Source of the DNA: Ascidiella aspersa | Lineage: Eukaryota | Assembly (NCBI GenBank): GCA_963924565.1 | Contig: OZ004614.1 | Location: 10,354,001-10,418,000, forward strand | Reading direction: 5' to 3' | DNA length: 64,000 nucleotides | Shown: in pieces, positions 1 to 64,000 of the stretch | Layout: each line of letters starts with the position of its first letter | Position numbering within the stretch: the stretch's first letter is position 1 | Notes under the pieces: model-generated | Told to the model about the DNA's origin: nothing | The model's input: only the letters and a program-made list of their open reading frames with translations | Database searches by the model: none | Program-made: the position numbers and the translations under genes

Positions 1-1658
1 CGAAAACTCGTTATTCATTTTCAACATGTATGGTATTCGAAACATCTGATGTTGAAAATGAATAAAGAGTTATTCGAAACGTTCAAAATAATACCTATTT
101 GTGTGTAAGCTTTGATATTCTTATTACGTCCGACTACAACCTCCAATTATTATACTCCACAATGATTTGTGATCTTTGAGTTTTGCAATACTGATTAGCA
201 ATGAGTATTGAAGGGCGACAAGTGCAACTGCGTGTTTCGACAGCGGGCTGAGGCATGGGCGAACGCTCGATAATCGTTATGATAGATGACAGGCGGCCCT
301 GGCATATCCGCAGCTAAAATAACACGCAGACGGCAAGAAAAACAACACGAACCAGCTCTCTGCGGCTCACAATGGCGTCAATGGGTGGCGCTTTCGGCGG
401 CAAAAGTAACTTTTTAACCCGCGTAGCCCGAAACGCGACGTCAAAGCAGGTTAGTGACAGTAAACGGGGTCGGATTAGGGGGGGAATCGAAAAGTGAAGC
501 TAAGCCACGAATGTCTGTCACGAATCGCAAGCTTTTACACAAACTGGTCACATAGGACATATATAGGTGCTTTGTGGTTCCCGAGCCATTTACCGAACTT
601 CCCACGGATCTCGTTCGTTCCATAAGGAAAGGCGCCGTGAAAAAAAAAAAGTTTCTTGCATAAGATATACATTTTTTGGTTTCAAAGATTAAAAGATAGT
701 GTAAAATGATTCTTCATCGCGCAAACACTGTATTTTAAAGAATGGCCGTACATTACACATTTGGTTCATGTGCTTGCCAAACAGCAGGTCTGAAATTTTC
801 CAATACTGGTTTCTCTCGTGGATTGGACAGTGATAGGAAGTAATAGTTTATATTTGCTGCGTGCTCTGTACCATACTTTTACGTTGCACGACAATGAGCA
901 CTTTGTACATTTAGGTTACAACATTTGCACAACACCTGCACGTTTTTTGTATTATTAGGGCATATTAAATTTCATCAATGTCAGCTTTTCGTCATTTCTG
1001 GTATAAACTCTATCATAATTGTGTTATGGTGGTAAAATTGTAAAACCACGTTCACTCACTTTCTGTATCTAACTTTTTTATTTCTTTGAAAAAGAAGTGC
1101 CTCAAAAGTGACGACATAGCTACAGAAGAAAAAACAATGTTCAGCTTTAAGAAGCTTTTTGTCAAAGCGAAATACCTGCCACAGACTTTCGCCGTCCCAT
1201 TATACTCCGCCTAATGCAACGACGACTGGCAGCGTCCATTATACGCGAAAGGAGATCAATTAATTGCTTTGGATGCAGATGCGCAACACACTCGGCGAGA
1301 CGGCAATCAATTGTCTGCTTCCTATTAAGAGCGCTATTCCTCCTCTCTCAAGCTTATACGGAACACAGCGCTATATAGCTCGACCTTTAAATCGTACGCG
1401 AGTCGAAATGAAGTAATGCTTCAGCGAAAAGAACCGCCCAGCTGCAGCGAAAGAGTGATTAAGCGACCCAGCAACAGATTGACCTGTTTTATCCGTTTTT
1501 TTCAGTTAAATCGAAGTTAAAAATGGTGTAGGACTGCAATTAATACTGCTAAATATAATCCTTACGGCGTAAATCGACTCAATTAAAACAAAGCGCAATT
1601 AGATTGGCCACTACCTAACTTGAGGTCCCTTTATTGTGACGTTGAGCGATTTACTAAC

Positions 1659-4600
1659 CTCCATAAAGTTTCTTCGCGGCGCGGGTCTTCGCTTTTGTGA
1701 AATTTCCCTGTACCTGCAAAAAAAAATCACAAAATTTAATCGAGGAAAAACAAAAATATTTTGTATTAGGTTATTAGTACATGAGTGGAGAATAGTGTGA
1801 ATACAGAAATAAAAGCCTATCGGTTCGCTGAATCGAAATCATTAATTCGAATTTAATTTATACTTAAAACTCAAATCCAGCAGTGTTTAGCAACTTAATA
1901 ATTAATCAACATGAACTATTTTATTATAACTATAAACAGACAGCCAAGTGTGTAAAATCTAACATGTGGCTATGTATTGTATGTATTAGTTTATTGTATA
2001 CGGTTCGTATAAAGAACGTTACTATGCCGAACACCAGTTTTAAACTTTTCCTAAACATAATGAAACCAAATATGCTCCGAAAATAAATTTTCGGCCAATA
2101 TAAAATACGCAGTTCAAGTGGATTCTATATGGTCAAAAAAATTCTTAAAGGCAAAAGGACGTTAAAAACTCGAGCTGTCAAAAGTCTTTAAACAGAAAGC
2201 TACACATGTTCCCCCTCTTAAGGCCCCACTTATATTTTCAAACAGTTAGCCCGAAGCGAAGGTAGGGTCATGGTTTTTAGAGAGGCGCTTCTCTCTCAAA
2301 GAAATCAGATAAGACAAATGAGAAATACATTGTCCGCTAGTGGTCGGTAGTAAGCTCTTATAATGGCACCCGTTGTCGGCGAAAATTATTAAGTAACTAG
2401 TTTCGTACAAAATAGTGGCTTATGGTTTTCCTGCGCGACATGTTTTAAGTAGCCACGTTGGAAATATTTACGGGTTCAGTAAGTTCAGTGAGTTCTACAT
2501 GTTGAAAAGCAAATAAAACAAACCCGCACTGCCGGTTGCGTAGTATGTGTGCTTACTGCTTATATACAGCGTGTTTACCTTTCGTACTACATGTTGTACT
2601 TTGTAATAAGAAATGCACTGTTAACTTTGTGATTTATAACGCTTTAACGCCGGCTAAAAAGGAAGAGTATGACAACAATTATAATGAAAACCAAAATAAA
2701 CAAATAAAGTTTTAACAAATGGAGATAAAATTCAAGTAGTTTTATCTGCTGAATAATTTGTAAGCAAAAAAGAAAAAAAAAGGATTTGAAATCGTCAAAT
2801 AATATTTTATATAATAAAAAACAAAAATCGAAGCAAGTTTTGGATATTTGCATGAGAACACAGTTATATGAACGGTTACCATATAGTTCGTATGTGTGAG
2901 TTTATATCATTTCCTGCATATACATTGTGAACTGAAAAGGTTTTGGTGACGTACCAAACATTGTTTAGAAACTGCCCAATTAAAATAAACACCAAAGAAC
3001 AATTAATAACTATTATAATATTGCATAAGAAATAGCGATGATCGTCCAAGAATAAGGCTTTCGTGTAAAACGCAGAATGATTTTTTTTTCAATTACTGAG
3101 ATAAAGCCCGTTCTTTATGAACCAATGATCAGAAGTGAACACGGAAATCAAATCGCGGCATACCGGTGGGATAATAACATACAGGGGAACGAAGTAGAGG
3201 AATGGCGTTACTAACTACTTAAGCAAACAATACCAGATCATCTCTCGCATCGAACAAGCCCAAGCAGGTCCAGCCACTTCACGGCCGATCGTAAACCAGT
3301 CCGAGGAACTTATCTTTCACAGTAAACAGGGCGCTCAAATGCGGTTGTTTTCGGCGGCCCTGTTGGCATTAAGCGTAATTAAAGCGCCGCTATTCTTAGT
3401 TTGAAAACCTCAAGCAGAACGGCTCTTTTCCGGTTTGAGTCAACTATCTTTAATACCACGGTTGGCAACTCTGCGTTTACCCGCTGAGTTCTATTGGAAA
3501 GTCGGCTTTAAATCCTCACAAATTATCGCCCGCAAGGCCACTTTGAGATAACCTTATAAAACACTATGGTGATAAAAAAGTATACGTTTTCACCATAATT
3601 TCCTGACATTCGTTATTTTGATTCTTTGCGAAAGCGACGCGACCACTCTGGGGATAAAATCATAGGGATACTATATGTGCCCATCTTAGGGACACTCCAG
3701 CATTTTGGGCCAAGCAGGTACCTAAATCATGTTTTTTTTTTTTTTTTTTTTCTTTTTCACCTGAACAATAAAAACGACAGGACATTAATAGGGGCTTGTC
3801 TTGTAAAACAACATAAAACATCGGCGTATCCTTCTTTATATGTTCTGCATACCCGCACCAACACGGATTTAATCGTGAAGGAAGTCATTCGCATCCACCC
3901 CCGCAATTAGCTTGATCGTCCAGATATAAATCTATGTGGCGCATTCCCAGACGGGCGTTCACTGTCAGCAGTGTAAAGACGGATAAGCAATATACATTAC
4001 AAAAGCAAAAGTTGGCGTGGGCCTTACAGCGGAAAAGGACCGTGATATACTAACCACAGGTTGTTCGAAGGAATGCTGTCAGTCCTACTAAGGCGATGCG
4101 GTTCGTTTGGGACTCAGTCGATAACTCGATAGCGGTTATATGAGGCATGGAGATAATACAAAGAAGGATTTGGGTAGGCTTGATAAATGGATTTCAAGCC
4201 GGAGGTATTCAACGCCATATTTAAACCGCAAACTTTACTTTGTCGCATTGCAGTAAATACAGAAAATGAGCGTCCCGTAAGCGTAACGCTTCCATCCTAT
4301 ATAGTTGTTTAAAAAGCGGCAAAAAAAATTAATGTCCAAATATCCGTAAACCTTACTTAAAAGTCAGATTAGAATTTTAGTAAATTGCGGTTTTGCATAT
4401 ATCTCATATCTCACTATGATCCACAGCATAATAATACAACGTATAAGTTCGCACTCAGCGATAAAGCACATACGACCTAAATTGAACGTAATTTAATTTT
4501 GAATAGATTTAAAAATTATGCACAATTATATTTTTCATCGGCTGTATCTTCCAAACCTTGTTTAAGCAACCCAATTTTTAAAATATAGCATACTTTTTTA

Positions 4601-7600
4601 AATGATTTCCACGAAAATCAGAACATAATATGTAACTTTAAATATTCTTAAAGGAAAAAAACGGGTCACATTTGTCGGTTGTCGGAAAAAACGCTTTAAC
4701 CATAACTCGTACCCACATATTATACAACCGGATTGGATTTAAGGGCAGAAGTCTTTACTATAAGGTTCATCGGAAGTAAAGGCCTTGCTTGATTTGCTAT
4801 TCAATATTGTGTGTGTCGCCATCACGTTTGATAAAACACTGGGCTTAGTCGTCATTGTCCAAAAATCTTTAAAGTTACCTTAAATATTGGGGTTAAAGGC
4901 CATGCGGAGGAAAGCTTTCGGACCCCCTGTTTTCCTGGCCTATTCTCCAACAGCAAAGCAAAGTTGATTTGATCAAAATGGACCAACGCGTCGAAAAACC
5001 GAGCTCAATATTCAAAGGCGAAAGCGGTTGGCGGCTTAGACCAAACAAACATAATATACGTTGTTTAAAGGGAGGATATGTGCACTGCAGCGTGCAGCTT
5101 GTAGATATGTTGACAGTGCGGTTTCGATCAGGCTGTTCACATTGGACGTACGTGTCATTCCAAAACGACAGGTCAATTTAACAGAAGAGTGAAACAAAAT
5201 AGGCACGCTGACCGTTAACATATAGGAATTCAGACACCGCATGTTAAGTAGACAGCTTTTCTTGTTTGTTTAATCGATTTCATTAAAAATGATGTGCAAT
5301 TTAGTATATAGAATTTTTTAAGGTGTTTTGGGGGACCGATTTCTCCAGCGGTTTCCCAAAAAATAGTAAATATTTGTTTAAGCAAATCTGGCTATTTTTG
5401 GTATTTAAATGAAACACTTGCGGTCTCTTAAAACTACTTAGCGGTCACCCAAACCAAACCTTAAAAAACCCTGTAAAGACCTACTTGGTTTTGCTAAAAA
5501 GAAATCTATAAATAAAATAACGTGGATCGGCAAAGATCGTCTCTTAGGACAGCTTGGTAAGGTTACGCATTGCAACGCCGATAAATATTTTAAAAGAAGG
5601 TATAGTCGAATTTTTATGTTAATAATGAAATTAACACACAATTGCCTAAGCAAGGTAAAAGCCATCGCATTCCAATATGACGACAAATAATACAAGATAT
5701 TTTTTATAGAACAAGTAAAACAATTTTGGGCAACGGAACTTCAATTGACCTTCACCGAGTTGTACAAACTCTTTTAAATGGCTTAACGAGCGTGCCACAA
5801 AAAAACAAAAAAGTGTGCCACAAAAATCACTTCTTTATCGGAAGTGTCAAATGCAAACAGCAAACGAAACATGAACGCGGTTGCGATCGTTGGCTAGTAA
5901 AGGCCGTTAACCCTACACTGGCGTCCGGTAAATATTATCCGAGTTTGTTCTCCTAGAAGTATGAGCGCCGTCGCCATGGAAACGGGACAAGGCCTTTGCA
6001 GTTTAGGTGGTTAGGGTTGCGCAATTTCGGGTGGAAATATTTTGCCGGAATGTGGGTGAACAATAAGGAAAAAAAATGCCGTGCGTTTGTATGACTAAAT
6101 ATTAAAGAAACGGTTCATTAAAATGAAAGTGGATAAATCAGAAGCAAGCGTAGCAATTCGAAGCGTACTAATTTAAATACATAACTAGTATTCATTCGAA
6201 ATAAGATATACTGACGATGCCATTGCTGGCGAAATATAAATATAAAAAGTGTCTGACCTAAATTACTAGATTTGCTAGAGTATTCTGCTATAACTAGTAT
6301 TTTAAGTATTTCGCAGCGGCTGCTTTCAATTCCGATTGCGCATTGAAGTTTGCGACGGCATCGCTGGTGATACTTATTTCGACGGCAGGCAGCCGCCCAA
6401 ACACATACAAGCGCTCGCCGTAAACGCATATATAGATATATTTATATTTGCACGTTTGTAATGGTTTTGATATTTAAAAATGCAAGCACTTGCCGTTCTG
6501 AGTAATGCAAACTTGCAGGATGGAGGGAAGGAGGGTTTCGCAATCAACTCGCAAGAGATTCCTCGCCTTCTCGACAGAATACACAAAAGGCGGGGCGACC
6601 GGGCGCGGTTGTTAGCGCAGGGCGCGTTTTTTGACGTCACACAAACAAGCCGACAAATAAACGTCGCCGCCGCATTGATGCGAGCCCAGGCGCGACCTGA
6701 AGCGCGAGTGGCGGCGGGGTATTATCGGCCGGGAGCATTTTCTCCCCGATTTGGGCCGATACGTTAAGCGTGTCCCTTAACGATTCCAAAGCACCACCGT
6801 AGCTTTCTGTGAAACGAGCTCAAAAAATTTTGCAATTTTAAAAGGGTTTGGAAATGTCGTTAAACACGAAGGGTTAGGTTGGGCTGGATACTTCTGCGGC
6901 TTTTGTGTACTGTTTAGCCCGAGGTTAATAATAGTTTTACCACGCGACCTAAGTATAGGCAAAACTATAATTATGCAATACAGAGTCAAATTGCGCAATT
7001 GCTCTGACTGTTGTTTGGCAAATGGGCGAAATTGAGGCATGTTGTTTTGTGGATTTTACGTTTTTTTATTTTACTGCCTTTACTTTTTTCTATTTCATTT
7101 TTAACATCGAGTTATTCGAAAACGTTCAAAATTATACCTAATTCTATAATGGGCTTTGATATATTCTTAATACGTCTCACTGCCAAAATGTACACTGAGC
7201 CTCATATTTCGTTTAAATCGCCTTTTATCAAATTTATGTCACAGGTCTTTTTTCAGTTTTACCCAATCGCTATTTTACGTAACAAATTAGAACAAGGTCG
7301 TTCGGGAATACTTCATATCAATTAAGTTAAGAAAATTGTTGTAAGACGTTTAGGTTTCGTGCCCGAAACCCAGCACGACATTGGAAACCAAAATTGTCGC
7401 AATAAACCTTTAAAGGATTTGGAACAAGGATCGGGTCACAGCAGAAAGTCTTTTACATAATTCATGAGCTGAAACACTAAAGTACTTTGGCAGTGGCAGA
7501 ATACTGAAAAACTGTGACTCTTATACCTCTTTTACTTTTTAAGGTGGTTAGGTTTCCCAGCAGCGGACAATACAATAGTTTATTCATGTGCGAATATGGT

Positions 7601-8875
7601 TTTCGATTAAGTATCGGCAAAATGATACCCAACAAAATATACCTGTATAACGTATAAGCCAAAGGCCTCTATAAGCTGTTAAAACTGACAACAAACTCAA
7701 TAGTATTAGGGCGCAAAAAACCCGCATAAGACACGCGGCACGTGGGGCCTGACAAACTATAGCGTCCGCAGCCTTACTTACGCGAAGCCAGAGAACTTTT
7801 CACATCCGCCGGCCACCAAGTCCATTCCGTCCTGCAATTCGTCGAGTCCAAGCACTGGGTGTCCGTGGTTAGGCGTGTAGACCTTTCTCACGGCTCCGAA
7901 GGGTGCTTTTATGCCCGTTGTGACCTGGTGGAGGATGTATATTTTTAAAGCAAAGAATAAAAGCCGCCAACCATAGTATCGAAAATGACTTCGAAGGTTG
8001 AAGCTACGATTTTTTTTTAATTATGGTTTATCGTTTATAACGATTTCAAATAAAAACTATACTCAATACCTAAAACGGAATAATCTATGATAAATATATA
8101 TGAAGACCAACTTCATAACGAAGCCGAATGGGCAGCAATATCTACTACGGAATAACGCCCAAAACCGCCGGACCAAGATTTTGAGTCCTAAACTTACCGG
8201 AATTTTGCCTTTTGGCCGAAATAACACCTAAAACTGTGGCAGAGGGTATGGGATGATTAGGTTCCAACGGACTGGCTTTTGCATTTTGGCGCATTAGTTT
8301 GAACGGAAGCGTTAAGGCGACGCTGTTTGGGCACCAAACTGATTTTTAGGGGTGGATTAAAATTATCAGGGGAGTTTGAAGTTAGGTGAAATGTTCCTTA
8401 TATCGCATTCTGGCTCCCGCAGGTTTAGGTTATTCTGATTTAGGCCTTTTTCCCAATTTGAGGTATTTGTCCTACTTTTGGTCTTATTCCGAACTTTGTT
8501 TTATTCTTGGTCTTATGACTTGAGTCCAAAAATATGTCTCAGCCTTTTAGTTGCTAAAAATAGTGTTGTGCTAACGTTTTAAGTAAATCTAATAATAACA
8601 TTAATACATATCGGTTATCAATATTATAAAGCCACCCCAAAACAGATACCTATTTTTAAACGCTATGATTTTGCGCAAAACTGGGCTTGCAAAAAATAAG
8701 GTCTTACCTCTTCGAGAAACGTCGTGAAGGATTTGACATGTTTCTTGACGACCATATGCCGTCCGCGGTAGAAGTGGTCGCCATTAACGAAAACGCGCAC
8801 TTTCTTGGCGGGTTGGGTCTGCTGCATCGTTGCCAGGCTACCGTGGTGCTGCTGCTCCAATGCAAGCGTTGACAT
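1659..8875 (-). CDS. DCDC2: Doublecortin domain-containing protein 2-like, 5' part (exons 8708-8875, 7782-7924, 1659-1713); continues beyond the left edge
   Basis: Spliced product: MSTLALEQQHHGSLATMQQTQPAKKVRVFVNGDHFYRGRHMVVKKHVKSFTTFLEE|VTTGIKAPFGAVRKVYTPNHGHPVLGLDELQDGMDLVAGGCEKFSGFA|YREISQKRRPAPRRNFME. It has the DCX motifs NGD-x-F and APFGAVR-x-x-YTP-x-x-GH typical of DCDC2. Phases 0, 2, 0 are compatible. Confidence 0.88.
5970..5983. promoter_or_regulatory. RFX X-box GTCGCCATGGAAAC in DCDC2 intron 2
   Basis: Matches the GTNRCC-AT-GGNAAC consensus and lies inside a ciliary gene. Confidence 0.6.
8060..8530. repeat. Dispersed repeat family (also about 45260-45770 and about 62540-62990)
   Basis: Shared GGGTATGGGATGATT / TTGGGCGCC core, GTTAGG-rich middle, and opposed AATAAGACC / GGTCTTATT flanks. 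Boundaries are approximate. Confidence 0.55.
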
Positions 8876-11800
8876 TTCGCGCCAAAATCGCGAACTTTCT
8901 GCTTCTTACGGCCGATCGACGTGGCAATGAACTCGGTGCTTGGCTCGTACTTGCTTCGTAGCACAATAGTTTCAGTCTTTCAGTCTTTTTCGGTGCGGGA
9001 TCGATCTGCAAAACATTGGGAGTTTATGCTCAATCGGAAAGCTCGTACTTTAACTGCAAAAGAGTTCGGCTTTTTGCACATGGGTCCTATTCATGTCGTT
9101 TTCTATCCATTTCGGGTGGTAACACCTTATTGCGTAGTTTTTCGCCACCTTTGCGTAAATGAATAGTAAGAAGGCGCCGGTGATGAGGCTATATACGAGC
9201 CGGGCGCTCAAGCGTGACAAAACACGTGACGTAGCTGAGAAGCTTGAGTTGATCTGTATATTCGCCGCAGCGCGCGTCTGATAGCAGTTGTCAGTGATTG
9301 TCACCCGTGGGCGCAAGTTCAAAAAGCACGCGTTATTTTAGACCTTGGATAGCTGCGGCAACTAATTGCTGTTGAAAGGCACGTAGACCGCGCAAAATTA
9401 CATGTTTTAGTCGCTTCCTTTCCGTAGTTGTTCTCATATTCTAGCAGCACTGTAAACTTGTTGGCAAATCCACTTAAAACAATTCCTGTGTTCTGGTACC
9501 AGGTTAAGTTGGCCCTACGGTTACTAAACTTGTGTTACAGCCTTTTCCGAACCTTTTGAACTTCGAAATTTTGCAAGCTGCGTATCCTAATGGACATCAG
9601 GCTTTCCGCCCTTGCTTTCTCTGTGTGTTAGCGTCGTATCAGATTAGCGCAATTTGCGGCAGGCGACCTTAAGAGCAGGTGTGCCGACACATACATATTT
9701 AATGAACGGCCGTCGGTGTGCCGAGGAATCTGAGGTTTCTGTATTCAGTGCCCCAGGTGTACACAACACTCTAGAATTTTAAATTATCTTCGGTGGCCTT
9801 TGGCGTCCGTCAACAGTGGGAAAGTTTGTATTTATCGCGAAATTGACATTCTGTTTTTTTTACACATTTTTCTACGGCAGGGGTTCGCAAATAGTGGGTC
9901 GAGATCAAAATTGGGTCGCGAGTCATAGCGACGTATATTTGGTTTGCTTTTAAGCACAAAACACAATGCAACACACAGTAGCCTAATCTTAGCAAAACGT
10001 TGTGCTGACTTTGGGCAGTCAAGAATGTGGCCTCGAATCACTCGGAAAAGACTTACTTTTTGGCATTTCTCTGTTGTCAAAGCGACATGAGGACGTTTAA
10101 ACCAACGAAAAATACTTTTCAAATTATTATAATTTGGTAACGCTCGACGCTAATCGTAAGTAAGATGGTTCTATAATCTAACAGGGAAATAATTAGTTTC
10201 AAAATGTAATTATACCATTCATTTGTGACATGCACAAGACATATAAACTTGCGGGGGTCTAAATTGCTATTAACAGCTTTGGCCTGTCGAAAATAGAATC
10301 CAGATTTCTCATTGAAAAAGAGACATTATCATTTTTTGTTTGGATAGTTTTAATACCGATATTCCGAAGAAATATTCGAAATCAACAGCCAAGCGCACTG
10401 TTTAATTAAACCTGCTCGCCAAATAACTGGGCTGCACAACTTTATGACTATTAATTTTACGATTTTTTTTATGAAATAATTTTGCTTCGCGCAAAAAATA
10501 TTTGCGGGCCCCTGTCCTACAGTATTGTATATCATATGTTTCTTATTATCCCTCATTGACCTATATAACACATGATGGTATCTGGATTTACTTATTAGGC
10601 CGAGAGCTGTGGCAAAGGTAAAACAATAAAGGTTCAGCGTTGTATCGCCTTGTGACGCAACAAACAAACCCTCGTAGCAACAAAGTTTCAAAACAAAACA
10701 GAAGCGGTGAGGTCTTGTTACTCAACCACAATGCGCTGGCTCTCCAACGTAAATATGCCGTCCCTGTGGCACACGCAAAACAGGACAAGTGACCCCATTG
10801 TGGTCATACATAACAGGGAAGACAGCTCGTCACCCTTGTTTAAAAAAACGGTCAATTTTTTTAAAGAAATCTGTGTGCACACCTAAATAGGTAGATTGCG
10901 CACTTAAATTAAAAAAAAAACAGCTAAATTGAGGTAAAAATTCTAACCTAAGGTGTGCAAATACATGATTGCACACCAGTACACCTCAAAGTATGGTTCT
11001 GCACACCCAAGATATCGACCTAAAATACCATGAAATGCAGACTGGTGCACCAATAACCTTTTGACAAACACCCGGAGGTATTTGGGAAAATTTATTTTCA
11101 CAATATGACAGCATGTGGTGAAACTATTCCACTAACTTTAATTTACAATCAACACAACTTTAAATTAATTTGAATAAATTAAATTAGAAGTTTATGTTTA
11201 AGTAACAGAAAAGCATGTTTTTAAATTCCAAAAACATTTTGATAACAAAATGAACTAGAAAAGTTATACTTACTAACATAATGGAAAAAAACAAAAGTTG
11301 CATTTGTGGTAGTATATTGCATTGGTTAAGCTACTTACAACACTGTTCTGTGACAAGATTATTTTTTCTCATAATGCAATTTGAATAAACTATTTAAACC
11401 ACACTTTACCAACAATGTTAAATAAATTTTACATGTTCGGAAGACCATTAGGGCTAGGCACACTACTATCGATTTTTTTTAATTCCATTTATTTGACATT
11501 ATAAGAAGTATGTTACAGATGACAAGTACAATTTATTTTGGGTGTAATTGAAAAAGTATGAAATTTAAGAAATATATGTGTTGATTGTATTAGGGATATT
11601 TGTTATTGCAGCCATTTTTATACATACTTTTTGTGTGCCAGTCAACGTACAAGTAAGTGTCATTTTAAAAGCTCTTGACGATAGGTCCAAAGCTAATTTG
11701 ACTTTTAAACATTGTTCTGGGTACTTGAATGTGAATGACCAACAAAACCATGACAGGGAAAGAATAAACTTGAGTTGAACCTACTTGAATTGACAAATTG

Positions 11801-12661
11801 AAAATAGTGTTTTTGCAAAAACTGGTTTGCTTGCTACTAGTAGGTTTGTCTTGCATAAAACTTTTTGTAATCCTAAACAAAGAAATAATATGACTATAAA
11901 ATGTTGGCCGATTAAAACTCTATAGTTTCAGTTTAATGTTTTACAATAAATATTGTATTAGTTGTACAGTATTGTCTTATACACCACCAGAATAAATTAA
12001 CATATGTATGTATACATGGATATTTTATGATACTTTTATACAACGACTTCTGCCATACTATACCATATAGGTTTAGGTATTGTTTGTTGAATAACAATAA
12101 AATAATAATCTTTTTTTAAACTATTTTGTCAAACAAGCAATTATTTAATCAAAGTCACAAAATACATAGGCAAATCACCAAGTTTTCGATTTTTAGATAT
12201 ATATTTGTTCATAGGTAGGCTGCAGTAAAATTAAATTTAAAATACATTTTTGAAACAAACACATGTCTATTGATTTTTACATATGTGTCAAGCAAACTGC
12301 AAAACTCACTCATAAGCAGACAGACAGATAATTTTTTTGTTAATGAGTATAGTTTAAATTTGTATTGTTATAGCGAGCAACTTGACAATATTAATCAAAC
12401 TTCTAGCAAATCTTGTTGGACAAAAAACAAGATTAAACTAACTTATAACATGAATGTTTTGTATGCCAGGCCTGCAGTTAAATTTGTTTAGATGTTATTT
12501 AACACAAACTTAAAAAATATGAAATTGAAATTAGAAACCGATCTGCTGTAAACTGTATGAAACTAAGAAAAGATATCAGCGGTGGTCTAGAATCCTACCA
12601 CAACGCACATTATTATTTAGAATCTTATTTCATATGGCCATATTTGTCTTATTCTAATTAA

Positions 12662-12858
12662 AGGAATCAGGTGGAACTATATAAAGACAAATTTATTGGA
12701 TTCTCGACAAGCTTTCGCACAACCGTGCTTCAATAGGTCAAAGTATAAAATCTTTATAAATAATAAAAAAATTATACTTTGACATGACAAAGCACGGTTG
12801 TGCAAAGCTTGTCGAGAATCCAATACAATTTGTCTTTATATGGTGGAGCCTGATTCTT
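12662..12858. repeat. Palindromic repeat family A (other copies: 40921-41069; single arm 21831-21925)
   Basis: Inverted arms of about 85 bp: GAATCAGG...ATAAAGACAAAT...TCTCGACAAGCTTTCGCACAACCGTGC...GTCAAAGTATAA. Confidence 0.85.
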
Positions 12859-14191
12859 AATATTATTTGAGTTAGCGTTTGTTTTAATATTAATTATAAT
12901 AATACCCACCCACACCCGAACCTAAACATTTTGCCTTGATTTGATAATTGCTTGACCGCTGTAGTAGGATTCCAGACCAGCGCCACGCTATCTTATTAGC
13001 GACTTACAGTACTGCGTAGCGCACGTGGAAGTTACAATTCGACATACCTTCTTGTTCTGCAGCTGAGGGATTGGCGGACGAACTGAATACTTATACCACG
13101 CGGTCGTAGTCTTGTGAAAACGAACTACGCTCGCGCTATCAAAACACGCTGATATTCATCACGAGCCTAATCCTAATGTCCCTATCCTACATCAAACGAA
13201 GCTATGTCTACCCTACACTAACCGAAGTAGATAGGAATCGTTTTGTATATGCTAAAAACACAAATCGCTGTTGACAGAACTGGTTGTTGCTATGGTTTCG
13301 ACCACGTGCAGCGGTATTGAGGCTCAAGTTTAATTTAAATCTTTACTGTCATCTCGCGGATTAAAATTTAACTCAGCTAATAGCTATACCTTCTTATTAA
13401 GAGAAAATCTGCCAAACAACAACTGATACACATTAAACGCTTTCTTTTAGCAACGACTTAAATAAACATTTTCCTTGGCCAAATTAAAGCAACTTTTACT
13501 TGAAATCTTCCCCCAAAATGTTTACTTCTTATTTTTTTAGCCTGACCTGTTTTGACACAGAGACTCAACCATATTTTTATAAATTGCATTGTTTAATTGG
13601 AACGTTTGATTTCTACAAGCGAAAGAGAATATAATTACATTTTCATATAGTATACCATTGTTCAGGCGTTCTACAGTGTTTGACGTCGAAAATTGTGCGT
13701 TCGACGTAACAAAAGTGCAAATATTTCATGTCTCGGTACAACACACACGCACATACACAAGGCAACGGTTTTAGTGTTTTGGGGGTTAATCTAAAAGTAC
13801 TACATGCCAGATTACGAGGGAACAGTATATTTTGGTTATTGTGTGTTTAGCGTAAAAATGAGAAAAATAGAGAATCGGAAGACTGGATTGTAAAACAAAA
13901 ACTGGTGGCGTACAACAGTTTCGATGTGCAAACAATAAAAAGGTGCAAATATAGATTTAAAACATAGAAATCTCTTTCAAACGACGTCAAAGAATTTGAA
14001 CGATAAGAACCCTTAAAAAAATTATTTTGCAGTTGAAAACAATAAGGCAGCCATGTGCATAGACAAACAGACAAGGGCCAAGCCCCGCTGCAGCGTAAAC
14101 CAGCATGGACTACATCTCCGAAAATGTGGATAGAATGGTCAAAAACTACGTTTCTACGAAGAAGAGAGAGAAAGTGGCGGAATAAGCGATG

Positions 14192-17100
14192 TTACTCCAA
14201 AAGGTTTTCCATTTCGCGTTCTAAATCATCGGTGGATGATCTCTTCGAGTTCGTTTGACTTTGCGACTGAGACTGGAAGCTCATTCCTGTTAGGTCTTCG
14301 CCGGCGAGTTGTTTCATTTGTTCTTTTTGCTGAACGAAAAAACAATAACTCTTGTATTTTTTATGTTAACAATGGAAAGAAATGTTTTATTTCTTGCAAA
14401 TGTTTAGTTGATTTAGGACTAGGCGAACCATACATTTTATAAGATAGCTTCTACAATAATCTATACGGATAAGCAAGCATTTAATATAAAAAATATTAAT
14501 CTAATAATATTTAAAAAAGGCTTTTTAAAAATGCTTTCTTATCTATAACCAAAATTACATTTATGCACCACATGTTTCATATAACCTACTTTTAACGAAC
14601 TTTACATAAAACTTGTTTGAGATTAAAGTTAAAAATTTTCATATATATTTATACGTTATATTACACTGTTAAGTAAACGAAATGTTACCTGCTGCAACAA
14701 ATCGCCTTGGTCGTCTCCGAGGTCCATCAATCCTTTGATGGTTTCGTGAACCAAACTCGCGAGTTCAGCGTCAGTCTGATCTCCCTTTGACGCTTGCATT
14801 TGGTCGACTGCGTCCTGCAAGCAGAAAACGTGTTGATATTTTAAAGTTTCAAGTCGACAAATGAAGCAGTTTAAACTCAATGCTCGCAGCGTGTAGAGGC
14901 GCTAGATTCCATAATTGGTAAATTTTTTGCGCAATGCTCGAAATGTTCAAGTTTCTGTTTGTTTTCAAAACGCTCAAAAAAAGGCACTCGACTCAAACAA
15001 ATTTTGCACATATACAAATTGTTTGTTTTTCTATCTGTATTGAATCAAAGCATTTTTTAAGGCATAGTAAGATTCATAAATTTCGTGTACATTTTGACTG
15101 TAGCAATTTACCAAGGCGGACTTTTCCTTTTGAGTTAAGTTGACATAACTTACCGCTTGTTTGTAAACGTCATTAAGCTTGCTGTACGTTTAGCTTAAAA
15201 TGAATGCGTTTCAAAATTCATAGAATTAATAGTCGATTGTTAGGATGATACCTTGTGCCGGTGTTTGACCTGGGCTTGTGATGACTTTAATGGTTGAAAA
15301 AAAATATTTTTTTGCAAAAATGAAAACCGACTTTAAATTTAACATATGTCGTCATACGAAAATCTGGCAAACCTCGATGTTTGAGTGTAATTCCTCCTGA
15401 CTGCTGACACTTTCCGCAGCCTTCGCGTTCAACTGCTCGATCGCTTGACTCGCCTTCGCCTCGAGGTTGGTCGGTAGGTCAAGGTTGTCCGAATTTAGCT
15501 TTGCAATCACCTGACGCACTTCGCTCTGGAACTCTTGGTGCGCGATCGCGTCCGCCACGGATTGCTGCAAAACGTAATGCAAATTGTTTTGCTCTGTCAA
15601 AACACAACGGTGACAAGCCCTTTGGAAGCAAAACTTTTATTGAAACAAAGCCCATTGTGAAACCCTTGGAGCAACTATAGCCGGGGTGGCCAAAACGCGG
15701 CTCGCGAACCCAGTTATATGCGGCTCTTACGTTCATGTTGCACTTATGATTTTTGGAACGTTTTGATTTCGTTTGGCAAAGGTATAGCGGGATTATTGCC
15801 GGTTCCGACTCAGACTCTTTGCCTTAAGGCCATTGTATTGTTAGTAACAATTTTGAAACAAGACAAACGGAAAAAATATTCCCAAATAGTATTGACAAAT
15901 GACATTGTATCGAGAAATGGGTGTTTTTTTCACCCAATGCGTCGCGTCTCACTTCTAAATTAAAATTTTGTCCACGCACTTTTTTCGCGCTTCGTGCGAT
16001 CGCTTTGTGGGAGTGAGTAAGAAATGGGGTGATAGGCAATTTTTTTGTTCTAGTGTGTAAAGAGTGGTTCTATAGGAAGGCAGATTTTTTTATTGTTACA
16101 ACCCACACTTTACACGTTGCAGATGGAATAGTATTGTTTGGAAAAAGGATCATGTCGACACTTAGGAAAAGAAAAAAACGCAATGTTGCACGCTGCATGT
16201 TCTTTCCATCATTATATCTAATCTGGAAGCCATAAGAAATTAATTAAAGTAAAATCAATAGAATAATTTTTGTTGTTGATAAACTGCTATCGGATTGGAC
16301 AAAATTCAATTCCCTTCAGGCAACTTGCAAACATTAGCTCACCTCTTCCAACTCGCTGTCCAGATTGGAAATCTGTGCTTGAATCTGCTGCTGAGCTTGC
16401 TTCTGTGCCGATTCGCCTCCCTCGCTTAAGGATCCTGCGTTGATCTGATTGATCAGCTTCTGGATGTCGCTGTTTAGTTCCTCCTGTGGGCGAAGCGATT
16501 TTGGTAAAGAAAAGAAAAAGCGGCATTTTTGCATAATTTATGGGAAAGTGGCATGTTTAACTAATTTATGGGAAAGTGTCATGTTTGGCTAATTTATAGA
16601 AAGTGGCATTTTTGACTAATTTATGTTTCGGTAAAGCAGGGTTTATTAGAGTGGGCCAAGAAGGTTTAGCAGAGAGGGGGTGCGAAGGGCTACTTCAAAT
16701 TGATTTAATACCAAGCATTGCTGCTGAGAATAACTGTTTGGTGCTGCTTTTTCGGCCGTTACTGACACATGTTATTTTATGCCAATACCTTGATCTGTTG
16801 TTCTCAGTGGTATTAATTTTGTTTTGCCTTTTTTGCCTTGAGTTAAAGCGTCCCTAATGTAGTTACACATTGTGTTATCAGGAGGTTTCGCACAATGCCA
16901 TTCCCAAACTATATTTTGTTAACTTTTACTATAGAAATGCCTTTTTTCGCGTTTGGCACGAAATTAATCTACATTTTACTACGTGTTCTCCCGCTTTAAG
17001 GAAATCTTTGACAAGAGCGCGGTACCCAGAATGGCAAAATCTTTTGCTGTGTGAAATTACATATTCTGAAACGACAATGAGTTTTTAGCGAGTAATCTGA

Positions 17101-17381
17101 AACCGACCTTTTAGTGTAACGTTTTAACCTTATTTTTACGTTCATCGTATAAAGTCTTGTAAAACAACGACAGTTTAATGCAGCATTCTTAGTTTATAAT
17201 AATACCGTAGTGATTATTCCCAAACAAATATAATTGCTATACACAAAAAAGTACGACAAAAAAACTAGTTTTATACCTGGTTGTTGGCAGCGTCTTGAAT
17301 TGATTCAAAACCCTGACTTTGTGACTGGGAGCTGGTTTGACTTTGCCCGTTGCCGTTGTTGATTTGGATCTGGGTTTGACT
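14192..17381 (-). CDS. Mucin C-terminal Cys-free Gln/Glu-rich tail, 5 phase-0 exons ending in TAA at 14192-14194
   Basis: [23 protein letters not shown]...; [17 protein letters not shown]...; [23 protein letters not shown]...; [11 protein letters not shown]...; [45 protein letters not shown]. All have canonical splice sites. Confidence 0.82.
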
Positions 17382-20300
17382 CTAAATGTTAACATAAAAT
17401 GCCCTATTTAAACAAATATACCCCAAATGCGTCCAGCAAATCAACATGGAAACCTATTTAAATTGCATTCCAAACTTAGAAAATCAAGTTTATTGCTTTA
17501 CCTGATGGTTTCCACCGGTGCTGCTCGATCCGCCGGTTTGCGTGTTGTCGTTGGAGTTGACAAGACCGTCGATGATGCTGTTCACCTGATCTTGAATGCT
17601 CTCTACCTCCTGACTCTGACTCTGCGACTGCGACTGCGAACCGCCTCCGCCGGAGCAACACTTCACTCGAATCTCATAGTCCTCGCACACAGGATGCGTC
17701 GTCTGCTGGTTGGCGATGCACTCAAGACCAACGTTTACGTCGCAACTCACCACCTGCCATTCCTGGTAGGAGGCAAACTCGGCCACGGTGCCACCCACCG
17801 GCCTGCATTCGATCTCGGTGGGCGACTCACAGATCTCCGTGCCTGTGCTTCTAATCTTCTCATATGTTTCGATGTCGTCGCGCTCCGGCATTTTCGGACG
17901 CGAAGCGCTGATCCAATCGGACCAAGTGCACGCTTCAGTCGTGGTCGTTGCCTCGGTGGTTGTTGTTGTTGCCACGGTAGTGGTTGTTGCAACTGTGGTG
18001 GTAGTTGCCTCAGTGGTTGTGGTTGGTTCTGGAGTTGGTTTCATCGTCGTAGTCGTGGTTGTTACTGGTTCTTGTGGAACAGTAACTGTGGTTATTTCAC
18101 CAGAACCTGATTCTTCTTCAGTTGTGGTCGGTACTGGTTTGGTTGCAACTGTGGTAGTGGTCACTGGTTCTTGGGGAACGGTAACTGTGGTTATTTCACC
18201 AGAACCAGATTCTTCTTCAGTTGTGGTCGGTACCGGTTTGGTTGCTACTGTGGTAGTGGTCACTGGTTCTTGTGGAACAGTAATTGTGGTTATTTCTCCG
18301 GAACCAGATTCTTCTTCAGTTGTGGTCGGTACTGGTTTGGTTGCAACTGTGGTAGTGGTCACTGGTTCTTGTGGAACGGTAACAGTGGTTATTTCTCCGG
18401 AACCAGATTCTTCTTCAGTTGTGGTCGGTACTGGTTTGGTTGCAACTGTGGTAGTGGTTACTGGTTCTTGTGGAACGGTAACAGTGGTTATTTCTCCGGA
18501 ACCAGATTCTTCCTCAGTTGTGGTCGGTACTGGTTTGGTTGCTACTGTGGTAGTGGTTACTGGTTCTTGTGGAACGGTAACAGTGGTTATTTCTCCGGAA
18601 CCAGATTCTTCTTCAGTTGTGGTCGGTACTGGTTTGGTTGCTACTGTGGTAGTGGTCACTGGTTCTTGGGGAACAGTAACTGTGGTTATTTCTCCGGAAC
18701 CAGATTCTTCTTCAGTTGTGGTCGGTACTGGTTTGGTTGCAACTGTGGTAGTGGTTACTGGTTCTTGTGGAACGGTAACAGTGGTTATTTCTCCGGAACC
18801 AGATTCTTCTTCAGTTGTGGTCGGTACTGGTTTGGTTGCAACTGTGGTAGTGGTTACTGGTTCTTGTGGAACGGTAGCAGTGGTTATTTCACCAGAACCA
18901 GATTCTTCTTCGGTTGTGGTCGGTACTGGTTTGGTTGCTACTGTGGTAGTGGTCACTGGTTCTTGTGGAACTGTAACAGTGTTTATTTCTCCGGAACCAG
19001 ATTCTTCTTCAGTTGTGGTCGGTACTGGTTTGGTTGCTACTGTGGTAGTGGTCACTGGTTCTTGTGGAACAGTAACTGTAGTTATTTCACCAGAACCAGA
19101 TTCTTCTTCAGTTGTGGTCGGTACTGGTTTGGTTGCTACTGTGGTAGTGGTCACTGGTTCTTGTGGAACAGTAACTGTGGTTATTTCTCCGGAACCAGAT
19201 TCTTCCTCAGTTGTGGTCGGTACTGGTTTGGTTGCTACTGTGGTAGTGGCTACTGGTTCTTGTGGAAGGGTAACAGTGGTTATTTCTCCGGAACCAGATT
19301 CTTCTTCAGTTGTGGTCGGTACTGGTTTGGTTGCTACTGTGGTAGTAGTTACTGGTTCTTGTGGAACGGTAACAGTGGTTATTTCTCCGGAACCAGATTC
19401 TTCTTCAGTTGTGGACGGTACTGGTTTGGTTGCTACGGTGGTAGTGGTTACTGGTTCTTGTGGAACGGTAACAGTGGTTATTTCACCAGAACCAGATTCT
19501 TCTTCGGTTGTGGTCGGTACTGGTTTGGTTGCTACTGTGGTAGTGGTCACTGGTTCTTGTGGAACAGTAACAGTGGTTATTTCTCCGGAACCAGATTCTT
19601 CTTCAGTTGTGGTCGGCACCGGTTTGGTTGCAACTGTGGTAGTGATCACTGGTTCTTGTGGAACAGTAACTGTGGTTATTTCTCCGGAACCAGATTCTTC
19701 TTCAGTTGTGGTCGGCACCGGTTTGGTTGCAACTGTGGTAGTGGTCACTGGTTCTTGTGGAACGGTAACAGTAGTTATTTCTCCGGAACCAGATTCTTCT
19801 TCAGTTGTGGTCGGTACTGGTTTGGTTGCAACTGTGGTAGTGGTCGCTGGTTCTTGTGGAACAGTAACTGTGGTTATTTCACCAGAACCAGATTCTTCTT
19901 CAGTTGTGGTCGGTACTGGTTTGGTTACAGCTGTGGTAGTGGTCACTGGTTCTTGTGGAACTGTAACAGTGGTTGTTTCACCAGAACCAGATTCTTCTTC
20001 AGTTGTGGTCGGCACGGGCTTGGTTGCTGCGGTGGTGGTGGTTATTGGTTCCTGCGGCGCTGGTGTGGTAATCGTTGGTTGACAGGCAGCAGTGCATCCG
20101 CAAGCTTCGACATCGGTGTACGAATACTGAATTTCGGTGCCGTTCTTACATTTCATAGCGATAACACGCTGAACGGTTTCGGTAGGCTGGCAGCAGGAGC
20201 ACTTACTGTTAGCACCGTATTCCGTCCAAAAGTAGCTGTCGCGGCAGAAGCCATCGCAGTAAGATTGTGAGACGGGTTGGTTAGATGCACAGCCGTCAAT

Positions 20301-23300
20301 GACCATGTACTCAGGTTTGGTACTGATGTGCCTTCCGCAGGCGAAGCATTCGCTCTCGCATTTTAGACAGCAACCGTCGTCGGTCGAAACCACCTTGCCA
20401 TTGTTGTTAACGCAAGCATCGTGGTCAAATGGCGGGCACGGGTTTTTCATGCACTTCTCCTCGTGGAAGCCGTGCTCGTTCATTTCCTCGCTGCACATGC
20501 ACGTGTGGCATTTGTCAGGCGCCCATTGTTGGCCGAGCTGTAACAACATTTTGCATTACTAAACTTGTAAAATACTATAACCTTCCATTAATAATTCAAG
20601 TATTTAAGCATCTACGTGACGTTTGGTGAATTTCAGAAGTCTTCGATCAACATTAAAACATGACATGGTTGTATTTTGGGAAATATAAAATTAGACTAAT
20701 ATATTTTAAACCAAAACGCAATTTAAAAACTTGCCATTTGTTTAAACAAGCAAAAATACAGACAAAGATTGTGAGATTTCATAAGGCTAAACCGTACAAC
20801 TAATCTTTTACGTCGTTTGTATTGTTTTATTTTTTATTTTTACAAGGCAATCATTTGTACAATAAATCAAGGGCGACGTTGTGTGATCTCAGGGTTCAAC
20901 TTCTAATACACAAGACCGCTAAAGGTTACTCACCGGTTTCTCCATGTCATTGTCGCAGCAGACCTTCTTGGGCTCGCACGAAAACGTGGGACAGCAGTCC
21001 TCCGTCGTTTCGACAAGTACATGACAGGCCGGGCATTGTGGCACAGTTTGCGGAGGACAGGGGTAACTATTCTCGATGACAACCATGCCGTTAATGTTGG
21101 TTACGCACATGTACGATGAGCAATTGTGCACGAATTCCCAGTTGCTTCCAGACTTGAAAACAACAAATGCGACAGATGACAATTAAAGTTCGTTTAAAAC
21201 AGCATTCTATGGAAATTTTGGTGATGTTAGGTAAGAGATTGCTACGCATGTTTAGACGTATGGTATGAGGTTACTTTTGATATCATAGTTACAAGTTTTT
21301 TTACCAGACAATACAAAATATAACAATAAATGGATGAATTTAAAGACAAGCCGACTATTTTATGTCAGTATTTCATAACTTGGCGTTTCTATCAATAAAA
21401 AAACGCAGTCATTATTTGGTTATATACTTTTTAAAGTATTATGTTGTGTTTGCTAAAAATACCAACGCTGTGCGACTTCCTTAATTCGTACAAAACAACG
21501 GCATGTCGTCTGTATGAAGATACATTCATCGGGTTAAAACATACAAGGGTCTTTCACTTACCTCCTTGCAGCTCAGTACTCCTTCTTCGTGAACCGCGCA
21601 TCCGTTGGGCACGCATTGGCCGCAACACTCGCCAGCGGGAACAATGTAGTCGTGGCAGGGTGGACAACTTGTATCGCAGTCCATGACCACACAGGTCTCG
21701 ACGTGGCACGAGTTAGCGGAGTTAACGTCGTCGAGGCACTGGCAGTGCGTGCACACGTCAGGCTGCCACTCTTGGCCGGGCTGAAAAAATAATACGGTTT
21801 TAAGGGCTGAAATAATAACGTTTTAAGTAAAAAAATTATACTTTAACCTGACAAAGCATGGTTGTGCGAAAGCTTGTCGAGACTTCAACACAATTTGTCT
21901 TTATATAGTGCAACCTGATTACTCTATTTGGAATTAGACAAATACGGTGATTTACAAAGATTGTCAAGTAAAAGTAACTCACGTTCGTGCAGATATTCAC
22001 GTTCGTACGGGGTTCTAAACAAACGTATTTTTGTCCGATTGCACCATGTGAAATAGTTAAATTTGTGGAAACTTTGGCCGATGTTGAAATGGGTTAAGAA
22101 TAAGATTAATGTTAATTTGTTGCTACAATTCGAACACAGTAGCAAAGGATCAACGAAGAAACCACAAAATGGTTATCGAGTCAGTTGACCCTGAAGGTAT
22201 AAGGAATTGAGGTTACAGCAGTTAAGGCGATATAAACGTAGTATTTTTTAACAAACTATGGTAACTTTAAAATTTGGAAAAAATAACCGAAAATACAAAA
22301 ATATATACTATCTAAAGAAAGAGAAGGCTTGTTCAATAAAATAATTGCATCCACTATAATACTTCTTGGCGTTCTATAACTCTTACCGCAATCACGTCAA
22401 TCACCACTAGTAAAGCCCGTTCTCTTATTTCAAAATACGTTATCAACACGTTATACTCAAGTTTAAAAGCCAAGTATCCGGAAAACAAGAAGCTGGTTGA
22501 ATATATATATTTTGCCAAGTGAGGCCGTCAGTTTATTAGTACTGATTTTTGTTTTAACTAAAGTAAGAAAGGGTTGGTGTCGTGTTGTGTGGCCCACTCA
22601 CGTTGTACACTTTGCCGTCGACCAAGCAGATGTTCTTGCTGACGCACGTCACGTGACGACAGTTGCACGAGTCGACTTCGATCACAGATTCCTCGCACTG
22701 GGAACATGGCTGGTTGGATGGACACTGGTTGCACTCTGCGAGCATTACGTATACTCTATGTTAATGCGAGGCTTAGCAAACTGGCGCAAAATCACTTAAT
22801 GACCAGTCGCAGCAATTCTTAACACTGCGACAATTTAGAATAAACACTGTTTGATATTTGTTTAATTTTCGCAAAACATAAACAGTTGGTTTGCACCTAA
22901 ATTATTTTAATTCAACCCAATACATTTATAAGTATTTCTATTTGAAATCAGCTGACGCGTTAGCAAAAATAATTTTCTTAATACTTTTAATATTCGATTC
23001 GCCGTTAACCTCAACAAGATAAAACTAGTTCAGAAATGATTTAATTGAAAGTAATTAACTAAGCGCTGTAAAAGACAATGGTTTTGTGAAACTTGAACTC
23101 CATCTTTAAAGAGCAAGGTAAAACAATTTTGCCTGCTGAATCTCTTATGGCACTAAGTCAGTGAATTTACTGAAGTGCATTCAGTCACCTTTTTACACGG
23201 CTTACCAGGTAATTTGGGTAAGTGATTGACTTGGACTTTAATCGTTTACACATTTATTATTACCTTCCAAGGGTTTTAATTAAACTACATTACTGAAACT

Positions 23301-26300
23301 GGGTTGACGTCAAATCCGGTATTTTAACGTCAATTCCTACTTGAAAAGAGGTTTGCTTCCTACTAAACTTGGTTTGTTATAGATGTTTTCCATGCGAAAT
23401 ATCGAAATGGAACTAGTTTGACATTTTAATAGCTTAACATTTATTTTGAAAGCCGTTCCTTTTGCTCGTACTCGATTTGCCATAATCCTGAATAGGAAAA
23501 AAATCCCACGCTTACCGCAAGAATGCAACGGGCAGCATTCGGTCTCGTGGGTGACTAGGTGCTGGTTGGAGCTGCACTGGGGCGCCTCGGGACATGGATT
23601 GCGTGATGTGTTGCAGTGGCAGTCGTACTCCGGGATGCACTCGTCATTGTCGATGCGTTCCGGTACGTATCCCGGTGGACACTTTGGAACCGGAACCACG
23701 TCACAGCCCTCCTCGCCCTTGCCAAGTTCGTAGTTGCAGGCTGCGCGAAACAAACAGCCGTTTTTTGGCGAAATAGCGAAACAAAAGTTTCGTTTTTAAC
23801 GCGTAAATGCTGCATTTTTTGCCTTTTTACTTTGCGGGTTTTGACTTCTTTTTTTACAGTTATAAGGCTAGCCGAACGACAAACTTGTTTTAAGTTGTGT
23901 ATACTTTGTTGGCACAACACACTATACTGGATGTTTTCTGTAAAGGAACACATTAAAAGGTAAAGCAGGGTAAAACACGGCACTTGCAAAATAAAAAAAA
24001 ATAGAAAATATAAGAAATTTGAAATTTGAAACAAGAAACAAAGCTGCACACGTAGAATGAATATCAAAAGCAATACAGAAGTTGTTTATTTTCAACATTG
24101 TTCTTCATTTTCAACATTGTAAAAAAATGCTGCTTACTGTATGCTTATTATTCATTCCACGGTTACATACAACTTCCAGCTATTATTCTCCAAAGACTCT
24201 ATTCACAAGTTTTAAATCTAGGTTTTAGACATGTGTTGTCGAAACATCAGACTGCAAGTTTCTGATAAGCAAAAAAAATCTCATATAGCTTAAATGAAAG
24301 AAACTCACTGCAGTCGTATTGTGGGCAGCACGGGTCGGTTGTAACCCTGCGTTGGGGCACCTGACAGGGGCCACAGCTGGGTACCTCCTCTTGGAAACCA
24401 GCTGGACAGGTGACCTTATCGCAGACGATTTCGTGGCCCACTGAACAGCTGCACATCGTGCACTCGTCTTGGAACCAAGTTTCGCCGAACTGAAAAAAAG
24501 CAGCAAACAGTGAAGATATGCCAAATCAAGTTTTTAAAGTACACGGTCCGATTGAAAAAATGTCCCATACTTGACATTTTATTCGGATACCGATAGACAA
24601 TATTTGAATACAAAGTATCGCGATACGGCCGAAATCAAATTGCGTCATTACTATGCTTAAAACAAACAAAATAGACAAATATCAAATGGTAAAGGTTTTT
24701 TTTTTCAATTTGTTAAGTCAAAACGTGTTTTAGCGTTAGCAAATTCAGTTATCTCCAGAATCTACTTTTTTGAAATAGTTAATAACTTTTACATTATAAT
24801 CGCTGCGTTGAATCGCATATATTTCCGGAATTCTCATATAAATTTGGTATCGGATCAGCACCAATGCATCCCTAGTATCGGCTAAAGGCACCGATATTAA
24901 CGAACGTTCTTAAACTAACCAGCAGTTAGCGCCAGGTGGATATGACGTTTAATTACAGGATTTAACATCAGCTTGGAATTCAATTACACGCTACACCGCC
25001 AGGTAAACTGGTTAATTAGGTTTAGGGCACGTTTGAAAGTGTGCGTTCTGTGTTTTTAATTGGGAATCAAGCAAACATATAGGCACTGCTGGGCATAATG
25101 ATCGGAGGTTGTAGTAAAGCGTATAACAGTATCAAAACCCATACAGAAAGAGGTATTATTATGAACGTTTCAAACAACTCTTTATTCATTTTCAACATCT
25201 TAAAAAAAGATGTTGAAAATAAATAAAGAGTTATTCGAAACGTTCAAATTGATACCTACTTCTGTATAGGCTTCGATATTCCAATTACGTATATGTATTG
25301 TGTTCTGACTTTTCTTAAAAAAGAAAGTTCTCATTGGCTGCGCTGCGAATCTACCGCACACCCATGGTGTACTTGTTATGCGAAACAAGTTGTGAAAAGT
25401 TGCATTATTATCGAGGCAAACACTTTGGTTTACCGTGGTTTTTCGCTGTTGCACTCACCCTGTACGTGTTGTTGTGCTCGTCGATGCACTTGTTGTCGCA
25501 CTTGAAGCAGCAGCCGTTCTCGGTGAGCACCTTCTTACCACCGCGAGCCTCACAAGTCGTAGGATCGAAGGGCGGACACCAGATGTGAGTGCATTTTACC
25601 TCCAGGAATCCGGTCTGCCTGTTCAGCTCGCTGCCGCACACGCAGTTGTGGCAGTCGTCCACGCTCGGTGTGGGTTGGCCGGGCTGCAAGTGTCAAAAGG
25701 TGTACAAAAGTTAGTGATCATAGCGCGTGTATTAGAAACCACACCGATGGGTTTATTCCGTGTTAAAAAGAGCGCTTATGCGATTTTTAAATTCGACTAA
25801 ACTCGATGTTCTTTCTTTGTCGCGGAGTCGGGATGACTTTGGGTGTGCTTTCACTTTTTTAAACCACTTTACTTAACTTTGACCTTTGGGTAAATTGATT
25901 CGACTAAGGTTATATTTAAACCAAATTTGACTTAAACTCAAGGGTTGAAGACAAACTAGTGGATTTTATAACCTACTTTTTAATCGACTGGGACTTATTG
26001 TTTTTTTTAAAATTGAGTTATTTGCAACACTGTCGTATTGGTCAGTAACAGTTTCTTAAAAGAAGCCTGAAGGCAAGCCCACCGAACGTATCATTAAAAA
26101 CAAAGGAATAGCTTCAAAACCACGAACAACAACTTACCAGAATAGCCGAGCCGTCCACGCAGCAGACGTTATCCGGCACACACTCGAAACTGGGGCAGCA
26201 GTCCACAGTGGTCTGCTCGAGTCGGTAGCAAGTCGGGCATGACTTGACATCCAGAACCGGGCAGTTGATCGGGCTTGTTGTAATCTCGGTGTTGCCGTTG

Positions 26301-29300
26301 CTGTCCATCACGCATTGCTTGGTAGTGCAGTTGGACAATTCGTCGTGGGACTGGCCGACCTGAAAGGTGGAAAACGATAACCTGTTAGTGCTTTGTGCGT
26401 GGGTGTTATCCCTGTTTTCGCAATAAACCATCGTAGGGCTAAAAAGTATGATCTATTGTCTAGGTCTCCCTGATCTTAACAGTCGCCTTTCGTTGCCGTT
26501 TTTTTTCTGTGCGATTGGCAATACAGCGTTTTTAGTACATAGAAACATCTATATTTATATTTAGTCACACAAACAAATATAAACGCAAGAAAATAATTCT
26601 CCGTGCGAGACCTTATAGATTGACTGTTTAACGCTTATCCATTACAGTTTTTTGTCAAATGTGTAATACTTGACCTTAAAACCTAATCTGTTTAGCGCTC
26701 GAATAAAACACTTTCACAGGCCGGTCGAAAAATCACGATCCAACTCAAACGGGATTTTCTAAAAGTGAAAACGTGTCGAAAAGCCCTACCTCATCCACAT
26801 TATACCACACAGCACACATATATGTAAAACCTGCCCATATAAATCCGCCTAACAACTGCCGCCTAAAGTCCTCCTTACCTCGGCACAGAACATCTCTTCG
26901 TCCGCTCCCTGTACATGGCATCCTGTGTCGAAGCACTCTCCGCAGCATTGTCCAGCCACCGGTCTGTATTCGGAGCAGGGCGGGCAATAGGTGGAGCAAC
27001 TGTAGGCCATGCACTGGTATGCCAGGCAGCCGTGCTTGTCGGGCATCTGGTTTTCGGCACAGGTGCACTCGGTGCAAAGGTCGGGGAACCACATATCACC
27101 GGGCTGCGAAGCAACATTATTAAACGCTGTTTAGAAAGTATTTCGGATGAACTTTATCCGGGGCTCAAAACAAATCCGTTCTATTCTAAAATGAATCCAC
27201 AATATAGCAATCACTGTTGATGGCAATTAGAAGTAAAATCTGTATGAGACACAATTTATTAATTTAACAAAAAGCTATATATTTTTATCTTGTTAAATAT
27301 TTTATTTCAGAACATTTCTCATACGTAAAATTTCCTGTGATTTTCCTGATGTTCAATACAACCAAATAAAAATCAAAAACCATGGAAAACGATAATAATT
27401 TAACGTGTAAAATTAACATCGCCAATTAAAGTTGATTTTAACTCAACTAGATATTGTAAAATGTAATTCGGCATACAAGGTTTGAAGATATACCGAAACA
27501 AACAGCACGGAAAAAGGACACTGTTTTTCTAAATTACTGTTTAAACTGGTCCACATTTGTTACCTGGTAGTCGGTGCCGTTGTCTCTGCAGACTCCCTTA
27601 TTGACGCAAGAGTAGCTCTCACACCCGCAAGCGTCCTCGTGGATCACTGTGCTCTGGCACTGGCCGCATATCGTAGAGTCTTCCGCGCACTTGTTGCATA
27701 CTGCGTCGCGCGAACAAAAACACTTTGGTTATGCGCAATATCTTATACACAGCGCTGTCGCGCACAAAGCATTACCTTTGTAGACATTTGCATCTATTTC
27801 TGCTTAATTTAATAAAAATGTTATTTACTGTAGAACACCAATTTTAGATGGAATTCAACACCTGTCTTAACAAAGTTTAGTTACAAAATCAGTCACTATA
27901 ATTACACTTTATGATAATTAATAGTTTATAAAATACTTTACTCGAATATCGCAAAATAACAAAAGATCATGGCAAACTCTCTTTAGAGCAAAACAAGACA
28001 CAAAATACCAATCAAAAAACAGCTCCTCTGGTAATTGTAAGTTTTACCAACGTTTCGACAACCTATGTTAGTCGCCTTCGTCAGGGTGAATGACATGGAA
28101 AAGACACAAAATGGTGGCAAAAAGCTGCCGTCGCCCTGACGTCGACTGAAACAGAACAAACCTTACCGCAAGTGTGAACGGGACAGCAATCTCCAGGGGT
28201 GGTAACAAGATGGTGGAGGGGCGGGCAGGCGTGCGGTGTGGGGCAGGGGTTCCTGTCCGGGTTGCACTCGCACTGGTACTCGGGGATGCAGTGGCCCGGG
28301 TTGGCCTGGTTCATGATAAAGCCGGGTTCGCAGATAGGCTGGGGAACTGCCTCGCAATCTCCCTCTCCCTTACCAAGTTCGTAGTTGCAAACTGTCAAAA
28401 AATTGTTTTGAACTTGTTGCTCGCGTGCAAGTGGGCATATTTTGCCTTGGCGTGAAGATTTTTATTGTGTAACTCAAAAAGGCCTTATTCGTAATCGTTC
28501 TGAAAATGTTATTTAAAGTAGAATGATTAAAATTTTGCCAAGTATATTAACTCTATATTTGTGGTAAAGTTATACCGATGTATTGCCTATTACATGACGT
28601 TTATTTGTATAATATTTAACGACAAAAAAAATACAGTCCACTTTTTCAAAAAAAGATCGTCTTCGAAAAAGTGCACAGCGCCTTTGATTTCACGATGCAA
28701 TATATCGGCGCTCAATACACACTTCAAACAGCCCATAAAAGTCTAGGCCTAATTTTGTCAGGCAGATGATGTTTCCAACCAACTAGAAACAAGAAACATT
28801 ACAAGATAGGCCCGACCAGTGTTGTAATGACTCAAGTCATTGACTTGACTAAAGTGCACTTAAGTCACCGTTTTCAAATGACTCGACTTGACTTAAGTCT
28901 TTTGGACAAATGAATTGACTTGGACTTAAGTCATTTTGTCAAATAACTTGGAAGTAAATTAAGTGGTTTTTTTTAATTTATCTCAAGTTTTGCAACATTA
29001 ACCACTTTTATTGCTGTCCATTGCGCTTGTGTGTGTTTTTTTAATTGAATTGTTGCTTGCAATGGGACGAGTTTGCCAATTTTAATTATTTAACAATTTA
29101 CTTTTATGACAATGACATGACTTGAAATTGACTTGCTCTCATAATGACTTGACTTGGACATAGGTTATTTTTCAAAATACTTGACTTGGACTTAAGTCAT
29201 TTCAAACTGACTTTTTAACAACACTGGGCCCGACCACAAACATCTTACCACAGTGGTACTCGGGGCAGCATGGGTCTGATCCCCGCACCAGTTCGGCAAC

Positions 29301-32300
29301 GTGGCAGGGGGCACATTCCGGGACTTCCCCGGTCCAGCCCCCTGGGCACGACGTTGGGGTGCAGGCGATGGCCTGGTTCTCCATGCACGAACAGAAGGTA
29401 CATTCCTCGCCCTCAGGTATCCAGCTTTCTCCGTACTAAACAACAATGTAATATACGTTAGCACCAAAGAGGGGTGGATTGCAAATGGCTGTCCACTAAT
29501 GGCTTTTATAATTTCTAAACGTTTAAAATTAAACCGATTTGGAAAAACGATACGGGTTAGCATTCGAAGTTTGTACACTGTTGGACGGAAACTAACAATT
29601 TACTATGAACAACCTAAACACAGAGATTCAAAATGCGAAAGGTGGACATTTGTTGAAAAACAGTAACTAAAAACGATGGATTATATTATGCATTTAGTGT
29701 AAAAAGGGTTCGAGATTAGAGAAATAGGCTTCGTTGATATTAACGGCGTTAAAAATGGACATTGTAAAGTTTACCATAGGCATATAGGCAATTTTCTGTT
29801 CTTGGTTGACCAACCATAGTAAAATGTACACACCCTAAAGCAACCATAGGTTACAGGAACGTGTTCTACACTTGTCGCAGAAAAGCTATAGACCAACTCG
29901 AAAGGGTTTACAGCTGCTATGGATAGTTCTTCAAACGAAAGCCAACCAAACCTTGTAAATGGTGCCGTCTTCTGCCACGCAGTTGGTGCAGTTTGACACG
30001 TGTTCACAGTTGCCGTTCACAAGCACGGTGTCGGTGGGACAGAAGCATCCCTCGGTGGCAATCTCCTCGTAACAAGGCACTCCGCTGTTGTAGTCCGCGC
30101 AGCTCTGTTCACAGTCGGGCATGCACGGCAAGTAGACGCGGTCAGACGGGCATTCAGGTGCTACGGAAAAGTTGTTTAAAAATGTTTATGGATTTTGTTG
30201 CAGTTAAAGGTTTGGCGCATTTGCGAAGAAAGATGGAAGGTTGTTTGACTTTTTTATAAATAGGATTATGGCTTGTTTTGTTACAATTTTTGAGAATAGG
30301 GCTACCGTACATGTACAAGACATTTGATAATAAAACTTAAACACTAATTTTAGCATTTTTTTTAATAAAACATTTTTTGCATAAGCAAATTTACACTAAT
30401 TGTTTAGTATACCTAATCTAAAACATAACCCGGTTTATGGTAAAAGAAAACAATTCATTGGAAGTTCTCATTGTAAAGTCTGTTGGCCTTGGGGGTTCTT
30501 TGGACTAGTTTTAAGCGGTGCACAAAGGCCTAATTGGAATATTTGTGATTACTTAAATTTGTGTGTGCAATTGGAATTATTACTTTCAAAAGAACAAAGT
30601 TTAATTGAAAAAAAAATGCTTGTAGGACCGAAACAGAAGATTTTTAATACTATAGTTTTATGATGTCAATTTATGACATAATTTTTGCCTCGCTTGTCTG
30701 CGCATTGCAAAACTGCATATGTTTTGCCGGAATTTAGTTTCGCCCTTTTGTTTGCATTCGCCTCACAAAACTGAGCGAAACTTACGACAGAAGTCTTCGC
30801 TACGCCAGTTGATGCAGATTCCCTCTTGCATGCAGGCTGCTGCGTAACCGTAAACAGCCTCACACGCCGAGTAGTTACCGCACTGGGAAGTGTCGTACTG
30901 GCAGATCTCATAATAGCGATCCGGGGCTAGAACAGCGTGGCACGCCTGGAATACAAAACGTCGTAACAAGTTATTTCAGCGTAAAAGTTGGACAAAACGT
31001 TTTTTTTTTAAAACAAAGACAACAAATAGAAAGGCGGTAGAACACACAGGTTGTCTAATTTAGTATACGGCTACGGCACTTTTATAACACAACAACAAAT
31101 AACTAAAGCTCAAAAAACTAACGCACCGAATTGGAATACAAACCGTCGTTACAGATTGGCTTTACAGTTGATTTTCAAGCTAATGCCATTTGCTTGTTCG
31201 ATTCTAACCGGAGTAACTGTTATGTAACTTAAAACTAATAAAGCCATGCACATGTAGCAATGAAAGGTGTTGTTGTAACATTCAGTTAATCAAAACCTAT
31301 GCAAATCCACCTGTAATGTGTTCTCGTAACGCAGACTTTTATGTGCTGCCAAAATTATTTAAAATGTGGCTTTATTGTGTGTAATTTCAACTACAATATA
31401 GTATATTTATGCAAGTGTCGACCGTTGTTATCATAAAACGCCATGATTAGTTCTGTTACATGCAAGTTTTTATTCCTCTTTTGCAACTAATAAACATTAG
31501 GGGGCGGTGAAATGCAGAGTTGGTATAATTCAGTAGATAGGACTTTAAATATAGCAACTTTATAGCACTGAAAAAATTAATAAAGCTTTAAAAACCTAAA
31601 AAAAAAAGATTTGTAAATATTTTTTTTACTACTTTTAAGATCTTTGGCACTTGCCTCGAATACGTCAGACTTAATGATCTCGCACTTCTCTGAGGGGGGC
31701 ACTGTGCAAGGTAGAGGGGGTCGGAAGCAGGATTCGGACTCGTTGAAAACCAGCCAGCTGTTGCCGAAGTCTTCGATCTCGGTGACAATGTGGCCCGATC
31801 TGTTGGTGAGTTCGTCACTCTGGTCGTTGTTGCATACGCCTGTGTTGAATCGATTAAAACGTTAATTACAACAAAGCGTCATACTTTGTCCATTGTAATT
31901 CCGTGAAAAATATTTGTATTTACGTAAAAAAGTATATAAACGGGCGTACTTTTATTCTTGACTAGGTTCAATAAATTGATGACTTTAATTGTATAAAAGT
32001 GTTAATAGAATCAAAAGTGTTAACTCGGTTAAAATCGTTTATTCTTTAGATAAGTTCCGCTTTGTGGATTCTATTGTTTCAATGAGTGTGCTAAATAGCA
32101 AAGCAAAAAGTTGTAAAGAAAATTAATTAAGATCGCGTGTAGGTGATCAAAATTGTTAGTTTTTCATAGGTTGCCAAGAATATATTACACCAAGCAAAAA
32201 TTAAATCGACATACAACTATGTTCATCTAAAAATAAGGAGTGATGGTTGGCCTGGACAGACCAAAAGAATCATTATTATTATACGAACACCCAAACGCTA

Positions 32301-35300
32301 CAATCACGTAAAAATACAATTAGACACCAGTAAATTACATTCACTTCTCGATTTGTTATTCCGGCTAATCGCTTTACCTACCACAAAGTCCCTCAGTCCT
32401 GTCGTAATAGACCGAGTAAGGAACAATCAAGCTCCAGCTGTAGTCCTTTCCAGTGTACGTCATAACCAGGTTTAGGGCGGGAATTGTGACGTAGAAGAGG
32501 CTCGTGCCACGCATTTCGACGTGGACCCCTCCGAACTCAGCAGGAAGTGAGGTCTTGCCAAGAAGGGAGCCGCCATCCACAGAGAACTGTTAGATGACAA
32601 ACATGTTTCTATTATAAAAATAGAAATGAGCCCGATCTAACAAAGATATAAAAAATAGGGATCCTTTTTGGGGTTTCCAGATAATTGTTAAAGGGATCCC
32701 AAAATAAAAAATAGTTTAGCGTACCGGCACATTGTTTTACTAAATGTATTTAATTTAAGTAAATTGCTACGATGGATCGGAATCAGCTCATACCCTACGT
32801 CACAAGTTCTTAAATTGATTTAAATCTGACGCACATGGAGGGGGTATGAAAACATTTTAGTATATTTTCTTAAACCTGTAATATACGATAAACACAAACC
32901 TAAAATTCAATGCCTCCAAAACTAAGAATATAACTTATGCTACGGTATTTTTTAATTTACTTTTACATTCATTACTATGTGTGGCGCTATTCACACATGC
33001 GAACTATTAGTTATATAGACTACCATCTAATGGTCCAGTGCATTTGTAACTTACGGTATAGTTCTTGTGCAGGACCACGTGGGTCGATTCGTAACGAATA
33101 GTCATCTTTCTGGTGCAAGTTGTTTCTGGGGCTTCGGGGCAAGCAACGTTCTCCATCCAGATCTGCAATGAATGTCACAGTAATTTAATTATCTATATGT
33201 TTTTTAAGTGTTTTTTTAATGTTAACGTAGACTTTATAAAAGTAATTGCTTTAAATATGGTGTTGCTGTCAGGCATTGTTTCAACTGATGAATGGTTCTT
33301 CATACTGCTCCAACCAAAAATATTATAGGCTTTCTGGTGTCACCTTGACACATTATAACATTAGAAAAACACCAGAAAACGGAAATGCAACCCAAAGTCA
33401 ACGCGGCCACTTGGCTTCCGGAAGCGGTTTGTTTTAGTGCCCACAGAAATTGTTTTCTTAATTACGAAAGGCTATAAAAGAAAAAAACTTATATCCCACC
33501 TCGTATTCGTGAGGGTGGTTGCTGTGGTGTTCGTTCATGTCGCGCGATAGCACGAAGGTGCAGTTGCCCTGGAAAGGATAGTAGTAGCCGTCGAAAGTGA
33601 AGAAGTGGGGATCGCCCTGGCCGAAGCAGTAGCCTGTAAATAAAAAATATTTCCACCGTGTCTTATCGAAAATTCACTGTATAGTTTGTACCCATTAAAC
33701 ATATCTGTACGTATATATTCTCTTAGGGTTTCAATGGCAATTAATAGATGCTAAACAGATAAAACGACAATAAACAATAAAAACTGCTTTTATTAGAAAT
33801 ATAAAACAAAACGCGTGCAAACGTATCTTTCGCTCAGAGACCCTAACGAACAGAGAAAAATAGGAATAAAGTTTGTTTATCAGTGGGTGAACGACTATAT
33901 CTGGAACTGGTGCTTTTAATATACGGCAGTATTTGAATGCATGTTAACATGAGACATGGAAAATTTTAACCCGGCTTTGAGTTTCAGTGGGTTACTGGTA
34001 TGAAGCAAAACCGTTTAATAAAACAATCGAAAAGTTCATCATTTTATCCATTTTCAATTTTGCAGTTTAATTTTACGATTCATCCAAAGCTTCAACCCCC
34101 CAAAACAAGCAGCGTTACTCACACTGGCATTCCCACTTGCACGTGCAACCGTCCTGCACTTCAACGGCCGGGAAGCCGTTGACGCAGGTGGGACGATTTT
34201 CGTCGGTGCACATCACGGTGTGATCCACGCTCTCGGTCCTACAGTTGCCCGGCGTCTCCTCGACGCACGTCAGTTCCACACAGAGGGACTCGTCCCCTCG
34301 CAGAGGCCAGGTGTCGCCGGGAGCGTGTGCGATGCCCTATATACGACCAAAACGCGACAATTTGATACCACTGAATTAAAGAGAAGAAGCGACTGGAACC
34401 CTACACTTGCCCTATTAGGGATGTCCGATACTTACATTTTTTATGACATTTTTTTAGACATTTTATTCGATACCGATAACCAATATTTTGGACAAAAACT
34501 ATCGCGTTCCGCTACTAATTCGATACCAATTGATGTTATTAAGCTAAACAAGCATAACAATAGCAGGGTTTCTTGAACTTTTTTTACTTCGGACCCCTAA
34601 AATTTATTCGCGTCGACCAAGGAATTGTAGAGATGACGTCATAAATTAACGTCACAATACAAACAGACTTTATAAATCTACTGTTTCCGGTCCGAAAAAT
34701 GTAAAATGGAAATACAGACTAAAATTCTAAAGAAACATTCTGTGCAAAAACGTTTGATTAAACTCTTTTCTTTGAAAAAAAAGGTTACTTTTTAAATATA
34801 CACTAATATTTACATTGCCTAAATGGAGCCCCAAGGGGTCCATGGACCCAGTTTAAGAACCCCTGACCTATAGGGATCTCCGATACTTGATATTTTAAAG
34901 GAAAAAAGGATTTTAGGAAAATATATATATTTTTTATAAACGATGCGTCTTACTCGAAAATATTTAGCAAAGCGTCAAACTCGAAATATTTAGCAAGATG
35001 GTGAATAGGCAAAAACACGAAATAGCTTGATTCGCAGGTTACTTTTATTCCATTCTACTTCGAATGTTACAAATAGTAGTTGAGCCTCACCTGACTGTCA
35101 ACGCATTCGCACCAGGGCTGGGTAGTGGTGGGGATTGGTTTGGGGGTCGTTTTGGGGGTGGTGGTCGTTTCGTCACGCGGCACGGTGGTGGTGGTGATCA
35201 CTGGTTCAGGGGTGGTGGTAGTGGGAGGGGGAGGGGGGCAGCTGCTCTCCGGAATGCATTTGTTGTTGACGTCATCCCAAACCTCGTCTGAAAGTGAAAA

Positions 35301-38300
35301 ACATGTTTTTTTGTGAATGGCGTTTATAATAAGCTGTAATATAAACTTGGATATACAAATAAGTGTGAAAACTGTAACGTTTTAGCCAATTGTGTTGAAG
35401 ATTTGACTAAGGCGCCGTAAGTGTTAATGTTTATAGGTTTTAAATGGCTTCGTCAGCGATAAGAAAACTTGAATCACTCGACTACACCGTTGCCTAGCCA
35501 ATTTTGTTACTTTCGAGTCAACCAAATAATCTTTTCAAGTTAGAGATATACTTTGCGACATTTGTCGTTCAAATAAATTCTATTCGTTAAAAAGCATCAC
35601 AGGCCAACCAGCATCGCAATACTTATAAAGATTGTTAGCACTTTATAGCAAATGTTTGCCGCATGTTTTCCTAAAATAATTTATCAGATTCGGTCATTCT
35701 TAGTGGTTGTCGCGCCAATAAGGCATAGGTTGTAAAAACACTACATCACCAGGATAAAATTAGAACAAGAGACCTTGTCTATTCCGGGCAAAAGTCTGAT
35801 ATAATCCTAGATAATTCAAAACCGAATCTCGTTGTAAACGGCTTATGGAAAAATTGGGGGTCACACTGTGATTAAAATTGGTTGTCTCCTAACACACAAT
35901 ACAAGATACTTAATGAATGAACGAAATTTCCATATATATACAATGGAAAAGTGGTCCGTCGTCCTAAACCTACAGATCAGTTATAAGAACAATCGTTTAC
36001 TGCAGAACCCACCTTCTTTGCAAACGACGTAGCAGCCCTCCAGCATAGGCCAGGCGCAGTCCTGGGGGTTCCTATCGTCACAGGTGGGTGGGCACGGGTT
36101 GCCGCAAGGGTCGTACTTCCACTCGCAAGTCTCGTTGTCGTATCCGAGCCCGAATCCCGGGTTGTACGCCTCGCACATTACCGGGCACACTTCGTTGCTT
36201 CTCCAGCTCACGCACACTTCCGCGTCGGCGCAGGCCTGGAACGCGGAGAAAAGGAAGATTAAATGACTAAGGCCAGTGGTTCTCAACCGAGGGGGGGGGG
36301 GTAATTCACCATTAGGGGGCAATTTTACTGCGGGCCTTGAATTTTGCTTCGCGTGGACTACGGTAGGCAAGAATTTTTTACAGATGACGTCATATATTAA
36401 CGCGAAAATACAAATATCGGTCCAAATAATGTGTTAGTGAAATGCAGTCGAATACATTCAGTGATTTAAATTAAACTGTTTTTTTTTTATTAAAAATTGA
36501 TTACTTCTTTCTTCGTGGACCCAGTAAAACTAGTTCACGGACTCCCAAGGGATCTTTGGACCCCAGTTTAAGAACCCCTGGTCTAAACGAAACCGGATTT
36601 GAACTCATAAATTAAAAAAGCACCAGGGCGAAACGTGAGACGATTGGTAAAAAAGATTGTTTTTCAGGAAAAAAACAAAACTCGTTTGCGCGCTTGTGAA
36701 AACAAACCAAACAACCAGCAGCAGCAACTGCATATGGACAGTACCTGTGCGTAGCTCGCCACCGCAGTACAGAAGCATTCGCAGTCGCCTCCGGCCGTGC
36801 AGCCGCAAGTGTCGAACAGACAGTCCTCGTAGAACTTGGTGGGGTCGACCTTGGCGTGGCATTCGGCGAACACTTCACTCGTGATAATGGCGCACTTCTT
36901 CTCGGCCCAGGGCGCACGATCGGGGTCTGACTCGCACGGGTTCTGGGGCGAGTCGGCGACGGGGCACGTTTCCATGATCTGCATTGAAATGCGTTTGAAA
37001 TATGGGGGTTCTTTGTAGGGTTTTGCGGAATGTCTTCGCTCGAATACACAGTATCAATTTCGACCGGCTAGGCGCTGTTGTAACATTGCGTTTGACAATA
37101 TAACCATCGTTTAATTTTAAACTCCTTGAGAGCGTATTAAACTAAAAATTGAATTTGCATTACAATATTCTTTAAAGTCGGAGTGAAACCCCAACAGTCC
37201 AAAACAATCTAAAACTCAAAACAATTTTAGGTTTTAAGAATATTTCGCTCTAAACCGGAATACAAATTTATAACGATTGTTTACAACCACAATGTTACCC
37301 AACTTTATATAGGCAATCCTTTGTGTTTTCTAACATCCATTTCTCCCTTCTTTTTTGTCTTATTTTTAAAATGACCAGCTTAATAAAACACCAACTCACC
37401 CTCCAATCGTCTCCAAATTCATTTGGATTTGCTGTGATGTCACCGTCACGCATTGTAAAATCGTTGCTCATATCGCCGTCGAAGCTACCACAGAGGCCGC
37501 ACACCTGGTGGGTAATAGTTAAATAAAATAAGAATGCTGCGAACAAATTCGCATTATGCGGTATTGAGTGTAAACATTTTTAAACGGGCTGTAGCTCAAA
37601 TATAACAACGCGCCCAAGATTATTTAAACCTTTAAGTTTACATAGACATTTTTACATACACGTTTGCAATGAAAAAACAGTTTTATTAAATTCTGCAATA
37701 AAAATAAAAATAAACAAAAAACACAATAAAAAAACAATAAAAAAAATAAAAATAAACACAATTTGCAATAAAAAAACAGTTTTATTAAACATAATTCATA
37801 AAACATTTGATTCAAAATATATGTGTGTGCAAAATACTCCAAAAAGCCATCGTCTGTGCAAAACACTCGTTGTTTAAATTTCTACATTTATCTTGAAAAA
37901 AAAAACGTTATAGTTATCATTGGCTTAAAAATTATGAAAAGCCGAAAAGATACATACTATCTATATTGGGTTAAAAATGGTGAAAGATCACTTAAAGCGA
38001 GTTAGTTACCTTGTGCATGTGTTGCGGATGGAGGCGGACTTTGACGGTATTTTCCTTATTCCACAAAACGTCGATTCCGGCGTTGGTTTCGACAATGTAG
38101 TAGATGGAGCCCTTTCGGACTGTGTACTTCACACCGTGGGGTGCTTCGGGAAAAGCGCTGTTGTGCTTGATCGACACAACCTTAAAAATAAGGGCAGTTA
38201 TAGTTTAATGTGTCGCAAATTTGGACAGGATTTCTTGTTTACAAAGCATTGCAATAAAACATGCAAGAAAGTTGTAAGTCGTCAACGATCGTCATTTTTT

Positions 38301-41300
38301 TAGGTGTATATCTTGATAAATGTTTTTATTTTGAATGAGCAAAAATTAATATTTCGTTTTAGTTCTACGGTTGCCAGTGACTATTTTAACTTCAAAATTT
38401 TAACTTTGGACAGGATTTTTTGTTTACAAAGCAATGCAGTAAATACAAGAAAGTTGTAGGTCGGTGTAAATTTTGGCAAATGTTTTAAACAAAAATTACC
38501 ATTTGTTTCAGTTCTAAAGTTGCCGGTTACTTATTTAACTTCAAAATTTTAATCATTCAAAGATCTGCTCAGTCCTGATAATAATTGTTTCGCTAAACAG
38601 AAAAAAACAGTTTTTTTTTAAATGAATCAAGTGTTTTAATAACGATTTTTTAGTAATTTGAATAAAAATATGAAAGCCATAATATTCGATAAAATCGACA
38701 TTTCGCAGTTTACAGACGTTTCAGTGTTTTATCGCTTTTATCTTCCCTTAGAATTTTAACACACATATGATGTATTAGGTATTGTTGAAACGTCGGTGAA
38801 TTGCGAAATGTCGATTTTAACGAATATTATGACTTTCATATTTTTATTCAAATTACTAAAAACAACGTGTATGGAGTTCCAAGTGTTTTAATTCCAACAT
38901 AATCTCGCAGCACTAACCAGCCCAACTTACCGGCTCGCCGTTTCCCTTGGTTAGGTGGATGAGCGTGTCGTAGAAGTAGAAAGAGACCGCCTTGGTACAA
39001 GTGACGTCACCGTTTCCGCATGGAACATTCTCGACCACAACTCGGAAGCTTCCCTCAGTTTTGCCGCAAACGTCCTCAACCAGGCTGTACTCGCAGTCGC
39101 CCTGACAAAGCAACAATCGAGTGATTATGGCGTCACAAAGTCGTTATATAAAGTAGGACAGGCTTCTAAACGGCGACCCAACTCTTTAACTAATTGTTTT
39201 ATATAAACTGTTGCCACCAGGCATAGTTATATCAACCCTTTAACTGCTAAATTATTTTTCTCTAAATTTTAACTTTTGACCGGGTGCTGGTTCACGACTT
39301 CTGCTACAATAGTCGTAGAAGATAGCCAATAAATTTCTCTGGCAAAGTTGTTCTCTTGAATTTTTCTACAAGTTGGGTGAAAAAAAGTTTTGCTGACGTC
39401 ATCACCAAATCGATGACGTCACGTTAAAATGTATTTTCATGAAAGAAAAAAAACTTTTATTCAAAAAACAGCTCGTCTGGCAATTGGAATTCGTTACCAA
39501 CGTTTTGGCGACCTATTTAAGTTGCTTTCGTCAGGGTGATGAATGACACCGAACGCTCGTACAATAAATGGAAAGCAAAAAAAGGAAAAAGGCAGAAATA
39601 AACGCGAGCAACAAACGATAAGAAAACGATCATTTACGATAGCCTTTCTTTCACCAAGTCTTTTAAATCAAGTACTACTTTTTTTTTCGACAAACAATAT
39701 AAGAAAGAAAAACAACAATGAAACACGTTCTATATGTATGTTTTACCCTCTTAACAAAAATGAATATCAAATTTACCCCCAATTTATAAAGTGCTGCTTA
39801 AAAGTAAAAATTTACATCAGTTATATTCAGTGCGACGGTTTCCCTTGTTTTTTGACAACGAAAAACAATTGTATATTTGAAACAATGCCTTGCAACAACA
39901 TCATATTCATTAAATACTTTCAATCGGGAAAAATGGTTTTGCAGCAAGTTATTTTTGCTTCGATCAGTTAAAAAAAAACGCGAAAAATGCACAAACCTGG
40001 TAGTCGTAGGCCGAGCCATCAAACGTGGTGTAGTGGGGGTCGCCCATGGCCACGCATTCGGCGTAACAGGCCATTTCGGTGCAGCTCCAGCTTCCACCGT
40101 TACAGGTGCAAGTGTTGCAGTTGTCCGGCGAGATGGTGGCGCCGTTGTTGTGCACCTTACCGTCGTGCGAGCAAGAACACTCTTCTGGCTTCACGCAAGT
40201 GCCGAAAGCCTCGTCTGTCGAATTGCGAAGAGTAGAGCGTTACAACAAATTTGGGTTACAGTTAGTAGCTAACTCTCAGTCGAAAATCGAAGGAACTTTA
40301 AATAAATTTGAAAAAACATTTTTTTTTGAAAGGGAAAATATTGTCTGGATTTACCCTTGATGGTGCCTTCTGGGCAGGTACAGCCGGACACGCAAGGGCC
40401 CGTGTCACAGAAAAGTGGAGTGGTCTGGCAAGTTTTCAAGCAACCCACTCCAGAACTGCCGTCGGAGCAATCAGCGTAGACGAGCGGCGATTCGCAGGTT
40501 TCTTTTTCCTTGGTGACGCATTGCATGTGGCCTTCCTTGCAAACACTGTAATTGAATAAAAAAAGGTAAATCACAAGAAATTACAAATGTGAGCAAGGCT
40601 GTATCAACTAATTTAACAACTGAGTTTTCCTATGTAGGATGCTATATGACCTCCAGTTGCATCTGTGATTTTGTCAATATGCTAGTGACATAGGAAGAAT
40701 TACTGTAGAATAGCATTCTGAGCACTTTCTCCCCTAATTATATTTTAATTTAAATTCAATTTTAGGACGCACAGAGAGCTTAGCAATTGCTCTTTGCTTG
40801 CCAACCACAAGGAGTTCGTGATAACAAATCTATCATGCCAGCAGTTCGCTATCGGGGGCAGTTAGTTATCGACATTTTTGTTAGCATGGAGTCATTTGGA
40901 TACAATGAGAACACTTTGACAGAGGAATCAGGTGGCATTGTATAAAGACAAATTGCATTGAATTCTCGACAAGCTTTCGCACAACCGTTCTTTATTAGGT
41001 CAAAGTACTTTGAAAGCTTGTCGAGAATTCAATACAATTTGTCTTTATATAGTGCCACCTGATTCCTCTATTGAGAATTAGACCAGTGGTTCTCAAAGGG
41101 AGTTAACAAAAGAATAGAAGGGTAGCTCCAATTTCGCATGTTTTGTTCCGCCTATACCCAGACGATCCTTAGATGTGCGAACTCACCACACGTGCGTAGG
41201 TCCTTCAACCTGCTCGCCAGGCGCTAGCATCTCGCCGTCGTGGAAGCACTCGCAGTCCTGCACCTCGACGCAGTGCCCGGCCTCGTTCTGGTAGAGTCCC

Positions 41301-44300
41301 TCGCCGCAGTAGCAGCCCGGGTTGCAAGCTGCCTCGCAAGTTTCTGACGGGTCGGCGATCGAGCGACAGGTCGACACGCAGTAGCCGCCGCATTCCTTAA
41401 AGACCTTGCCGTCCTCGCAAGCAACGGCTGAGCGAAGAGAGATAGAGATCGGGTGGTTACTTAACTGTATGAGCAAATCGCGACACGCCTTTGGTTTATT
41501 TGGTGCGAAGTAATTTGCAAAACACTTTTGTAAAACGCCGCTTTGCTATGTAAATAAACAACCCAAACTCTGTGTACGGCTCCAAAGCGTAATAGTCTAG
41601 CAAAGCGAGTAAACAGGCCAGAAACTATTCATAGATGTAATAAGGCATCGTCAGTATACATTATAATTCTAATGAATTATTCATTTATAGTGTCTGGGCT
41701 GAACTACTGGCTTTGCTAGACTATTCTGCTGTTACTAATCATTAATCGAGGTCGACATGTATCTGGAAAGGGTCAAGGTGATTTCCAGTATCACATATTC
41801 AGTGAAACGGCTTCAAAGAGTCTTCCAAAATTATAGGTTTAATCTTTGAAATACCGAAACAGCATTACTGCAATGGGCAATTTTGTGTATCAATTAAACG
41901 CACGTACATATTAGCCTTCAGACCTAACTTTAAAAAGCGTCCTAGGTCGGTTTTTGTACTTTGGGTGCAAGCGTTTTTATTCACTGTAAACTCACGGCAG
42001 GTGGATGCGTTTCTCCAGTTGACAACGACGCCTTTAAGCGCGCACTGACGAGCGTAGTCGGCCAAAGCCTGGCACATGCATTCCTGGGCGTCACCGCAGT
42101 TGCACACATCGCTCCTGCAAAAAGTAACATCAAACATCACAGACATTCCAAACACGTAGAGTTCAAACATATTTTCAAGCTAAAAATGATTAAAATATGT
42201 GCTAACAGCCGAAATTCTGCTATCGCGTTTAAATTAAATGGAATTTGGCCTATAAGCAAATCACTTATATAGTTGATCACATTCTGTGTTAAAGGCTTTT
42301 AATTTATTTCTTGAGAATTAGGTTGTGCGGTTCCCCAAAATTATCAAAGGTTTAATGCTATTGTAGCCTACCTTTCTTAAAGAGCATAGTTGCAATGTTT
42401 AGAAATCCCAGCGCTATACCGATTTTACTAGATCAAGAAAAAGTAGTTCATATAGCAAGCTCCATGAACCGCTTGGCCTATGGGCTTAACGCTGATTTTA
42501 TATGGCACAAACTATAAATCTTGCCTGCAGTTGTAGTAGAACACGCCGTAGTCGACGAGGCCATGGCATTCCTTGAAGGTGTCAGTTCGGATGGCGTCAC
42601 AAACCAGGTTGGCGTAGTTGAGCTTGTGCTGGTTAACCATGCAAGCTTCGGGAACGACAGGGACTCGTTCACAATCAACGTCTGCACATTCGGCGTTTGT
42701 CTGTAAAATAATTTGTAACTGGTTTCAACTATAGTCCTTTTTAAGGTTTATCATGCAGTATGAAGGGATCTGTAATTAATTAAGACGTTTCGACACGAGC
42801 TTATTATCTTCAGTTAATGTAACTATAGATCCGTTATTACAGATCCGTGCATAGAGTACCCAAGTATATTGCTGTCCATTACGGTATGATACAAGCTCGT
42901 ACCGAAAACGTATTAATTAAGATCATGTCGATCTACTTGACCTTTTTGGCTTAGTCTAATTTATAAAGATGCCTTGACAATACCTGAGAAACGCATTTGT
43001 TTGCAGTGAATCTCAAATAAGATTGGTTGTTTTTGTGGCACTAATGTGTGTAACAAACTCCTAAAGAAGCAAACATAATGCCCATTCCAATCGAAATCGT
43101 AAGTATCGATTTATTTCCTAGCAACACCCGGCATAATTTTGAAAAAAAATCTATGTTCGTTTGCTAGTAGTTTAAAATTGTTTGATGTTAATACTGTGAG
43201 GCGAACTGGTTTTAAAAAAAGGTTTCCAACAAAGATTCATATAGTTTTAACGTAACCGAGTGGCATAGCCAAACCTTCCACGAATTTCCAAAGCTGGCAG
43301 CGTTGGTTTCAATTATTCCATGAGGCGTTTTCCAGTCGTCGGCGGACTTGGCGTTAAAGTTTCCGCACATTCCGCAAACCGCTCCTTTCCATGAAGGCTC
43401 GAGCTGTGAACAAACGTCGATTCAGTTAAAATTTCTGCTTTGCGCCTATGTCTAAGTCACTAATAAACCTTATGTACATTACACAATGGGTTTAATAAAA
43501 AGCTCGTTGATCAATAAATGGATTGGATGCAAACCATATTACTCACCCTGACGTAAACTCGCATAAGTCCGTCCCATTCTAGTGTAATTCCGTTTGAGGT
43601 CTTCAGCTCGATTATAAGAGAAGACAAGCGACGAACACTCACGCTCCCTGCATGTAACCAACATGTATTTTGCTGGTAAGTTGGTAAAAAACAACACGAA
43701 ATAGTCTAGGCCTACTCTGATGTAGCACAAGCGACATAGTCCTTGTTCTGGTTATCATAGTTCTTTACTGATTGCTGCGGGCAGTATCGTGCTTTTTTTT
43801 CCCGGGTAACGGTTTTTTTGGGGGGTAGTAAATACTAAAGTTTCACTTACATATACGTTGATAATAACTTAAAAACATGAGTAAAAGGTAAAAGTCTTCA
43901 CCTTTTGCCGATGCGCAGTTCAACTCGTGGCCCTACCTACAAGTGATGGCACTAGCTCCTTAAATGGAGACCGGTCCGAACGACTACTGACACTTCAGTT
44001 ATTCCATCCCGCCCTAACTTTTGGTAAATGGGAAGAACAGTGCCACTATACACACACATTCATCCCTTACTTTGTACATTTTACTTTTTTTTAGTTGGCA
44101 CACAAATAATTTGTATCGTTGCATTAAAATCTACGAATTCGAGTTGAAGGAGTGGGATGTAGATAGGGAAAGGTCACAAAAACAGGTCACGGCGATGTAA
44201 AGTTCAGTCCTACCGTGGCTGTAGGGCAGTGCCACTTCGGTTCCTGCCACTGACACGATGCCGCCGTGCATCAGCTTGTAGCTGACCGTGGCAAGGTCGT

Positions 44301-47300
44301 TCTTCATGACAAGCGTAGCTGCTTTGGTGCAGGTTCCCAATTCGTCAAGGCCACACTTAACGTTTTCGGCCAAAACCTGTAAAGCATGGTTTAATGGTTA
44401 AAAGTTATTTTAATCCAAATATTTTAGGTAAAACTTTGTTTTTTAGAGTTCTAGACATGTCTTCTGTTTTTTGCTTTGTGTAAGGTGAACTAGTCGGGTA
44501 ACGAATTCGTTTTCACTTGTATGCGAGTGTTTTTTTGCACTTTCGCCTTTTGTATTTTATTAGCATTTTTTTTTTTTTTTTTTTTTTTAAGACAACTGGG
44601 GACTCTGGACTTACTTGTACAGTTTTTTATGACATAATTAATTTTATTTTGCAATTTCTAAAATATAAACATACATCAGGTAAAAAGTCTTATCGTAATG
44701 TCAGCTGCAGATGAAAATACCCATGGTTGGCGAGGATGAAAACATGTATCCAAAGCACCTAAAACATTTTCCACTTTGTGTCCTTTTAGTACTTTTACTA
44801 GTACTATAAATAGGTTTTGCATCAAGTCAGCTAATACCATGCCATGTGTATTTTGTATACCAGTTTTCATGTACAGCCAAAGTGTATAAGTTAGCGCCCA
44901 CTTACGGCAAATGTATAGTCCCCGCTGTCGTCGCAATTGTCAGTAGCGAGCACGTACTGGCAGTGACCGGAAAAGCTGTAGGAGAGTCCGTCAAAAGTCC
45001 TGTAGTGGGGGTCGCCAGTTGCGGCGCACTCCCCAGCACATGGGAGGGCTTCACAACTCCAGACTCCGCCTTCGCACACGCTGAAAAGCAAGAAAATACC
45101 GAGATATAAGGCTCGCGGGTAGCAATTTAAAAAGGGGAACACACAATAGGACCTATATACAAAGCAACAATACGTTAAGCAAAAAAATCTATAATACCAT
45201 AGTATTACAACCAACGACATAATAAAGCCTAATACCCAGTAATTCCCACGACAGAATAAAATATAAATCGTCTAAATAAGACATAAACCTGACGGAAAAA
45301 GTCCTATTTTTATAAGAATTTAATGGCTAAAATAACGCCTGAACCGGTAGGGAGAGGATATGGGCCGATCGGGGGCCTTCAGTCAGGCATCGGCCGTTTT
45401 GGTGTTAACGTTTGGGCGCCCTAGTTTTAACGGCGCTGTTAGGGCACCGCTGCTTTAGCACCGGATTTTTGGTCCTTCTTGGGGTTAGTAGTGGGTAATG
45501 GGTTACGTTATAAAATGGTTAGGGTTGATACTATTAGGAGTTAGTGATGTAGTTACGGTTGGGGTTTGGGGTTAGGTAAAAGATTGTAACTTGCTGTAAG
45601 GGTTGATTCCGACCATTTAGGTCTTATTTCTACGGATTTCGGACTTGTGCCGATGTATGCGATGTTTAGACTATATTCGGTATTAGTCCTATTTTGGCCT
45701 TATTTCAAACTGTGTTTTATTTCAGACGTTGATGTTGTTCTTATTTCGGTCTTATGGCTGAAGTCCCTAAAAAGGTTCTTGCGCCGTGATTAAGGAATTT
45801 ATGTTAAGTGTAAACATCGCAACATTTATCCAAGTGTATCAGGTGTTACATTATTAGAACGTTTTAATTCAACAAATTTTTTAATCTTGTAAAAAGGCGT
45901 TTTGCCAAAAGGCGTTTTGCCAGTTTCTGCTATCGATGTTGGGCGAGGTAATAGTCCTCAAAATTAAGTTGGCACAAAGCATGACAAACAGGGGCGTTAC
46001 CGATTGTGACACGGCGTTTAACTCTGAATGGGAACTGTGGTCGCTTAGTGCGTCAGTACAAACAAATTAAAAGGACATTGTTTTTTCCGCCAAAGTCCAA
46101 TAAGCGTATTAAATATACCAAAAAATTCACAGCTACGCATTTTTAGAAGCTTGACATCGGCACACATATTTAATTATGTATAATTTCATATTTGCCGTAT
46201 TATTTAGTCAAAGTTCAAAAAGGGTAGTATGTATACCAAAAAATTGCACAGCTACACAATTTTGGAAACTCAACATCGGCGCATATATCTGCTTATGTCT
46301 AATTTGATGTGTACGGACAACCAACAGTCGATTTACGGCACACCTTTTTAAAGTGAACATATGGACAGGTGAAATTTGACCTTGTCGCTTTTTACTAAAA
46401 GTCAGCCAGCAGTAAAGAAGATCCCTGTATGCGACTTTTGTGTTTCGAGGATTCTTTTGGGAACCGGCGACGCACGACACCCAAAGGCATTCAGCAAACA
46501 GAGTCCCGGGGACCGAGGTGTTAGTTTCGGCACAGTGTAAAATCGCAAGCAGAAAAAGAGAGAGAGGAAAGGCGAATTAGAGTCGTGCTTCGTTGTTCGC
46601 GATTTGCGCAACACGCCGGGATGGAATTTGCACAGCGCCCAAGTCTCGGTTGCCGCCCAAAACGTAAATACACGATTGGGGCGTTTGCGCGTGGGCGCCT
46701 TGCCCCGGCTCACCTGTAAAGGGGCTGGCGGACCCTGGGTACTCTGAAGCCAATCCATCAGCGTTTCGTATTTGCCCGGCGGCATTGTCGTTGCCGCGAC
46801 ACCTTTTAGCCAAACTCTGCTACCGCCTTAACGTTAAACAACGGCCGCCCTGAAGGGCCCGCGTTGCATTATAAGTGCGAAAATATGCCGAGACAATAGT
46901 TGCCATCGGTACCAATTGAGCAAGTTTTTCGTTGAAGCCTTGTCGTTGACATTTTGACATGGCATTACTAATAACTTGGTTTACTAGTTTAGATCAAGCC
47001 AACCGTGTGAACAAAAATGCTGGATGGTTGCCTATGTACTGGGGAATAATATATGTAAAATATACATCGTCAACTTTGAACGTCGCTTAAACTGGATTAA
47101 CATATTCTGTGTAACGATGTTTTCTATTAAAAAAGCAACCACAAAAGCGTTTTAAAAGGCAGTTAAATTTACGCCGTATGGTGTTATGAGAGTTCGTTCA
47201 AGGTTGAATTGGGGCATTGAGTTCAACTATATTGCAAGGTCAAAAATCATATCGAAATTCCGTTGACATTCGCTAGGTTTGGATTTAAAATGCGTTGTTA

Positions 47301-50300
47301 AACCAGCGTGTTTGACTACGACATTTATGAACCGCTGTCACGGGGCGTATAAAAAGTCTCAGGGCGTATAAAAAGTAAACTTGTGTACATTTGTCAAGAT
47401 ATATATTTCAAGGTGGGCTGTTAGTCAAAATAAAGAATTGTGATCGACAGCCGTACATTACCACAATTAAATAATAAACCGTACGTAGTCCTTTAATATA
47501 GAGTGTAAACGGTTAACAGATAAATACTGCGGTTGCTGCAAAGACACCACGAGCCTTTACAGCGCGGCGCACAATACAACACACATCAAAATAAGGACTC
47601 ACCAGTCTTCGCAGGCTGAAGTTCTGCGTTCGCCGCTCGCGTAGGTCGCATTCTGGTGGGTGCAAGAGCACTCGGTCTCTTTCACACAGGTGTCGCCGTC
47701 CAGGAGAGTGCCTTCGGGACAGAAGCACCCGTCCACGCATTGTGTCATGCACATGAACATCTGGCCCTTGTTGCGACAGGTTGAAGGGCATGAGCTGCCG
47801 CATTCCATGTACACTAGATTGCTGGGGCACGTCTTGCCTACATTTTAGAAAGGTTTCAAGTCAAGCTTTTCGTCGAAATAAGGGGGAAACGTTTCTTGCT
47901 TTAGCATATGCTCTAGCCAAACGCTATGGGGTGCTTTGTTGACATTAAACGTACACTAGTAGGCATAACCTCTATTGCAAAAACGTACAACATATGGACT
48001 ATTAGATTAAGAATTTTATGTCTAAGGAAATGTTTAAAAGCAGGGTACTTGCAAAAGAAAGAAAATATGCCTTGCAAGTACACAGAGTTTTATCAGACGA
48101 AGCACATATCCTTAAGACAAGCTTTATGATCACTCTTTTGAATTGGCAATAACACCTAATATTTTTTTCAACTCCTACGCGAAGTACAGTTACATTGAAT
48201 TAGAAGGAAGGGGAACGTTATCTTGTGTTAAAATCCTTTAAAGTTAGTGAGAAGATGACCCCTGTTTAAAGCGCGAATGACTGTAGTCTGGCAGACAACC
48301 CTGGCTTACACGCTTTTGCGGACGGCGATTTTACAATTTTTTACTAAATCGCTGATAACAGGTACTACAGCATAATAGATGCTTTATGATGTCTCTTGTG
48401 ATCGACTAATAAAGCATAAGGAAAGACTAATAATGATGACAGATAATGTTTGAAAGATTAATATTTAAAAACATTCGCTAAAGCCTAGTGTTTAAAAACT
48501 AAGACTGATTTACATTGCGGACCCTATAAAACTGCTGCACGGATCCCAGTTGGTCCGCGGACCCCAGTTTGGGAACCTCCAATTTAAAACATCAAACCCT
48601 TCCTTACCGCAGAAGTCAGAACTGCGCCACTCCTCGAGATCGGCGCCGGTGGCGACACACAGCTTGCTGTACTGGTCTACGGCTGCGCATGCGCACGACT
48701 TAAGGTCACCCGACTCGCACTGGCACAGGGCGTTGACGCAAGCCTGCTCCAACACCTCGTTCGGGATGTCGCAAGTGGTGAACGCTCGCTCGTCGGCCAC
48801 TTCTTTACAGAGGTTGGTGACGTCCTATAAATGACAAACAAGCGAGTTGGACGAAATTAATCGCATGGTTCTTAAACTGGGGTCCATGGACTTTCAGGGG
48901 GTCTGTGAAGGCCTAATCGAAATATTAATGTATATTTAAGAAGTAATCAATTTTTCAAAGAAAATTGTGTAATTTAAATAAAAACGGTTTTGCAGTGACT
49001 GTATTTAGACCAGTGTTTCTTAAACTTTTTTAGTTTTGTTCACCCTGAGCATCTATCTCCAGATTTCATTCACCCTAATCTCATGATATGTTAAAACTAT
49101 CTCGTCTACATATAACAGCACTGATTTAGACTCCATTTCACTTTCATGTTTTTTGGACCGAAATCGACAGATTTATGAAGTCTATTTTTATTTTGACGTC
49201 AATTTATGACGTCCTTTTTTAAAATTTTTTTTTGAAATTAGTCCGCGGTAAAAAAAGTTTAAGAACCACTGCTCTATGGTGTTAGGTGGCATATTATCTG
49301 CTCACGAGTCGCTCGAAATTCGCCCTAATACCACTTTAACCGATAAGCCTTTACCTGAAATGTAGTTTGTTCAATGGTAAATAACGTGAATTTTTCGGAT
49401 TGTATTTTGCTTTTACTTTGTTGCATTTAAAAAAACTTTTTCCATCACGATATGGCTTATACCGGTTTATCTATCAACATTTGTTTAAATAATTACACTT
49501 AAAACCCATGTTGATTTGAACGTTTTTACCGCACATTTTTGTTGTGTTATTACTAAATTGTCGAGCAAGGATAAAATTGGATTTAAAATGAAAAAAGATT
49601 TTATGTACCGTAAGCTGTTGAGTGGTAAGGGCTCCGCAGAAATCTGGTGTTTCGGCAGTGGCGCAACTTCCATCTGATGACGTAAGCCAGCTGTCCATGA
49701 ATCGCTTAACGTCAGTAATAGGAACAACTGAAATCAGGAAACGAAATTATCTATGGTATTCTTTTACTTTATATAATTGTTTTGATATACTACGCAAACT
49801 AAATATCAGAGTTTATAGTTCTACGTCCAACTGTTTCCGATTAACAACTTGTAAACTATATCTTTTTTCAGATTTAAACAGCTACTGGCTTTTACTTTTA
49901 TGATTGCAATAAAATCCATGAAACGTAAACCTGATATTGAAAAAATATAAAACGGGGGATATTTTATTGTTTAAATGTTGACCAAAGTAAAGAAATGAAG
50001 CCCTTACGTTCGTCTTTGGGCATCATGTCGTCGCTGGCGTCGCCGTTCATGTTGCCACAAAGGCCGCAAACCCGCCCGGCACGCCCGGCCACGTCGGTCG
50101 AAACCAGGAAGAAGTTGTCGCGGCCGTCCCAGGCGATCGAGTCGCCGCCGGCGAACACCACCAGCGTGTACTCGGTGTTGGGGATCTTGAACATGTGGAA
50201 GCCCGCGTTCACGCTCGGGATCGCGATTCTGACGACAAGACATTAAGATAACCTCGAAGGGAAATTTAATTTATCCTTCGGATATTTAGGTTTGCCCCCC

Positions 50301-53300
50301 GCTTTTGTGGCTCGTGCTCGTCTCGCCGTTTTATTCGTTGACTAATGAAAAAAAAACTGTTAGGATTAAACGTTGTAGAATTTAAACTTATTTTCGCCAA
50401 TTTCTGTATGCTATGTCACAGTGCATTTATAAGTTTGAAGGAAAATATTTTATTCATTGGCTCGGTAGTTCGTAGTAGGCCTATACACTACATACAGCGT
50501 AAAAGGCCAAAGTATTTTAACAAAATAAATTTTTTTCTACTTTGAAGTGGCTTTTTTTATATAACAAAAGATGAAAGTGTCCCGTCTTTGTAAAATTCAC
50601 AAGCGTCGCCAGAACGACAAAAATCGCATAATTGCTCCTCCTGTCTGAACCTCTGGGGAGCTACATTTCATCAAACAGCAGGAGTTCGCTGCGACACGTA
50701 AACCTGAAGAAAATGCTTTTGCGAAAAGTGCTTACTCTGCGTCGTTGAGGAAGGCCTTTCCCTCGCTCAGCTGCAAGTTAGTGCCTTCGAAGTTGACGGC
50801 AACGATCGAACTGCCGCCCTGGCTGAAGCTCAGGCTCACGGTAAAGCTGTCGCCGACGCAGTCACCAGTCAGCAGGTAGCTGCAGCGGCCGCGAGACGAA
50901 TACAACGAACCGTCGAAAGTGTAGAAGTACTCCTTGCCCCAAATGGCGCACACGTTCGCACTAAAGGCGGGAGCCACTGGCGCTGCGAAAGTAGGAAGGC
51001 GGCGTCGCGTTACGGATTGGAAAATATAATTCAAAATCAAGGGGCCGGGTCAAGGGATGTTGTATGTACTACTCGGCTACACGAGGCATGCTGCTGCTAC
51101 ACGATATTAGAACTAATCGCAACGATTCGTATAGATTTTTGTGGAGTATGAAACATATCTTCTGATAAGCGATAGATTTTTATGTAAGTTTATCGTAACC
51201 GTAAAACGTCAAATTCTCGTTATTAATGGAAATAAAACCGAAAAGAAATAACAATTTAGTATGGAGAGTAATACTTTCCTTTTTTCAACGATAAAATTTA
51301 TGATAGCGAAACTTAGAGACCACAATAACCACCCGAAGGTAAATGTATAGCCTACAAATCGTGCAATAAAACATACAAGGTTACCATTATATAAAAGCAA
51401 GCAAACACTACATTTTACGATTAAGTTTTATGAGAATAAAACTGTAACTTATAATGTTAACAATTGTACTGCTGTATAGGAGCGTCCTAAAATGTCCGTC
51501 GGTAGTAATCAGTAAAGCAACCTTGTTGTGTGATAATGCTATTTCTGAGTATCCTAGATCAAAGTAATATAAGCAATCACCATAACGAATCAATTTTAAC
51601 TATCAATCAGGGATTACACCCAAATCAAGGGTGGTACAAGTCGTGCATTGTGATTTACGCACTATATATGGCCTAAGTGACTAGGCCAATACTCTACTAA
51701 TGTTCTTACGAAAGGGTATTTCCCCTGAAGCCTCTGACGCCGAACCTTCGAGAGCCGGATCTGTGCAGGACAACCGTGTTTACATTTGCAAAAAGGATTT
51801 TTTTTACAACGTGGCAGCAGGTTTGTTGAGGTGTGCCATTGTTTTAACGAATTTATGTGCGGTGCCACAGTAAATTCAAGCCGAAACACGAACATCGCGG
51901 GGAAAAAGTAAACTTTATGTTTGACCAGGATTTATGAACTTTGAAATACTGAGATAAGCTGACCGCTCAAACAATTTTTGGCATCAAAAACAGACCAACG
52001 CAAGTCCATTTCTGATAACGAATGAATAAACAAAAGACAAAGAAAGATAACTAATGTAGACGAAATAACGAGTAAGCGTGGGTAAAATAACATGAACAAT
52101 TATGGTAATAAGTTTACGTTATGAATCTAAACGAAAAAAGCTACAAGCAGCGCGGCAATTTTAGTGCAGAAAATTATTGACAGTACACAAATAGAACCAA
52201 AATGCCCTAAAAAGGACGACTATTTCATAGAGAAAATAGAAAAAAACAAGGCAAGATTTAATGTTAACGTTTTAACTTGTGGCATTTCATCAAGAAAATA
52301 GATGGAAAACAAAGTAGATTTAGTGTTAACGTTAACTTGTTATTGAAAAAAAAAAGGTTATAGAAGCTTACATTGCGACGTTATACAAAAACAATGATAG
52401 TTTCGGGAAATTTTTGAAGACCCAAATTTCTACATAGCAAGCATGTTAAGCTGTCAAGCAGAAGCAACTAAAATGCTTACGTATTTCAGTGGCGCCGGAA
52501 CCATACTCGGCGGAAGCTTCATACTCTGTCGTTGCCAACAAAACAATAGCTTTACTATATTATACAAACATACACTGTACATTACAGTTTTGCAGGAAAA
52601 TTCCCCTTTAATATGTACAGAAAAACGAAACAAGGTCCAAAAAGTAACGTTTTTTTAAGCGACAGACTCACCTCCTGATTCGCAGCTGGGACCGAAGAAA
52701 CCTTCTGCGCATGCGCACTGGTTCATGGCGACGCACGTTCCTCCATTAGCGCAAGTGGTGTCGCACGAAACTGCAAATCGCAATGCAATTTTTTTAGTTT
52801 TTTTAACACTAAAGCTTCTTTAATTTTAAAAGTAAAATTTAAATTTCTAAAGCGGGGCTACCCACAAGCTGACTTTCGAAGAATAGCAAATATGTTGTAT
52901 TTTTAAAACTAAAACTAAATTGGTCATTTAGTATTGAGTTTAGTCTTCAAACCTAATCATGTAAGTACTAATCTGAGCGGGTAGCATTGTGATACAGGCT
53001 TGTAAATGTAAGTGCTGCAGTCCGTATTATACACGAATTTTGATTGATTTAATCCTCGCATTTACACTTTTTTAAATATTTAACCTTATCGGCCCTGAGG
53101 AAATTGTGAACTTTTGTCTGTGGACCTTTGCCAAAAATGTTCAAGCCAATTGCCTAACCGAAGTAGTCTTCAGAACTTACAGTGGCAGTTGGGAGTGTTG
53201 GCCGGTGAGTCGCACTTGTTGGCCATGACGTTGAACACGGACCCTGGCGGACAAGCGGTCACAGCCACGCTGTCGTCCGACATGCAGGTGAAGTAGTTGA

Positions 53301-56300
53301 AGCAGTCGCCGGGAATCTCGATGTATTCGCCAGGCGCAGTGCAAAGGGAGTGAACTGCACAAAGTGGATTCTGTTACATTCGTGGTAAGTTTGAAAATAG
53401 GCGACATTCGTATTTGCGAACATCTTTGATGAATGGCGGGACTCGCATAGAACACGAACGCTATGTTCTGATGGGAACAGTAGGTGTTAACAGCTCCAGG
53501 GTGTAAATGGTATGGGAAAGTTTTCTAGAAGTGTTTTTGTTTATAATTGAGTGACTTAAGTTGCTCGCTTAGGCATATGCAAACATTTGTCGTCAGTATT
53601 TATTCACAAAAAACAAATAAATTCGTTTTATTTTTAATAAAATATTCGCTTTTATATTACATACTGTTTGATACGTATTGTGGTAAATATTATAGAAGTG
53701 GTCCGTTTAGATCTATTAATTAAAAGTTATGGTATCTACCAAAACATCTAACTTTACATAAACATTTAAATAGGTTTTTAACTAACGCCATATTTAGTAA
53801 TTATACGCATGTCAAAGCTACTAAGGTATATAACTTTGACTTGTAAAAAGGCGATTCGAAACGGGCAAATTAACAACATCCATCTAGAAATACACATCTT
53901 AGTGAGTTTAATTACAGTCCAAGCAACAAAGGTCGCACCCGGGCAAACTTTGCCGAGCGGGCGTCGGTCAACACCCAAGGGGTCTCATACATCGCCTTTA
54001 GTCAAACAGGTGGAAACGATGATTGCCGAACGTGAACGCTATAGGCACAGAGGCGACCCTCCACATATAAAACGACGATTTATCACGTTTACACGCGCAG
54101 TCAATATCTTGCGCGCTTTACGGTAACGCCTTTCGATAACAGACCGGCGATTTGTCTCGCTATTTTCTTTTTGCTTGGCTAAAGTGTAATTCAGGCGTTG
54201 TCGACGGAACTAGGGGTAACTCGAGGTCGATCGCTCACGAACTTAATCTACGACCTTAAGCTTGCCCAATAATAATAGCGACGTGTTCCAATATTCAAAT
54301 TACACATTTTAAAGGCTGGTTTACACTAGACGCTTTAACGTCCAGCTTTAGCGTCTGGCGTCCAACATTAGCGTCGTCCAGTTCACACATAAAGCGTTGC
54401 CAGCGTTAACTGCAAGTTTCCTCGCTTCTAACCGAAATCAAAGTTGAAATATTTTAACTTTTTCACAACCGAAAGCGTTTTTTAAAAACGTTGTCCGTTG
54501 ATGCTAGACGCGTCTAGTGTGAACCAGCCTTAACAGTTTGGAAGTGAATTTCAAGCAGAAGACTTCTCAAAAAGCGACCAATTACCATCGCAAGTGATTC
54601 TGCTTCCCTCGTAGGCGGTCGTCGTAGAACACCAAGGGTTTCCGTCATTGGAGTCGTCCATCGTACATGACGAGTAGATTTGTCCCCCGAACTCGAACGG
54701 AAATCTGCACTCCTTCGGTAGCGCTAAGAGGTAACAATAAACAGGGGCACATGTCATTTTAAGACAGAAGTTGCCGAGCTTAAACAGTCAGCTGTAGGTG
54801 AAAATTTAAAGTTAAATATTTGCACCATTAAAGTTTCAAGACTTCTGTTGTTCGACAAAAGTGTTACGAAGGCGGGATTGTTAAACACACGCAAAAGGCC
54901 ATTAAAATGTCGATTTTAACTGCGCGACGTCCGCGATTGTGGCCTTTCTCCTCATGGAAGTGGACACATTGAGCAACTTACGAATTTGGCAGAGAGATCC
55001 GTCGTATCCGTCGGCACACACACACGTGTTGGGAGCTCCGCAAAAGCCACCGTTGTAGCAGGTGACGTCACATTGAGCTGCGTGAAAAGAAGCAAGCATT
55101 AGATCCAATAGTATATTTCAGTTAATAAACTTACCGGGAGCGTATAAACAAATTAGCAACCGCTGACTGTTGCAAGGCTAAAGGCGGTACGATAAAAGTT
55201 TGGGGACCAGATTGGAACATAATTTGACTATTTTTAAGTATTTACTTAAGTTATTTGTCAAACTAAATTTTTAGAACCCTTTGTTTTTATTTTTATCGTA
55301 GTGACTATACATTTAACATGGTATATGTCCCTAATTTTACTTTTAGCCAAACACATTTTTCACTGTTTAACCTTTTTATCAATTTTAAAGTTTTTCTTCC
55401 AACAAAATTTCATTAAAGTACTAACGAGGCCCAGCAGTAACATTATAATTCATTACCTTATATATATATATATATACGATATTTTACTCTCATCTATGGA
55501 GCATAATGGTTAGAGGTTGTAGTAAGACGTAAAATTTATCAGTGCCTTCTCACTATGTTGAAAATTAAGAGTTATTCGAAACGTTCAAAATGATACCTAC
55601 TTCGGCATGGGCTTTAATATTCTTATTATACCTTTCATCTATACTTACGTGTTTCACACAGTTCGCCGCTCCAGCCTTTGGCGCAAGTGCACGTGTTCGG
55701 GCTTGAACATTGACCGCCGTTTTGACATTCGTTGTCGCACAGGCCTGAAAGGATAATTTAACTGTTGTCAATACGTCATAACGTGTAAGCCAAGACTAGT
55801 CATATAGTGGGATAAAATTGTTGTCCACTTAACGTCATATTTTCTTCAAGGTAATTACAAGCGAATAAAATAGTTCCTTCATTCTGATATTCCGCTGGAT
55901 GTAATTTTAAATCACAACGACACACGTATTTGCTTAAAGTGGGGTCATACTTGGCGAAAACCAAGAGTCATGTATCAAATTTTTTTCCATTTAATGAATG
56001 ATTCGAGTTATTTACAATTTAGGTCATCATTTAACTAAGTAACAACTGAACAATGTCTTAAATAAGTGATAGTGCTATTAGCTATGGGTTAACATTCAAC
56101 AGTATCTTTTATTATCTACCAAACGGGGAACACCATTTCCACGCTTTGCAACTTTGTTAGCAACAAACAACACTCTTTATCGAAAAAGTCCGCCATGTAC
56201 CTTGTTCACAGGATTCTCCCGCCCAGCCGGTGTTACACTCACACTGGTTGGGGCCCACACAATGGCCGTGCACGCACACCGTGGTGCACTCGACTGTGAA

Positions 56301-58773
56301 AATAAAACAAATGTTACTGAAACATGTTTTAAGTGTTGTACAGTGTTTTATTGTTATTTATGGCTTGTGGTCCCTTATAGGCCCTCTTACTTTTCAACAA
56401 AAATAGTTAGCTTTGTTTTCAAACTGTCTTTATTTTCATTGGTTTAGCTTCGCAACCTTAAGGAAAATTCTAGAAAATTGTCTTATGAAGAGTCATCAAG
56501 TTACAACATAAATACAACGTATAAGGTCTTTTTGCAAAATCCAAAACGTACAAAGAGAGAACAAAACTTACATTCGTCACACCGAAGGCCGCTATAGCCT
56601 GACACACACGAGCACTTGTTGTCCTCGATGCAGCTGCCGTGCACGCATTCCGGATCGCATGAGATCAATTGGCCTTGAATCTGCGATTGCGACTGGCTCT
56701 GCGATTGTCCATCAGATCCACTCTGGGACTGGGTCTGGGACTGGACCTGGAGCTGGTCTAGCGACGTTGGTAACGAGGGGAATTTCCTGCAACGTACAAG
56801 CTTTAACTTTAAGAGCTCTGGAATACTGTGTCTACCTGTGAGGTCCGCAACAGCGAGATAAACGAACCAAACCGTATTTAGGAATATTTGTTCTTGTTCA
56901 ATTCCCGCAACGCACATATTATGCAATTCATAATGCGTGCAAAAATGTTCGTTCGATTTATTTATGCAAACGTATAATTTGCCGTGGCAACTATAACAGA
57001 AAACAAGCCAAAAAACTAATGCAATTGCTATCATCTGTAAATTCTTAATACCGGTATTAAGTATTTTATGCAAACGTATAGAAATCATAACATGTTTTGT
57101 CTGAGACAATCTCTTTACATTGTTAAACTTGTATAAAGGACTTTCGTTCTGGGATACTCATTAATGCACTCACGATATATTTCGTCTCCGTCTTTGAACT
57201 TTCTGTTCTTCGGTAATACCTGTAAGGAAAACAAACAAAACAAGGAGGTTAGCAATGTAGCATCTCACATTTTTTTAATACCCAGCTAAGTTTACTTATG
57301 GGCCTATCTAGCCATTATTGGTGCAGCCAATTTAAACTTTTATGTTGTTTTAGTAGCCGTGTTGTAAAATTCGTTTACGCATGAAAGTTTACAAGTTTAT
57401 ACACATGACATAAATATTACCAGCGAAACTAAAAGTAACGTTGAAAAAAATTCTTGTTTACCACCCAAAAGAAGTTTAATAATAATATATGTTATTTGGC
57501 TATACAATATGCACAGATCTGTAATGTAGCTTGATAAAGTAAATTTGAAAGCCAAAATCGTCGCGTAGATCGACATTATCTTTATTAAGTCGTTTTATAT
57601 TAACAATGAACATGTATCATCTTCAGTTAATGTGACTAAATTTGAGAGTTGAAATTGAACATTTACACCTTGTAAACACCGCTCCACCTGTTTTTTTAAG
57701 GTAGAAACTCAGAATAATAAGAATTGCGTCTCACATTTTATACGTGATTCTTTGATTTACTTCTCATGCAGTCACATTAGCTGAAGATGACACAAGTTCA
57801 CATCGAAGTTTTAATCATGATTTCGATCTACGCGATCTTTTTGGTTTTGAAATCCATTATCAAACAATATACGTTATATTACACGTTAAGTTTAATTTTC
57901 CATGGAACGCTTTGCGCTGTTTTCAACGCAAAGCATAGGAGTCACGCCGGGAACAAAGTTAAACGCCCGTTTGGTAAATATGCATAGCAGTCTAGCGAAG
58001 CGACTTTACAAAGTATAGGGCCTATATGGAGACGGCTTTGCGCAGCTTTTATTTTACTTGATATTTGCGAAGGCTTCTAAGCCAGATTTGAGCCCTTTCG
58101 ACGTAACAGTATTGGCCTTAACGACTATCTAGATGAATAATATGAGGGTGTCGATATACATGTGGAGATAATAAAAAAGCGTGACGGCCTGTGATTCGCA
58201 TTCCTGACTAAGCTTACAGATCAAGTAAACCAAAACGTCAAGGTACAAATCTAAAATTTTCAGTCTCTATTGTCAATTGCGGATTTCCCTTAAGTTTAGA
58301 CTTAACTTATCACAATGCTATAGGTACATCCACATTACGTTCGCTGTGCTCTGGCAGGCACGTGCTACTTAAACATGCCAATTTATGACCCGAAAGCAAT
58401 TTACATTTCCAGTGTTTAAGAAGCCGTAGCAGACTAATTAAGGCGCATACTGTCGAGAAATATTTTTAACAATCCAGACGATGGACGTAAAAAACAGATG
58501 ACACTGGAATATTACCACGGTAAAGTGACCAAATTAGTTGGATGAGTAAATAGTTTCGTTTAGGAAATATTTCTGTGTAGTCGTATTTCATTTTTTTTGT
58601 TTTAATTTGTTTGTTTACGTACGAATAAAAAAGAATAATTTTATTTTATTAGATTGTTGTAACCGACAAGGGTATGGGTAGCCTAAATATAAACGAAAGT
58701 AAAACAAGGTGTGCTTACCTTGAACAGTAAGAGCCAGGGCAAAGAGCCCGGCAACAATTGCAAGTCGGACCAT
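14192..58773 (-). CDS. Giant secreted gel-forming mucin / VWF-hemolectin-like mosaic protein (about 3,950 aa, 54 coding exons)
   Basis: Exons assembled by hand, all junction phases compatible (5' to 3'): 58719-58773, 57174-57219, 56572-56786, 56201-56293, 55649-55744, 54982-55077, 54586-54723, 53181-53354, 52672-52770, 52481-52525, 50736-50982, 50008-50228, 49609-49727, 48608-48824, 47603-47837, 44906-45080, 44214-44376, 43547-43647, 43275-43403, 42525-42700, 41996-42114, 41187-41427, 40355-40545, 39997-40214, 38931-39101, 38010-38180, 37400-37504, 36745-36978, 36013-36235, 35091-35287, 34123-34336, 33500-33633, 33055-33162, 32382-32586, 31655-31839, 30786-30945, 29952-30160, 29249-29435, 28167-28391, 27564-27700, 26879-27103, 26138-26359, 25459-25683, 24309-24489, 23516-23740, 22602-22735, 21562-21780, 20934-21152, 17502-20537, 17277-17381, 16343-16483, 15373-15564, 14689-14814, 14192-14329. 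Total 11,862 nt including TAA. Four VWD-C8-TIL assemblies, VWC repeats, CK and CysD motifs are recognisable. Confidence 0.93.
16534..16625. repeat. Minisatellite, unit of about 28 bp (TAATTTATGGGAAAGTGGCATGTTTAAC), 3 copies
   Basis: Visible directly in the sequence. Confidence 0.8.
17502..20537 (-). CDS. Mucin giant exon (3,036 nt): last VWC, cystine knot (20082-20339), PTS tandem array, CysD/WxxW (17655-17930), (SQ)n
   Basis: Part of the 1019-aa ORF, bounded by a CAG acceptor and a CAG|GTAAA donor. CK: [17 protein letters not shown]...CSCCQPTET...CKNGT...CGCTAAC. CysD: CTWSDW...[10 protein letters not shown]...CDVNVGLEC...[11 protein letters not shown]. Confidence 0.95.
18055..20060 (-). 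repeat. Coding tandem repeat with a 99-bp unit (33 aa, [33 protein letters not shown]), about 20 copies
   Basis: The EEE codon block recurs every 99 bp from 18111 to 19992 (20 copies). No indels seen. Confidence 0.97.
20934..29435 (-). CDS. Mucin VWC-like Cys-rich region, 11 exons in two paralogous blocks
   Basis: Recurrent G-x-x-W...C-x-x-C-x-C and CCP-x-Y/F-x-C motifs; CNYELGKGE occurs twice. Confidence 0.9.
25090..25292. repeat. Palindromic repeat family B (other copies: 1-165, about 7100-7185, about 24050-24195, about 55495-55632)
   Basis: Shared arm GATGTTGAAAATGAATAAAGAGTTATTCGAAACGTTCAAA...ATACCTA...GCTTTGATATTC, inverted about a short centre. Confidence 0.8.
28046..28088 (-). ncRNA. 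Minimal type-I hammerhead ribozyme motif (Penelope-element type) in a mucin intron; mutated copy at about 39495-39540
   Basis: Minus strand: CACC-CUGACGA-A-GGCGAC(UAACAUAG)GUUGUC-GAAA-CGUU-GGU, with stem I ACC/GGU, a 6-bp stem II and palindromic AACGUU in place of stem III. It sits in an 85-bp repeat shared with 39460-39545, where GAAA is mutated to AAAA. Confidence 0.6.
28817..29226. mobile_element. Non-autonomous hAT-type MITE (410 bp)
   Basis: Termini CAGTGTTGT...ACAACACTG, a perfect 8-bp TSD GGCCCGAC on both sides, and many subterminal GACTT/AAGTC motifs. Degenerate relatives lie near 23150-23245 and 25820-26030. Confidence 0.88.
29952..34336 (-). CDS. Mucin D4 assembly, 7 exons
   Basis: [76 protein letters not shown]. 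Confidence 0.92.
34564..34865. mobile_element. hAT-like MITE family (related copies at 36274-36580 and about 48865-49271)
   Basis: Termini CAGGGTTTCTTGAACT...AGTTTAAGAACCCCTG with GGACCCC subterminal motifs. Internal sequence (GATGACGTCATA...TTAACG) is shared with the 36274 copy. No clean TSD. Confidence 0.7.
35091..40545 (-). CDS. Mucin D'D3 assembly plus a short PTS linker of about 40 aa, 8 exons
   Basis: [50 protein letters not shown] and [11 protein letters not shown], which closely resemble the MUC2/VWF D3 motifs. Exon 35091-35287 encodes [41 protein letters not shown]. Confidence 0.92.
38220..38553. repeat. Intronic tandem duplication (two diverged units of about 150-185 bp)
   Basis: TTTGGACAGGATTT...TTTACAAAGCA...CAAGAAAGTTGTA...TTCAAAATTTTAA occurs twice in succession. 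Confidence 0.75.
38647..38862. repeat. Palindromic (foldback) element D
   Basis: Inverted arms of about 75 bp: TTTTAGTAATTTGAATAAAAATATGAAAG...AAAATCGACATTTCGCA...GACGTTTCA. Confidence 0.85.
41187..45080 (-). CDS. Mucin D2 assembly (VWD2-C8-TIL), 7 exons
   Basis: [60 protein letters not shown]. Confidence 0.92.
46113..46305. repeat. Diverged direct repeat (two units of about 75 bp)
   Basis: TATACCAAAAAATT(G)CACAGCTAC...ACATCGGC...TTATGT occurs twice. Confidence 0.65.
47603..50982 (-). CDS. Mucin D1 assembly (VWD1-C8-TIL-E), 5 exons
   Basis: [42 protein letters not shown]...[25 protein letters not shown]. Confidence 0.92.
52481..52770 (-). CDS. Mucin exons 9-10: fifth EGF domain and acidic linker [15 protein letters not shown]
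   Basis: [28 protein letters not shown] (52672-52770) and a 45-nt phase 1-1 exon (52481-52525). Confidence 0.8.
53181..53354 (-). CDS. Mucin exon 8: chitin-binding type 2 (CBM14/peritrophin-A) domain
   Basis: [53 protein letters not shown] has 6 Cys with the P-x-DC-x-x-YF-x-C and CP-x-G-x-VFN...CD signatures. This frame is not in the ORF track. Confidence 0.88.
54313..54530. mobile_element. PIF/Harbinger (Tourist-like) MITE, 218 bp
   Basis: TIRs AGGCTGGTTTACACTAGACGC and GCGTCTAGTGTGAACCAGCCT, flanked by TAA on both sides. Confidence 0.82.
54586..54723 (-). CDS. Mucin exon 7: fibronectin type II domain
   Basis: [40 protein letters not shown] matches the FN2 pattern C-x-FPF...Y-x-x-C-T...WC-S-T-T...C. 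Confidence 0.9.
54982..56786 (-). CDS. Mucin exons 3-6: (QS)n segment and four EGF-like domains
   Basis: [27 protein letters not shown], then [82 protein letters not shown] and [28 protein letters not shown]. Exons 4-6 are symmetric phase 1-1 exons of 93-96 nt. Confidence 0.9.
57174..57219 (-). CDS. Mucin exon 2: short propeptide [14 protein letters not shown] with a furin-type site
   Basis: 46-nt exon (TTACAG acceptor, GTGAG donor). Its phases 1 and 2 fit both neighbours. RRRR is at 57182-57193. Confidence 0.8.
57560..57835. repeat. Palindromic repeat family C (second copy about 42770-42940)
   Basis: Arms GTCACATTA(A/G)CTGAAGATGA(T/C)ACA...TCGATCTAC, inverted and shared between the two loci. 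Confidence 0.65.
58719..58773 (-). CDS. Mucin first coding exon: signal peptide [19 protein letters not shown]
   Basis: ATG at 58773, hydrophobic core, G|GTAAG donor, and a CAG acceptor 5 nt upstream of the ATG. Confidence 0.85.
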
Positions 58774-59067
58774 TAAATCTGAAAAAATGCAACCATATTT
58801 AGAAAAGATATTGTTTACCGTTTACTAGTATTGAAACATGTGATATAACAAAAAATACTATTCTTTATAAACTTTCATAAATAAACTGTGTGATTTTTTA
58901 AACGCAAATCTTGCATGAAATGATTTAATTTAAGAGATAAACAGCATATATCAGTTACATCTTACTTCTATTGGCAGTTGCCGTATTTGCATGACTTATA
59001 AACTGTATGTAAACGACTTTATTGTATAATAAACAGTTACACTCTACTTATTGTTGTCTTTAATTAC

Positions 59068-59251
59068 CTGAGCTTGTTTCTTATCCTTTATTTTGTACGT
59101 TTTTCCACTTGACAGCCGCGTTTGGCCGATTCGTAAAATATCTTTAGCGGTCCGTCTTTCGTTTAAAACACAGAATGCCACCCGCTAAAACTCAGTCTCA
59201 CTCGAGCAAGTGGATTCGTCAACGCGGGGTTAATCGCCCGCCGCTTATAAA
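59068..59251 (-). promoter_or_regulatory. Putative mucin core promoter and non-coding first exon
   Basis: TATAAG on the minus strand at 59244-59249, an Inr-like CCACTT near 59208-59213, and a CAG|GTAAT donor at 59068 that could splice to the acceptor at 58778. Confidence 0.5.
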
Positions 59252-60179
59252 CCAAGGACAAACTTCCCCCTTTTTTCGATCAGTGCTTTCGCGGCCGAAT
59301 CTAATGGAACGCTAAGTTGGGTTGACGCCCAGAATTCACCCTTCTCTCGTTTTCTCGGTTACTTTCCTCAGGCGTTCGCCTCACTCGGGACACGCATTTG
59401 AGTCAACAGAGTCAATAGGCGCGCTGAAGCGCCCATGCTCGCACACTTCTGCGACGCAAGACGGCAGAAGTCAGCGCCAGACATACCCCGTTTGTTAACT
59501 TCATGAAAGGCTCGTTGAACTCGGAGCTACAGGCAATAAGACATTAAAAAATTCCAGAAAAGTTAGTTTTAATCCAACTATAATGGTCTTTTCTTTATGT
59601 CATATACAAGTCACAGAACCTGTTAATAATGGAGTTACATGTTATAAACCTGTAGACCCTGCTCTGACGCATAACATATATTACACGCTTATCCAAATTA
59701 AAGACCCGATATAAATCAAAAAAAGTATAATATTAAGTGGAAGTGGAATTAATGTTGTAATATTATAATCTATATGTTGACAAAGACCTACATTAAATTA
59801 ATTGACTGATACGTTTAGGGCACTTCTTCATCGAACATGAGTTTATAAAACTTGTGTATATGTGTTTTTTTTATTATTTGAATAACTGTATATGATCTAA
59901 CGGCTACAGAATGATTTATTATCGCTTACCAATCCCTATATTTTGACAAAAAAACAATAACCGTGTCATTGATAGAGCTTTAGGAATAACTTACGTTTAA
60001 TCAGGCATTGAGGCTAAATTCATTACAGTTTTTGTGTCGTTTCCTCTTCCGAATACAGTTTGCACAGCTTAACAATATTTTCAGCCGCAGGTTGGGTAAA
60101 AAAAAGCTGGACAAATAAGTTATGTCGGTAATGAAAGGCGGGTTTAATCTCGAAGGGGAAATGTTGTAGACTGGTCACC

Positions 60180-60205
60180 TGTGTGTGTGTGTGTGTGTGT
60201 GTGTG
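60180..60205. repeat. (TG)13 microsatellite
   Basis: Visible directly in the sequence. Confidence 0.95.
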
Positions 60206-62275
60206 ACGTGTGCTGTGTCTTACCAAGGAGTCGTGAACCGTTAAAAGAGGGTTACGACTTTGGCAAACACCACAGTTGAGTTGGTGATGTGCTCACAATT
60301 CAATTATACTGTACTCTGTGTATAAGAGGTGGTGAAAGTTTTGCGAAAAAGATTATAACCACGCGTCACAATGCTGTACTTTCGTATAAAAACACCATTG
60401 TACTAATCAGACGGTGCACACGGAAATTGATATAAAAAACAAAAAACGCCAACATTTGTGCCCAAATTTAATCCTGTATTGTAGATGTTTTAAACCAACT
60501 ATTATTATCATTAGGTTGAATTCGGGCAATAATAATAAAATTTGGTGGTCACGATAATCAATCATTAGCCTAATACACGAAAACTGTTAATAGAATGAGT
60601 GGCATGTAAGTCAACAGATTTTACTGGTGCCTCTAAAACAAGCGCGGTGGAGGCATATATTATTTTAAGATGGTGTAAAAAGTTAACTGAAGACATGACG
60701 TTATAAAAGAAGCAAAAATAGTATCTAAATTAAGTGGCAAACCTGTCCTTTTTAAAGGTTCGATAAGACGCACGGGGCCTTCAAGCTATAAAGAGTTTTT
60801 AAGCACACCAGATTTTCCACAAGCTTTTCACACAAGCTCGGAACGTAACAAAGTTTTTGAACTTTCCGTATGTTGCGCAAAACTGCGTATAGGCCAACCC
60901 TGTTAGAATGGCTACGATCAAGGCCAAGCCGACGCAAAAGTGGGACGACCTGCTTAGCGGTTGCCGGTTGTGTATTGAAGGGCGGCAGTGCATAAAATGT
61001 CAGCGACAGTAGCATTGTGAATGTGCGAGATACAAGGTCGTAGGACAGGAAAATTTTCCATAACGTCACAGGTAAATTTTAAAACAAATTTTGCGGACCG
61101 GTGGACCTTCAAGAATCAAAATCCACCCCAAATTTAATTACGCAATAGTATACAACTAAAACACTTCTTAGCTTTCATACAACTGGTCTCAAAGTTTAAG
61201 GCTTAAACGAGTTGTAGCTTAGTTTTGAACAGTTGGCAAAAACACTTGCAGCATTGTGACTTACAATGAAGTCCAAATAATATGACTAACTCTATTTACC
61301 TCACAATGCTGCAAATTACGGAGCTGGCGAAGTTCTAAATTTGATGGATAAGCCTTCAACATCTTGAATTTTGCAATTGAGATATCAAATTTTAATATAT
61401 TTGTGGACCGGCAGAAAAGTTGACGCGGACCGGCGGTTGAGAACCAATGGTTTAAACCAATTTATTTCTAATAGGTCAAAATTTTGTCAAAAAATTATGT
61501 TTTTAGGTCAACATTTCAATTTTGAGGTCAAAATAATCGCCCTAGTTATCAAGCTATACAGAAAGCAATAAAAATGTTGCTTCTAATAAAAAAAAAAAAA
61601 ATGAATAAATAAAAAAAATGAAACAATAAAAAATGTTGTTTACTTTCAAAAAGTCATAATTTTGTAAAACTAACCTAAAACAAAAATGTGACTTTAGTAG
61701 CCTACTGATTACCGCGCAAGCTCAACAACTTTTGTATACCGTAGTGATTTTATTGGTTAGGCTACATGCTTCGCTTGGTGTTAATTTATACTTTTATGCT
61801 GTCATATGCTTGACATCAAATAAACTTACGAGTAATTAATCAACTTCAATATATGTTCATGATTTTGTAATTCGCAATTTTTGAGCCACTAATTTTAATT
61901 AGTTTTTCGGTGCTGGCCCAATTGTTTTAAGTATTTTGTACTTTTACGATCAATTTTGACTATGTTTAGTCAGTAAAACTTATGACAACAATGAAGCAAT
62001 AATTTTCGCCACACTTTTTTCATCAAGGGACGGATAACTGGAATATTCGACGATCCCCGACAGGATATGAAAATTTGTGTCAGGCTTTAATAACTTTATT
62101 TAATTGTTAAAGGAGGAAAATAATACTCATTTAACAAAAACTGTAGCGAGCTTTAAAATTTGTTGGTCACTTTAATTTTTATTAACACTTTGTGTCGAAT
62201 TGCATTTTTTCAAAACCACTGTTACCGTCTATCGCCGGAAATCAAATATCAAATTATTTTTTTATCTGACTAAAC

Positions 62276-63163
62276 CAGCGTTTCTCAACCGGTGCGCCGC
62301 GGCGCACTGGTGCGCCATGGAAGGCTGCCAGGTGCGCCGCGAGCAAAATGAAAAAATAGTATATTTAACATCAATATATTTTTTACTTTCCCATTAAGCT
62401 TAGCTCATTGATTCCACAGTACTTACAAGTAGAAAACATAATAAGACCTACAAGGCAGCAATATCTAAATCAGATAATCTATAATACAGTAGTATTACGA
62501 CCACCAACATAATAAATTCGCAGTAATAACCACGACAAAATAAAATCTAAAATAGTCTAGAGATAAGACCTAAACATGACGAATTAAGTCCAAAATTAAT
62601 CGGAATAAGATTTAAATGGACAAAATTACGCCCAGGACTGTAGCGAAAGGGTATGGGATGATTGGGGGACACCTGTTTGGTATTGGCAGTTTGCTATCGA
62701 CATTTGGGCGCCGCTATTTTGGCCTCAGATTTTTTGCCCCTGTTTTGGCTTAGGCGAGTAGTTGGTGGTGTTAGCAATTGGGTTAGGGTTGAAAATATTA
62801 GGGAAGTTAATGATAGTTATGGGTGGGGTTTGGGGTTAGATAAAGGGTATATGCCTTATTTTAACCGTTTCGGTCTGGTTCCAATTTCGTCATTATTACG
62901 ACTATTAGGTATTAATCCTATTTATGTCTTATTCTTAACTGTTTTTTATTCCGACGTTGATATTGTTCCAATTTTAAACTCAAGGCTGGAGTCTCCTTAA
63001 AGATATGCAACTATAAAGCCTATATTATGAAAAATAGCAAGCAATTTAAAACAAATACCGTTACATCTCAAAAATTTCGAGCTCGCTTCGCTCGCAAGGT
63101 GCGCCGCCACGTTTTCAAATGTCTCTAGGTGCGCCCCCAAGTAAAAAAAGTTAAGAAACACTG
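62276..63163. mobile_element. Non-autonomous hAT-type element with a nested repeat
   Basis: Termini CAGCGTTTCTCAACC...AGTTAAGAAACACTG, a perfect 8-bp TSD GACTAAAC, and GGTGCGCC subterminal motifs. Confidence 0.85.
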
Positions 63164-64000
63164 GACTAAACCAATGCTTCCCAACCTTTTTCAGTTCGCG
63201 ACCCAGTTTTAATGCAAGTTTTACTGTGAGATATGACCAAACAAACGATAATATATATTTGTCATATTGTTGCATAAATGTTGCGTTTCGCGATCCAATA
63301 AAAAAACTGTAACATTTAGAAATCCTTCGCGAACTATACCTGAAATGGCTTTGGTTAAGTAGCACTAAACTAAACTATCAGGAGTAAAAACATATAACAA
63401 TTGTTTTCATTTTTTCAACGAAGTGGAAAGGTATATTAACACGCTCGAAACCCATAACATTGCAAATTTATCGGTTATCTTGGCAGTTGTATTGAAAAAT
63501 AAATTAGGCAAAAACTACACGGCACCAATGTCAAGTTTTATCTTTCATATGTTATTAAGAGCCTTCTGTTCGTTAATCAGCTATTGGAAGGGGGTCAAAT
63601 TTTCAGGACCCTGACCGGCTTCAGCATTTTTGAAAGTCTACAAAACCGCAAAACATGTAGATTAAAATTTTTTGGGCGGCTTCGGCGCGCTTTAGTATAA
63701 ATCGCTCCTTTTTCTCTTGGCTGCCTAGGATATTTGCTGGTGTTGTCTATTGTCGATCGACATATGTTAACAAATTTTGTTATCAATCACCACTGACTTT
63801 AATAGGGCGGGGTAATAATTAAGCTCTGTTTGTTGAAAAATGCCGTATATAACAATCCACAGTGGTCGAAAGACATCGTTAAGAACAAATGCCACAAAAC
63901 AATCACTTTCTCCCGAAGTGCCACTGTTTGCGCTACAAGTGAACGGGGCCCCTGAAGAATGTGCAACTATTTGCCCGAGAAAGCGTGCGTGTGAGATTAA

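Follow-up and report, generated by a model that had tools for sequence, protein, structure and literature searches.

An acidic, helical C-terminal tail behind an internal cystine knot in an Ascidiella aspersa Ci-GFM1-type mucin, a candidate self-association module

The gel-forming mucins MUC2, MUC5AC and MUC5B are built from D1-D2-D'D3, D4, VWC, cystine-knot, PTS and CysD modules, and in the published accounts PTS and CysD sit between D3 and D4, with the knot at the C-terminus or close to it (PMC4948705; PMC8752817). MUC2 carries a short tail behind its knot, which is removed by furin (PMC10082768). The Ciona protein Ci-GFM1 (BBB15956.1, 2,880 aa; Nakashima et al. 2018) is described as ending in a C-terminal knot, and it ranks third in abundance among the proteins of the chitinous gut envelope membrane (PMC6109156). 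It had been presented with a VWF/MUC2 layout and a terminal knot, and provides the molecular support for the idea of a tunicate chitin-mucin gut barrier predating vertebrate mucus. The published protein stops about 60 residues past the knot, inside the second PTS repeat, and the published full-length Ciona cDNA likewise ends just past the knot (PMC6109156), so a tail-less form may exist. The RefSeq models now current for Ciona, Clavelina and Styela continue behind the knot with a long PTS region, a CysD domain and a tail; these are the additions by which the Ciona model XP_078481446.1 (4,037 aa) and the gene analysed here differ from published Ci-GFM1. No description of the tail was found in the literature searched, the endostyle vWF-like papers (Sasaki 2003; Yamagishi 2022) lying outside its coverage.

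The gene lies in a 64,000-nucleotide stretch of Ascidiella aspersa DNA (the window), and sequence comparison identifies it as the orthologue of Ci-GFM1, a relationship that the original prediction overlooked together with the matching N-terminal (Gln-X)n run. The two proteins agree at 54.6% over about 2,875 aa, with collinear tblastn matches, and share FN2, CBM14, D1–D4, VWC and knot. In the reverse search, the Ciona fragment P0058 has four matches, all of them in the window gene, and P0059 also finds its best match there. A quick tree of 21 rows, from which Ciona LOC445660 was omitted for want of a long alignment, places the Ci-GFM1 group (5 of the 21) on a single branch with an SH-aLRT of 100, separate from VWF and the vertebrate mucins. 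From N- to C-terminus the domains are a signal peptide, a furin-type site, (Gln-X)n, EGF repeats, FN2, CBM14, D1-D2-D'D3, a short PTS, D4, VWC repeats, the cystine knot, the long PTS, CysD and the helical tail (Table 1). The D1-D2-D'D3 and D4 assignment follows four VWD stretches found by Pfam in the Ciona orthologue, with which the window exons are collinear; basic tetrapeptides occupy the position of the predicted furin-type site in Ciona, Clavelina and Styela. Two donors of the gene model probably lie 12 nt further on, with the same intron phases either way.

Table 1. Features of the Ascidiella aspersa gene, in window positions
Feature	Position	Strand	Detail
Whole gene	14192..58773	-	53 coding exons, about 3,930 aa; model free of internal stops
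RRRR, predicted furin-type site behind signal peptide	57182..57193	-	from sequence
N-terminal (Gln-X)n runs, residues 45-73	56669..56755	-	present in 4/4 ascidian proteins
Internal cystine knot	20073..20300	-	PF00007 match; 5' part of 3,036-nt giant exon (20537-17502)
PTS repeat	18064..20051	-	20 copies of 99 bp (33 aa); acidic Ser-Gly motif in every copy
CysD domain (PF13330)	17658..17924	-	Pfam, E 5e-21
Tail part 1, end of giant exon	17502..17654	-	51 aa; (QS)n run and best-conserved helix 1
Tail exon 2	17277..17381	-	35 aa; (QX)n and G/S/N linker
Tail exon 3	16343..16483	-	47 aa; two amphipathic helical segments
Tail exon 4	15373..15564	-	64 aa; helices with conserved hydrophobic-Pro break
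Tail exon 5	14689..14814	-	42 aa; long final heptad-like helix begins
Last exon	14192..14329	-	45 aa and TAA; (QS)n, KR pair, short terminal helix

About 1,090–1,100 residues follow the knot, in the order PTS, CysD, tail. A Pfam search of the giant ORF returned CysD and the cystine knot and nothing else. The post-knot PTS amounts to about 716 aa with 35% Thr; between D3 and D4 lies a single exon of about 65 aa that includes a short PTS (about 35287-35091). The 3,036-nt genomic exon, open throughout, and the RefSeq models link knot and tail, no single read or contig spanning the PTS repeat.

The six tail exon parts encode 284 aa after the last CysD cysteines, with no internal stop, and are separated by five GT..AG introns. 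The tail contains 16.9% Gln and 14.8% Ser, no Cys, Trp or Tyr and one Pro, and carries a net charge of -33; the Gln-rich, cysteine-free module of about 280 aa that had been predicted is thus borne out, and all five segments quoted for it occur in the translation. A spliced contig of 1,400 nt (record 17 of run X3) connects the tail exons to the giant exon. Its letters 91-592 match positions 17502-18000 and its letters 1157-1400 match 14086-14329, which extends the transcript to at least 14086; it also matches 16343-16482 and 15372-15564. The 564 letters between 592 and 1157 equal the four intervening exons summed (564), and the bin depths are consistent with exon-only cover. Four of the six exon pieces are aligned directly among the matches listed, and the other two are deduced from this arithmetic and the depths. 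The contig, which is not recorded as RNA, is read as RNA-derived because it is spliced. The contig arithmetic leaves no space for a candidate 34-nt mini-exon (15285-15252) or for a segment near 15180-15110, so neither is accepted as an exon.

The tail is retained in Ciona XP_078481446.1, in all four Clavelina isoforms and, among the matches listed, in all 11 long Styela records, which derive from a single gene as two sets of isoforms. Compared with the window tail, identity amounts to 40% in Ciona, 37% in Clavelina and 34% in Styela, and 20–26% in three environmental proteins (P0001, P0023, P0024); for the five tails tested, none of 1,000 shuffles of either kind reaches the local alignment score. 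Conservation of the helices extends to the three named ascidians and the three environmental proteins, and hydrophobic helical periodicity exceeds all 100 shuffles in six of the seven tails, the exception being Styela, where most of the helical part is gone and periodicity is no higher than that of shuffles. Heptad position a of helix 1 holds L/I/V/M/F in 18 of 18 cells. In the final helix of six sequences, in a register set by the analyst, these residues occupy a in 17/30, d in 21/30 and e in 17/30 cells, b in 2/30 and c in 0/36, and D/E/H/Q/N occupy a in 13/30. All seven tails are acidic, cysteine-free and helical (net charge -25 to -38). The helical periods are 3.5–3.65, and the best period of 3.65 in the window, Ciona and Clavelina is that of a generic amphipathic helix and not of a strict heptad, with a conserved a/d/e stripe and a core rich in polar residues. 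Judged from these alignments, the conserved feature is the hydrophobic stripe and not the Gln linkers, the Gln content ranging from 3.9 to 21.9%. Internal duplication of the helix exons is not supported: their similarity beyond the shared hydrophobic core is at the shuffled level (833 of 2,000), although z exceeds 3 in three of 15 exon pairs, two of them via Q/S runs.

No family was recognised in the tail by the original prediction. Pfam gave none at cut-off for the five downstream exons, the highest score being 21 bits for FlxA, whose cut-off is 26.3. PDB sequence searches returned CysD matches and one weak coiled-coil match (SYCE2, E 0.014). AlphaFold models, made for the homologue P0001 only, predict long helices without a confident compact fold of the monomer (pTM 0.21 and 0.26, pLDDT 59 and 52, from 1- and 9-sequence inputs). 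With these low-confidence models, both Foldseek searches gave no match at E<=0.001, the second giving weak CysD rows, and a wide structure search placed none of 48,161 chains at Z>=8; its best hit (Z 7.5, rmsd 1.7, 69 aligned) reflects generic long helices, and residues 201-297 alone were well tested. The lack of a confident compact monomer is what would be expected if a partner is needed, and the low pTM would fit disorder equally well.

From these sequence features, we regard the tail as the true C-terminal module of an ascidian Ci-GFM1-type mucin, likely acting as a non-covalent self-association tip that links glycosylated side arms, with a probability of roughly 0.55. By analogy with VWF and MUC2, the chains would polymerise via disulfides of the cystine knot and D3. 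Because the long PTS lies behind the knot, it would hang from this polymer as side arms, two per knot dimer, rather than form part of the backbone. The predicted helices of different chains would associate as pairs or bundles, so that the two arms meet in a loop or adjacent polymers are tied into a mesh. Because the tails are so acidic, their association would be expected to depend on low pH or Ca2+, with additional beta-type contacts perhaps supplied by the (Gln-X)n runs. The earlier proposal of a coiled-coil or bundle module at the side-arm end is compatible with the conserved stripe in a spliced, cysteine-free tail.

The (Gln-X)n runs could instead be the working part, head and tail runs zipping into beta-sheets (polar zipper or cross-beta) and thereby tying N-termini to the tips of the arms; the helices would then serve for spacing or as a solubility switch. 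Runs of at least four alternating Gln, in strict period 2, are confined to residues 44-73, directly behind the conserved basic site, and to the tail in all four ascidian proteins, with none in the intervening roughly 3,300–3,700 residues and none in the controls, which number four proteins only. QxQxQ counts exceed all 2,000 shuffles in six of seven tails, and the runs are greatly expanded in L001 and L002. However, P0001 and P0023 have short runs only and P0024, which is probably partial, has none, and all three keep the helices; a zipper as the main function appears unlikely.

Granins are acidic, and the tail resembles them in this respect. A granule-packing or sorting module of that type, which would condense the mucin where pH is low and Ca2+ high and be released or trimmed on secretion without cross-linking the finished gel, would suit the shared acidity, helicity and lack of cysteine, the KR pair that the window and Clavelina tails have ahead of their terminal helix, and the furin-cut tail of MUC2 (PMC10082768). 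This function seems quite unlikely, in that Ciona has no KR pair, a cut there would remove only about 13 residues, and Pfam gives no sequence link to granins.

Covalent cross-linking of the tail as a transglutaminase substrate after secretion draws on its 48 Gln and 10 Lys, on three transglutaminase-core matches in the genome and on the cross-linking of secreted MUC2 by TGM3 in mouse colon (PMC8752817). The genome's enzymes would have to reach the gut lumen, however, and Gln content is variable where the hydrophobic stripe is conserved, falling to 4–7% in three homologues that keep the helices, which weakens this role; we judge it very unlikely as the principal one, although it is compatible with self-association as a second step.

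A separate downstream gene, captured by read-through as had been suggested or wrongly joined in the model, is scarcely credible: the older Ciona RefSeq gene for the tail (XP_018670561.1, 395 aa) starts inside CysD and is near-identical to the C-terminal part of the 4,037-aa model (98% to P0059), helix 1 shares an exon with the knot, and CysD and tail occur in that order in a single protein in Ciona, Clavelina, Styela and two environmental proteins, although P0024 consists of tail only. The stand-alone homologues sought by the proposed tBLASTn check did not appear: among 1.84 billion representatives the four matches all belong to the tail's own family, and no second or stand-alone copy was found in the Ascidiella aspersa genome, where the tail exon 4 query is single-copy. 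The P0001 tail gave no match in this genome, a blank that is weak because it missed even the window's own exons. The five tail introns are all phase 0 and the upstream phases are mixed (21 phase 0, 21 phase 1 and 5 phase 2; n=47), as originally noted, but phase 0 is likewise found in the last three introns ahead of the giant exon and in a run of five in the D3 region, so the phase argument for capture fails. The separate gene is thus largely refuted; an ancient capture may have occurred.

If the full protein has about 1,100 more residues than published Ci-GFM1, with PTS behind the knot and an adhesive tip, the polymer to be expected is no longer a rope or flat net but a bottle-brush capable of sideways cross-linking. 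A tail of 200–300 residues is small, cysteine-free and easily expressed, which makes self-association directly testable, and it may serve as a self-assembling element in mucus-like materials. A more speculative and doubtful extension is that GFM1 represents a third polymer design on the VWF/mucin scaffold, in which a short disulfide rope would bear glycosylated, perhaps glycosaminoglycan-bearing, arms of roughly 700 residues whose tips, as pH/Ca2+-switched helical and (Gln-X)n stickers, would also grip the furin-exposed N-terminal (Gln-X)n, so that the protein would self-assemble on the gut chitin into a regular array, ladder or mesh, whose pore size is fixed.

The gene differs from the vertebrate gel-forming mucins in having its long PTS and CysD after the knot, not between D3 and D4, and in the knot being internal rather than C-terminal. 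Its D3 and knot cysteines, among them those for interchain bonds, align with VWF, MUC2 and MUC5B, Styela lacking one knot cysteine. It resembles VWF in a compact D-VWC-knot backbone with no long central PTS and a common knot cysteine pattern; VWF ends at the knot, whereas this protein continues, and Pfam finds no VWA domains in the Ciona orthologue P0055, with which the window model is collinear. Helical terminal modules behind long repetitive arms are known in the C-terminal coiled-coil tips of matrilins and the C-terminal domain of spidroins. These are functional analogies only, with no sequence match and, for the P0001 models, no fold match to the ascidian tail, which is distinguished by the absence of cysteine and by its interspersed (Gln-X)n runs.

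The gene model comprises 53 exons and about 3,930 amino acids without internal stops. It is 54.6% identical over about 2,875 residues to Ci-GFM1, a Ciona gel-forming mucin (BBB15956.1), and in its main blocks 52.7% identical to the Clavelina and 46.3% to the Styela counterpart. Ciona fragments searched against the genome match back to this locus, and in a quick tree of 21 rows on the D2–D3 region, with one candidate excluded, the gene and its ascidian counterparts form one branch, separate from VWF, vertebrate mucins and hemolectins. In the chitinous gut envelope membrane Ci-GFM1 ranks third in protein abundance; it was described as 2,880 residues long, with the knot at its C-terminus and a PTS of 50 residues (Nakashima et al., PMC6109156). 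This published sequence stops within the second PTS repeat after the knot, whereas the RefSeq model XP_078481446.1 (4,037 aa) runs on across PTS and CysD to the tail; in an earlier RefSeq entry the tail stood on its own, 395 aa long and named 'putative mediator subunit 26'. We infer that the published end is a truncation within a PTS repeat, a genuine short isoform being a possible alternative. The gene model has one GC-AG intron, probably two, and two exons of a neighbor lie downstream on the same strand.

Features of the gene and its surroundings (window coordinates)
Feature	Position	Strand	Remarks
Whole gene, 45 kb	14192-58773	-	tail region is its 3' end
Predicted furin-type site	57182-57193	-	
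N-terminal (Gln-X)n runs	56669-56755	-	
GC-AG intron	42524	-	
Probable second GC-AG intron	about 31651	-	
Giant exon, 3,036 nt	20537-17502	-	last VWC, cystine knot (PF00007), 20 PTS repeats of 33 aa, CysD (PF13330), tail residues 1-51
Acidic Ser-Gly motifs	18064-20051	-	in each of the 20 PTS repeats
28-bp tandem repeat	16517-16625		
High-copy interspersed repeat	15708-16046		tail intron; summed depth in thousands, ~60-110 beside it
Separate X3 contig	13600-14023		just downstream of stop; depth 70
Second neighbor exon	8663-8905	-	looks similar to doublecortin exon; no Pfam match
Doublecortin-domain exon	7778-8017	-	PF03607, E 4e-13

Three sequencing runs (X1, X2, X3) were compared with the window. 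X1 and X2 cover introns as well as exons, whereas X3 contigs join exons without introns, so that this run, which carries no RNA label, is taken to be RNA-derived. A 1,400-nt X3 contig matches only the giant-exon end and the tail exons (four pieces listed), and the 564 contig letters separating the first and last listed pieces are the exact sum of the four intervening exons; this contig joins the tail exons to the giant exon. Upstream exons are likewise spliced in a 6,017-nt X3 contig (at least eight pieces). The PTS repeat is crossed by no contig, and the link between knot and tail comes from the open genomic exon. Domain orders read in environmental sequences provide independent support for attachment of the tail behind PTS/CysD: the intronless contigs L001 and L002 read PTS–CysD–PTS–CysD–helix 1–(QX)n, and the protein P0023 reads PTS–CysD–helical tail. 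In L001 (782-1687), the PTS between the two CysD domains is short and a long (Gln-X)n array follows helix 1. The X3 contig beyond the stop codon may be further 3' UTR or a different transcript.

Five more exons after the giant exon, with GT..AG introns in phase 0, complete the tail, and the coordinates, length and quoted segments first given are correct. The 284 residues include no Cys, Trp or Tyr, with 16.9% Gln, 14.8% Ser and a net charge of -33. Alignment with the Ciona (40% identity) and Clavelina (37%) tails spans the full length, that with Styela is partial (34% over 171 columns), and three environmental proteins align at 20–26% identity. For each of five tails tested, the score was higher than that of any shuffle. 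Helix 1, a hydrophobic-Pro break and a long final helix are conserved, as is a short terminal helix in the four ascidian proteins, and Q/S/G linkers are freely expanded or lost. The hydrophobic stripe falls on positions a, d and e of the heptad, and several core positions are polar. For the environmental homologue P0001, AlphaFold predicts four long helices and no confident tertiary fold. As in the first reading, which recognized no domain family, Pfam searches returned no family above its cut-off, and structural searches with low-confidence models of P0001 gave no distinct fold match; the P0001 tail found four matches among 1.84 billion representatives, each belonging to this family. This conserved Cys-free amphipathic module, predicted to sit at each arm tip, is best explained, with a probability of about 0.55, as a self-association element.

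In all four full-length ascidian proteins, alternating (Gln-X)n runs are confined to two places. One is the tail; the other, at residues 44–73, lies directly behind a conserved basic furin-type site and mirrors the tail. None lies between head and tail in these proteins, and none of four controls (VWF, mucin or Ciona VWD proteins) has them; because the runs are restricted to the two ends, they suggest a role in assembly at both, but in three compact homologues they are weak or absent. A β-zipper formed by these runs is unlikely as the explanation of the tail. Somewhat less likely still, the tail would serve as a granule-packing module, and its use as a transglutaminase substrate, also raised originally, is improbable. 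Capture from another gene, argued from intron phase, is very improbable: tail introns are indeed all phase 0 and upstream phases mixed (21/21/5), but the three introns that precede the giant exon, and five in a row in the D3 region, are also phase 0, which weakens the argument. No second or stand-alone tail copy was found, and internal duplication of helix exons, when tested, gained no support. Ciona, Clavelina and Styela share the module, which was present in their common ancestor.

Comparable Ser-Gly motifs are also present in Ciona, Clavelina, Styela, L001/L002 and P0023. They resemble the glycosaminoglycan attachment consensus, and the side arm may therefore be proteoglycan-like.

The knot of MUC2 and VWF dimerizes via three disulfides, and dimers are linked by D3 (PMC10082768, PMC8752817). 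Cysteines matching the knot and D3 interchain positions are kept in the gene. In Styela XP_039268050.2, one knot cysteine, kept in VWF and other ascidians, is replaced by Leu, and the same protein has a shortened tail. As the long PTS comes after the knot, the polymer would have a short, VWF-like backbone held to chitin by CBM14, with two glycosylated arms per dimer, each tipped by an amphipathic helical tail as self-association element.

The tail is an unnamed tunicate domain; its sequence is present without description in RefSeq models, and no description was found in the literature searched; the endostyle vWF-like papers, and Supplementary Fig. 5e of PMC6109156, may contain further information. 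The protein probably works in the manner of gel-forming mucins, but it differs from the MUC2/5 type in two layout criteria, the position of the PTS and the terminal knot.

Follow-up and report, generated by a model that had tools for sequence, protein, structure and literature searches.

The locus considered here raises the question of whether the cystine knot (CK), which in the gel-forming mucin and VWF family is the C-terminal domain, can instead lie within the protein, with the main glycosylated region beyond it. The window that we analyzed is a 64,000-nucleotide stretch of Ascidiella aspersa contig OZ004614.1, and positions are counted from its first letter. The gene, which is single-copy in the A. 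aspersa genome, lies on the minus strand and encodes a putatively chitin-binding, VWF-like sea-squirt gel-forming mucin whose scaffold domains were identified exon by exon with Pfam. The original prediction was of an "inside-out" mucin in which PTS and CysD domains follow the CK. The order of these domains stands, but "inside-out" overstates the case, as the scaffold is canonical and the PTS, CysD and tail form a C-terminal addition within the CK exon. We consider it likely that the gene encodes a homologue of the Ci-GFM1-type chitin-binding gel-forming mucin, with a normal VWF/mucin scaffold followed, after the CK, by about 1,090 residues of PTS, CysD and tail that arise because the last scaffold exon continues past this domain with no stop codon.

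The scaffold is intact and in its normal order, D1-D2-D'D3-short PTS-D4-VWC-CK (Table 1). From a tentative start codon at Met 57034, the head includes FN2 (E 1.7e-13) and CBM14 (CBM_14, E 2.8e-9) domains as well as EGFs, and the three N-terminal VWD-C8-TIL assemblies (D1, D2 and D'D3) are present on exons 35984-51049. The cysteine motifs for head-to-head D3 linkage, which the original prediction had placed here, are found at the motif level on translation, with CECFC in 36667-37053 and CEWKY in 35984-36433. The usual PTS position between D3 and D4 had been described as holding only about 40 Pro/Thr residues, and it does hold just a short Pro/Thr segment, with no CysD at this site. The MUC2/MUC5-type arrangement, a long PTS plus CysD between D3 and D4, is absent; both come after the CK. 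D4 is made up of a VWD (32377-33673), a C8 (30766-30975) and a TIL (29934-30185), and VWC matches follow at 26852-27130, 24250-24525 and 21529-21822. Within the VWC region the exons verified by RNA are 20934-21152, 21562-21780, 23516-23740, 24309-24489, 25459-25684 and one further exon of 134 nt.

Table 1. Features of the A. aspersa mucin gene in window coordinates, from the N-terminal end; rows marked "proposed" are exons predicted from the sequence.
Feature	Position	Strand	Content and basis
N-terminal head	52658..57034	-	putative signal peptide, SQ-rich run, EGF x4, FN2, CBM14, EGF (Pfam)
D1 + D2 assemblies	41186..51049	-	VWD, C8, TIL (Pfam)
D'D3 assembly exons	35984..40580	-	TIL/VWC-like, VWD, C8 with CECFC, TIL with CEWKY (Pfam, translation)
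Short central PTS between D3 and D4	35115..35246	-	44 aa: 13 P, 17 T (translation)
D4 assembly exons	29934..34336	-	VWD, C8, TIL (Pfam)
C-domain (VWC-type) exons	20934..29435	-	Pfam VWC; six with RNA-verified boundaries
Large exon	17502..20537	-	3,036 nt, 1,012 codons, phase 0 at both ends; VWC, CK, PTS array, CysD, start of SQ/Q-rich tail
VWC-like domain before CK	20349..20537	-	match to solved VWF chain 7P4N, E 7e-4; conserved in homologues
Cystine knot (CK)	20082..20348	-	Pfam Cys_knot; VWF CK 4NT5, E 1.9e-7
PTS array	18064..20051	-	20 x 99 bp (33-aa unit, consensus not shown), in CK frame (TRF)
CysD (Mucin2_WxxW)	17658..17924	-	CTWSDW motif, 8 Cys; Pfam E 5e-21, full length 1-88/88
Proposed tail exon 2	17277..17381	-	35 aa, SQ-rich, AG/GTATAA, phase 0
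Proposed tail exon 3	16343..16483	-	47 aa, Q-rich, heptad-like, AG/GTGAGC, phase 0
Proposed tail exon 4	15373..15564	-	64 aa, AG/GTTTGC, phase 0, GC 0.55
Proposed tail exon 5	14689..14814	-	42 aa, AG/GTAACA, phase 0
Proposed last coding exon	14192..14329	-	45 aa + TAA stop at 14192-14194

The large exon lies between an acceptor AG at 20538-20539 and a donor GTAAAG at 17501, and its 5' boundary is confirmed by a spliced RNA contig. The exon-by-exon Pfam scan, proposed originally as a check, gives Cys_knot (aa 84-159) and then Mucin2_WxxW (aa 876-964) in one minus-strand ORF of 1,019 aa (17490-20549). The Cys_knot score is barely past threshold (24.9 bits vs a cutoff of 24); when the domain is aligned to 4NT5, CSCC and the final Cys correspond, and CSCC and the final C-x-C-x3-C between them retain the complete set of three VWF-type inter-chain cysteines. 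Past the CK there is no in-frame stop and the exon encodes 860 aa more. From the last CK Cys (codon 20084-20082) to the CysD there are 717 aa (T+S 40%, P 12%), in agreement with the prediction of some 715 Thr-rich residues and a CysD in the same stop-free exon. TRF counts 20.1 copies of the repeat unit, and the array carries 20 acidic Ser-Gly motifs. Differences between repeat copies, read in the CK frame, are synonymous in 70 cases and non-synonymous in 13 (random expectation, 28% synonymous), and four of the five SNPs in the large exon are synonymous; we take this pattern to mean that the repeats are under purifying selection at the protein level. The CysD is 40-53% identical to those of P0001, P0126, P0127 and P0129 and 87% identical to that of P0130.

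The same domain order is found beyond A. aspersa. In at least four homologues from other assemblies (48-64% identical), CK, linker and CysD follow one another in one ORF; in P0001, P0003/P0126 and P0127, Cys_knot precedes Mucin2_WxxW in a single ORF that begins at the same exon boundary. The fragments P0002 and P0128, which we take to be Ciona predictions from their UniParc number range, continue from the CK into a PTS with an ETGSGE motif. The A. aspersa genome has two further CK genes, and in these a stop comes 5-6 aa past the last Cys. A whole-exon homologue search seeded from VWC-CK gave no match in its length window, a window that leaves out longer gene models such as one of 2,880 aa. The AF2 model of P0126 is poor (pLDDT 52, pTM 0.26), with a hint of a helical tail and no readable arrangement of CK and CysD, and an ESM Atlas look-up of the same protein returned generic CK clusters only, below 0.9.

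Could the continuity from CK to PTS be an artefact of assembly or gene modeling, with two adjacent genes or a mis-joined repeat giving the appearance of a single reading frame? Long tandem repeats are error-prone in assembly and the 99-bp copy number could be wrong. Nevertheless, DNA contigs from two further samples (X1 and X2) span 19984-20654, an RNA contig crosses the same junction, the frame is kept through the array and the order recurs in four homologues from other assemblies. The RNA evidence comes from two sources: (i) in X3, a sample that behaves as RNA in that its depth is confined to exons, a 6,017-nt contig splices 20377-20537 to 20934-21152, 21562-21780 and further exons, tying the large exon to the upstream VWC exons, and a 300-nt contig (19986-20285) runs unspliced from the end of the CK into the PTS; (ii) in X4, raw RNA reads cover 19940-20339, six of them lie over 20058 and no joint appears where the CK ends, and first mates map to the plus strand, which is what most stranded libraries would give for minus-strand RNA. 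The junction is thinly covered (X4 depth 4-5, X3 contigs short), and the reads were aligned over 19940-25939, a range that takes in one repeat unit and has the CysD and tail exons outside it. Of the findings that the original prediction had named as damaging to it, a stop just past the CK is rejected, there being none, and an assembly chimera is rejected on account of the independent DNA and RNA contigs over the junction. A splice just past the CK is rejected as well, as no joint leaves the CK in X3 or X4. Chance continuity of the ORF is likewise opposed by the synonymous excess in the repeats and by conservation in homologues. An artefact is therefore largely refuted, and we think it very improbable; the repeat number alone is uncertain. 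The order of domains is genuine and conserved, and transcription spans the CK-to-PTS boundary.

It is a separate matter whether the extension belongs to the working polymer. A minor or alternative splice form might give a CK-terminal protein, or the arm might be cut off after secretion, and the functional molecule would then be a conventional linear or VWF-like polymer. Ci-GFM1 is reported to end with its CK, a minor isoform could be missed at the low junction RNA depth, and there are consensus-like GT sites within the CK (e.g. GTAAGT near 20205). However, use of sites inside the CK would destroy it, no basic cleavage motif is apparent in the sequence between CK and PTS, and, as noted above, there is no in-frame stop after the CK and neither RNA run has a joint that leaves it. 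Furthermore, the retention of CK and CysD within a single ORF in the homologues, together with purifying selection on the repeats, shows that the arm is translated and maintained, and we regard an extension outside the polymer as unlikely. To much the same degree we doubt that the CK no longer dimerizes, in which case it would be a folded spacer only and the protein a monomer or D3-linked dimer with one long glycosylated tail and no polymer. Modeling of the CK dimer, another check suggested at the outset, did predict a homodimer, but the pass was marginal (0.33 vs 0.02 for the best control) and may reflect model memory of the VWF CK; among proteins of solved structure, 21 of 30 homodimers and none of 23 single chains attain the mark used. 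Loss of dimerization does occur in this CK family, as two related CKs, P0004 and P0005, read QWSCC and are thereby one inter-chain Cys short. Yet CSCC and the final Cys are kept here and in all CK+CysD homologues, and the predicted interface, with at least 70% of its contacts shared between runs (pLDDT 71-72), contains C54, C56 and C93, exactly the inter-chain cysteines. Other mucins, moreover, have 60-200 aa past the CK, so that an extension as such is tolerated.

Returning to the reading that we favor, a scaffold of normal order extended after the CK, the arm would consist of an O-glycosylation (PTS) array of 717 aa, a single CysD and a tail that is SQ/Q-rich and probably helical. The five tail exons proposed further downstream are plausible on the grounds that all are in phase 0, with AG/GT sites, GC islands and weak homology. 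Tail exon 2, for example, has a GC content of 0.48, compared with 0.30-0.36 in the flanking introns, and tail exon 3 gives an ungapped 48-aa match with the same end point in the P0126 tail (pairwise E 0.08; tblastn 1e-4 without composition correction). With these exons the post-CK part would sum to 860+35+47+64+42+45 = 1093 aa, close to the total of about 1,090 originally predicted with five further exons included.

From this architecture a comb or net topology may reasonably be inferred. With three inter-chain cysteines kept, the CK would dimerize chains tail to tail, and with CECFC and CEWKY kept, D3 would multimerize them head to head. As the last CK cysteine in VWF sits on the dimer axis, two glycosylated arms of about 860 aa or more each would depart side by side at each CK=CK node, giving a backbone with paired bottle-brush side arms. 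CysD and tail tips could form further non-covalent or enzyme-made cross-links, and the CBM14 head would bind the polymer to the chitin fibers of the gut barrier membrane. It is possible, although we hold this fuller picture to be doubtful, that sea squirts have a conserved, undescribed polymer in which a chitin-anchored VWF-like backbone bears paired long mucin/proteoglycan-hybrid arms, of O-glycan PTS with acidic Ser-Gly sites, at every CK=CK node, with CysD and a Gln-rich helical tail at their tips cross-linking neighboring chains into the branched net that is the matrix of the gut chitin barrier. If this is true, the CK can serve as an internal branching node, and chordates have at least one solution besides the vertebrate mucin layout, in which D3 and D4 flank the PTS. 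Models of mucus and VWF assembly take the CK as the chain end and glycosylated domains as part of the backbone; if the principal glycosylated arm of a conserved chordate mucin instead hangs from the CK, the influence of polymer topology on a barrier gel could be tested in a natural system.

The closest known system is Ci-GFM1 of Ciona intestinalis type A (LC072665), which was cloned by RT-PCR and RACE as a protein of 2,880 aa with a CK described as C-terminal (Nakashima 2018, Nat Commun 9:3402, PMC6109156). Judging from its architecture and from the P0002/P0128 fragments, the A. aspersa gene is probably an orthologue of this type: FN2 and a chitin-binding domain stand ahead of D1, D2 and D'D3, a central PTS (44 aa here vs about 50 aa) is followed by D4, VWC and CK, and the CK inter-chain cysteines, five of which are described, match (PMC6109156). 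In contrast, the account of Ci-GFM1 makes no mention of a PTS, CysD or tail beyond the CK (PMC6109156), a comparison made by description only. The A. aspersa protein is roughly 3,050 aa to the end of the CK, which suggests that the Ciona protein, at 2,880 aa in all, may have no long extension or may occur as an isoform that ends at the CK; with the only described family member drawn as CK-terminal, its domain map as published may be incomplete, or else particular to that species. Ci-GFM1 ranks third by abundance in the protein content of the gut chitinous membrane and is enriched there in comparison with the pharyngeal mucus cord (PMC6109156), which by analogy points to the gut barrier, rather than the filter net, as the site of action, and the present gene bears on the proposed transition from a chitin-based to a mucin-based gut barrier (Nakashima 2018).

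Other relatives differ in where the glycosylated part is placed. Human MUC2, MUC5AC and MUC5B share the D1-D2-D'D3...D4-VWC-CK order, PTS repeats in one large exon and CysD, and polymerize by disulfides through CK and D3, as the A. aspersa protein would on the strength of its cysteines; in them, however, D3 and D4 flank the PTS and CysD, and the protein ends with the CK, whereas here the central PTS is vestigial, the main PTS and CysD come after the CK and the head has EGF, FN2 and CBM14. VWF has the same scaffold, the CK dimer cysteines (4NT5 match) and D3 CxCFC and CEW[KR]Y, but VWA domains take the place of the PTS and only two residues follow the CK. In the mucins P0057, P0102 and P0023 the CK is likewise not last; their 60-200-aa tails are charged and of low complexity, with no folded domain or long PTS array, and their CysD domains precede D4. 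Our literature search found no published description of a post-CK PTS/CysD cassette, and it is this cassette, as read from the gene, that is new on an otherwise known Ci-GFM1-type scaffold.

The gene has many exons, spans positions ~57034 down to 14192 of the window (C8:10354001-10418000) on the minus strand and, by all of its scaffold features, belongs to the gel-forming mucin/VWF family (see table; domains were assigned by Pfam scans of one exon at a time). It departs from that family in two points of layout: the cystine knot (CK) is not terminal, and the Pro/Thr/Ser-rich (PTS) sequence and CysD domain do not lie between D3 and D4, where the usual PTS site holds only 44 residues. Within the C-domain region, 25459-29435 looks like an internal duplication of 20377-24489 (a block of about five exons, minus strand), and the database fragments P0002 and P0128 match both exon series in tblastn. 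SQSQSQ-type runs are a low-complexity element common to both protein ends, with one site just after the putative signal peptide (56669-56830) and three in the C-terminal tail (17600-17640, 17300-17340 and 14250-14275; all minus strand). High-copy intronic repeats at 21740-22339 and 25140-25339, whose summed word depth in DNA runs climbs to between 2x10^4 and 2x10^5, are probably transposon fragments; the interval 25177-25281 is crowded with loose ends and joints.

Features of the gene, in window coordinates
Feature	Position	Strand	Basis
EGF-like domains, fn2 (E 1.7e-13), CBM_14 (E 2.8e-9), further EGF	52658-56800	-	Pfam
D1 and D2: VWD, C8, TIL	41186-51049	-	Pfam
D'D3	35984-40580	-	Pfam; CECFC and CEWKY visible in translation
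Central Pro/Thr stretch, 44 residues (13 P, 17 T)	35115-35246	-	translation
D4: VWD, C8, TIL	29934-33673	-	Pfam
VWC-type exon series	20934-29435	-	Pfam
ORF, 1,019 aa	17490-20549	-	stop-free reading frame
PTS array, 20 copies of 99-bp unit	18064-20051	-	tandem repeat
Proposed tail exon	17277-17381	-	AG/GT, phase 0
Proposed tail exon	16343-16483	-	AG/GT, phase 0
Proposed tail exon	15373-15564	-	AG/GT, phase 0
Proposed tail exon	14689-14814	-	AG/GT, phase 0
Proposed last exon, ends TAA	14192-14329	-	AG acceptor, phase 0

The original prediction placed about 715 aa of Thr-rich sequence and a CysD domain after the CK in one stop-free exon, and this is what we find. Pfam places Cys_knot at aa 84-159 of the ORF (24.9 bits; cutoff 24) and Mucin2_WxxW, the CysD domain, at aa 876-964 (E 5e-21, profile positions 1-88 of 88), and the intervening 717 aa are 40% T+S and 12% P. 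The solved VWF CK (4NT5) matches ours at E 1.9e-7, with CSCC and the terminal C-x-C-x3-C aligned. The exon is 3,036 nt long with both ends in phase 0, running from an AG acceptor (first base 20537) to the donor CAG|GTAAAG (last base 17502). EEESGSGE recurs in all 20 PTS units. Glycosaminoglycan attachment sites typically have an acidic Ser-Gly context, and we take these motifs to resemble them; the post-CK arm may combine mucin and proteoglycan character.

Neither a stop nor a splice nor a break in the assembly directly after the CK is supported, because the frame is open, the repeats are under selection, and both RNA and DNA cross the junction. There is no in-frame stop between CK and CysD in the ORF. 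Differences of the repeat copies from their consensus fall 5, 8 and 70 times at codon positions 1, 2 and 3, so that 70 changes are synonymous and 13 non-synonymous (random expectation, 28% synonymous), and the array is therefore under protein-level selection in the CK frame; within the exon, four of five polymorphisms in other samples are also synonymous. With regard to splicing, RNA run X3, which behaves as RNA (intron depth zero), yields a 6,017-nt contig that joins 20377-20537 to 20934-21152, 21562-21780, 23516-23740, 24309-24489 and 25459-25684, and a 300-nt contig (19986-20285, depth 20) that begins within the CK and reads unspliced into the PTS, passing the last CK cysteine at 20082. Raw reads of RNA run X4, whose first mates lie on the plus strand (the orientation that most stranded library types are expected to give a minus-strand transcript), cover 19940-20339 at a depth of 3.8-5.2, six of them over 20058, and show no joint at the CK end in that interval. 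Contigs from DNA samples X1 and X2 bridge 19984-20654.

The same order occurs elsewhere. Searched by HMMER with the VWC+CK part as query, 1.84 billion representatives yielded five matches below 1e-30, and one ORF encodes Cys_knot and then Mucin2_WxxW in each of P0001 (304 aa), P0003/P0126 (345/395 aa) and P0127 (350 aa; from a second search). P0126 starts at our exon's own boundary (LQPGKEW versus LGQQW). The CK-CysD linkers of these proteins are short (~35 to 105 aa), so the long array here is a lineage-specific expansion. That of P0127 contains SGSGSGLGSGSGEESGESGE, and in P0002 and P0128 (UniParc/MetaClust) the CK passes directly into PTS with ETGSGE; both motifs are related to EEESGSGE. 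P0130 (marine transcript catalogue, 106 aa) has a CysD 87% identical to ours, then more PTS in place of the SQ tail; in a close relative, CysD and PTS may alternate beyond the CK. The gene is single-copy in the A. aspersa genome (308.6 Mb, 75 contigs), where two other CK genes, L003 (G000:C1:17397828-17398064) and L004 (G000:C4:29780100-29780300), have conventional ends, stopping 5-6 residues past the last cysteine. Of the 125 matches, most terminate no more than ~25 residues past the CK. Charged post-CK tails of 60-200 aa occur in a few mucins among them, with no folded domain or long PTS in those tails. In P0004 and P0005, from other assemblies, the CK reads QWSCC rather than QCSCC, losing the first inter-chain cysteine, and the ORFs stop 12-17 aa past the CK; these are possibly non-dimerising paralogues in other species.

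Beyond CysD, a 26-residue stretch continues the exon; P0129 has a matching EVINIERRVNDLIDEI followed by ~150 aa of acidic helical sequence. A five-exon tail is plausible. Pyrimidine tracts precede all five AG acceptors, GT donors follow all but the stop-codon exon, and the proposed exons are GC islands (0.44-0.55; introns 0.23-0.39) like the RNA-verified ones. Exon 16343-16483 aligns ungapped over 48 aa with the end of the P0126 tail, with the same end point, although weakly (pairwise E 0.08; 1e-4 without composition correction). A 28-bp tandem repeat (3.9 copies, 16517-16625) lies in the intron just upstream. X3 and X4 cover the CK end and upstream exons. The ~1,090 aa predicted after the CK are reproduced (1,093 aa) when these five plausible, unconfirmed exons are counted.

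The protein has the scaffold of VWF and MUC2, with the same five inter-chain cysteines, and we favor, as the likeliest reading, a secreted protein whose chains would pair via CK and multimerise via D3. Modelling of the proposed CK dimer (CK plus 20 linker residues) gave a two-copy score of 0.33 versus 0.02 for the best control, passing a mark that 21 of 30 proteins with a solved one-chain pair also reach, as do 0 of the 23 with a single-chain structure. Runs shared at least 70% of contacts (pLDDT 71-72), and the interface includes C54 and C56 (CSCC) and the last C93; the pass may reflect a VWF CK structure that the model had memorised. AF2 modelling of P0126 gave a structure of low confidence. 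In the VWF CK dimer the final cysteines of the two chains bond to each other at the symmetry axis, and paired arms would then leave each node side by side. We infer the mechanism beyond domain order: the arms would be O-glycosylated, and cross-links between them could be made by CysD and the probably helical, Q-rich tail.

Our literature search found no description of a post-CK PTS/CysD cassette: Lang et al. (2016) locate the CK towards the C-terminus and CysD inside PTS regions, reporting no such cassette, and in Nakashima et al. (PMC6109156) the CK of Ci-GFM1, the Ciona mucin closest to our gene, is described as C-terminal. Its organisation and function are still to be investigated according to a 2021 review. 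At 2,880 aa in total, Ci-GFM1, known by description, compares with roughly 3,050 aa here to the CK end, so it may lack the long extension or have a short one only, or the clone may represent a shorter form. It is otherwise described with FN2, a chitin-binding domain, D assemblies, a central PTS of 50 aa, VWC and CK, as in our gene, and was the third most abundant protein of the gut chitinous membrane (PMC6109156). This likeness, together with the CBM14 head, would point to a chitin-framed gut membrane as the site of action.

What the first reader, a model, noticed from the sequence alone, without database searches (positions are those of the whole stretch)
18055..20060. Twenty EEESGSGE motifs at a fixed 33-residue spacing: a possible mucin-proteoglycan hybrid
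Seen: each repeat pairs a Thr/Pro/Val segment with EEESGSGE. All 20 copies keep this motif, while substitutions fall in the T/V segments or are synonymous. Almost the only serines in the array are those of SGSG. Known: Ser-Gly dipeptides flanked by acidic residues are the xylosyltransferase acceptor motif (bikunin EEEGSG, the SGSG of syndecans and serglycin), and vertebrate gel-forming mucin PTS repeats do not use it. Inference: up to about 40 regularly spaced chondroitin, dermatan or heparan sulfate chains alternate with O-GalNAc brushes on a disulfide-polymerising scaffold.
Basis: partly seen in the sequence, partly recalled or inferred. Interest (0 to 1): 0.8.

Follow-up and report, generated by a model that had tools for sequence, protein, structure and literature searches.

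The report
Sea-squirt mucin with periodic proteoglycan-type sites
A transcribed exon of a sea-squirt gel-forming mucin gene carries 20 near-identical 33-residue sugar-carrier repeats, each ending in an acidic Ser-Gly motif that fits the signal for attaching long glycosaminoglycan chains; related sea squirts keep that signal, but nobody has yet shown that chains are attached.

Summary
On the minus strand, one open exon (window 17502-20537, 1012 codons) holds 20 copies of EEESGSGE at exactly 33-residue spacing, and 40 of the 41 serines in the array lie in SGSG. The exon is transcribed and spliced.

It belongs to a roughly 42-kb gene of the gel-forming mucin/VWF family. The domain order is EGF-FN2-CBM14-EGF, four D assemblies, VWC modules and a cystine knot, as published for Ciona Ci-GFM1. 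Here the array, a CysD domain and a Gln-rich tail follow the knot.

The proteoglycan reading is partly supported.
- The second Ser fits published xylosyltransferase-1 acceptor rules.
- Four other tunicate-like lineages keep an acidic Ser-Gly site (EESGSGE, EETGSGE, EPEGSGE, EEESSGWE) although unit length and copy number differ.
- Two relatives lack the repeats.
- The genome encodes xylosyltransferase, GlcAT-I, CHGN and EXT homologues and a single Fam20 locus.

Only one Ser per unit is conserved, so about 20 sites is more realistic than 40. The invariance inside the array mostly reflects its youth. No chain has been demonstrated. I rate this a new variant of a known kind. The closest functional analogues are the chitin-binding chondroitin proteoglycans CPG-1/2 of C. 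elegans.

The parts
17502..20537 (-). Single coding exon, 3036 nt = 1012 codons, phase 0/0: VWC-like module, cystine knot, 20-unit PTS array, T-rich linker, CysD, start of the Gly/Ser-Gln tail
   Evidence: Open frame. Donor CAG|GTAAAG at 17502 shown by a transcript contig of run X3 and 2 RNA reads of X12. Acceptor TTACAG| at 20537 inferred from sequence and from homologous ORF starts.
20298..20537 (-). VWC-like Cys-rich module preceding the knot
   Evidence: Cysteine pattern. 47% identical to the in-gene duplicate at window 25483-25686. Aligns to P0054, P0033 and P0159. No Pfam hit of its own.
20079..20297 (-). Cystine-knot (CK) domain, internal rather than C-terminal
   Evidence: Pfam PF00007 Cys_knot, E 6.7e-7, 30 bits, above the cut-off of 24. 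The only CK of this type in the genome.
18096..20075 (-). 20 tandem units of 33 aa, consensus [33 protein letters not shown]; each has a Thr/Pro/Val segment plus the acidic Ser-Gly site
   Evidence: RNA reads of X12 run from the last unit back into the array: 14 reads with 'goes back 97/99' joints.
17925..18095 (-). Non-periodic Thr-rich linker (TTTTEA-type) between the array and CysD
   Evidence: Translation. In-frame GTT length variant at 17958 in two other runs of the same species label (X2, X3).
17658..17924 (-). CysD (Mucin2_WxxW) domain
   Evidence: Pfam PF13330, E 3.3e-22, 79 bits. 68% identical to Ciona savignyi H2Z9B9 and 73% to L005.
17502..17657 (-). Gly/Ser-Gln-rich start of the C-terminal tail, still within the big exon
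   Evidence: Translation. Aligns with the tails of P0048 and P0063.
14086..17381 (-). Five downstream exons of the same transcript (17276-17381, 16343-16482, 15372-15564, 14689-14813, 14086-14329 and beyond) encoding the Gln-rich tail and 3' end
   Evidence: One 1400-nt transcript contig of run X3 joins them to the big exon, and every joint is GT..AG on the minus strand. X12 RNA reads cover 14000-14416.
20922..29435 (-). Two tandem copies of a six-exon block of VWC and other Cys-rich C-domains (20922-24525 and 25411-29435) upstream of the big exon
   Evidence: Stop-to-stop frames. VWC hits at 21529-21822, 24310-24525 and 26852-27130. Collinear with P0054 and P0003.
29934..48824 (-). D assemblies (VWD/C8/TIL exons of D1, D2, D'D3, D4)
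   Evidence: Pfam: C8 at 48513-48824, 41868-42179, 42515-42724, 36667-37053 and 30766-30975; TIL at 47602-47844, 41186-41545 and 29934-30185; VWD at 44894-45271 and 39967-40239. Collinear tblastn with C. savignyi P0003 at 45-76% identity.
52658..56357 (-). N-terminal head: EGF exons, fibronectin type II, CBM14 chitin-binding domain, EGF
   Evidence: Pfam fn2 E 1.7e-13 (54554-54787), CBM_14 E 2.8e-9 (53173-53373), EGF-type hits at 56160-56357, 54905-55117 and 52658-52819.

Best explanation
Shown: the stretch is the large 3' exon of a single-copy, transcribed gel-forming-mucin/VWF-family gene of a tunicate (sea squirt). The domain order is EGFs-FN2-CBM14-EGF-D1-D2-D'D3-D4-VWC modules-cystine knot, then a 20 x 33-residue Pro/Thr/Val array, a CysD domain and a Gln-rich tail. 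Inferred: each unit has two parts. The first is about 25 residues that would be densely O-glycosylated on Thr, as in any mucin. The second is an acidic Ser-Gly site, whose conserved Ser is the second one of SGSG. In the early secretory pathway this Ser is xylosylated by the genome's single xylosyltransferase, extended to the linker tetrasaccharide (helped by the single Fam20, presumably the xylose kinase) and elongated. By the vertebrate rule that chondroitin is the default, the chain is most probably chondroitin/dermatan-type. The product would be a disulfide-linked, chitin-binding polymer carrying about 20 polyanionic chains per subunit, perhaps more if the first Ser is also used, at roughly 33-residue intervals just beyond the dimerising knot. 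Such chains would hydrate, charge and space a chitin-based gut membrane or mucus net, much as CPG-1/2 do in the nematode eggshell.
For: Repeat, motif and reading frame. Transcription, strand and splicing: (X3 transcript contig; X12 RNA reads with first mate on +; GT..AG joints on the minus strand). Domains. Collinearity with Ciona proteins. Single copy. Fit to the acceptor rules: XT1 needs Ser with Gly/Ala at +1, tolerates uncharged residues at -1 and prefers acidic residues at -2 to -4; the peptides PAAEGSGEQDFT and QEPEGSGGG bind (PMC5992326). The C. elegans chondroitin motif is E/D-G/A-S-G (PMC8418075). Cross-lineage retention: L005/L006 have at least 6 units of ...EAPEESGSGE, P0054 has ...TTEETGSGE, L009/L010 have 2 units of ...TEPEGSGE, and P0048 has at least 4 units of ...EEESSGWEPE, although unit length varies (28-33 aa) and CysD identity to this gene is only 52-73% where measured. 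Motif codons vary synonymously within and between lineages with no amino-acid change in ESGSGE across 32 copies. All 4 variable columns of the motif are synonymous, with a chance probability of about 0.002 under uniform mutation. Trp at +2, as in P0048, is a known enhancer (PMC10570366; PMC13405426). Enzymes in the same genome: Xylo_C/XT, Fam20 (32), CHGN (52), GT64/EXT (53), GlcAT (54). Site density is 39.5 per 1000 aa against a median of 0.37 in 168 relatives. Precedent for chitin-binding, T/V/P-rich chondroitin proteoglycans: CPG-1/2 (PMC2063922).
Against: There is no direct evidence of xylose or any GAG on this protein in any species. Authors in the field warn that motifs alone are ambiguous predictors (PMC8418075). 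The whole unit is conserved across lineages, not only the Ser-Gly site (VPxxP and TTTV are also invariant), so conservation does not single out the site. Two relatives have a short PTS with no such site (L007/L008 and P0033), and L007 is 96% identical in CK-coding DNA to motif-bearing L010, so the array is dispensable in some backgrounds. Within the array, the contrast between motif and rest is not significant by independent columns (p = 0.26). Dense neighbouring O-GalNAc might compete with or mask the site. The acceptor rules come from human XT1, not the tunicate enzyme. The relatives are unnamed metagenomic or transcript contigs, so the species tree is unknown.
Confidence: 0.5

Rival explanations
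1. Unmodified acidic spacer. The EEESGSGE segment is not xylosylated. It is a flexible, negatively charged, O-glycan-poor hinge between Thr brushes. Its roles could be Ca2+-mediated compaction in secretory granules, charge repulsion after release, or binding of cationic ligands. Its conservation reflects those roles.
For: The whole unit, not just Ser-Gly, is conserved. Glu is the second commonest residue of the array at 100 of 660. The array is dispensable in L007/L008 and P0033. Motif-only prediction of GAG sites is unreliable (PMC8418075).
Against: This does not explain why one Ser-Gly pair is retained while the flanking residues change (SGSGE, TGSGE, EGSGE, SSGWE). It also does not explain why Ser is otherwise almost excluded from the array, at 1 of 41. 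The variants seen are the ones known to work as xylosylation or GAG sites.
Confidence: 0.28
2. Xylosylated but not elongated, or only sparsely occupied. The sites receive xylose or a capped short linker, and few or none carry long chains, so the protein behaves as a mucin with minor extra glycans.
For: Briggs and Hohenester note that XT1 is unspecific and may xylosylate more sites than are elongated (PMC5992326). The 20 sites sit close to dense O-glycosylation.
Against: All sites have Gly at +1, the feature those authors link to productive elongation. The genome has an expanded CHGN family. A single Fam20 locus is present; if it is the xylose kinase, as reported for tunicates (PMC5865150), it would promote linker maturation.
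Confidence: 0.12
3. Secretory-pathway phosphorylation. The second Ser lies in S-x-E (SGE), the Fam20C/Golgi casein kinase motif, and once it is phosphorylated the first Ser lies in S-x-pS. The array would then be a phosphoserine-rich, Ca2+-binding tract.
For: S-G-E is present in this array, in L005/L006, in P0054 and in L009/L010. One Fam20-family locus exists in the genome.
Against: P0048 has SSGWE, which has no S-x-E but still has acidic residues followed by Ser-Gly. Zhang et al. report that tunicates appear to have only Fam20B (xylose kinase) and to have lost Fam20C (PMC5865150), and only one Fam20 locus was found here. One exon could not decide its subtype: 74 bits to Fam20C against 73 bits to the xylosylkinase.
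Confidence: 0.05
4. No function of its own. The motif hitch-hiked in a recently amplified unit and is kept identical by concerted evolution; its resemblance to a GAG site is coincidental.
For: Mean pairwise identity of the units is 92% and shared variants mark block duplications. The motif-versus-rest contrast is not significant. Copy number ranges from 0 to 20 among relatives.
Against: Independent arrays with different unit lengths and different codons keep the site. Within arrays, synonymous changes accumulate in the motif without amino-acid changes.
Confidence: 0.05

Closest known systems
Ciona Ci-GFM1 (gel-forming mucin of the chitinous gut envelope membrane; Nakashima et al. 2018, PMC6109156)
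   Same: Same domain order from the head to the knot: FN2, chitin-binding CBM14, D1, D2, D'D3, D4, VWC, CK. Tunicate origin. Collinear with Ciona-like proteins P0003 and P0054.
   Different: Ci-GFM1 is described as 2880 aa, ending at the CK, with only a 50-aa central PTS (RACE-derived). Here the CK is followed in the same exon by a 660-aa array, a CysD and a Gln-rich tail. Direct comparison with LC072665 was not possible, so orthology versus paralogy is open.
Vertebrate gel-forming mucins MUC2 / MUC5AC / MUC5B
   Same: D assemblies, CysD domains within PTS regions, VWC and CK. They are the best-scoring long relatives of the exon through the CysD domain.
   Different: In vertebrates the PTS and CysD regions lie between D3 and D4 and the CK is at the C-terminus. 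In the sampled relatives, acidic Ser-Gly sites are rare (median 0.37 per 1000 aa) and none shows a periodic one. They have no chitin-binding head.
C. elegans chondroitin proteoglycans CPG-1 and CPG-2 (Olson et al. 2006, PMC2063922)
   Same: Secreted proteins that combine peritrophin-A/CBM14 chitin-binding domains with many acidic Ser-Gly chondroitin sites. CPG-2 has 34 predicted sites in a repetitive SG region, and CPG-1 has a Thr/Val/Pro-rich mucin-like half. They work in a chitin matrix.
   Different: No VWD/C8/TIL/CK polymerising scaffold and no sequence relationship tested or expected: this is an analogue, not a homologue. In CPG-1/2 the chains were demonstrated; here they are only predicted.
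Bikunin and syndecan-1 GAG attachment sites (XT1 acceptor peptides QEEEGSGGGQGG and PAAEGSGEQDFT)
   Same: Local sequence. This array has EEESGSGE and the relative L010 has EPEGSGE; the latter matches EGSGE of syndecan-1 and EPEGSG of the tested bikunin variant.
   Different: Those are single or few sites in small cores, not a 20-fold periodic array inside a mucin domain.
Aggrecan CS-attachment region and lubricin/PRG4 (from my own knowledge; aggrecan's repetitive SG domains are also mentioned in PMC2063922)
   Same: Tandemly repeated Ser-Gly-bearing units densely substituted with chondroitin sulfate (aggrecan). A mucin-like Thr/Pro repeat protein that can also carry a GAG chain (PRG4).
   Different: Different scaffolds (hyalectan G1-G3; SMB/hemopexin), no VWD polymerisation, no chitin binding, and different repeat sequences.

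Membership tests
Gel-forming mucin / VWF family | Several N-terminal VWD-C8-TIL (D) assemblies | tested here: met
   VWD, C8 and TIL Pfam hits on successive minus-strand exons between 29934 and 48824. Collinear with C. savignyi VWFD protein P0003.
Gel-forming mucin / VWF family | Pro/Thr/Ser-rich (PTS) tandem-repeat domain encoded in one large exon | tested here: met
   660-aa array with T 33%, P 12%, V 14% inside a 3036-nt exon.
Gel-forming mucin / VWF family | VWC modules and a cystine knot at the C-terminal end | tested here: inconclusive
   VWC and Cys_knot are present, but the knot is internal: about 850 residues of the same exon plus five more exons follow it.
Gel-forming mucin / VWF family | CysD (WxxW) domain associated with the PTS region (MUC2/MUC5 type) | tested here: met
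   PF13330, E 3.3e-22.
Gel-forming mucin / VWF family | Dense O-GalNAc glycosylation and disulfide multimerisation | not testable with these tools
   Needs biochemistry. Conservation of the individual inter-chain cysteines was not examined.
Proteoglycan (xylose-linked GAG on a core protein) | Covalently attached GAG chain on Ser through the Xyl-Gal-Gal-GlcA linker | not testable with these tools
   No glycoproteomic data for this protein or its relatives were found.
Proteoglycan (xylose-linked GAG on a core protein) | Acceptor site: Ser followed by Gly/Ala, uncharged -1, acidic residues upstream | tested here: met
   The second Ser of each of the 20 motifs has G at -1, G at +1 and E at -3 to -5, checked against PMC5992326. 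The first Ser has E at -1; it was not tested directly, and the peptide scan reports tolerance at -1 only for uncharged residues.
Proteoglycan (xylose-linked GAG on a core protein) | Site retained in relatives | tested here: inconclusive
   Kept in L005/L006, P0054, L009/L010 and P0048. Absent in L007/L008 and P0033.
Proteoglycan (xylose-linked GAG on a core protein) | Biosynthetic enzymes present in the organism | tested here: met
   Xylo_C/XT, Fam20 (32), CHGN (52), GT64/EXT (53) and Glyco_transf_43 (54) in G000.
Ci-GFM1 orthologue | Head FN2 + CBM14, then D1-D2-D'D3-D4-VWC-CK | tested here: met
   against the published description.
Ci-GFM1 orthologue | Protein ends at the CK; sequence identity to LC072665 | tested here: not met
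   The reading frame and the transcript continue past the CK.
Fam20C substrate (secreted phosphoprotein) | S-x-E/pS motif conserved, and a Fam20C kinase in the organism | tested here: inconclusive
   SGE is present here but replaced by SGW in P0048. There is one Fam20 locus of unresolved subtype. The literature reports loss of Fam20C in tunicates.

The most novel reading that the evidence does not exclude
A chordate gel-forming mucin that is at the same time a chitin-binding, multi-chain (about 20-40 chains) chondroitin/heparan-type proteoglycan. The GAG array sits beyond the dimerising cystine knot and is followed by a CysD and a possibly coiled-coil tail. That would be a molecular intermediate between invertebrate peritrophic-matrix/eggshell proteoglycans and vertebrate mucus polymers, conserved in one ascidian clade.
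Probability: 0.4. Interest if true: 0.75.

Novelty: new variant of a known kind. Interest (0 to 1): 0.55.

Why it matters
Mucins (short O-GalNAc glycans on Thr/Ser) and proteoglycans (long xylose-linked chains on Ser-Gly) are usually treated as separate classes of secreted polymer. I found no report of a gel-forming mucin with a regular array of GAG acceptor sites. If the sites are used, tunicate gut membranes or feeding mucus would be built from a polymer that binds chitin, cross-links by disulfides and carries both glycan types. That bears on how the chitin-based barrier of invertebrates gave way to the mucin-based barrier of vertebrates (Nakashima et al. 2018). It would also give a natural, evolutionarily tuned test set (SGSGE, TGSGE, EGSGE, SSGWE) for the rules of GAG site selection. 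Independently of glycosylation, the conserved layout of cystine knot, PTS array, CysD and Gln-rich tail is an undescribed C-terminal architecture for this family.

Tried and rejected
1. The plus-strand ORFs of 764 and 699 aa across the array are rejected as by-products of the repeat. The splice joints are GT..AG on the minus strand, and the RNA reads all have the first mate on the plus strand.
2. Within-array selection on the motif has too few independent events: 4 against 19 variable columns, p = 0.26. I relied on cross-lineage comparison instead.
3. Fam20 subtype: one exon scores 74 bits against Fam20C and 73 against the xylosylkinase, so it is undecided. I used the literature statement on tunicates.
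A metagenome scan recovered related loci instead.
5. A second word search with three units plus CysD returned only P0048, because Thr-rich words swamped the candidate list.
6. P0155 looked rich in acidic Ser-Gly sites, but these lie inside folded CysD domains (DRDNPSGTGDW), not in a PTS.
7. Searches of the own genome found no paralogue carrying the repeat, one other CK-type match, which is the in-gene VWC duplicate, and only two weak CysD matches elsewhere at 30-37% identity.
8. Literature searches found no report of GAG on tunicate mucins.
Full report
**Observation**

Tandem Repeats Finder reports a single strong array at window 18064-20051: period 99 nt, 20.1 copies, 94% matches, score 3395. 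The region also stands out in composition, with GC skew +0.27 and AT skew -0.39.

The coding sense is the minus strand. A 1019-codon ORF (17490-20549) contains exactly 20 EEESGSGE motifs, and all 19 spacings are 33 residues. The 660-residue array is 33% Thr, 15% Glu, 14% Val and 12% Pro. Forty of its 41 Ser are the two Ser of SGSG.

Against the unit consensus [33 protein letters not shown]:
- The motif carries 17 synonymous and no non-synonymous copy-level differences.
- The rest of the unit carries 52 synonymous and 18 non-synonymous differences.

The repeat occurs nowhere else in the 308.6-Mb genome.

**How much the invariance inside the array means**

The units are young, with mean pairwise identity of 92%. 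Shared variants such as TCC-GGA versus TCT-GGT mark block duplications, so the copies are not independent observations.

In units 3-20:
- The motif has 4 variable columns, all synonymous.
- The rest has 19 variable columns, 8 of them non-synonymous and all of those singletons.
- The contrast gives Fisher p = 0.26 by columns and 0.018 if copies are wrongly treated as independent.

Four of four synonymous columns has a chance of about 0.002 under uniform mutation. The amino acids are therefore constrained, but so is the whole unit.

**The exon and its transcript**

Reads and contigs were laid on 14000-18160, with the long repeat left out as the tool requires.
- A 1400-nt contig of run X3 (same species label) joins 18090-17502 to 17381-17276, 16482-16343, 15564-15372, 14813-14689 and 14329-14086.
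- Every joint is GT..AG on the minus strand.
- An RNA-seq run of the same species label (X12, about 6% of the run read) covers the CysD side at depth up to 11.7, with the first mate always on the plus strand.
- X12 supports the 17381/17502 joint with 2 reads.
- X12 has 14 reads running from the last unit back into the array.

The donor is CAG|GTAAAG at 17502. The acceptor TTACAG| at 20537 is inferred from sequence and from where homologous frames begin. The exon is thus 17502-20537, 3036 nt, 1012 codons, phase 0/0.

The long plus-strand ORFs across the array are repeat artefacts.

**What flanks the array**

Going N-terminal to C-terminal within the exon (Pfam results):
- A VWC-like module.
- A cystine knot (PF00007, E 6.7e-7).
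- The 20-unit array.
- A non-periodic Thr-rich linker.
- A CysD domain (PF13330, E 3.3e-22).
- A Gly/Ser-Gln stretch that continues into the Gln-rich tail encoded by the five downstream exons.

Upstream minus-strand exons give the following:
- A head of EGF, FN2 (E 1.7e-13), CBM14 chitin-binding (E 2.8e-9) and EGF.
- VWD/C8/TIL exons of four D assemblies.
- Two tandem copies of a six-exon block of VWC-type modules.

Up to the knot, this is the order published for Ciona Ci-GFM1. That protein is an abundant component of the chitin-framed gut envelope membrane and is described as 2880 aa ending at the CK (PMC6109156).

The gene is collinear with Ciona savignyi H2Z9B9 (P0003, 45-76% identity from D1 to CysD) and with UniParc entry P0054. 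I therefore take the organism to be an ascidian; earlier notes of this scan say the same. In this genome the CK search found only this gene and its own in-gene VWC duplicate, and the CysD search found only two other weak matches at 30-37% identity.

The spliced model was searched exon by exon only; the joined protein was not assembled or searched.

**Relatives and the fate of the motif**

A length-unrestricted HMMER search with the exon, followed by a metagenome scan with a CysD alignment, recovered tunicate-like sequences with the same layout of CK, PTS, CysD and Ser-Gln/Gln-rich tail.

| Relative | Units | Unit or PTS sequence |
|---|---|---|
| L005/L006 (intron-less, probably transcripts; CysD 73% identical) | at least 6 units of 29 aa, and two CysD | [29 protein letters not shown] |
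| P0054 | 1 full unit, ends in the array | TTVPEAPVTTTTVPVKPTPTTEETGSGE |
| L009/L010 | 2 units | ...TTTVPPKPTPTEPEGSGE |
| P0048 | at least 4 units of 29 aa | TTTPQAPVTTTTVPVKTTTEEESSGWEPE |
| L007/L008 (= P0027/P0159) | none | short PTS with no such site |
| P0033 | none | short PTS with no such site |

L007 is 96% identical to L010 in CK-coding DNA and looks like L010 with its two units collapsed.

Aligned, the units are clearly homologous.
- The constant features are VPxxP, TTTV, a Lys, an acidic cluster, one Ser-Gly and a following Glu.
- The first Ser of SGSG is not conserved (S, S, T, E).

Codons of the motif differ synonymously within and between arrays, with no amino-acid change in ESGSGE over 32 copies.

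Among 168 CysD/CK relatives, those whose names I looked up being vertebrate MUC5/MUC2-like, the density of acidic Ser-Gly sites has a median of 0.37 per 1000 aa against 39.5 here. The only other high value outside this group, P0155, lies inside folded CysD domains.

**Does the site fit what xylosyltransferase accepts?**

In the human XT1 peptide scan and crystal structures (PMC5992326):
- Ser is required at position 0.
- Gly or Ala is strongly preferred at +1.
- Position -1 tolerates uncharged residues, even Trp.
- Acidic residues at -2 to -4 are favoured electrostatically.
- The syndecan-1 peptide PAAEGSGEQDFT and the bikunin variant QEPEGSGGG bind like the wild type.

How the sites here compare:
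- The second Ser here has G at -1, G at +1 and E at -3 to -5.
- L010 (EPEGSGE) is almost those two peptides.
- P0048 (EEESSGWE) has S at -1, G at +1 and W at +2.
- The first Ser here has Glu at -1, which is outside the reported tolerance.

The chondroitin motif found in C. elegans is E/D-G/A-S-G, and the same review warns that motifs alone are ambiguous (PMC8418075).

On chain type:
- CS initiation is the default.
- HS requires acidic residues C-terminal of the site.
- Trp at +2 helps (PMC10570366).
- A recent preprint defines a CS sequon made of an acidic cluster plus SGW (PMC13405426).

By these vertebrate rules the sites here, with only one Glu just downstream, would more likely take chondroitin-type chains. 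That is inference.

**Machinery in the genome**

The same genome encodes:
- One Xylo_C/xylosyltransferase locus (matches human XT1 structures).
- One Glyco_transf_43 (GlcAT) locus.
- Many CHGN-family exons.
- Three GT64/EXT loci.
- One Fam20 locus.

One exon could not tell Fam20B from Fam20C. Zhang et al. report that tunicates appear to retain only the xylose kinase Fam20B (PMC5865150).

**Weighing the readings**

I place about 0.5 on GAG attachment at some or all of the conserved Ser. The reasons are a close fit to the acceptor rules, retention of exactly that feature through changes in its neighbours, near-exclusion of Ser elsewhere in the array, the presence of the enzymes, and the precedent below.

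The rivals:
- Unmodified acidic hinge or Ca2+-binding spacer (0.28). It explains conservation of the Glu residues but not of Ser-Gly.
- Xylosylation without long chains (0.12). This cannot be separated from the main reading by sequence.
- Fam20C-type phosphorylation of S-x-E (0.05). It is weakened because P0048 lacks S-x-E and tunicates seem to lack Fam20C.
- Pure hitch-hiking in a young array (0.05). It is contradicted by independent arrays with different codons and unit lengths.

The main points against the GAG reading:
- There are no biochemical data.
- Two relatives lack the units.
- The whole unit, not only the site, is conserved.

**Comparison with what is known**

By family, this is a member of the gel-forming mucin/VWF group and resembles Ci-GFM1. 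Two departures stand out:
- The knot is internal, followed by PTS, CysD and a Gln-rich tail. This layout is shared by all the tunicate-like relatives found here.
- The PTS unit contains a periodic GAG-type site.

By function, the closest analogues are C. elegans CPG-1 and CPG-2 (PMC2063922).
- They combine peritrophin-A chitin-binding domains with many acidic Ser-Gly chondroitin sites.
- CPG-1 also has a Thr/Val/Pro mucin-like half.
- They act in a chitin matrix.

Those authors noted that no vertebrate proteoglycan has a chitin-binding domain. A tunicate protein with CBM14, a mucin scaffold and such sites would be the first chordate candidate.

From my own knowledge, aggrecan's repetitive CS region and lubricin/PRG4 are further partial parallels. 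I found no paper reporting GAG on a tunicate mucin or on any VWD-type gel-forming mucin.

**Limits**
- The relatives are unnamed contigs, so the number of species and their relationships are unknown.
- The acceptor of the big exon and the continuity of all 20 units in mRNA rest on the open frame and on relatives, not on reads.

**Verdict**

I rate it a new variant of a known kind, with interest 0.55.

Noticed in passing
window 17502-20297 and loci L005-L010, P0027, P0033, P0048, P0063: The cystine knot is internal. In this gene and in every tunicate-like relative recovered that includes the knot, it is followed by PTS and CysD (one or two copies); except in P0033, whose model stops after CysD, a Ser-Gln/Gln-rich tail follows. 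Vertebrate mucins and VWF, and Ci-GFM1 as published, end at the knot.
   Followed up: partly
window 20922-24525 versus 25411-29435 (minus strand): Tandem duplication of a six-exon block of VWC and other Cys-rich C-domains. The last exon of the upstream copy (25411-25692) resembles the VWC-like start of the big exon (47% identity) but lacks the knot and array. P0054 matches this block pattern only once.
   Followed up: partly
loci L007/L008 versus L009/L010: Two gene versions, with L008 and L010 from the same sample (JGI24158J21664). They are 96% identical in CK-coding DNA, 88% in CysD and 83% in a downstream exon. One has two EPEGSGE units and the other has none. Whether they are alleles, paralogues or sister species is unknown.
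   Followed up: partly
window 15668-16084 (intron of the tail region): Word depth in DNA-type runs jumps from about 60-100 to 3,000-11,000, with many loose ends and odd joints. This looks like a high-copy interspersed repeat sitting in the intron.
   Followed up: no
window 17958 and 17502-18090: Contigs of two other runs of the same species label (X2, X3) differ from the window at about 2.7% of positions across the coding stretch. They also carry an in-frame GTT insertion in a (GTT)n run, which adds one Thr codon in the linker. This indicates high heterozygosity.
   Followed up: no
window 14086-17381 and P0048/P0063: The Gln/Glu-rich, Cys-free C-terminal tail noted by another first-stage finding is spliced onto this exon in one transcript and is conserved in P0048 and P0063. 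Its fold (a coiled coil?) was not examined.
   Followed up: partly
G000 C1, C2, C4, C5: The CHGN (chondroitin GalNAc-transferase/synthase) family gives 40 exon-level matches at eight or more loci, including two head-to-head copies on C5 at 24.79-24.80 Mb. This suggests an expanded chondroitin-synthesis gene set.
   Followed up: no
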